DNA of 20,282 bases, from positions 1 through 20,282 of the forward strand of contig NZ_JBHSTI010000044.1 in the NCBI RefSeq assembly GCF_042660085.1, written 5' to 3'. The DNA is from Longivirga aurantiaca (GTDB taxonomy: Bacteria > Actinomycetota > Actinomycetes > S36-B12 > CAIYMF01). The stretch's first letter is position 1. Every line of letters starts with the position of its first letter. The position numbers were made by a program, and so were the translations under genes. Under the pieces are notes generated by a model. The model made no database searches, was not told the DNA's origin, and worked only from the letters and a program-made list of their open reading frames with translations. Below, piece by piece: positions 1 to 20,282 of this stretch.

Positions 1-92
1 ACCACGTCCAGCGACGGGTTCGTGCGACGCGCGGCCGACGCGGCCGACATACCGGCCGCGCCTCCGCCGATGACGACCATCCGCTCCGACAT
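1..92 (-). CDS. FAD-dependent pyridine nucleotide-disulfide oxidoreductase, first ~30 codons only (CoA-disulfide reductase / NADH oxidase-like); gene continues beyond the left edge
   Basis: Reverse-strand reading from ATG at 92 (alternative ATG at 80) gives MSERMVVIGGGAAGMSAASAARRTNPSLDVV. This is a beta-strand plus GxGxxG dinucleotide-binding motif at the extreme N-terminus, typical of CoADR/Nox-type flavoproteins. It is open-ended and so absent from the ORF track. Confidence 0.6.
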   Translation of the reverse strand, partial: MSERMVVIGGGAAGMSAASAARRTNPSLDV

Positions 93-202
93 GCGCCGAA
101 CGCTAGGAGTGCGGTGGCTCGGTCACTACGTCCTGGACCACCCAAGGTCGGGCGAATCCCTGTCGCCCGGGGACAGTGGGTCCTTCCTGTCTGGTGCCGG
201 GC

Positions 203-246
203 ACACGACTGCGGCGGGTGTCGAAGGACACCCGCCGCAGTCGTGT
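203..246 (-). terminator. Perfect 20-bp stem / 4-nt loop hairpin, candidate factor-independent terminator without U-tract, downstream of the transferase/zinc-ribbon pair
   Basis: 203-222 ACACGACTGCGGCGGGTGTC is the exact reverse complement of 227-246, with loop GAAG. It lies 13 nt downstream (minus sense) of the stop at 259. No U-rich tail follows, as is common in high-GC actinobacteria. Confidence 0.5.
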
Positions 247-258
247 TCGTGGAGCTCG

Positions 259-447
259 TCAGCCGCACCCGCAGCCGCAGGTGGAACCGCCCGTGGTGAA
301 CGGGCCGCCCTCCTGGACGTCGATGGGTGCCGCATCACGGCTTCCGCACGCCGAGCAGATCCACACCGACGGCACGCGTGCACCCTCCATGACGAGGGAG
401 CGGAACGCGTGCCCGCAGGCGGGGCAGCTCAGCGTCCAGACCGCCAT
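259..447 (-). CDS. 62-aa zinc-ribbon protein with C-terminal CGCGCG tail (hypothetical)
   Basis: This is the C-terminal part of track ORF 259..1119. ATG at 447 lies 5 nt after the upstream TGA (453-455). Product: MAVWTLSCPACGHAFRSLVMEGARVPSVWICSACGSRDAAPIDVQEGGPFTTGGSTCGCGCG, with two CxxC pairs (zinc-ribbon pattern) and high third-position GC. Confidence 0.55.
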   Translation of the reverse strand: MAVWTLSCPACGHAFRSLVMEGARVPSVWICSACGSRDAAPIDVQEGGPFTTGGSTCGCGCG

Positions 448-452
448 CCCAA

Positions 453-1562
453 TCAGCCGCCGAGCTTCTTGCGGGCGAGCTCGGTGCCGGCCGCCAGCGC
501 GTGCAGCTTGTCGATGGCGATGTAGCGCTGGAGCAGGATCAGACCGCAGTCGGTCGTGACGCCCAGGCGCTCCGGCGGCACGTACTCCGCCAGGCGCATG
601 ATGCGGTCGCAGACCTCCTCGGCCGTCTCGGTGATCGTCGACTTCACGTCGATCACGCCGGCCCAGAACATCACGTTGTCCGGGAGCGGGTGCTCCTTGA
701 GCACGTCGAGTCCGGAGAGGTCGTCCGAGCGGCGCCCGCAGTTCTCGAGGTTGAGGACGTTGATGTTCGCCTCGTAGGACTTCGGCACCACGGACGAGGT
801 CGCCGTGGGGGCCGCGCCCTTGCGCTGGGTGAGGTCGAAGATCTCGCCCGACTCCGCCGTCTCGTCCGGGTAGTACGCCGGCGTACCGCCCCAGTTGCCC
901 CAGCAGACGTGCACGATGATCTGCGCGTTCTTGACGCCCTGGACGGCGCGGTTGAACGCCTCGATCGCCCAGTCCTCGTAGAAGTAGGGCCAGGTGAACT
1001 CGTCGAGCTGGATGAAGTCGATGCCCATCGCGTCGACCTCGAGGATGTCCTCGTTGATCGCCGCGGCCATCGCCATCGCCCGGTCGCGCGGGTTGTCGTA
1101 GTACAGGTCGTTGGTGCACTGGGCCAGCACCTGGATGCCCGTGTACTGGATCTTGGTCGGCTTGTTCGTCGCCTTCTTCAGCGCGCGGGCCTGCTCGACC
1201 ATGATCCCGCCGCGGCGCTTGATCTCCTGCGTCACGGTGCCGGCGTGCAGTCGGCTGTAGATGGGGAACCCGAGGTGGCCGCCCTTGAGGTCGTACCCCA
1301 GCCGCTTCATGTAGTAGTAGACCGCTGCGTCCGCGTAGTTGTCGCCGTGCAGACGACCGTCCGAGATGATGTCCAGCCCGGCGCTCTCCTGGTCGTGCGC
1401 GATCGACGAGATGGCGTCCTCGAACGCCTCGCGGATGAAGGCGTCCGGCGGCTCCTGGTCACCGCGCCAGTCGCGGGCGGGGCCTGCGTCCCACCACCGC
1501 GGGTTGGGGTAGTTCCCGACCATCGACGTCGGGATGAGGATCTCCTGGTCTCCGACTCTCAT
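453..1562 (-). CDS. etnE: Epoxyalkane:coenzyme M transferase (2-hydroxyalkyl-CoM lyase), MetE-like zinc enzyme
   Basis: Cobalamin-independent methionine-synthase-fold protein of about 369 aa with zinc-ligand motifs IIVHVCWGNWGG (H-x-C) and VTTDCGL. Overall similarity as I recall it to XecA/EtnE (MVGNYPNPRWW..., DIISDG, IQLDEFTWPYF). I chose ATG at 1562 because GAGGAG (1576-1571) sits 8 nt upstream. The track's GTG at 1571 overlaps that RBS. Confidence 0.88.
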   Translation of the reverse strand: MRVGDQEILIPTSMVGNYPNPRWWDAGPARDWRGDQEPPDAFIREAFEDAISSIAHDQESAGLDIISDGRLHGDNYADAAVYYYMKRLGYDLKGGHLGFPIYSRLHAGTVTQEIKRRGGIMVEQARALKKATNKPTKIQYTGIQVLAQCTNDLYYDNPRDRAMAMAAAINEDILEVDAMGIDFIQLDEFTWPYFYEDWAIEAFNRAVQGVKNAQIIVHVCWGNWGGTPAYYPDETAESGEIFDLTQRKGAAPTATSSVVPKSYEANINVLNLENCGRRSDDLSGLDVLKEHPLPDNVMFWAGVIDVKSTITETAEEVCDRIMRLAEYVPPERLGVTTDCGLILLQRYIAIDKLHALAAGTELARKKLGG

Positions 1563-1846
1563 TGCATGCACTCCTCGGTCTTTGCCGGACCGCCGCTCGG
1601 GCGTCTCGGGCGACTGGGGTGGGGCTGACGGTCCGGAGGGTGAGCAGGAGCTCCCGTTCGAGGTGACCGTCCGACCGGAACGTAGACCGCACAGGCATGC
1701 GTCAGCCGCGTGCGCACGGGCCAGAGTCCGGCGCGGATTTCGTCCTGCTGGGCCAGGACACCTGGGCAGGGGAGCGCGTGATACTCGCCCTGCCGCGACG
1801 CGGCTGCACCTCGGGCAGCCGCCGCACCGGGGTCGGAGGAGGACGC
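1563..1846. promoter_or_regulatory. Divergent intergenic control region between the transferase gene and comA
   Basis: 284 nt of non-coding spacer between two divergently oriented starts, so it must hold both promoters. No convincing -10/-35 or operator could be assigned by eye. Confidence 0.4.
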
Positions 1847-2701
1847 GTGTCGACGCAGATCGGTCCAGGGTTCCTCTCGCTCCCTCCTCGGTCCCACAAG
1901 CCGCGCGTCGACGGCCTCACGCACGTGCTCGACAAGGGCCTCTCGATGGTCGGCCTCGAGTCGCTGCTGGCAGCGGCGGGCGACTCGGTCGACATCATCA
2001 AGCTGGGGTGGGGCACGGCGTACGTGTCGGACGGCGTCAAGGCGAAGGTCCGCGTCGCGCGCGCGGCCGGGGTGCACATGTGCCCGGGCGGCACGCTCCT
2101 GGAGATCTGCGACCGGCAGGGCCGCGTCGAGGACTACGCGCGGTGGATGCACCGGCTCGGGATCACCCACGTCGAGGTCTCCAACGGTGCCCTCGGCATG
2201 GAGGCGTCGCACAAGCGCGAGCTCATCCGCCGGCTGGCGCAGGAGTTCACCGTGCTCTCCGAGTGCGGCTCCAAGGATCCCGGCGTCGATGTCGTCGCCG
2301 ACGCCTGGGTCGAGGAGATGTCCGGCGATCTCGAGGCGGGTGCGTCGTTGCTGATCGCGGAGGCGCGCGAGAGCGGCACCGTCGGCCTCTACGAGCCCAA
2401 CGGCGAGGTGCGGGCCGAGCTGGTCGAGGCGATCGTGACCGCGCTCCCGCCCGGGCTCGTGATCTTCGAGGCACCGCGCAAGGACCAGCAGGCGTGGTTC
2501 GTGCGCCGGCTCGGCGCGGTCGCCAACCTCGGCAACATCCCGACCGACGAGGTGATCGCTCTCGAGACCCTGCGCCTCGGCCTGCGGTCCGACACCCTCG
2601 ACCTGCTGCCCGACGTCCCCCTCGACCAGGGACCGACCTCACCCGGCATCCGGTCGGACAAGGCGACCCACCTCACCCACGCGAGGCCGGCGACCGCCTG
2701 A
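1847..2701 (+). CDS. comA: (2R)-phospho-3-sulfolactate synthase (ComA / XcbB-type), first step of CoM biosynthesis
   Basis: GTG at 1847 is preceded by GGAGGAGGA (1835-1843). Product contains LPPRSHKPRVDGLTHVLDKG, DIIKLGWGT, VEVSNG, EARESGT, FEAPRKDQQ and NLGNIPTDEVIALETLRLGLRSDT, which match ComA/YitD family blocks. The track ORF start at 1697 is rejected as an upstream extension. Confidence 0.9.
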   Translation: MSTQIGPGFLSLPPRSHKPRVDGLTHVLDKGLSMVGLESLLAAAGDSVDIIKLGWGTAYVSDGVKAKVRVARAAGVHMCPGGTLLEICDRQGRVEDYARWMHRLGITHVEVSNGALGMEASHKRELIRRLAQEFTVLSECGSKDPGVDVVADAWVEEMSGDLEAGASLLIAEARESGTVGLYEPNGEVRAELVEAIVTALPPGLVIFEAPRKDQQAWFVRRLGAVANLGNIPTDEVIALETLRLGLRSDTLDLLPDVPLDQGPTSPGIRSDKATHLTHARPATA

Positions 2702-2737
2702 TCCGGGCGGCTGACGGGCCCGTGCGCGACCGTCGGC

Positions 2738-3700
2738 TCAGACGGTGAACAGGGTCGGTGCGCCACCGCTCACGAGGAACACCACCGGGCCTTCGACGGC
2801 GCCGTCGCGCGCCCGGGCCAGCAGGCCGGCCATGGCCTTGGCCGCGAACACCGGGTCGAGGAACACGCCCTCGGTGCGGGCCACGAGCTCTGCGGCCTCG
2901 TCACCCTCGGGTGAGCGGACTCCCTTGGCGGGGCCGAGGAAGCCGTCGACGATGTTGACCTGCAGGTCGTCCGACGGTACGTCGATCAGCGCGCAGGCGT
3001 CGGCGGCGATCCGCCTGACGCGCTCCGCGCACTCCGTCGCCGGACGGCTGACCGTGACCCCCACGACCTCGTGGTCGAGCGCCAGCCAGGCCCGGCCCGC
3101 GACCAGGCCCGCCTGGGTGCCGCACGAACCCGTGGCGAGCCACAGCTGTCGCGGCTGCAGCCCGGCCTCGCGCACCTGCGCGTCGATCTCCGCCGTGGCC
3201 TGCACGTAGCCCAGGGCGCCGAGCCCGGTGGCCCCACCGCGGTGCACGCCGTACGGGGTGAGGCCTTCGGCCCGAAGCCGCTCGCACATGTCGTCGACGC
3301 CGCGATCGGCGGAGGCGCGGTCGTTGTCGCCGGTGAAGTGCAGGCGCGCACCGGCGAGCAGCGCGAGCGCGTGATTGCCCACGGGGCCCTCGCGGGGCGG
3401 GTCGCCGAAGCTCACGAGGGTGGAGCCGAGGCCGCGCGTGCGCGCCGCGAGCGCGGCGAGCATCGCCCAGTTGCTCTGCGGCCCCCCGGCCGTGACGAGA
3501 TGGTCGCAGCCCTGCGCCAACGCGTCGGCGAGCAGGTACTCCAGACCGCGCACCTTGTTGCCGCCGAGACCGAGGCCCGTCAGGTCGTCCCGCTTGAACC
3601 AGACCTCGACGCCGATCCGGTCGGACAGCCGGGGGGCCGGATGCAGCGGGGTGGGGAGGGTCGCGAGCCGGACTCGGGCGACGTCCGCGAGATCGGCCAT
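2738..3700 (-). CDS. PLP-dependent enzyme of the ACC deaminase / D-cysteine desulfhydrase family (XcbE-like, CoM biosynthesis)
   Basis: MADLADVARVRLATLPTPLHPAPRLSDRIGVEVWFKRDDLTGLGLGGNKVRGLEYLL... carries the GGNK PLP-lysine block and the SNW/TxGS-type motifs of fold-type II PLP enzymes. ATG at 3700 lies 2 nt after the upstream TGA (3703-3705). The 453-aa track version is an artefactual N-terminal extension. Confidence 0.85.
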   Translation of the reverse strand: MADLADVARVRLATLPTPLHPAPRLSDRIGVEVWFKRDDLTGLGLGGNKVRGLEYLLADALAQGCDHLVTAGGPQSNWAMLAALAARTRGLGSTLVSFGDPPREGPVGNHALALLAGARLHFTGDNDRASADRGVDDMCERLRAEGLTPYGVHRGGATGLGALGYVQATAEIDAQVREAGLQPRQLWLATGSCGTQAGLVAGRAWLALDHEVVGVTVSRPATECAERVRRIAADACALIDVPSDDLQVNIVDGFLGPAKGVRSPEGDEAAELVARTEGVFLDPVFAAKAMAGLLARARDGAVEGPVVFLVSGGAPTLFTV

Positions 3701-3702
3701 GG

Positions 3703-5061
3703 TCACCCCGTCGCGGCGTGCGGCGCGAGGACCCGATCGACGAACGCACCCGTGGCGCCCAGCGCGGCCCGAGGGTCGAGCGCGGCGGCGAGATCCTCCT
3801 CCGACAGCCCGGACGGCCCGACGAGACCCGCCTGCCGCAGCGCCGTCGCAAGATCCACCTGCTGCTCGACGCCGGCCATCGTCGCGGCGTACACCTGCTC
3901 GTGCGCGACGTGCTTGCCGAGGCGACCCGCGAGGAGCCGCATGACCGGCTCGGACATGGGATACCCGCGCTGCGCGTCGAGGTTGGCGCGCATGCGGGGC
4001 TCGTTCACCTGCAGCCCCTCGAGCAGGCGTCCGGCGAACGAGAGCGCAGCGCCGGTGAGGAGACAGGCTTCCGGCAGCCAGAGCCACTCCGCCTTCCACC
4101 CACGTCCGTCGCGCTCGTGCAGCGCCACGAGCCCCTCGAGCGCGGTGCCGGCGTCCGCACGGACGCAGCGCGCCAGCGTGTCGAGGTGCTCGGCCAGCTC
4201 GGGGTTCCGCTTGTGCGGCATGGTGATGCTGCCGACCTGGCCCGGGGTGAACGGCTCGGCCAGCTCACCGATCTCCGGCCGCTGCAGCTCGTAGATCTCG
4301 TTGCCGATCTTGCCGAGAGTCCCCGTGACCATGGCGAGGAGCGTCGCGAACTCCGCAAGCCGGTCCCGGGCCGTGAGCCACGGCATGTCCGGCACGCCGA
4401 GCCCGAGCTGGTAGGCGAAGTCGTCGAGGAGCCCCGGGCCCTGCTCGCCCCAGAACTCGAGGGTTCCGAGGGCACCTCCGAGCTGCGCGACCTGCAGGCG
4501 CGGGCGTGCCTCGGCCAGCCGGACGAGGTGGCGGTCGAGCTCTCCCACCCAGACGGCGGCCTTGTAGCCGAAGGTGATCGGCAGGCCCGGCTGGCCGTGG
4601 GTGCGCCCGCACATCAGGGTGTCGCGGTGCCGGCGTGCGAGGGCGACGGCGGCGTCGCGGCAACGGGCGACGTCGCGCTCGACGATGTCGAGGACGTCGC
4701 GCATGACGAGCGCGAACCAGGTGTCGGTCACATCCTGGACGGTGGGGCCGACGTAGACCCACTCCGCGCACGACGGCGGCAGGACGTCGCGCAGCACGCG
4801 GATCAGCCCGAGCGTGGAGTGCCCGGTGGCCCGGGTCTCGGCGGCCACCCGCTCGAGGTCGAGCAGCTCCACGCGTGCGTGCCGGGCGATCTCCTCGGCC
4901 GCCTCGGCCGGGACGATCCCGTGCGCGGCCTGCGCCCGCGCGAGCGCCACGAGGATGTCGAGCCACCGCGCCGTGCGCCCCTCGTCGTCGAGCAGGGCCC
5001 GGACCTCGTCGGTCGACCAGAGGTGACGGTAGACGGCGGAGTCCGGGGGCAGCGCCGTCAT
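3703..5061 (-). CDS. Aspartase/fumarase-superfamily lyase, adenylosuccinate lyase / carboxymuconate cycloisomerase-like (XcbC-like candidate)
   Basis: 452 aa with the superfamily signature GSITMPHKRNP and typical N-terminal helices (VYRHLWSTDEVRALL...LDILVALARAQAAHGIVP). ATG at 5061 overlaps the upstream stop as ATGA (5058-5061). Confidence 0.85.
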   Translation of the reverse strand: MTALPPDSAVYRHLWSTDEVRALLDDEGRTARWLDILVALARAQAAHGIVPAEAAEEIARHARVELLDLERVAAETRATGHSTLGLIRVLRDVLPPSCAEWVYVGPTVQDVTDTWFALVMRDVLDIVERDVARCRDAAVALARRHRDTLMCGRTHGQPGLPITFGYKAAVWVGELDRHLVRLAEARPRLQVAQLGGALGTLEFWGEQGPGLLDDFAYQLGLGVPDMPWLTARDRLAEFATLLAMVTGTLGKIGNEIYELQRPEIGELAEPFTPGQVGSITMPHKRNPELAEHLDTLARCVRADAGTALEGLVALHERDGRGWKAEWLWLPEACLLTGAALSFAGRLLEGLQVNEPRMRANLDAQRGYPMSEPVMRLLAGRLGKHVAHEQVYAATMAGVEQQVDLATALRQAGLVGPSGLSEEDLAAALDPRAALGATGAFVDRVLAPHAATG

Positions 5062-6017
5062 CGGCGGCCCCCCTCCAGCACGGGGTCGACGGTCGACGGG
5101 CCCGCAGCCGAGGGCGAGACGCCCTGCACGGCCTCGGGCGCCAGCGGCAGCAGCATGTGCCGCAGACCCTCGCGCACCTCGTCCAGGTTCGTGCCCCAGG
5201 GCACGACCGCGCGGGTGGCGTCGACCTCCAGCCCGCGTTCGATGAGGCAGCACTTCGAGAGGGTGAGCTCGCCCGGTGCCGCGGGCTCGGCCTCGGCGCG
5301 CTTGCGGGGGCAGAGCTCGACGCGCGGCGGCTCGTCGCCGTAGAAGTGCCGGTGGAACTGCAGCGAGCGCTCGCAGCCGATGAGGGTCCAGTCGCCGCGC
5401 TCTGCCGGCCGGGTGTCGAGGAACGAGACGGGAGCGCCGAGCTCGGTGCCCGAACCGCGGCACGGCAGGAGGTACCCGGCAGCGGGGTTGGCCGCCGCGA
5501 GGTCGTGCACGTCGACGGCGTCGAGCACGAGGTTCACCGGTGGCAGGTCCTCGTCGTAGGCGATCACCTGCTGCGCCTGCGCGAAGAGCTTGGGCGGGTA
5601 GGGCGGCACGACCTCGGTGACCCTGACCGTGATGGGGGCGGGCTCCCAGAGGAAGTTGACGTGCTCGAACCGGCCGAGCACCACGGTCACCCGAGCACCG
5701 GGGACCGCTGCGGCAGCCAGCGACGTCGCGTTGCCGACGTCGGTCTCCGGGCTCTCGACCCAGGCCGTCTCGTCCGGTCCGGCGAGCAGCCGGGCCTCGA
5801 CCACGGGCGAGAACAGCGGCTCCAGGCTCTCCTTGCGCACGGCTACGAGCGCCGTGGCGCCGTGGGACCGCAGCGCGAGGTAGTCGGTGCGCCGGTACAC
5901 CTCGCGGCCGAGGAGGTAGTCGAGCACGGCCTCCTCGGTCAGCGGGAAGTCGACCTCCTGGACCGACAGCCCGCGGTAGGGGTTCGCCCGGGTGTTCGGT
6001 GCAGGCGTGGGGATCAC
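5058..6017 (-). CDS. Hypothetical 319-aa protein, Cys-rich C-terminal half, no family recognised
   Basis: GTG at 6017 is preceded by AGGAG, which overlaps the upstream TAG stop (TAGGAGCCCTCGTG). The stop overlaps the next start (ATGA). Composition is plausible and third-position GC is high. Five Cys (C186, C215, C236, C256, C257) and HRH (222-224) fall within about 70 residues. Confidence 0.7.
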   Translation of the reverse strand: MIPTPAPNTRANPYRGLSVQEVDFPLTEEAVLDYLLGREVYRRTDYLALRSHGATALVAVRKESLEPLFSPVVEARLLAGPDETAWVESPETDVGNATSLAAAAVPGARVTVVLGRFEHVNFLWEPAPITVRVTEVVPPYPPKLFAQAQQVIAYDEDLPPVNLVLDAVDVHDLAAANPAAGYLLPCRGSGTELGAPVSFLDTRPAERGDWTLIGCERSLQFHRHFYGDEPPRVELCPRKRAEAEPAAPGELTLSKCCLIERGLEVDATRAVVPWGTNLDEVREGLRHMLLPLAPEAVQGVSPSAAGPSTVDPVLEGGRR

Positions 6018-6025
6018 GAGGGCTC

Positions 6026-7603
6026 CTAGAGGTTGCGGAGGTTGGCGTTCCCCGCCCGCAGGCGCGACAGCTGGACGAAGTGCTCGGGGTTGAGGAACAG
6101 CTCGTTCATCCACCCCAGTGTGTCGATGGTGAGCCCTTCAGGACGGTGGATCAGGTAGTCGAGGTACTGGAACGCGTCCTTGGCGCCGTACCCGACGTGG
6201 TGGGCGCCGAGCACCTTGCGGCTGTCGCCGTCGACGACGAGCTTCTGGAAGCCCGACAGCTCCGGCTTGCTGAACGCGTAGAGCATCGTCCCCTCGGCGC
6301 AGGGCAGCGGCAGGTTCTCGGTGTCGAGGTCCTTCACGGTCGGCGGCATCTGGATGATGATGACGTCGTCGTAGACCTCGCGGGCCTCGGCCTCGGTGAG
6401 CCCGACCCACGAGACCTCGTACGTCGTGTGCAGCGAGTCCGGGTACTCCGTGAAGTCGAACTCGAGGTCCTCGCCCATGATGTTGCGCGCTGCGGTGACG
6501 CCGCTCTTGCGCGCCTTGAACATCTCCATCGGCCCGTCGATCATGTCGCCGATCGCGTAGACGCCCGGCACCGACGACTGCATCCGGTGGTTGACCACGA
6601 CGCGGCCGACGTCGTTCACCTGGATCCCGAGGGCCTCCTGCGCCTGCTGCACCAGCGGACGCTCGCCCGTGCCGAGGAAGACGAAGTCGGTCGGGAGGTC
6701 GACCTCCTCGCCGGTCTCGAGGCGAACCGTGACGCTCGTGACGTGGCCGTCCTCCCCGTTGACCTGGACGGGGTGGGTGCCCTCGAGGATCGTCATGCCG
6801 CGCTTGCGCATGCCGCCGACGACGTACTGGCGCAGGTCCTCGTCGATGTGGTGGAGGCTCTTGGTGCGCATGAGCGGGGAGCGCGACACGATCGTGGTCG
6901 TGCAGCCGGTCGCGTGGAAGAAGGCGCCGTACTCCATCGCCACCTTGCTGCCGCCGATGATGACGCAGGTCTTCGGCTCGTAGTCGAGCTCCTCGACCAG
7001 GGTCACGAAGTCGTGCACGCCCGCCAGATCGAGACCGGGGATGTCGGGCCACACCGGACGTGCGCCCATGCCCAGGACGAGGTTGCGGGCCTTGAACGTG
7101 CGACCCGCAGCGGTGACGGTCGTCGCGTCGACGATCGTGGCGTGCGCGTTGAGCACGTACTCGACGTCGAGCTGCTCCTTGGTCTGCCAGTTCATGAACG
7201 CGTGCGCCGAGCCGCGTCCGGCGCGGAACAGGTTGATGAGGTCGAGGATGCGGGCCCGGTCGGCGTCGAACTTGGGGAAGAAGAGCTCGTCGGAGAACCA
7301 CCGCATCCGGTCGAGCTCCTCGGCGGCCTCGGAGAACAGGTGGTGCGGCACGCAGGCCTGGTGCGGGCACGAGCCGCCGAGGAACGGCCACGCGTCGATG
7401 ATCAGCGGGCGTCCGCCCATCGCCTTCATGTACGCCGCGCCGAAGCGCCCCCCGGCGCCGCCGCCGATGAAGATCGCGTCGTACTCGACCTCGCTGCCGT
7501 CGTCGACGAGGTTGAGGATCGGCTCCGACGACGGGTCGGTCATCGCGTCGTCGATCAGTTCGATCCACTCGCCAAGGTTCGGGTGCTGGTGGCGGATGTC
7601 CAC
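6026..7603 (-). CDS. xecC: 2-oxopropyl-CoM reductase (carboxylating), 2-KPCC-type NADPH:disulfide oxidoreductase
   Basis: 525 aa. FAD fold YDAIFIGGGAGGRFGAAY. Redox disulfide GGSCPHQACVPHH (Cys79/Cys84, nt 7352-7369). C-terminal ELFLNPEHF has Phe503/His508 where ordinary disulfide reductases have the His-x4-Glu dyad, which is the 2-KPCC hallmark. End-to-end resemblance to the Xanthobacter enzyme as I recall it (MEMFKARKSG, GFQKLVVD, HHVGYGAKDAFQYL, LSRLRAG). GTG at 7603 has GGAAGGA 8 nt upstream. Confidence 0.9.
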   Translation of the reverse strand: MDIRHQHPNLGEWIELIDDAMTDPSSEPILNLVDDGSEVEYDAIFIGGGAGGRFGAAYMKAMGGRPLIIDAWPFLGGSCPHQACVPHHLFSEAAEELDRMRWFSDELFFPKFDADRARILDLINLFRAGRGSAHAFMNWQTKEQLDVEYVLNAHATIVDATTVTAAGRTFKARNLVLGMGARPVWPDIPGLDLAGVHDFVTLVEELDYEPKTCVIIGGSKVAMEYGAFFHATGCTTTIVSRSPLMRTKSLHHIDEDLRQYVVGGMRKRGMTILEGTHPVQVNGEDGHVTSVTVRLETGEEVDLPTDFVFLGTGERPLVQQAQEALGIQVNDVGRVVVNHRMQSSVPGVYAIGDMIDGPMEMFKARKSGVTAARNIMGEDLEFDFTEYPDSLHTTYEVSWVGLTEAEAREVYDDVIIIQMPPTVKDLDTENLPLPCAEGTMLYAFSKPELSGFQKLVVDGDSRKVLGAHHVGYGAKDAFQYLDYLIHRPEGLTIDTLGWMNELFLNPEHFVQLSRLRAGNANLRNL

Positions 7604-7607
7604 GGGC

Positions 7608-9149
7608 TCAGTCCTTCCGGTCCGGGTCGTGCACGGGGTGTTCGGGTGTGCCGGTCGTCCCGGCGGTCTGGGGGGTGGCCTGCGCACCGTCGCGGGCGAT
7701 GCGGACCAGCTCGACCTCGACGGTCGCCAGCCGCGAACGCTGGTCCTGGGCCGCCGCGAGCCGGTCCGCGGCCGCACGGCCGAAGCGGTCGGCCATGTCG
7801 CCGACGGTGGCGGGGGCGGCACCGCCGATGCCGGTGCGCGTGGCCACGATCGAGACCGGGTCGACCACGTCCGCGAGCTCCTCGGGCGCGATGCCGAGGG
7901 GTGCGCCGAGCACCGCGGTGGCAGCGGCGTCGAGGCGCGCGGCGGTGATGTCGCGGCCCGTCCCGCCGTCGGCGGCCGTCGCGCGCACGGCGTGCGCGAC
8001 GACCTCGTAGGCGCTGCGATAGTCGAGGCCGCGCGTGCTCATCACGTGCTCCGCGATGTCGGTGGCCTGCGTGAACGACGCGTTCAGCGCGCGGCTCATG
8101 GCGGCCTCGTCTGCGCGCAGCCCGCCGACCACGCCGGTCATGAGCCGGGTCGCCAACGTGGCCCTCGACAGGGCCCGCGGCACCTCGCCGTACGCCACGA
8201 TGAGCCCGTCGCTGCGGGCCGACGGGGTTCGGCTCGTGGCCAGCAGACCCGTGAGCCTCCCGATGAGGACGCCGGCATGGGCGCGGACCATGCCGAGCGC
8301 ATAGGGGTTGCGCTTCTGCGGCATCATCACGCTGCTGCGGGCGTGGCCGTCGGCCAGCTCGACCCAGGCGAACTCGTCGCTGGCCCAGATCTCGAGGTCC
8401 TCCGCCAGCTTGCTGAGCGAGACCACGAGGCTCGTCGCGGCGGAGACCGCAGCGACGAGACCGTCCGTCTGCCACATCGCATCGCGGGTGTGCTCGAGCA
8501 CCCGGTCGAAGCCGAGCAGCTCGGCGGCGCGGCCGCGGTCGTAGCCGAGGCGGCCACCGTTCGTGCTGCCCACCCCGGCCGGGCTGCCTCCGAGCAGGTC
8601 CAGCTCGGCGAGGAGCCGCTGGAGGTCGCGCTCGACCGGCGGCACGAACGCCAGCAGGTAGTGGCCGAAGGTCGAGGGCTGGGCGTGCTGCAGATAGGTC
8701 TGGTCGGCAAGGTACGTGGTGGCGTAGCGCCCCGCGGCCTCGCTCGTGGCGGCACAGAATCCGGCTGCCGCCTCGACGAGGTCGAGCACGTCCTGGCGCA
8801 GTCTCAGCCGCACCGCGACGCGCACGGCCTCTCGTCGCGTGCGCGCCACGTGCAGCCAGCCCGCATCCTCGCCGATCTGCTGCGCGAAGCGTCGCTCGCG
8901 GCAGTTGTAGAGCTCGCCGTTGACGGGGTCGTAGCCGAACGCCTCGGCCGGCACGGCGTCGGCCTCCACCAGCACGTCGACGAGCCGGGCCGCCGCCGCC
9001 GCGGGCACCAGGCCCTGCTCGCGCAGCACGACGACGTGCGCGAGGTCGGCCACGTTGAGCCAGTGGTGCAGCAGCGGGGCGTCGTCCACCTCGAGGGCGA
9101 ACCCGGCCTCGACCAGCTCGGGGGCGTAGGACCCCAGCGGCTTCTTCAT
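7608..9149 (-). CDS. Aspartase/fumarase-superfamily lyase, argininosuccinate lyase-like (XcbD-like candidate)
   Basis: 513 aa with signature SSVMMPQKRNP and ArgH-like blocks (TYLQHAQPSTFGHYL, GSPAGVGSTNG). Start at ATG 9149 (MKKPLGSY...). This is the first gene of the five-gene minus-strand operon. It has an unusual Thr/Pro/Gly-rich C-terminal tail. Confidence 0.82.
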   Translation of the reverse strand: MKKPLGSYAPELVEAGFALEVDDAPLLHHWLNVADLAHVVVLREQGLVPAAAAARLVDVLVEADAVPAEAFGYDPVNGELYNCRERRFAQQIGEDAGWLHVARTRREAVRVAVRLRLRQDVLDLVEAAAGFCAATSEAAGRYATTYLADQTYLQHAQPSTFGHYLLAFVPPVERDLQRLLAELDLLGGSPAGVGSTNGGRLGYDRGRAAELLGFDRVLEHTRDAMWQTDGLVAAVSAATSLVVSLSKLAEDLEIWASDEFAWVELADGHARSSVMMPQKRNPYALGMVRAHAGVLIGRLTGLLATSRTPSARSDGLIVAYGEVPRALSRATLATRLMTGVVGGLRADEAAMSRALNASFTQATDIAEHVMSTRGLDYRSAYEVVAHAVRATAADGGTGRDITAARLDAAATAVLGAPLGIAPEELADVVDPVSIVATRTGIGGAAPATVGDMADRFGRAAADRLAAAQDQRSRLATVEVELVRIARDGAQATPQTAGTTGTPEHPVHDPDRKD

Positions 9150-9420
9150 CGTCCGGGACCGCCTCGTCGCGTGCGGGAGCGCGGCCCGGCGCACCGGGGG
9201 ACGAGCGTCGAGGCAGCCGAGGCGCCCGGCGACGCAGGAGCGCTCCGCACGCACTCAGGATCACGATCGCGCCGCTCGGATGGCATGTCCCGACGAGACG
9301 AAGATCCCGCCCCCTCCTGTACGCAGGGGACGTGTGACCGACGAGCCGGCAGGCGCCATCGTTGGCTGGCGGCCAGACCCCTCCACCGGACCGGCTCGTG
9401 GCCACGACCGAGGAGGAACG
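9150..9420. promoter_or_regulatory. Divergent intergenic control region between the five-gene operon and the MDR reductase gene
   Basis: 271-nt spacer between divergent starts at 9149 (-) and 9421 (+). It contains no credible ORF. The function is inferred from gene geometry only. Confidence 0.4.
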
Positions 9421-10407
9421 ATGCCCGACGGCACGATGCTCGCAGCGCTCTACCGCGGAACCGGCCCGGCTGCCGAGGTGCTCGAGGTCGTCGAGGTCGC
9501 GCGCCCGGACCCCGGACCGGGTGAGGTGCGCGTCCGGGTCGCGGTGTCGGGCATCAACCCCACGGACGTGAAGAACCGCGCGGGGATCATGACCTGGCCG
9601 ATCGACGGCTTCCAGGTGCCCCACCACGACGGCGCCGGCACCATCGACGCGGTCGGACCGGGTGTGGATCCGGGACGGATCGGCGAGCAGGTCTGGCTGA
9701 TGATGTCCGCCCACGGCAACGCGTGGGGGACGGCGGCCCAGTGGTGCGTCGTCCCTGAGTGGAAGGCGCGGCGGCTGCCGCCCGACACCGATCCGCTGCT
9801 CGGCGCCACCCTCGGCGTGCCTGCCGTGACGGCGGCGTACGCCCTCACGGCCGACGGGTCGGTCGAGGGCCGCGACGTACTGGTGCACGGCGGCGCCGGC
9901 GCGGTGGGCCGATGCGGGATCGAGCTCGGCCGGTGGGCCGGTGCGCGGGTGATCACCACGGTGAGCAGCGAGGCCAAGGCCGAGGTCGCGAGGACCGCAG
10001 GTGCGGACCTCGTCGTCGACTACCGGACCGAGGACGTCGTCGCCGCGGTGCGCGGGTTCTCAGCCGGTGTGCACCGTGTGGTCGAGGTGTCCTTGGCGGC
10101 CAACGCCGCGATCGACACCGAGGTCTGCGCCCAGGACGCGGTCGTCGTCGTCTTCGCCACCGATGGCGGTGAGGCGGTGCTGCCCGTGCGTCCGTCGTTG
10201 CTGAAGAGCCTGTCCTTCCGCTTCATCCTTCTCTACAACCTCGACCGCGAGGCCCTCGAGCTGGCGTCGGGTGTGGTCGAGCGCGCGCTGGACGATCGGG
10301 CGCTGACCCTCCCTCCGATCACCCGGTTCGCGCTCGAGGACATCGCCGCGGCGCACCAGCTGCAGGAGAGCGGGCCGTTCGGACGCGTGCTCCTCGACAT
10401 CCCCTGA
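9421..10407 (+). CDS. NAD(P)H-dependent medium-chain reductase, quinone oxidoreductase / zeta-crystallin type (no catalytic-zinc ligands)
   Basis: ATG at 9421 follows GAGGAGGAA (9410-9418). Product: GEVRVRVAVSGINPTDVKNRAG, VLVHGGAGAVGRCGIELGRWAGARVITT (cofactor fold), GRVLLDIP C-terminus. The track start at 9280 is rejected. Confidence 0.85.
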   Translation: MPDGTMLAALYRGTGPAAEVLEVVEVARPDPGPGEVRVRVAVSGINPTDVKNRAGIMTWPIDGFQVPHHDGAGTIDAVGPGVDPGRIGEQVWLMMSAHGNAWGTAAQWCVVPEWKARRLPPDTDPLLGATLGVPAVTAAYALTADGSVEGRDVLVHGGAGAVGRCGIELGRWAGARVITTVSSEAKAEVARTAGADLVVDYRTEDVVAAVRGFSAGVHRVVEVSLAANAAIDTEVCAQDAVVVVFATDGGEAVLPVRPSLLKSLSFRFILLYNLDREALELASGVVERALDDRALTLPPITRFALEDIAAAHQLQESGPFGRVLLDIP

Positions 10408-10417
10408 CGGGGAGCGG

Positions 10418-11626
10418 CTACCCGCCGATGCGTCCGGCGATGATGCTCGTGATCACGACCGAGGTGATGGTGACGGTCGAGAAGCCGGCGACGATCATCT
10501 TGGGCAGGATCTGGCCCTCGATGGCCGCGACCTCCTCGGGGGTCTCGCCGGCTCCGCGCGCTGCCTCCTGCGACAGGATCATCGTGCCGGGGAAGCCGTA
10601 GAGGCTCGTGAGCCCGATCGCGACCGACATCGGGACGCTGTAGCCGAGCGTCTTGCCGACCAGCGCCGAGAAGCCGGCGATGCCGACGAGGCCGAAGGTG
10701 AAGGCGAGCAGCAGCGGGAGCGCGAGCTCGGTGACGTCGGACGGCTGGATCGTGGCCAGCGGACCGAACACCAGGATCATGATCGCGATCATCATGAGCC
10801 CGAGGGAGTCGATGCCGCCGAGCACCGACGGCTTGAAGACGCCGAGGGTTCGCAGCGCGACGCCCAGGACCAGGGCGACGACGAACGTGTTGAGCGTGCC
10901 GTTCGTGAGGTTGTTGATGCCGAGGCTGACGAGCACAGCGATGCCGACGACGAGCAGCGTGCCCGCGGTGGTGCGCAGGGCGGGAGGCAGGATCGTCCTG
11001 GGTTCGCCGCCGTCCTCCGTCGCCTCCTCGGGCACGACGAGGTTGCCGGCGCGGTACTCGCCCTTCAGCCGGTTCGCCTCGCGCTTGAGGATGATCGAGG
11101 TGAGCGGGAAGCCGATGAGGCCCTGCAGGGCGGCGATGAGCACGGGGAAGATCGCGATGCTCGTGAGCCCGACGCCGAGCGCAGCCTCCTGGATGATGAG
11201 CACCGAGATCGCACCGCCGCTGAGCGAGCCCGTGCCGGCGATGACGAAGTCGAGGGCCTGCGCGTAGCCGTCCTCGGCGGCGCCGCTGATGCGGCCGCCG
11301 AAGAGGAGGGCGGCGACGTACAGCATGATGCCGATGCCGAGGACCGTCGCGACGCCGACGAGGAACGTCTTCCACTGCTTGATGAAGTCGTCGAGGCTGA
11401 TCATCGTGCCGAGGTGCACGATGATGAACCCGACCACCACGCCCGCCAGGGCGAGCAGCGATGACGCCTGCAGCAGGTCCTCGGGGAAGATCCCGGTCAG
11501 GAAGCCGACCAGGAAGATCATCGACGCGACGAACAGCGACGACAGCAGCGACTTCGTCTTCTTGGCGACGAGGTCGCTGACCGTCCACACGGCCATGACG
11601 ACGACGAAAGCGAGCACCGGGTTCAT
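10418..11626 (-). CDS. Polytopic membrane permease (about 402 aa, two hydrophobic halves joined by a charged linker), family not recognised
   Basis: ATG at 11626 with GGAGG 4 nt upstream. The sequence is almost entirely hydrophobic helices (MNPVLAFVVVMAVWTVSDL...GFSTVTITSVVITSIIAGRIGG) with a central hydrophilic loop (KREANRLKGEYRAGNLVVPEEATEDGGEPR). The 718-aa track ORF is an extension over non-coding and antisense sequence. Confidence 0.8.
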   Translation of the reverse strand: MNPVLAFVVVMAVWTVSDLVAKKTKSLLSSLFVASMIFLVGFLTGIFPEDLLQASSLLALAGVVVGFIIVHLGTMISLDDFIKQWKTFLVGVATVLGIGIMLYVAALLFGGRISGAAEDGYAQALDFVIAGTGSLSGGAISVLIIQEAALGVGLTSIAIFPVLIAALQGLIGFPLTSIILKREANRLKGEYRAGNLVVPEEATEDGGEPRTILPPALRTTAGTLLVVGIAVLVSLGINNLTNGTLNTFVVALVLGVALRTLGVFKPSVLGGIDSLGLMMIAIMILVFGPLATIQPSDVTELALPLLLAFTFGLVGIAGFSALVGKTLGYSVPMSVAIGLTSLYGFPGTMILSQEAARGAGETPEEVAAIEGQILPKMIVAGFSTVTITSVVITSIIAGRIGG

Positions 11627-11722
11627 GGGGGCCTCCGAGCCGGAACCTAGCAGCGGCTCGGCGGCTCCGCCCGTGCTCACGGTTTCGATCGGTGCTGGGG
11701 CGCCGGGTAGTCTGGGCGCACC
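11627..11722. promoter_or_regulatory. Divergent promoter region with an 8-bp inverted repeat and a TANNNT box close to the downstream ATG
   Basis: CCGAGCCG (11635-11642) and CGGCTCGG (11654-11661) are separated by 11 nt. TAGTCT (11708-11713) lies 9 nt before ATG 11723, and no Shine-Dalgarno precedes that ATG. Confidence 0.35.
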
Positions 11723-14065
11723 ATGAGATTGATTGAGTACGACGCCACCGACCTGACTCCGGAGGCATGGCGATCGGGTGGTGACGCTCGCGCGTTCAAC
11801 CCGACGATCGCCGAGATCGATGGCGGCTACGTGATCGCCTACCGCGTCGTCCAGGTCGACTCCGACCACCGTCGTATCGCCACCGCACGGCTCGACAGCG
11901 ACCTCGCGCTCGTGCCCGGCAGCGTCGTTGCTCTCTCCGACGAGATCACCTTCGCCGACCCGCACCTCCCCGAGCGCTCGCGGGAGTGGCACGCCGATCC
12001 CATGTTCCTGCGCCTCAAGGGGCGCCTCTACCTCCTCTGGAACGACGGCAACACGCGCCCGTTCAACCACCAGTTCCTCGCCGAGATGACCGACGACGGC
12101 CAGCACGTCGCGGCACCGGCTCGCGAGCTGACGACGGCCGACCGCCGCGAGGTCGAGAAGAACTGGGCCCTGTTCGAGTCCGACGGCGAGGTGTACCTGA
12201 GCTACACCTACCGCCCCCACCGCGTGCTGCGCGTCGACCTGGACACGACCGAGCCGACCCTCGTCGCGACCCCGGCGTACACGAGCGACTTCCCCACCGA
12301 GTACGAGCGGATCTTCGGTGTGGTGCACGGCGGCTCGCAGCCGGTGCGCGTCGGCGACACCTTCGTCACCATGGCGCACTCGAGCTTCTCGCTCCCCGAG
12401 GGCCGGGTCTACCGCGGTGTGCTCGTGGAGTTCGAGGCCACGGCGCCCTTCCGCGTGCGCCGCATGTCCAAGGCGCCGTTCGACCTGCCGAACGCCGCCG
12501 GTGCCGAGTTCAAGCACGACAAGCTGAACCCGAACGTCCACGAGGTCATCTACCCGCGCGGCCTGGTGCGTCACGGTGACGAGTGGATCGTGGCCTACGG
12601 GCTCAACGACGAGGAGTGCGCGATCGCGGTGGTGCCCGCCGCCGCGTTCGCCAGCAGCTTCGGGCCGAAGGTGTCGACGTCGTACACCCTGGGCGCCGAG
12701 GACGTCACCCTGTCGCGGCTCCGGCGCGCGCCCGCGGTGAAGACCGACGGCCGCCAGCTGCCGGTCTTCTGGTTCGACGCGAAGGGTCGGCTCTTCGACA
12801 CCTTCGTCGGCGGCCGACGGTTCGCGACGGGCAACTTCGGCGACATCGCCTCACGTCAGATCGCCGAGCAGCTCTCCGGCGTCCAGGCCCGCACCGCCCT
12901 CCCCGGGGAGCCGCGTCTGCTCGCGATCGGCTCGGTGCTCCACCGTGCGCACGACGGCGACGTCGTCTGGGGCTCGGGCGTCAAGGGCGAGAAGGACCCG
13001 CTGCCCGAGGGCATCGACCTCGATGTGCGCGCCGTGCGCGGCCCGCTCTCGCTCGAGTACCTGCAGCAGTCCGGCGTGAACACCGACCGCGTCACGCACA
13101 CCTTCGACCCGGGTGTGCTCTTCCCGCACCTGTACGCCGCAGAGCTCGCGAAGAGCCCCTCGCGCGGCGGCGACCGGATCATCCCGCACTACCACGACGA
13201 CCTCGAGATGCGTCGCCGTCTCCCGGCGTATTCCGAGTCCTTCGTCTCGGTCGACTGCACGCCGCTGGACATGATGCGTGCGATCAAGGGCGCCGACCGC
13301 GTCTTCTCGAGCTCGCTGCACGGCGTGATCTTCGCCGAGGCGATGGGCATCCCGGCGTACTGGCTGGCGCCGGTCGGCGGGGAGAACGAGCTCAAGTACT
13401 ACGACTACTACTACGGCACCGGCCGCAGGGACGTGAAGCGGTTCGAGTCGCTCGAGGACGCCATGGCCTCCGAGCCGATGCCCCTCCCGACCTTCGACAT
13501 TGAGGGCTACCTCAGCACGTTCCCGCACGACCAGGTGGCGCGGCTGGCGTCCACGTCGGTGAGCCCGGGGCAGCGCTTCGACCTCCGCAACTGGACCGGG
13601 CTGCGCCTCAACACATTCTTCGCGCTCGAGGGCTTCGACCTGCGTGACAGCAGCGGTGTCTGGATGACCTCCACGCGCGCGGCCATCGGCACGGTGGTGC
13701 GTGCCGAGCCCGGCGATCAGGTGGCCATCACCCTCGCCTTCACCCCGACCGACCGCCGGGCCCTGGCCGACTCGCTGAGCCTGCGGGCGCAGGCGAACGG
13801 CGGGCCGGTGCAGGTCGTCCGCTGGCGCAGCGGAGGCACCGGGCGCGTCGAGGTCACGCTCGCGTTCACGGCCACCGCCAAGGACACGCCCGTCCAGCTC
13901 GACCTCGAGCTCGAGGACGGCGGCCCGGTCTCGCGCCGTGGCCCCCGCGACGCCAGGCGACTGGCGCGCAAGGTGCTCCCGTCGGCGATCGCGCCGGCGT
14001 ACCGCGGCGGTCTGCTGTCGTGGGTGCGCGTCTCGTCGGTCCCGCGCGGGAGCCGTCCGGCGTAG
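11723..14065 (+). CDS. Three-domain cell-envelope glycan modification protein: N-terminal propeller-like glycosidase/phosphorylase-type domain, central polysaccharide pyruvyl transferase domain, C-terminal beta-rich domain
   Basis: 780 aa.
- Central part (about aa 340-590): GNFGDIASRQI, IGSVLHRAHDGDVVWGSGVKG, VFSSSLHGVIFAEAMGIPAYWL, matching the CsaB/WcaK-type pyruvyl transferase pattern.
- N-terminal part: AFNPTIAEIDGGYVIAYRVV, ADPMFLRLKGRLYLLWNDG, EKNWALFESDGEVYLSY, resembling DUF377/GH130-like propeller repeats (tentative).
- C-terminal about 180 aa: unassigned. Confidence 0.75.
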   Translation: MRLIEYDATDLTPEAWRSGGDARAFNPTIAEIDGGYVIAYRVVQVDSDHRRIATARLDSDLALVPGSVVALSDEITFADPHLPERSREWHADPMFLRLKGRLYLLWNDGNTRPFNHQFLAEMTDDGQHVAAPARELTTADRREVEKNWALFESDGEVYLSYTYRPHRVLRVDLDTTEPTLVATPAYTSDFPTEYERIFGVVHGGSQPVRVGDTFVTMAHSSFSLPEGRVYRGVLVEFEATAPFRVRRMSKAPFDLPNAAGAEFKHDKLNPNVHEVIYPRGLVRHGDEWIVAYGLNDEECAIAVVPAAAFASSFGPKVSTSYTLGAEDVTLSRLRRAPAVKTDGRQLPVFWFDAKGRLFDTFVGGRRFATGNFGDIASRQIAEQLSGVQARTALPGEPRLLAIGSVLHRAHDGDVVWGSGVKGEKDPLPEGIDLDVRAVRGPLSLEYLQQSGVNTDRVTHTFDPGVLFPHLYAAELAKSPSRGGDRIIPHYHDDLEMRRRLPAYSESFVSVDCTPLDMMRAIKGADRVFSSSLHGVIFAEAMGIPAYWLAPVGGENELKYYDYYYGTGRRDVKRFESLEDAMASEPMPLPTFDIEGYLSTFPHDQVARLASTSVSPGQRFDLRNWTGLRLNTFFALEGFDLRDSSGVWMTSTRAAIGTVVRAEPGDQVAITLAFTPTDRRALADSLSLRAQANGGPVQVVRWRSGGTGRVEVTLAFTATAKDTPVQLDLELEDGGPVSRRGPRDARRLARKVLPSAIAPAYRGGLLSWVRVSSVPRGSRPA

Positions 14066-14079
14066 AGCCTGCGGGGAGG

Positions 14080-14097
14080 CCGGAGCCTCGGCTCCGG
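14080..14097. terminator. Short GC hairpin between convergent genes (possible bidirectional terminator)
   Basis: CCGGAGC (14080-14086) pairs with GCTCCGG (14091-14097), loop CTCG. It sits in the 44-nt gap between stops at 14065 (+) and 14110 (-). There is no U-tract. Confidence 0.3.
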
Positions 14098-14109
14098 GCT
14101 ACCGGTGCG

Positions 14110-16290
14110 TCAGCTCGCCTGGACGCAGGCGGTGCTGTCCTTCAGGCAGGCCGTGATCTCGCGCGCCAGCCACGGGCCGAGGGTGCGGGAGTACGTGCCC
14201 GAGAGGTGCAGCCCGTCGAAGTAGACCGAGACGCCGCCGACCGCGAAGTAGCACTGCGTCTCGTCGCAGAACCGGCTCGCGATGTCGATCGTCTTGAGGT
14301 CGGGGACCCGCCTCTCCATCTCGGCGGTCACCACCTGGGCGAGGAGCGCGCGGCTCACCGGGTTCGAGCACTGGCCGTGCTGCTGGAGGCACTCCGGCCC
14401 GTCGCGCCGGCTCACGACGCCGTCGGTGAGCGGTACGTCGCTGAGCCAGATGAGCGGCTTGCCGGCTGCGCGCACGCGCGAGATCGCGTCGACGTAGCCG
14501 TCGAGCGGTCGTGAGCCGTCGGCGTACCCGGCACGGAGGTCGGCCATGACGACGAGGTCGGCCTGCGGGACGAGCGTCGATACGACCCACGCGTTGCGCT
14601 GCTTGCAGCCGGCCAGCTCCTCGGCCGTGGTCTCGCGCAGCTCGTTCGGCGGCGGCGGCTCCATCGACGCGGGGCACCCGGCCCGCGCGGCGACGATCAC
14701 CTTCATGTCGAGATCCTTGCCCACCGCGTCGAACGCGTCGCTCCAGGCGGCGGCGTGCGAGTTGCCCCAGAGCAGGAGCGTCTTCTGGCCGTTGGGATCG
14801 CCGTACTCGCAGATGATGGTGCTGAACGGGCCGAGGTCGTCCGAGCACCGCGGCTTGCGCGACGCGATCGGCAGGTCGTTGTGGCCGGCGAGCGCGGCAG
14901 CCTGGCTCACCGGCGCGAACGGGTTGGCGCAGTCGTGGTCGAGGGCTGACGCGCCGAAGCAGCTGCCCGGCGTCTTGGTCTCCTGCTCGAACTCCTCGGT
15001 GGCTGCGGCCACCCGGGTCGCGCCGGCGTTCGAGAACGCGACCGAGGCGCCCACGACGACGGCGACGGCGACCGCACCTACGGCCCAGGCGCGCGCCGTG
15101 GTGCGCAGCAGCGAGCCACGGCGGAACGGCTGCTCGACGAGGCGATAGCTCAGCTCCGAGAAGCCCAGCATCACGACCAGCAGCAGCAGGAGCTCGCCGG
15201 TGCTGAGGGCGCGGCCGAGTGCCAGCGGCGCGAAGATCAGCAGCGGCCAGTGCCAGAGGTAGACCGAGTAGGAGATGTCGCCGAGGTGCTGGATCGGGCG
15301 AGGCCCGGCGAGGCGGTCGAACGAGAACCGGCCGGTCGGCCCGCCGAGGAGCACGAGGCACGTGCCCACGGTCGGCAGGAGGGCGGCGTACCCGGGGTAG
15401 GGGGTGTCGACCGTGATGACGACCATGCCGACGCCGATGAGCACGAGCCCGACCCATGGGGCCACGCGCAGACCGCGGACCGCCACGAGGGCGACGAGCC
15501 CGCCTGCCGCCAGCTGCCAGATGCGGGCGGGGGTGACGAAGTACGCCGGGCCCGGGTTGGCCACCGTGATGTAGAGCGAGTAGACGAGGCTCGACACGAG
15601 CACCAGGCCCATGATGAGCCCGGTGATGCCGCGCCCGCCCAGCCGCCCGCGCCCGCCGAAGCGCTTCGTGATCAGGGCGCCGACGAGCAGCAGGAGCGGC
15701 CAGAAGACGTAGAACTGCTCCTCGACCGACAGGGACCAGTAGTGCTGCACCGCCGTGGGGGTCGCGCCCTCAGCGCCGTAGTCGACGGCCTGCGCCGCCA
15801 GCATCCAGTTCTCCAGCGACACCGCCGAGGCCAGGACGTGCCGCCCGAGGTCGAACCACTGCGACACCGGCACGAGGAACCAGGACGCGATGAGCACGAA
15901 CACGAGCACCACGGTGGCGGCGGGCATGATGCGGCGGATGCGTGCGGCCCAGAACCTTGCGGCGAACGCGCCGGCGCCGTACTTCGTGACGTCGCGCAGG
16001 ATCTTGCCCGTGATGAGGAAGCCGGAGACGACGAAGAAGACGTCGACGCCGGTGAAGCCGCCCGGCAGGAGCGACGGCCAGAAGTGGAAGATGACGACCG
16101 AGGTCACCGCGATCGCGCGCAGGCCCTGGATGTCGGCCCGCACGCGGTGAGCGGGGGCGGGAGAAGGGGACCCTTCGGCGGCCGCGGCGGTACCTGCCGC
16201 GTCGGCAGGGAGGGTCCCTTGGGTCACCGGCCGATTGTACGGGCCCCCGGAGGCAGCGCCTGCGCCCGTGCTCTGCCCCAGGATGCCCAC
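14110..16290 (-). CDS. Membrane O-acyltransferase, acyltransferase-3 (OafA/YrhL) domain fused to a C-terminal SGNH-type extracytoplasmic domain
   Basis: RADIQGLRAIAVTSVVIFHFWPSLLPGGFTGVDVFFVVSGFLIT is the canonical AT3 N-terminal motif. About 10 TM segments follow, then a Cys-containing soluble domain (LLLWGNSHAAAW, FDGLHLS). The start is uncertain: GTG 16290 is used, and in-frame GTGs further downstream (lower coordinates) are possible. Confidence 0.82.
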   Translation of the reverse strand: MGILGQSTGAGAASGGPYNRPVTQGTLPADAAGTAAAAEGSPSPAPAHRVRADIQGLRAIAVTSVVIFHFWPSLLPGGFTGVDVFFVVSGFLITGKILRDVTKYGAGAFAARFWAARIRRIMPAATVVLVFVLIASWFLVPVSQWFDLGRHVLASAVSLENWMLAAQAVDYGAEGATPTAVQHYWSLSVEEQFYVFWPLLLLVGALITKRFGGRGRLGGRGITGLIMGLVLVSSLVYSLYITVANPGPAYFVTPARIWQLAAGGLVALVAVRGLRVAPWVGLVLIGVGMVVITVDTPYPGYAALLPTVGTCLVLLGGPTGRFSFDRLAGPRPIQHLGDISYSVYLWHWPLLIFAPLALGRALSTGELLLLLVVMLGFSELSYRLVEQPFRRGSLLRTTARAWAVGAVAVAVVVGASVAFSNAGATRVAAATEEFEQETKTPGSCFGASALDHDCANPFAPVSQAAALAGHNDLPIASRKPRCSDDLGPFSTIICEYGDPNGQKTLLLWGNSHAAAWSDAFDAVGKDLDMKVIVAARAGCPASMEPPPPNELRETTAEELAGCKQRNAWVVSTLVPQADLVVMADLRAGYADGSRPLDGYVDAISRVRAAGKPLIWLSDVPLTDGVVSRRDGPECLQQHGQCSNPVSRALLAQVVTAEMERRVPDLKTIDIASRFCDETQCYFAVGGVSVYFDGLHLSGTYSRTLGPWLAREITACLKDSTACVQAS

Positions 16291-16390
16291 GACGGATAGG
16301 GACGCTGGGATGTCTGCGTGCGTTCCACGGTCAGGGCGTGGGAGGCCCGTTCCTCGTGCTGGGAGGGGCTCGTCGTGACGTACGCCACGC

Positions 16391-17317
16391 TCAACCGGGC
16401 TGCTGCAGGCCGAGCCGCATGCGGGCGGCCCGCTCGGCTGGCGAGGTCGACGACAGAGCCCACATGAGGATGTCGATCATGCCGCGGGCGGCCCTCACCG
16501 CTCCCGGGCGCTGCGGCAGGCCGAGCAGAGCGGCGTCGGCCGGGTCGAGCGTGGCGGCAGCCGCGAGTGCGAGCACGCGGTAGGGCGCGCGGTAGGCGAT
16601 CGGCAGGTTCGGTGCGCGCAGGAACGCGGCGACGTCCTCGGTGGCGGGGGCGCGGCCGAAGCCGGGGTCGGCGCGGTACTCGTCGAGCTGCGCGCGGAGC
16701 TCGGCCTGCGTCTGAGGGAGGTCGGTCGCGCCGAGCAGCTCGGCCGAGGCCGCCCACTCGGCCACGTACGCGTCGGGACCGCCCGGGATCTCGCGGCTGC
16801 CGAGCGCGAGGTGCGCGGTGAGGAAGGAGTCGGTGAACGCGTCGTGCACCCAGCGCAGCAGATCCGGGTCGGACGCGGAGTAGGGCCGGCCGTCCGGGCC
16901 GGTGCCCGTGACGCGCTCGTGCATGCTGCGCACTGCGGCGGCCGTCGCCTGCGCGGTGGCGACGTCGGCGAAAGTCGTGATCACGAGCCACTGCGTCGTA
17001 CGCCGGAGCCGCCCGATGGTGTCGGTGCGGTACGCCGAGTGCTCGGCGACGCCGGTGACCGCGCCCGGCTGCAGCGCCTGCATCATGAGCGCGCGCACGC
17101 CGCCGACCAGGGTGCTGAGGGAGCCGTGCACGACCCACGAGGGGCCGTCGGGCTCGACGAGGCAGTCGGCGTCGCCGGTCGCGATGCGTGCCACCCACGG
17201 AGGCGTGCCATTCGGGTCGCCCGACAGGAGCGTGCGGAACATGCGGGCGACGAGCGGCACGTTGGCCTGCGGGACCTGCAGCGGCTCGGAGGCGGGGCTG
17301 AGGTCCGACGCGGTCAT
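16391..17317 (-). CDS. DUF2236 / MpaB-like oxygenase-family protein
   Basis: 308 aa from ATG 17317. Blocks VRALMMQALQPGAVTGVAEHSAYRTDTIGRLRRTTQWL, VRSMHERVTG, YSASDPDLLRWVHDAFTDSFL fit the DUF2236 pattern as I recall it. The 388-aa track version is an extension. Confidence 0.75.
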   Translation of the reverse strand: MTASDLSPASEPLQVPQANVPLVARMFRTLLSGDPNGTPPWVARIATGDADCLVEPDGPSWVVHGSLSTLVGGVRALMMQALQPGAVTGVAEHSAYRTDTIGRLRRTTQWLVITTFADVATAQATAAAVRSMHERVTGTGPDGRPYSASDPDLLRWVHDAFTDSFLTAHLALGSREIPGGPDAYVAEWAASAELLGATDLPQTQAELRAQLDEYRADPGFGRAPATEDVAAFLRAPNLPIAYRAPYRVLALAAAATLDPADAALLGLPQRPGAVRAARGMIDILMWALSSTSPAERAARMRLGLQQPG

Positions 17318-17408
17318 GCCTCCACCATGCCCGACTGCGCAGGGGATGCAATTCGGCCACCTGCACGGTGGCGCGCGGCCGCGCGCCCGCGACCGGCATG
17401 ATCGCGGC

Positions 17409-18443
17409 GTGGATCCCTCAACCGACCAGCCCGTCGTACGCCGCATCGCCCTCGTCGGGCTGGGGAGCGTCGGCCGGGCGCTGGCGGTCCTGGTGGCCGA
17501 GCGGCACGAGCAGATCGTGGCCGAGCTCGGCGTCGATCTGCGCATCACCGGCGTCATGACGCGGACGCTCGGCCTCGTCGACGCTGCCGACGGTCTCGAC
17601 CTGGCCGAGCTCGCGCGCGGAGCTGCCTCAGGCGGTCGGCCCTATGACGTGCGGGAGGTCGGCGCCTGGCTGGAGCACAGCCGGGCCGACGTCCTCGTCG
17701 AGGCGAGCGTCGTCGACCTCGACTCCGGGGAGCCGGCCACGGGCTTCCTGCGCGAGGCGCTGGGCCGCGGCATCCACGGGGTCACCGCCAACAAGGGGCC
17801 GGTGGTGCACGCGTATCGCGAGCTGACGGCCCTCGCCGATGCCCACGGCGTGCGGTTCCGGTTCGAGGCCGCCACCGCCGACTGCCTGCCGATCTACAAC
17901 CTCTACCGCGAGTCGCTGCCGCTGGACCGGCCGCACCGCTTCCGCGGGATGGTCAACGGCACGACGACGGTGATCCTCGAGACCATCGAGGCGGGCGGCA
18001 CGTACGCCGACGGCGTGGCCGAGGCGCAGCGCCGGGGGATCGCAGAGGCGGACCCGAGCCTCGACGTCGACGGACACGACGCGGCGGTGAAGGTGATCGC
18101 GATCGCGAACGTGCTCATGGGTGCCGACCTCCGGCTGACCGACATCGCCGTGACGGGCATCCGGGACCTCGACCCGGTCGAGGCGCGCGACGCCGCTTCC
18201 GCCGGCACGCCGATCCGCCTCGTGGCCGAGATCGAGTCCGTCGACGGCGTCGTGCACGCGCGCGTCGCCCCGGAGCGGCTCGATGCCCGCGACCCGTTCG
18301 TGCGCGTCGGCGGCGACGACCTGGCCGTCCACTTCGACGGCGACCTCATGCCCGGGATCACCGTCGTCGGGCACGGCCTCACGCCCCGTGAGACGGCGTA
18401 CGGCGTGCTGTCGGACATCGTTGGAGTGCTGCGCGGGCGCTGA
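17409..18443 (+). CDS. Homoserine dehydrogenase-family protein (NAD-binding and catalytic domains, no ACT domain)
   Basis: In-frame GTG at 17409 gives VDPSTDQPVVRRIALVGLGSVGRAL (Rossmann start). Further blocks: GIHGVTANKGPV, FRFEAATADCLPI, MVNGTTTVILETIE, AEAQRRGIAEADPSLDVDGHDAAVKVIAIAN. The start choice is moderately uncertain. Confidence 0.78.
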   Translation: MDPSTDQPVVRRIALVGLGSVGRALAVLVAERHEQIVAELGVDLRITGVMTRTLGLVDAADGLDLAELARGAASGGRPYDVREVGAWLEHSRADVLVEASVVDLDSGEPATGFLREALGRGIHGVTANKGPVVHAYRELTALADAHGVRFRFEAATADCLPIYNLYRESLPLDRPHRFRGMVNGTTTVILETIEAGGTYADGVAEAQRRGIAEADPSLDVDGHDAAVKVIAIANVLMGADLRLTDIAVTGIRDLDPVEARDAASAGTPIRLVAEIESVDGVVHARVAPERLDARDPFVRVGGDDLAVHFDGDLMPGITVVGHGLTPRETAYGVLSDIVGVLRGR

Positions 18444-18498
18444 TCCTCTGCCGGCGGTCAGGGCTGGGAGACGACGAGGCCGGCCTGCGAGGACTCAC

Positions 18499-18969
18499 GT
18501 GTGCGACGGGTTCCGAAGAGTGTGGACATGGTTCCTGCTCCTGACGGTCTCGGCAGTGCTGCGGCGCCCCTTGCTCGTGGGGCTGACGGGAACGACTCTC
18601 CTCAGCCAGCGCGTGCGGCACCGTGGCCGCGGCGACCGTCGTACCGTCGTCGTGCTGACAGAGGTCACCGCCGCTGCACCGTGCGGGCAGGTCCGGCTCG
18701 TGGACGTCGACGGCTCGGTGCTGACCGGGCCTGCCGCCGGCGAGCTGGAGGTGTCGGTCGACGGCGTGCATCGGGCCGAGGGCATCGGGGGCTCCGTGAG
18801 ACGAAGCAAGCCGATCGACCGCGGGTCGTCGAGGGAATGCACGTCGACAGTCCACTCGTGGCGGTACCCCTCCGGCCCTCTCTCGCATCGACGAGAGGCG
18901 GCAGTGGAGTGCTCATGGCGCCAGCGCGGGTGGGACACTGATGGTGCAACCCGGATTCACGGGAGGTGA
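18499..18969 (+). CDS. Hypothetical protein with one N-terminal hydrophobic helix (weak call)
   Basis: GTG at 18499 lies 5 nt after GCGAGGA. GNN-rich codons appear in the first two thirds (TVVVLTEVTAAAPCGQVRLVDVDGSVLTGPAAGELEVSVDG). Its TGA (18967-18969) overlaps the GGGAGGTGA RBS of the next gene. The antisense ORF 18495..18938 shares the same GC3 phase, so codon bias cannot discriminate between them. Confidence 0.3.
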   Translation: MCDGFRRVWTWFLLLTVSAVLRRPLLVGLTGTTLLSQRVRHRGRGDRRTVVVLTEVTAAAPCGQVRLVDVDGSVLTGPAAGELEVSVDGVHRAEGIGGSVRRSKPIDRGSSRECTSTVHSWRYPSGPLSHRREAAVECSWRQRGWDTDGATRIHGR

Positions 18970-18974
18970 GTTCG

Positions 18975-19361
18975 ATGACGACACCTGCCATGCCGGCTGG
19001 GGCCACACCGACGCGGCACCAGAGCCAGCCACGCCGACGCTCCACCACCCTTACCTGGTGGTCGCTGGCGATGATCCCTGCCTCTGTGGTCAGCGCGGTC
19101 CTTGCCTTCGTCCTCGGAGCCGTGCTGATGGCCGCCACGGGAACACCGGAGGGCGCGCTGCTGACCTCGGCAGGACTTGAGGGATGGCTCGCGTGGTTCG
19201 CGGTGCTGCTGACGTTCCTGTCCGCCCCGGTCGCGGGCGTCGTGCTCGCGGTCCTCGCGCGGCGCTCTGGTGGTGGCGGACGGGCCATCCTTGCCCTCGT
19301 GGTCAACGGCTGCATCGCGGCGTACTTCGTGGTCAGCGCTGTCGGGAACCTGTTCCTGTAG
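18975..19361 (+). CDS. Small integral membrane protein (128 aa, about 3 TM helices), hypothetical
   Basis: ATG at 18975 lies 8 nt after GGGAGG (18961-18966). After a basic N-terminus (PRRRSTTLTWW) come three hydrophobic stretches (AMIPASVVSAVLAFVLGAVLMAA, WLAWFAVLLTFLSAPVAGVVLAVLA, AILALVVNGCIAAYFVVSAVG). Confidence 0.55.
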   Translation: MTTPAMPAGATPTRHQSQPRRRSTTLTWWSLAMIPASVVSAVLAFVLGAVLMAATGTPEGALLTSAGLEGWLAWFAVLLTFLSAPVAGVVLAVLARRSGGGGRAILALVVNGCIAAYFVVSAVGNLFL

Positions 19362-19493
19362 CGCGCCACTGGTATGCGGTCGACCGGCCGATCGGCTTCC
19401 GCGATCCAAACCGGCGCATGCACCCGCGCCCCATCGGTGGGGTCGTTCACGCCCCCACATCGCACGTGCTGCGGCCCGTGACCTGAGCAAACA

Positions 19494-19530
19494 ACGAAGC
19501 CGACCCAGCCCGTCGGCGGATCGGCTTCGT
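19494..19530 (-). terminator. Intrinsic terminator-like hairpin downstream (minus sense) of the tRNA fragment
   Basis: ACGAAGCCGA (19494-19503) is the exact reverse complement of TCGGCTTCGT (19521-19530), with a 17-nt loop. On the minus strand the stem is followed by UGUUUGCU. It lies 22 nt beyond the tRNA 3' end. Confidence 0.45.
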
Positions 19531-19552
19531 CGTGCTGCTGTCTCAAACAACG

Positions 19553-19594
19553 CGCGCCCGAGAGGGCTCGAACCTCTGACCTTCTGATCCGTAG
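19553..19594 (-). pseudogene. 3' fragment of tRNA-Arg(ACG): anticodon loop to discriminator, 5' half missing
   Basis: Minus strand reads CTACGGA-TCAGA-AGGTC-AGAGG-TTCGAGC-CCTCT-CGGGCGC-G. That is the anticodon loop (CU-ACG-GA), the 3' strand of the anticodon stem, a 5-nt variable loop, a perfect 5-bp T stem with a TTCGAGC loop, the acceptor 3' strand and the discriminator. Upstream sequence (GGGGCGCG) cannot pair with TCAGA, and no D-arm or GCGCCCG acceptor 5' strand is present. Confidence 0.6.
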
Positions 19595-19632
19595 CGCGCC
19601 CCGGATCGTGCTCGGGCATGTCGTGAGTGCAA

Positions 19633-19750
19633 GCGCACCAACGGATTTCGGCCTCGGAGGGGTCCGAACAGGCCGGAAATGGTACGAAGAGATGGCACGA
19701 GAAAAGGCACGGCTGGACCCGAACGATCACTCATCTCGTAGTGGTTGCGT
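19633..19750 (+). promoter_or_regulatory. Candidate riboswitch aptamer with ydaO/c-di-AMP-like sequence blocks (tentative)
   Basis: - Closing helix: GCGCACCA (19633-19640) pairs with UGGUUGCGU (19742-19750), 8 bp with one bulge.
- Internal blocks: CGGAGGGGUCC, GGUACGAAGAGA and CCCGAAC..UCACUCAUCUCGUAGUGG.
- These appear in the same order as the conserved ydaO blocks I recall (ACGGGGGACC / GGUAGGG / CCCGAACCCGnCAGCUnACCUCGUAGGCG).
- The canonical AAUC elements are poor. The region has noticeably lower GC than its surroundings. Confidence 0.33.
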
Positions 19751-19753
19751 CGT

Positions 19754-19785
19754 CAGACGCGGGGTGCTCGAATCCCCGCCGTCTG
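19754..19785 (+). promoter_or_regulatory. Strong GC hairpin (11 bp plus one bulge, 9-nt loop) directly after the candidate aptamer; candidate terminator/sequestor
   Basis: CAGACGCGGGG (19754-19764) pairs with CCCCGC(C)GTCTG (19774-19785), loop UGCUCGAAU. Its 3' arm is also the left arm of the 20-bp inverted repeat, so the two structures are mutually exclusive. Confidence 0.55.
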
Positions 19786-19896
19786 TCGTGCCGCGCGACC
19801 GCGTTCCCCATACCCAGCGGAAAGCCCGTGCCCGGCTGCTAGCGTGCCAACGCCGTCCAGGGAGGGGCCCAGTCCGGGCACGACAGACGGCGGGGA
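19773..19896 (+). repeat. Perfect 20-bp inverted repeat enclosing 84 nt, ending 2 nt before the RBS of the downstream gene
   Basis: 19773-19792 TCCCCGCCGTCTGTCGTGCC is the exact reverse complement of 19877-19896 GGCACGACAGACGGCGGGGA. A nested helix CCCC-AUA-CCC (19806-19815) pairs with GGG-A-GGGG (19860-19867). GAGG (19899-19902) and ATG 19909 follow. Confidence 0.65.
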
Positions 19897-19908
19897 ACGA
19901 GGCGAGGC

Positions 19909-20282
19909 ATGTCCAGTCGTTCGACGCTCGGGCGGCGCAGAGGCTTGATCGGCTTCGTAGCAGGCGTCGTGGTGACGGCCGCCGTCGTGGGCGGCGGCGC
20001 CGCGATCGCCGCAATCCCGTCGACGACGACATCGACTTACACCGCGTGCGTGAACAAGACCAGTGGTGCGACCCGCGTCATCGACTACCAGGGTGGCAAG
20101 CGCTGCACCACCGCCGAGCGAACCATTACCTGGGGCAAGGGCTACCGAAATCGCGGCGCCTGGTCTGCCACAACCACCTACGCGCCCCTCGACGTGGTCC
20201 TCACGAAGGGGTCGTCGTACGTGGCCAAGATCGCCTCCACCGGCAAGGCGCCCGTCTCCAACACCTCCTCGTGGGCGCTGCT
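19909..20282 (+). CDS. Secreted / membrane-anchored protein, N-terminal 124 codons (runs off the right edge); possible carbohydrate-binding-type repeat
   Basis: ATG 19909 lies 6 nt after GAGG. Product: MSSRSTLGRRRGLIGFVAGVVVTAAVVGGGAAIAAIP (basic n-region plus hydrophobic core), then TYTACVNKTSGATRVIDYQGGKRCTT (a Cys pair), then GAWSATTTYAPLDVVLTKGSSYVAKIASTGKAPVSNTSSWAL. The last block follows a W..Y..D.V...G..Y.A....G..P.....W pattern reminiscent of CBM5/12-type modules. It is open-ended and so absent from the ORF track. Confidence 0.7.
   Translation, partial: MSSRSTLGRRRGLIGFVAGVVVTAAVVGGGAAIAAIPSTTTSTYTACVNKTSGATRVIDYQGGKRCTTAERTITWGKGYRNRGAWSATTTYAPLDVVLTKGSSYVAKIASTGKAPVSNTSSWAL

Follow-up and report, generated by a model that had tools for sequence, protein, structure and literature searches.

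The contig of Longivirga aurantiaca analysed here, a cultured member of the Sporichthyaceae, is 20,282 bp long and is treated in full as the window; it raises the question of whether this actinomycete carries the genes to make coenzyme M (CoM) and to use it in the conversion of small epoxides. To our knowledge, bacterial CoM metabolism has been characterized in just a few alkene degraders, in most cases as a plasmid-borne trait. A sequence-only reading of positions 259 to 10407 had listed six genes of such a pathway, and Pfam, NCBIfam and motif searches found all six to be real and intact within this interval. Three further genes that had escaped that reading have been identified in the same interval: xcbA, a small XecB-like open reading frame (ORF) and an MDR/quinone-reductase-like gene. 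The region very probably represents the larger part of a L. aurantiaca cluster for making and using CoM. The PGAP names of the products are generic (“cobalamin-independent methionine synthase II family”, “lyase family protein”, “FAD-dependent oxidoreductase”) and do not identify the pathway.

The gene calls were made with a GC3 frame plot and inspection of start codons and ribosome-binding sites (RBS). Calls made independently on Logan contigs are identical, and eight of the nine match deposited NCBI proteins of L. aurantiaca exactly, a membrane protein being the exception. Each of the nine ORFs is intact over its full length, and their GC3 values (0.88–0.94) resemble those of the flanking genes. 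The family matches are likewise full length, with E-values from 1e-20 to 1e-214, and chance is no issue at such values. The right end of the region, 10407, is where DNA homology with the nearest related loci stops (at 10407/10408 for L062 and L008), and the left contig end lies inside the next cluster gene and so is not a cluster boundary. Neither plasmid nor mobile-element genes were seen on the 20,282-bp contig, and no regulator, a feature of related clusters, is present in the window.

All five known CoM-synthesis genes (xcbA to xcbE) are carried by the contig, xcbC and xcbE as probable assignments, with activities predicted by homology; the sequence-only reading had listed the genes here named xcbB, xcbC, xcbD and xcbE, and had overlooked xcbA. 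The XcbB/ComA phosphosulfolactate synthase (1847–2701, forward strand, 284 aa) matches Pfam ComA with 270 bits (cut-off 25) and TIGR03849 with 246 bits, below the archaeal cut-off of 280; it is 55% identical to XcbB of Nocardioides sp. JS614 and 36% to that of Xanthobacter autotrophicus Py2. The remaining four genes are on the reverse strand. The XcbE-like PLP enzyme of the ACC-deaminase/D-cysteine desulfhydrase family (2738–3700, 320 aa, Pfam PALP) has CoM_syn_XcbE (NF052537) as its best NCBIfam family with 325 bits, below the cut-off of 450, followed by CuyA (244) and D-cysteine desulfhydrase (233); it is 58% identical to JS614 XcbE, and its operon position is conserved. XcbD, the predicted 3-sulfopropionyl-cysteine synthase of the aspartase/fumarase superfamily (3703–5061, 452 aa, motif GSITMPHKRNP), exceeds the cut-off of CoM_syn_XcbD (NF052536; 713 bits against 600) and falls short of that of purB (274 against 326). 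The XcbA-family protein (5058–6017, 319 aa), the putative final reductase of CoM biosynthesis, scores 412 bits with NF052538 (cut-off 150) and 287 bits with PF24830 (DUF7714), and all five of its cysteines are invariant among six homologues. The XcbC-like phosphosulfolactate phosphate-lyase (7608–9149, 513 aa, motif SSVMMPQKRNP), of the same superfamily as XcbD, is supported by 47% identity to JS614 XcbC and by the conserved adjacency of its gene to that of 2-KPCC in the window and 23 other loci; its best NCBIfam family is CoM_syn_XcbC (NF052535) with 420 bits, below the cut-off of 575, and the argH model also remains under its cut-off (248 against 280). The ComA homologue and the ACC-deaminase-family PLP enzyme noticed from the sequence are real, and for the two lyases the highest scores come from the XcbD and XcbC models, rather than from those of PurB and ArgH.

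The first catabolic gene encodes a predicted XecA-type epoxyalkane:CoM transferase (EaCoMT, 2-hydroxypropyl-CoM lyase; 453–1562, reverse strand, 369 aa), which matches the MetE family PF01717 (Meth_synt_2) with 71.5 bits. Its zinc ligands His218-x-Cys220 and Cys339 align with His218, Cys220 and Cys341 of XecA, a His-x-Cys...Cys motif that is common to all MetE-like paralogues and alone does not discriminate among them. The assignment is carried by 76% identity to Py2 XecA, compared with 47–49% to EtnE of JS614 and Mycolicibacterium chubuense NBB4, and by a neighbour-joining tree (42 sequences, 100 bootstraps), in which the protein falls in the EaCoMT clade (99%) and, within it, in the XecA subclade (100%). 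Five nucleotides past the EaCoMT stop codon starts the XecB-like ORF (262–447, reverse strand), a small Cys-rich product of 61 aa without a Pfam or NCBIfam family match, to which Py2 XecB (Xaut_4866) aligns by tblastn with 59% identity over 37 aa (E = 1e-13); its equivalent position is kept in related loci. On the other side, the divergent intergenic region between the EaCoMT gene and xcbB (1563–1846) contains invariant blocks in an alignment of six loci: GAGTATC, TGGCC, GGACGAA and the RBS GACCGAGGAG.

The flavoprotein gene (6026–7603, reverse strand, 525 aa) is, by homology, that of a true 2-KPCC (2-oxopropyl-CoM reductase, carboxylating) with all hallmark residues. Its product contains Pfam Pyr_redox_2 and Pyr_redox_dim, matches PDB 1MO9 over its full length with 582 bits, and is 53% identical to Py2 XecC and 65–66% to the JS614 homologue, whereas the lipoamide dehydrogenase model reaches only 164 bits against a cut-off of 409. 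Conserved are Arg56, Cys82, His84, Cys87, His137, Met140, Arg365, Phe501, His506 and Gln509 (Py2 numbering), among which we take Arg56, His84, His137 and Met140 to be CoM-binding or active-site residues. The redox-active Cys-x4-Cys (Cys82/Cys87) is kept as CPHQAC, and FLNPEH aligns with Py2 FLNPTH, the Phe501...His506 dyad. Where ordinary disulfide reductases have a His-Glu dyad, 2-KPCC has this F-L-N-P-x-H dyad instead, and Arg365 has a role in CoM-sulfonate/enolate handling (PMC8358701). The placement of the MetE-like protein in the EaCoMT clade and the 2-KPCC-specific active site of the flavoprotein, both proposed from the sequence, are borne out, as is the claim that the locus carries the first and last enzymes of the epoxide pathway: both genes are intact, and their activities are predicted by homology.

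The genes between these two steps probably lie past the contig end. No XecD/XecE-type dehydrogenase gene is present on the 20,282-bp contig, which begins with the first ~16 codons of a CoA-disulfide-reductase-like (CoADR-like) flavoprotein gene (1–50, reverse strand). Extrapolation past this end relied on L004, a near-identical metagenome contig from the same population (99.4% identity over 5843 bp), and on about 20 related genomes. On L004 the CoADR-like gene extends to 421 aa, and its product has Pfam Pyr_redox_2 and Pyr_redox_dim and scores 356 bits with the NCBIfam CoA-disulfide reductase, below the cut-off of 579. It is followed there by the N-terminal 85 aa of an SDR of the XecD type, 84% identical to that of L062. 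In the relatives, the XecD-type SDR keeps the Ser/Tyr/Lys triad as well as Arg152 and Arg196, presumably the ligands of the CoM sulfonate, and the gene order is EaCoMT–XecB–CoADR–SDR–SDR–CoA transferase (two-subunit). Because L004 and about 20 relatives show CoADR-like, XecD/XecE-type and CoA transferase genes next, it is probable that the DNA immediately past the contig end encodes the dehydrogenase steps and thereby completes the pathway. At the opposite end, the MDR-family NADPH:quinone-reductase-like gene (9421–10407, forward strand, 328 aa, Pfam ADH_N and ADH_zinc_N) is divergent from xcbC; the copies in L062 and L008 are 78–81% identical and occupy the same position, and the gene is a member of the conserved block.

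The genes successively named xcbC–2KPCC–xcbA–xcbD–xcbE form a five-gene operon, with xcbC first and xcbE last, in which start and stop codons overlap or lie close together and the genes are translationally coupled; the xcbE start (3700), for instance, lies 3 nt past the stop codon of xcbD (3703–3705). The xcbB gene is a single-gene unit convergent with xcbE, and the EaCoMT gene heads a separate unit. The locus had been described as one operon of interleaved biosynthetic and catabolic genes with an unusual organization. The interleaving is real, in that 2-KPCC lies between xcbC and xcbA, but the genes are divided among at least four transcription units located on both strands. The organization does differ from those of Py2, JS614 and NBB4, yet the co-directional xcbC–2KPCC pair recurs in 23 other loci, almost all actinomycete, each from a different species' representative genome.

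If the genes are expressed, as we infer, the products would act in the sequential order known from the bacterial CoM-synthesis chemistry of Py2, in which XcbA is a [2Fe-2S] protein (PMC9457059). XcbB would join sulfite and phosphoenolpyruvate to phosphosulfolactate, XcbC would eliminate phosphate to give sulfoacrylate, and XcbD would add L-cysteine to form 3-sulfopropionyl-cysteine. The PLP-dependent XcbE would convert the latter into sulfoethanethioaldehyde, the predicted substrate of XcbA for reduction to CoM. The zinc enzyme EaCoMT would then couple CoM to a short-chain epoxide, most likely epoxypropane, yielding 2-hydroxypropyl-CoM, which the XecD/XecE-type SDRs probably encoded past the contig end would oxidize to 2-ketopropyl-CoM. 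NADPH-dependent thioether cleavage and enolate carboxylation by 2-KPCC may finally release acetoacetate and regenerate CoM, and the two-subunit CoA transferase next in the relatives would activate the acetoacetate. The two bases of the predicted C3 substrate are the XecA-clade membership and the paired SDRs of relatives.

Py2 carries xecABCDE and xcbA–E on pXAUT01. As in L. aurantiaca, its catabolic genes lie next to the biosynthetic ones, and the similarity includes EaCoMT (76% to XecA) and 2-KPCC (53%, with every checked active-site residue kept). However, the Py2 genes follow one another as xamo, xecA-B-C-D-E and xcbB-C-D-E and are co-directional, while in the window 2-KPCC stands between xcbC and xcbA, and xcbB is alone on the opposite strand. 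The Xcb proteins share only 35–47% identity with the products of the xcb1 copies that adjoin xec, XcbA excepted (a partial 55% match), no Xamo monooxygenase is adjacent, and the host is an actinomycete. The nearest homologues of the Xcb proteins and 2-KPCC among characterized strains (47–65% identity) are those of the etn/xcb clusters for ethene and vinyl chloride assimilation in JS614 (pNOCA01) and NBB4, whose hosts are, like L. aurantiaca, Actinomycetota, and CoADR-like flavoprotein, SDR and CoA-transferase genes accompany EaCoMT there as well. In contrast to the window, their EaCoMT is of the EtnE type and directly adjoins etnABCD, xcbB-A-D-E-C are contiguous with 2-KPCC about 8 kb away together with one SDR, the clusters are plasmid-borne, and they include MEDS/HTH regulators, a PAPS reductase, an F420-dependent LLM and an acyl-CoA ligase, none of which is present in the window.

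The closest similarity, 70–94% at the protein level, is to clusters of Kineosporia sp. R_H_3 and A_224, Kineosporiaceae MAGs and Microflora Danica Actinomycetota MAGs (L062, L066, L010, L012, L017, L061), for which no experimental studies were found in the searched literature. The order xcbC–2KPCC–xcbA–xcbD–xcbE, the opposite-strand xcbB and the series EaCoMT–xecB–CoADR–SDR–SDR are shared. Most of these clusters differ by a TIGR03564 F420-dependent LLM gene lying upstream from xcbC, and by a second MetE-like gene, not of the EaCoMT type, that adjoins xcbB. In L062 and L008 a PAPS reductase gene additionally separates xcbC from the MDR gene, and L017 has a group-4 alkene monooxygenase alongside its cluster; the window has neither.

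The generic PGAP names, and the scores of XcbC and XcbE below the curated NCBIfam cut-offs, would suit a set of housekeeping paralogues (MetE, PurB, ArgH, lipoamide dehydrogenase, D-cysteine desulfhydrase) that are neighbours by chance. This is extremely improbable: the purB, argH and lipoamide dehydrogenase models all score far lower and stay under their cut-offs, XcbA and XcbD score above curated ones, the 2-KPCC-specific Phe-His dyad is present, and these genes are found together in dozens of genomes as well as on the plasmids of Py2, JS614 and NBB4. Housekeeping paralogues were rejected on the model scores, the PDB 1MO9 match, the EaCoMT tree, the dyad and this co-occurrence. A decaying remnant out of use is very unlikely too. 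It would account for the loss of the PAPS-reductase gene relative to L062 and L008, for the missing F420-dependent LLM gene, which about 25 scanned loci carry, and for the lack of an adjacent regulator; but the nine ORFs are full length with GC3 like that of the flanks, the catalytic residues are conserved, and copies 99.4–99.5% identical and undisrupted come from at least two independent runs (SRR36426638, SRR22388094).

With a functional CoM cluster as the preferred reading, its substrate and the origin of the epoxide are left to weigh. EaCoMTs accept C2–C4 epoxides, so that C2 and C3 readings are not mutually exclusive. A pathway for C2 compounds (ethene, vinyl chloride, epoxyethane) like that of Nocardioides JS614 and Mycolicibacterium, in place of one for propene and epoxypropane, would fit the Xcb proteins and 2-KPCC, which are nearer to JS614 than to Py2 (35–52% identity), and the CoADR-like gene and CoA-transferase pair, which resemble etn-cluster accessory genes. 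It is nevertheless unlikely: EaCoMT belongs to the XecA subclade, the relatives have both XecD-like and XecE-like SDRs, a pair that only a chiral substrate like epoxypropane requires, and EaCoMT is embedded in the epoxide-carboxylase set, which is the propylene-type layout (PMC6440738). As to the epoxide, a soluble monooxygenase had been suggested as a target for scanning, and no soluble di-iron (SDIMO) alkene monooxygenase gene is found on the 20,282-bp contig; in the nearest relatives sharing its gene order (L062, L066, L012, L061, L054), none was seen at up to 10 kb from the cluster. No Longivirga-named SDIMO appeared, by representatives and names, among the top 120 group-4 alpha clusters or the 10 clusters opened. 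It is therefore a possibility to be taken seriously, if on balance doubtful, that the functional cluster has no alkene monooxygenase of its own and serves detoxification or scavenging of epoxides from neighbours or from co-oxidation by an unrelated oxygenase; for the methanotroph Methylohalobius crimeensis, such a role has been proposed for a CoM epoxide cluster without alkene monooxygenase (PMC11507031). Against this, the search covered group-4 SDIMOs only, through cluster representatives and names, and the L. aurantiaca DNA searched is this contig. Moreover, a group-4 SDIMO does adjoin the cluster in two related loci, L015 and L017. That of L017, a Kineosporiaceae MAG, has the beta–coupling–alpha order, and its alpha subunit shares 63–65% identity with the alpha subunits of two propene degraders, PE-TB08W and Mycobacterium M156.

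The system, which turns small epoxides and CO2 into acetoacetate, is a known one, and its biochemistry is not new. What is new is the host, as the full CoM-synthesis gene set and key catabolic genes had previously gone unflagged in this cultured Sporichthyaceae species, and the predictions, namely CoM production and growth on or consumption of epoxypropane or propene, are directly testable on the available strain. It may be speculated, with low confidence, that L. aurantiaca and related soil and freshwater actinomycetes with a chromosomal XecA-type cluster form an unrecognized, widespread guild assimilating trace short-chain alkenes and epoxides (propene, ethylene) via CoM. Some members would perhaps lack a dedicated alkene monooxygenase, and the extra MetE-like paralogues and the F420-dependent LLM by 2-KPCC in the relatives might extend CoM chemistry to undescribed substrates. 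The sequence-only reading had called bacterial CoM use rare and usually plasmid- or island-borne. It looks less rare in one scan of one representative genome per species, which revealed 65 loci encoding 2-KPCC homologues. Nearly all of these belong to Actinomycetota, and several, the relatives' clusters included, are on Mb-scale contigs. Since over 100 distinct XecA-type EaCoMT clusters (74% identity or more) were also found in metagenomes, the CoM pathway looks much commoner in soil and freshwater bacteria than the isolate literature implies.

Through homology analysis of its genes, the cluster at the left end of the window has been identified as another representative of the known Xec/Xcb system, set apart by a variant gene order and by a newly identified cultured host, Longivirga aurantiaca (Sporichthyaceae, Actinomycetota). 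The function predicted by the sequence-only reading, namely synthesis of coenzyme M (CoM) and its use in epoxide carboxylation, is borne out at the sequence level by family scores, active-site residues and the phylogeny of the epoxyalkane:CoM transferase (EaCoMT). All the elements listed there are present and intact, including the lyase peptides GSITMPHKRNP and SSVMMPQKRNP. The deposited annotation gives the cluster genes generic names only, except for phosphosulfolactate synthase, and no link between Longivirga and CoM was found in the literature searched.

Because the G+C content of the window is 71.5%, raw ORF lists are crowded with spurious overlapping frames. The gene model was established from a codon-position GC plot and from the start codons and ribosome-binding sites; it agrees exactly with independent gene calls on Logan assemblies, and eight of its nine products are identical to deposited NCBI proteins, the exception being a membrane protein at 10418-11626. 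Rfam, tRNA and sigma-70 promoter/terminator scans of the window gave nothing useful, the promoter model being unsuited to high-GC actinomycetes.

CoM arises from PEP, sulfite and cysteine in five steps, assigned to XcbB, XcbC, XcbD, XcbE and XcbA (Wu et al. 2022, PMC9457059). Since homologues of all five are present, the window holds, at the level of homology, the entire known CoM-biosynthesis set: (i) XcbB, a ComA protein (1847-2701, forward strand, 284 aa; Pfam, 270 bits); (ii) an XcbC-like lyase (7608-9149, reverse strand, 513 aa), whose top NCBIfam model is XcbC with 420 bits, below the cut-off of 575, followed by argH with 248 bits; (iii) the lyase XcbD (3703-5061, reverse strand, 452 aa), scoring 713 bits against an NCBIfam cut-off of 600; (iv) an XcbE-like PLP enzyme (2738-3700, reverse strand, 320 aa), whose top NCBIfam model is XcbE with 325 bits, below the cut-off of 450, ahead of CuyA and D-cysteine desulfhydrase; (v) a DUF7714 protein of the XcbA family (5058-6017, reverse strand, 319 aa), scoring 412 bits with the NCBIfam model (cut-off 150) and carrying five cysteines, all invariant in six homologues. 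The last gene had been overlooked in the sequence-only reading, which listed the other four. A housekeeping identity of the cluster proteins as PurB, ArgH, MetE or Lpd is ruled out by the NCBIfam scores, the active-site residues and synteny.

The MetE-like protein (453-1562, reverse strand, 369 aa) is 76% identical to XecA of Xanthobacter autotrophicus Py2 and only 47-49% identical to EtnE of Nocardioides sp. JS614 and Mycolicibacterium chubuense NBB4. It carries the His-x-Cys...Cys zinc motif, which is common to all MetE-like paralogues. In a distance-based neighbour-joining bootstrap tree of 42 MetE-like sequences, the protein falls within the EaCoMT clade (99% bootstrap), as had been proposed, and within its XecA subclade (100%). 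A database search (E <= 1e-60) returned 604 matches, and all 120 clusters listed are XecA-type EaCoMT homologues with 74-93% identity, from several phyla. Several distinct MetE-like families outside the EaCoMT clade, 26-35% identical to the window protein, adjoin 2-KPCC or xcbB in related loci (L013, L016, L018, L064, L017 at 13420-14505, L061 at 14899-15987 and others), where a single locus can have as many as four MetE-like genes; these paralogues may be thiol alkyltransferases.

The flavoprotein (6026-7603, reverse strand, 525 aa) matches the Py2 carboxylating 2-ketopropyl-CoM reductase over its whole length (2-KPCC; crystal structure PDB 1MO9, 582 bits), with 53% identity to Py2 XecC and 65-66% to the JS614 homologue. 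The alignment confirmed the 2-KPCC-specific active site: Cys82, Cys87 and the FLNPxH motif (Phe501, His506) are retained, as are Arg56, His84, His137, Met140, Arg365 and Gln509. Where ordinary disulfide reductases have a His-Glu dyad, 2-KPCC has FLNPxH, a motif linked to carboxylation (PMC8358701).

The organisation of the cluster departs from the single operon previously suggested, as the genes lie on both strands and are split into separate units. With gaps of at most 8 nt or overlaps, xcbC-2KPCC-xcbA-xcbD-xcbE form one unit. EaCoMT is followed, 5 nt past its stop codon, by a Cys-rich ORF (262-447, reverse strand, 61 aa; CPxCG...CSxCG...CGCGCG) homologous to Py2 XecB, for which Pfam and NCBIfam scans gave no family match; these two genes form another unit, probably together with a gene for a CoA-disulfide-reductase-like (CoADR-like) flavoprotein starting about 210 nt downstream. 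On the opposite strand xcbB forms a unit by itself, tail to tail with xcbE and head to head with EaCoMT. Alignment of the 284-bp EaCoMT/xcbB intergenic region (1563-1846) revealed blocks invariant across six loci, GAGTATC, TGGCC, GGACGAA and part of CGCACGCGG, which may serve as promoter or operator elements. No gene for a regulator was identified in the window.

Py2 has xamo, xecABCDE and xcbBCDE side by side and in one direction, in contrast to the separate units on both strands of the window. In JS614 and NBB4, etnE-etnABCD, the xcb genes and 2-KPCC occupy separate plasmid blocks, whereas in the window 2-KPCC lies inside the xcb operon; this position is therefore a variant layout. The proteins are mosaic, with EaCoMT closest to Py2, and the Xcb proteins and 2-KPCC closest to JS614. 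A reading of the window as a copied catabolic plasmid of known type was rejected, since megablast against plasmids matched the 2-KPCC gene alone, at 75-76% (JS614, NBB4).

A single 2-KPCC protein scan, with one representative genome per species, yielded 65 loci, several of them on contigs of 1-5 Mb. The hosts are almost all Actinomycetota and include Kineosporia, Pseudonocardia, Actinomycetospora, Thermocrispum, Haloechinothrix and Sporichthyaceae MAGs. The window order, xcbC-2KPCC-xcbA-xcbD-xcbE / xcbB (opposite strand) / EaCoMT-xecB-CoADR, recurs in seven further loci, and the co-directional xcbC-2KPCC pair in 23 loci besides the window. The interleaving of biosynthetic and catabolic genes noted earlier is real, with 2-KPCC within the xcb operon; the layout is unusual against the characterised systems and common in this actinomycete lineage. 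Eleven scanned loci (L011, L019, L021, L025, L039, L041-L046) hold 2-KPCC homologues of 75-83% identity with no Xec/Xcb gene within 10 kb; judged by sequence, their neighbours still include an ALDH, a regulator (putative) or an oxidoreductase of large size, probably of molybdopterin type.

An exact sequence match identifies the window as a whole contig of L. aurantiaca, which ends within the CoADR-like gene (1-50, reverse strand). The Logan metagenome contig L004, 99.4% identical to the window, adds 1467 bp leftwards and contains (5794-7310) the CoADR-like flavoprotein, 421 aa long, followed by the N-terminal 85 residues of an XecD-type dehydrogenase (SDR); the published assembly therefore divides the cluster across contigs. 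Where the sequence of relatives continues, an XecD-like SDR (54-58%), an XecE-like SDR (48-52%) and a two-subunit CoA transferase are present. The XecD-like SDR of the relatives retains Arg152 and Arg196, the CoM-sulfonate ligands. Arg211 and Lys214, candidate sulfonate ligands of S-HPCDH, could not be placed on XecE by alignment and were discarded.

No alkene monooxygenase is encoded in the 20,282-bp window. With the group-4 alpha subunit of L017, a Kineosporiaceae MAG locus, as protein-database query, no soluble di-iron monooxygenase (SDIMO) named for Longivirga occurred among the top matches or the 10 clusters opened, where organism names were sparse. Methylohalobius crimeensis offers a precedent for a CoM epoxide cluster that lacks an alkene monooxygenase (PMC11507031). 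Two related loci encode a group-4 alkene monooxygenase with its genes ordered beta-coupling-alpha: it adjoins the same CoM cluster in L017 (71-2997) and is found near 2-KPCC in L015 (1885-4738), an unclassified Actinomycetota MAG locus. The alpha subunit encoded in L017 shares 63-65% identity with its counterparts in PE-TB08W and Mycobacterium M156, both propene degraders. Well over 100 clusters were listed at identities of at least 46% in the alpha-subunit search, compared with just 22 group-4 sequences in the count of a 2025 review.

DNA homology to the closest related loci, L062 (about 86%) and L008 (about 80%), stops exactly at 10407/10408, which is therefore the right edge of the conserved block, with the MDR reductase-like gene (9421-10407, forward strand, 328 aa; divergent from xcbC) inside it. 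Between xcbC and this gene, L062 (7408-8187) and L008 carry a CysH/PAPS-reductase gene where the window has a 271-bp spacer (9150-9420); a local sulfite-supply gene thus appears to have been lost from the window. A TIGR03564 F420-dependent LLM-class oxidoreductase gene, absent from the window, lies near xcbC/2-KPCC in about 25 scanned loci (e.g. L017 3253-4227, L066 7528-8487), most of the related ones, and on the JS614 plasmid (L073 36069-37004). In L062 (MFD09730.bin.2.34), the genome locus closest to the window, the ORFs of EaCoMT, 2-KPCC, XcbD and XcbE are broken into fragments; these look like frameshift errors of MAG assembly, not real pseudogenes.

Other Sporichthyaceae MAGs possess an EtnE-like EaCoMT, a group-4 SDIMO and a 2-KPCC only 61-63% identical; this other version of the cluster fits horizontal acquisition. 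Base composition does not distinguish the cluster from its flanks. The EaCoMT of L076 (ENA contig NODE_27, 58 kb; cluster representative P0001) is 93% identical to that of the window, in a locus arranged otherwise: xcbC, 2-KPCC (reversed), genes for an aldehyde dehydrogenase, for MEDS and HTH_30 regulators, for a rhodanese-like protein and for a molybdopterin oxidoreductase, and lastly EaCoMT. Given this arrangement, the P0001 context was dropped as a stand-in for the missing left flank. Xec/Xcb modules have evidently been shuffled freely between genomes.

Directly outside the conserved block lies the polytopic membrane protein (10418-11626, reverse strand, 402 aa), with no Pfam or NCBIfam match and no synteny in L062 or L008. 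The remaining genes are unrelated and encode a pyruvyl-transferase/GH43 protein, an AT3-SGNH acyltransferase, an MpaB-family protein and a homoserine-dehydrogenase-like protein. A small membrane protein (18942-19361, forward strand, 140 aa) is encoded where the GC3 signal is weak (18.4-19.8 kb), and a further gene (19843-20280, forward strand), whose product has a hydrophobic stretch at its N terminus, is cut off by the right contig end.

Follow-up and report, generated by a model that had tools for sequence, protein, structure and literature searches.

A cysteine-rich actinobacterial protein encoded beside a 2-KPCC-like gene is probably XcbA, the iron-sulfur reductase of bacterial coenzyme M biosynthesis

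A tightly packed gene cluster in Longivirga aurantiaca raises the question of what is done by the cysteine-rich protein whose gene is wedged between those for a 2-KPCC-like oxidoreductase and a lyase. We refer to the whole stretch of DNA analyzed here, 20,282 nucleotides of contig NZ_JBHSTI010000044.1, as the window. An earlier note on this stretch recognized no family for the protein and saw no obvious need for it in the canonical Xanthobacter scheme. However, the family and the probable role of the gene have already been described, and no new catalyst has to be invoked. Two curated models, NF052538 and PF24830, match its product, and the Xanthobacter scheme has ended with an XcbA step since 2022 (PMC9457059). 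Sequence comparison indicates that the open reading frame (ORF) probably encodes an ortholog of XcbA, the iron-sulfur reductase acting last in bacterial coenzyme M (CoM) biosynthesis, a reading to which we assign a probability of nearly nine in ten.

Translation confirms the ORF as a genuine gene on the minus strand, which runs from GTG to TGA (Table 1). The minus strand from 6040 to 6005 reads CTCCGCAACCTC-TAG-GAGCCCTC-GTG, which includes the stop codon of the 2-KPCC-like gene and the start of xcbA, and the junction at the 3' end of xcbA is GCCGATGACGG. The earlier note had described a GTG start served by an AGGAG that overlaps the 2-KPCC stop and a stop that overlaps the next start as ATGA. 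It did not name the minus strand, but all of its sequence statements are accurate when the ORF is read in that direction. We consider the GTG to be the correct start, as homologs open with MIPxPAPNT and position 3 of the NCBIfam profile aligns to residue 4. The gene is also no chance ORF of 73% GC DNA, given its Pfam match (E = 2e-85), the 2,523 database proteins that match it at E ≤ 1e-3, and the 480 clusters (50% identity) that match as well. Of 79 related loci in a crude ORF-based survey, 29 showed the 4-nt overlap between xcbA and xcbD, and another 26 had the two genes at most 20 nt apart. Tight packing and the overlaps demonstrate cotranscription and probably translational coupling, but the earlier description of an obligate, stoichiometrically coupled operon member goes beyond such data with regard to stoichiometry.

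The window protein scores 411.8 bits against the NCBIfam model NF052538, "XcbA family protein" (cut-off, 150 bits), with residues 4 to 288 aligned to profile positions 3 to 288 of 293, and 286.6 bits (E = 2.2e-85) over residues 11 to 288 against the Pfam model PF24830, or DUF7714 (cut-off, 25 bits). No Pfam family besides DUF7714 was found with the whole protein at E ≤ 0.1 or with each half at E ≤ 10. The characterized XcbA of Xanthobacter (Xaut_5051/ABS70249.1) belongs to the same two families, scores 470 bits against NF052538, and shares the five cysteines and His119 discussed below. The two proteins are 48.8% identical by tblastn (87% of the query, E = 6e-69) and collinear over residues 13 to 289. 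The cloning primer used by Wu et al. (PMC9457059) encodes MNKPEKIEPKPIA, which is the N terminus of Xaut_5051. The tentative suggestion that the gene might correspond to a poorly characterized ORF of the xec cluster was correct, that ORF being xcbA on pXAUT01. In the CoM clusters that degraders of ethene and vinyl chloride carry on plasmids, homologs listed as hypothetical proteins reach 60 to 64% identity by tblastn; these come from Nocardioides sp. JS614 (pNOCA01; WP_011751526.1) and from Mycolicibacterium chubuense NBB4. The window protein of this actinobacterium differs from that of the alphaproteobacterium Xanthobacter in containing five rather than nine cysteines, in lacking a 19-residue N-terminal extension, and in carrying a 30-residue Pro/Ala-rich C-terminal tail. 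Counting against orthology are the identity of only 49% to the characterized XcbA and the scores of the XcbC-like and XcbE-like neighbors, which fall below the NCBIfam cut-offs.

A five-step CoM pathway with XcbA acting last has been established for Xanthobacter autotrophicus Py2 (Wu et al. 2022, PNAS, PMC9457059). ComA/XcbB joins sulfite and PEP, XcbC eliminates phosphate from phosphosulfolactate to yield sulfoacrylate, XcbD adds L-cysteine, and XcbE, a PLP enzyme, converts the adduct by decarboxylation and cleavage into sulfoethanethioaldehyde, which XcbA reduces to CoM (2-mercaptoethanesulfonate) (PMC9457059). The thiol sulfur of CoM enters with L-cysteine via XcbD and XcbE, while XcbA gives electrons (PMC9457059); the sulfur delivery proposed in the earlier note is not supported. 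Xanthobacter XcbA is a redox-active [2Fe-2S]2+/1+ protein (Em, −372 mV; EPR g = 2.03, 1.96, and 1.89) that forms CoM from the XcbE product in vitro (PMC9457059). The same reaction is presumed for the window protein: it would deliver two electrons and two protons onto the C=S of sulfoethanethioaldehyde via a [2Fe-2S] cluster, yielding CoM. Its role may be supporting rather than strictly catalytic, which is conceivable because the activity was assigned from one set of in vitro experiments, where cysteine by itself was able to act as the reductant (PMC9457059).

Together with family membership, the neighboring genes support the role in CoM biosynthesis that the earlier note had anticipated. The tightly packed minus-strand operon follows the order xcbC, 2-KPCC, xcbA, xcbD, and xcbE, and the window completes the set with comA (xcbB) and an epoxyalkane:CoM transferase gene. 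For the downstream gene, previously called an XcbC-like lyase, the current name is xcbD (NF052536), and the profile alignment of its product begins at residue 4 of the ORF starting at 5061. The XcbC-like product has its best match to NF052535 (CoM_syn_XcbC) at 420 bits, under the 575-bit cut-off of this narrow, "exception"-type model, and the XcbE-like product has its best match to NF052537 at 325 bits, under a cut-off of 450. The 2-KPCC-like gene is 52% identical to the Xanthobacter XecC region and the transferase shares 75% identity with the Xanthobacter gene region for 2-hydroxypropyl-CoM lyase. The GTG of comA at 1847 is preceded by GGAGGAGGA, and no SDR gene is found within the window. 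One packed operon with adjoining comA and transferase genes indicates that CoM supply is coexpressed with the enzymes that consume CoM.

Table 1. Features of the CoM gene cluster and of XcbA in the window
Feature	Position	Strand	Remarks
Epoxyalkane:CoM transferase (XecA/EtnE-like, MetE family)	453..1571	−	Pfam Meth_synt_2; consumer of the cluster's CoM
comA/xcbB, phosphosulfolactate synthase	1847..2701	+	Pfam ComA, E = 2e-80; convergent with the xcb operon
xcbE-like PLP enzyme, D-cysteine desulfhydrase/ACC deaminase family	2738..3700	−	Pfam PALP; ATG 2 nt past the xcbD stop
xcbD, adenylosuccinate-lyase family, 3-sulfopropionylcysteine synthase	3703..5061	−	NF052536, 712.7 bits (cut-off, 600)
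ATGA overlap	5058..5061	−	4 nt common to xcbA TGA (5060..5058) and xcbD ATG (5061..5059)
xcbA coding sequence	5058..6017	−	319 aa; starts with GTG at 6017 and ends with TGA at 5060..5058
Five family cysteines of XcbA	5247..5462	−	Spacing C-X28-C-X20-C-X19-CC
C257 (SKCCLIERG)	5247..5249	−	Family-conserved Cys
C256 (SKCCLIERG)	5250..5252	−	Family-conserved Cys
C236 (ELCPRK)	5310..5312	−	Family-conserved Cys
C215 (LIGCERS)	5373..5375	−	Family-conserved Cys
C186 (LPCRGSG)	5460..5462	−	Family-conserved Cys
His119 codon	5661..5663	−	Sole well-conserved His; possible fifth ligand or acid/base residue
DUF7714/XcbA family core	Residues 1-288		Family profile matches
Pro/Ala-rich tail	Residues 289-319		Low confidence in the AlphaFold model
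Shine-Dalgarno AGGAG	6023..6027	−	5 nt upstream of the xcbA GTG; overlaps TAG (6026..6028) of the 2-KPCC-like gene; read from sequence
2-KPCC-like NAD(P)/FAD disulfide oxidoreductase	6026..7603	−	GTG at 7603, TAG stop, 525 aa; Pfam Pyr_redox_2 and Pyr_redox_dim; upstream of xcbA
xcbC-like, argininosuccinate-lyase family	7608..9149	−	Pfam Lyase_1 and ASL_C2; stop 4 nt ahead of the KPCC start

The window protein contains exactly five cysteines, placed as the earlier note reported, and all are conserved in the family. They are invariant across nine sequences that include Xanthobacter and Methylocystis (alignment A1), and they are kept in 56 to 59 of 62 full-length representatives with 27 to 65% identity; most of the remainder are metagenomic gene calls that match only in part and are probably frameshifted. 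In a 61-sequence alignment (A2), C186, C215, C236, and C256 never vary, and C257 reaches at least 90% conservation. These residues correspond, in order, to C207, C237, C258, C274, and C275 of Xanthobacter XcbA, whose other four cysteines are not conserved. His119 is a histidine in 58 of the 62 representatives and a tyrosine in three, and it is at least 90% conserved in A2. The HRH triad that was also pointed out is present at residues 222 to 224, but among 62 diverse members H222 is a histidine in just 21 and a phenylalanine or tyrosine in the others. Since the family does not conserve the triad, we rejected it as a metal site. The five-cysteine set is the foremost candidate for binding metal in XcbA; the cluster would draw its ligands from C186, C215, C236, C256, and C257 plus His119, and these residues may also supply a redox-active thiol or a pair of them. 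A cysteine cluster that carries either metal or persulfide had been envisioned; the former agrees with the [2Fe-2S] cluster of the Xanthobacter ortholog (PMC9457059), while the latter is not supported.

A confident AlphaFold model of the window protein (pLDDT, 94.3; pTM, 0.89), in which pLDDT falls to about 60 past residue 290, places all five cysteines within a C-terminal alpha/beta domain. C215 and C236 each lie just past a beta-strand and immediately precede a helix, C186 lies in a loop following a beta-strand, and the C256/C257 pair lies at the end of a beta-strand. Sequence searches of the PDB, run with the protein alone, with the 61-sequence profile, and with a C-terminal-domain profile, returned nothing below E = 0.5. 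Foldseek found no significant match to the full-length model in the PDB (best E = 7.6e-4, probability 0.23, TM 0.12, rmsd 17 Å). RsmE/SPOUT methyltransferases recurred among the hits, never significantly. A separate model of the C-terminal domain reached a best E value of 0.22 against the PDB, with generic alpha/beta domains (DJ-1/PfpI, NadA, and O-methyltransferases).

Gene order around xcbA varies across its relatives, while its association with CoM biosynthesis genes recurs. As in the window, Xanthobacter xcbA is associated with comA, xcbC, xcbD, xcbE, and epoxide-carboxylase genes, but the order xcbC-KPCC-xcbA-xcbD-xcbE with a convergent comA in the window contrasts with xecACDE-xcbA-xcbB-xcbC-xcbD-xcbE in Xanthobacter, where Xaut_5051 lies directly 3' of xecA/C/D/E and directly ahead of comA-xcbC-xcbD-xcbE. 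On the JS614 and NBB4 plasmids, which are actinobacterial like the window, xcbD and xcbE again come right after xcbA, and stop codons overlap start codons. Unlike the window, these plasmids have comA 5' of xcbA in the same orientation, a KPCC-like gene at another location, and a transferase of the 49%-identity (EtnE) rather than the XecA type. The gene order of the window recurs in six loci of Kineosporia and related Actinomycetota, and a seventh keeps it as far as its 8-kb contig extends.

In the window and these seven closest relatives, xcbA lies immediately 3' of the KPCC gene, as might be expected if XcbA were an accessory, assembly, or protection factor of 2-KPCC, one of the roles put forward in the earlier note and one that the overlap of AGGAG with the 2-KPCC stop might suggest. 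Across 83 XcbA loci, however, a KPCC homolog occurs within 10 kb in only 34, usually on the opposite strand and several kilobases away, whereas XcbD is encoded directly 3' of xcbA in 75; XcbE is found in 68, ComA in 67, XcbC in 60, and EtnE in 57, and most neighbor misses lie on short contigs. Two SDR genes separate xecC from xcbA in Xanthobacter, and comA and xcbD flank xcbA in JS614 and in Methylocystis, whose plasmid cluster lacks both KPCC and the transferase nearby. We rejected a 2-KPCC factor on these synteny statistics and regard it as highly improbable. The richness in cysteine and the lack of an SDR gene in the window could instead suggest a sulfur-delivery or persulfide carrier, or a stand-in for the hydroxyalkyl-CoM dehydrogenase, yet the published sulfur source is L-cysteine through XcbD/XcbE (PMC9457059), and XcbA co-occurs with the biosynthesis genes also in loci lacking those of the epoxide pathway, the Methylocystis plasmid being one. 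XcbA/DUF7714 was the only Pfam or NCBIfam match, with none to persulfide or sulfur carrier domains (rhodanese, TusA, and DsrE). An SDR Rossmann domain (adh_short/adh_short_C2) was likewise not found, and the halves matched no other nucleotide-binding domain in Pfam even at E ≤ 10. Both the SDR-type dehydrogenase and the persulfide carrier were rejected, as domain evidence is lacking and the published chemistry points elsewhere, and we give them very little credence.

In ferredoxin:thioredoxin reductase (FTR) and the CCG proteins HdrB and HdrD, an Fe-S cluster beside cysteines couples one-electron donors to two-electron sulfur reduction. A less probable alternative that still carries some weight is that the window gene encodes an XcbA-family Fe-S protein with a cofactor or role unlike the published description. 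Its cluster could be an O2-labile [4Fe-4S] in vivo that degrades to [2Fe-2S] during aerobic purification, it could use C256/C257 as a redox-active pair in the style of FTR or heterodisulfide reductase, or it could be an electron-transfer partner with C=S reduction occurring elsewhere. The published XcbA was indeed purified aerobically from Escherichia coli by Ni-NTA, and the two electrons required go beyond a lone one-electron [2Fe-2S] couple, with disulfide-based routes discussed by the authors (PMC9457059). Five invariant cysteines and one histidine also exceed the four ligands of a [2Fe-2S] cluster and include a vicinal CC pair, and their spacing matches no Pfam Fe-S motif family. The classical [2Fe-2S] types (Fer2 plant/adrenodoxin, Rieske, thioredoxin-like ferredoxin, and CDGSH/NEET) gave no Pfam match in XcbA, and the spacing C-X28-C-X20-C-X19-CC presumably lies outside their motifs. 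However, the EPR g values given above and the UV-vis bands are those of [2Fe-2S]1+ (PMC9457059), and XcbA has no Pfam CCG, Fer4, or FTR match and no significant structural match, leaving FTR, HdrB, and HdrD as a possible analogy only.

A deep branch of the XcbA family (Thermoplasmata, Methanomethylophilaceae, Chloroflexi, and Thermaerobacter) is located away from CoM genes. These distant members, at about 30% identity, retain the same set of cysteines and histidine, indicating that the site alone does not dictate a CoM substrate. Its Thermoplasmata include the methanogenic Methanomethylophilaceae, and in Thermaerobacter the xcbA-like gene abuts an MtaA-like methyltransferase gene. The substrates of deep-branch members may be other thiocarbonyls or thiols, or these proteins may serve an unrecognized archaeal route to CoM-type thiols. 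Methanomassiliicoccales are without comABC, rely on the cysteate/ComDE route, and keep most methanogenesis markers (Borrel 2014); we rejected an archaeal need for XcbA there, as no gap clearly calls for it. MMP16/ComF, the proposed archaeal CoM synthase, is a metalloprotein proposed to create the CoM thiol in the last step and is in this respect a functional analog of XcbA, but it is described as a separate marker family (PMC12068725). Since its substrate is sulfoacetaldehyde, MMP16 must both insert sulfur and reduce, whereas the substrate of XcbA already bears sulfur. It is a speculative and rather doubtful idea that the family extends beyond a bacterial invention for the CoM pathway, that the His plus C...C...C...CC site, on a fold for which no solved relative could be detected, represents a hitherto undescribed module for Fe-S/thiol reduction that also has an older branch, and that the site in the window protein is a cluster-plus-dithiol center rather than a plain [2Fe-2S] ferredoxin-like one.

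For XcbA itself, the comparison reduces the candidate Fe-S ligands from nine cysteines to five invariant cysteines and one histidine, which provides a basis for mutagenesis. The window encodes all five enzymes of the bacterial CoM pathway along with the epoxide and ketone enzymes that consume CoM, with no gap and no need for an extra catalyst. A scan of a species-representative genome collection with only two peptide patterns recovered relatives in 479 contig stretches. The family is common in soil Actinomycetota, suggesting that CoM biosynthesis may extend beyond the "small number of bacteria" usually cited.

The minus-strand, Cys-rich protein of the window matches two curated models, PF24830 (DUF7714; E=2.2e-85 in a Pfam scan) and NF052538 ("XcbA family protein"; 411.8 bits against a cut-off of 150 in an NCBIfam scan). 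A tblastn search of plasmids with this protein matched six records: pXAUT01 of Xanthobacter autotrophicus Py2 (48.8% identity, 87% of the query), pNOCA01 of Nocardioides sp. JS614 (60%), two plasmids of Mycolicibacterium chubuense NBB4 (63-64%), and two of Methylocystis iwaonis (39%). The pXAUT01 match is Xaut_5051, annotated as "conserved hypothetical protein". Upstream of it lie xecA, xecC, and two SDR genes, and downstream a phosphosulfolactate synthase gene, two "fumarate lyase" genes, and an ACC-deaminase-like gene; Xaut_5051 therefore sits at the xcbA position of the xcbA-E cluster. The xcbA cloning primer used by Wu et al. 2022 (PMC9457059) encodes the Xaut_5051 N-terminus, MNKPEKIEPKPIA. 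The window gene is an ortholog of an already characterized enzyme, XcbA.

In the published pathway, XcbB (ComA) produces phosphosulfolactate, from which XcbC eliminates phosphate. XcbD joins L-cysteine to the resulting sulfoacrylate, forming 3-sulfopropionylcysteine; the PLP enzyme XcbE turns this adduct into sulfoethanethioaldehyde, and XcbA reduces the latter to coenzyme M (CoM), as found in vitro for the Xanthobacter protein (PMC9457059). That protein is reddish-brown, with absorbance bands (420, 460, and 550 nm) bleached by dithionite, a rhombic EPR signal (g = 2.03, 1.96, 1.89) typical of [2Fe-2S]1+, and an Em of -372 mV; its authors described nine cysteines without a recognizable motif or known homolog (PMC9457059). 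In that study, cysteine could act as the in vitro reductant, and how the second electron arrives was not settled (PMC9457059). Our literature search found no later paper extending this work on XcbA. The earlier note was thus right to propose a role in CoM biosynthesis and an xcb/xec-cluster ORF, here xcbA, and its metal-binding Cys cluster fits the [2Fe-2S] center of the Xanthobacter ortholog (PMC9457059). It erred in recognizing no family and in supposing that the canonical scheme does not obviously need such a protein, since the pathway ends with XcbA.

Rereading the minus strand bore out what had been read from the sequence: the ORF, the AGGAG/stop overlap, the ATGA, the five cysteines, and the HRH. 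At the 5' junction, CTC-TAG-GAGCCCTC-GTG, the AGGAG (6027..6023) lies 5 nt upstream of the GTG and overlaps the TAG stop of the 2-KPCC-like gene; at the 3' junction, GCCGATGACGG, the xcbA stop and the xcbD ATG overlap as ATGA. The GTG at 6017 is supported as the start by homolog N-termini (MIPxPAPNT) and by the NF052538 profile, which aligns from residue 4. The window DNA is 73% GC, with chance long ORFs in every frame; unlike these, the xcbA ORF has thousands of homologs and, by that measure, is a real gene.

Features of the window and deep-branch loci of the XcbA/DUF7714 family (L084 to L095, related loci from the genome survey)
Feature	Coordinates	Strand	Remarks
Epoxyalkane:CoM transferase	1571..453	minus	beyond comA from operon
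comA/xcbB	1847..2701	plus	convergent with minus-strand xcb operon
xcbE-like	3700..2738	minus	325 bits vs cut-off 450; 2-nt gap after xcbD
xcbD	5061..3703	minus	712.7 bits vs cut-off 600; 4-nt overlap with xcbA
xcbA	5058..6017	minus	GTG start 6017; TGA stop 5060..5058; 319 aa
2-KPCC-like	7603..6026	minus	4-nt gap after xcbC-like
xcbC-like	9149..7608	minus	NCBIfam XcbC model, 420 bits vs cut-off 575
MDR-type NAD(P)H quinone-oxidoreductase/Zn-ADH-like	9418-10407	plus	divergent from xcbC
402-aa polytopic membrane protein	10421-11626	minus	adjoins cluster
Fused GH43-like/polysaccharide pyruvyl transferase	11723-14065	plus	
AT3-SGNH acyltransferase	14110-16290	minus	
MpaB/Lcp-family oxygenase	16391-17557	minus	
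Homoserine dehydrogenase	about 17400-18443	plus	
Deep-branch L084	7738-8652		
Deep-branch L085	3012-3878		
Deep-branch L086-L088	8001-8861		
Deep-branch L090	8001-8876		
Deep-branch L091	6001-6870		
Deep-branch L092/L093	6001-6864		
Deep-branch L094/L095	6001-6834		

The minus-strand operon is tightly packed in the order xcbC-like, 2-KPCC-like, xcbA, xcbD, xcbE-like. The best models for the XcbC-like and XcbE-like proteins are NCBIfam CoM_syn_XcbC and CoM_syn_XcbE, both scoring below narrow "exception"-type cut-offs. Because these best matches accompany xcbA, comA, and an XcbD above its cut-off, the window carries the complete five-enzyme CoM pathway together with CoM-consuming enzymes. The window transferase is 75% identical to XecA of the alphaproteobacterium Xanthobacter and 49% to EtnE of the actinobacterium Nocardioides JS614. 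Most transferases across the 83 related loci surveyed belong to one of two groups by identity, at about 74-93% or about 44-50%, and three weaker hits lie at 27-30%, a pattern suggesting two transferase lineages and transfer across phyla. No SDR-type hydroxyalkyl-CoM dehydrogenase was found in the window, so the MDR-type gene is a possible candidate for that step; among the related loci, it adjoins the cluster in L004 and L005, the two closest, and otherwise only in L079. For the membrane protein, neither Pfam (C-terminal 380 residues scanned) nor NCBIfam (full length) gave a match, and the 83 loci contain no homolog. The rest of the window, from 11723 to 20282, looks unrelated to CoM.

Two conserved peptide patterns were used to scan a collection of species-representative genomes (185,579 species). 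They hit 511 stretches, and 479 of these encode a relative, mostly in Actinomycetota (Pseudonocardia, Kribbella, Kineosporia, Actinomycetospora, and Sporichthyaceae). Neighborhoods were counted by tblastn with the window proteins in the 80 best loci plus three plasmid loci. XcbD is present near XcbA relatives in 75/83 loci, XcbE in 68/83, ComA in 67/83, XcbC in 60/83, the transferase in 57/83, and KPCC in 34/83, with short contigs accounting for most absences. The gene order of the window is repeated in L005-L009 and L044, and in L004 within its short contig. Of these, L004 (79-91% identity per protein) and L005, which comes from an uncultured Actinomycetota MAG (83-93%), are nearest to the window cluster. 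L004 ranks second in closeness; its contig (JAUXQH010000062.1) belongs to a MAG labeled "Pseudomonadota bacterium", while the other close relatives are all Actinomycetota, and this 8-kb contig was probably misbinned. A crude ORF-based survey found xcbA and xcbD overlapping by 4 nt in 29 of 79 loci and separated by at most 20 nt in a further 26. From these counts and junctions, the conserved partner of xcbA is therefore xcbD, not 2-KPCC.

The window protein has exactly five cysteines (C186, C215, C236, C256, and C257; codons within 5247..5462), and HRH is residues 222-224. All five, H119, and H222 are invariant in a set of nine sequences, those of Xanthobacter and Methylocystis among them. The proposed check of Cys conservation came out positive among 62 full-length representatives (27-65% identity, from 480 clusters at 50% identity): the cysteines are kept in 56-59 and H119 in 58, and most Cys exceptions are partial-match proteins, probably frameshifted gene calls. 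HRH did not hold up as a conserved triad: at position 222, only 21/62 have His and the others Phe or Tyr, and at position 224 only 18/62 have His. A cleaned 61-sequence alignment has C186, C215, C236, and C256 invariant and C257 and H119 at ≥90%, and only C207, C237, C258, C274, and C275 of the nine Xanthobacter cysteines are counterparts. Sequence conservation narrows the candidate cluster ligands to C-X28-C-X20-C-X19-CC plus one histidine. Because this set exceeds the ligand need of a [2Fe-2S] cluster by one or two residues, the surplus would be consistent with a catalytic thiol, or a pair of thiols, beside the cluster.

The structural check suggested earlier gave a confident AlphaFold2 model from the 61-sequence alignment (pLDDT 94.3, pTM 0.89), but Foldseek found no significant PDB match for the full model or for a separate C-terminal domain model (pLDDT 94.7), and PDB sequence-profile searches found nothing. 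The N-terminal half is beta-rich and the C-terminal half alpha/beta, with the last 30 residues disordered. C215 and C236 each directly follow a beta-strand immediately ahead of a helix, C186 lies in a post-strand loop, and C256/C257 are at a strand end.

A role for the protein as a 2-KPCC accessory factor, in assembly or protection, is contradicted by synteny, KPCC being far less frequent than XcbD near XcbA relatives. A hydroxyalkyl-CoM dehydrogenase, or a persulfide carrier in sulfur delivery, is without any domain support and conflicts with the published chemistry (PMC9457059). The only serious doubt sits inside the XcbA assignment, as the function comes from a single in vitro study (PMC9457059): the in vivo cofactor might differ, for example a [4Fe-4S] cluster sensitive to oxygen or a cluster combined with a dithiol, or XcbA might be only an electron-delivering partner and not the catalyst.

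Homologs away from CoM genes do occur, as a deep branch. Deep-branch members share ~27-38% identity with the window protein, score 183-233 bits on NF052538 (cut-off 150), and keep H119 and the five cysteines, yet are sited away from comA and xcbCDE; the most distant member found within a comA/lyase/lyase/PALP cluster has 37% identity. Their hosts are a Chloroflexi MAG, Thermoplasmata/Thermoplasmatales MAGs, Candidatus Methanomethylophilaceae, which are methanogens using CoM, and a Thermaerobacter MAG. In the Chloroflexi MAG, the gene is flanked by nadA and a radical-SAM gene. In Thermaerobacter, it belongs to an MtrH/corrinoid cluster and starts immediately behind a gene for a URO-D/MtaA-like methyltransferase; further genes downstream are DsrE and DsrMK/HdrD-like.

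For the XcbA family, the residual value of this analysis lies in the candidate ligands (five cysteines and one histidine), the wide occurrence of the family in Actinomycetota, and the deep branch. Since the XcbC-like and XcbE-like proteins score below their cut-offs, generic automated labels (argininosuccinate lyase and D-cysteine desulfhydrase) would hide the CoM pathway in Actinomycetota.
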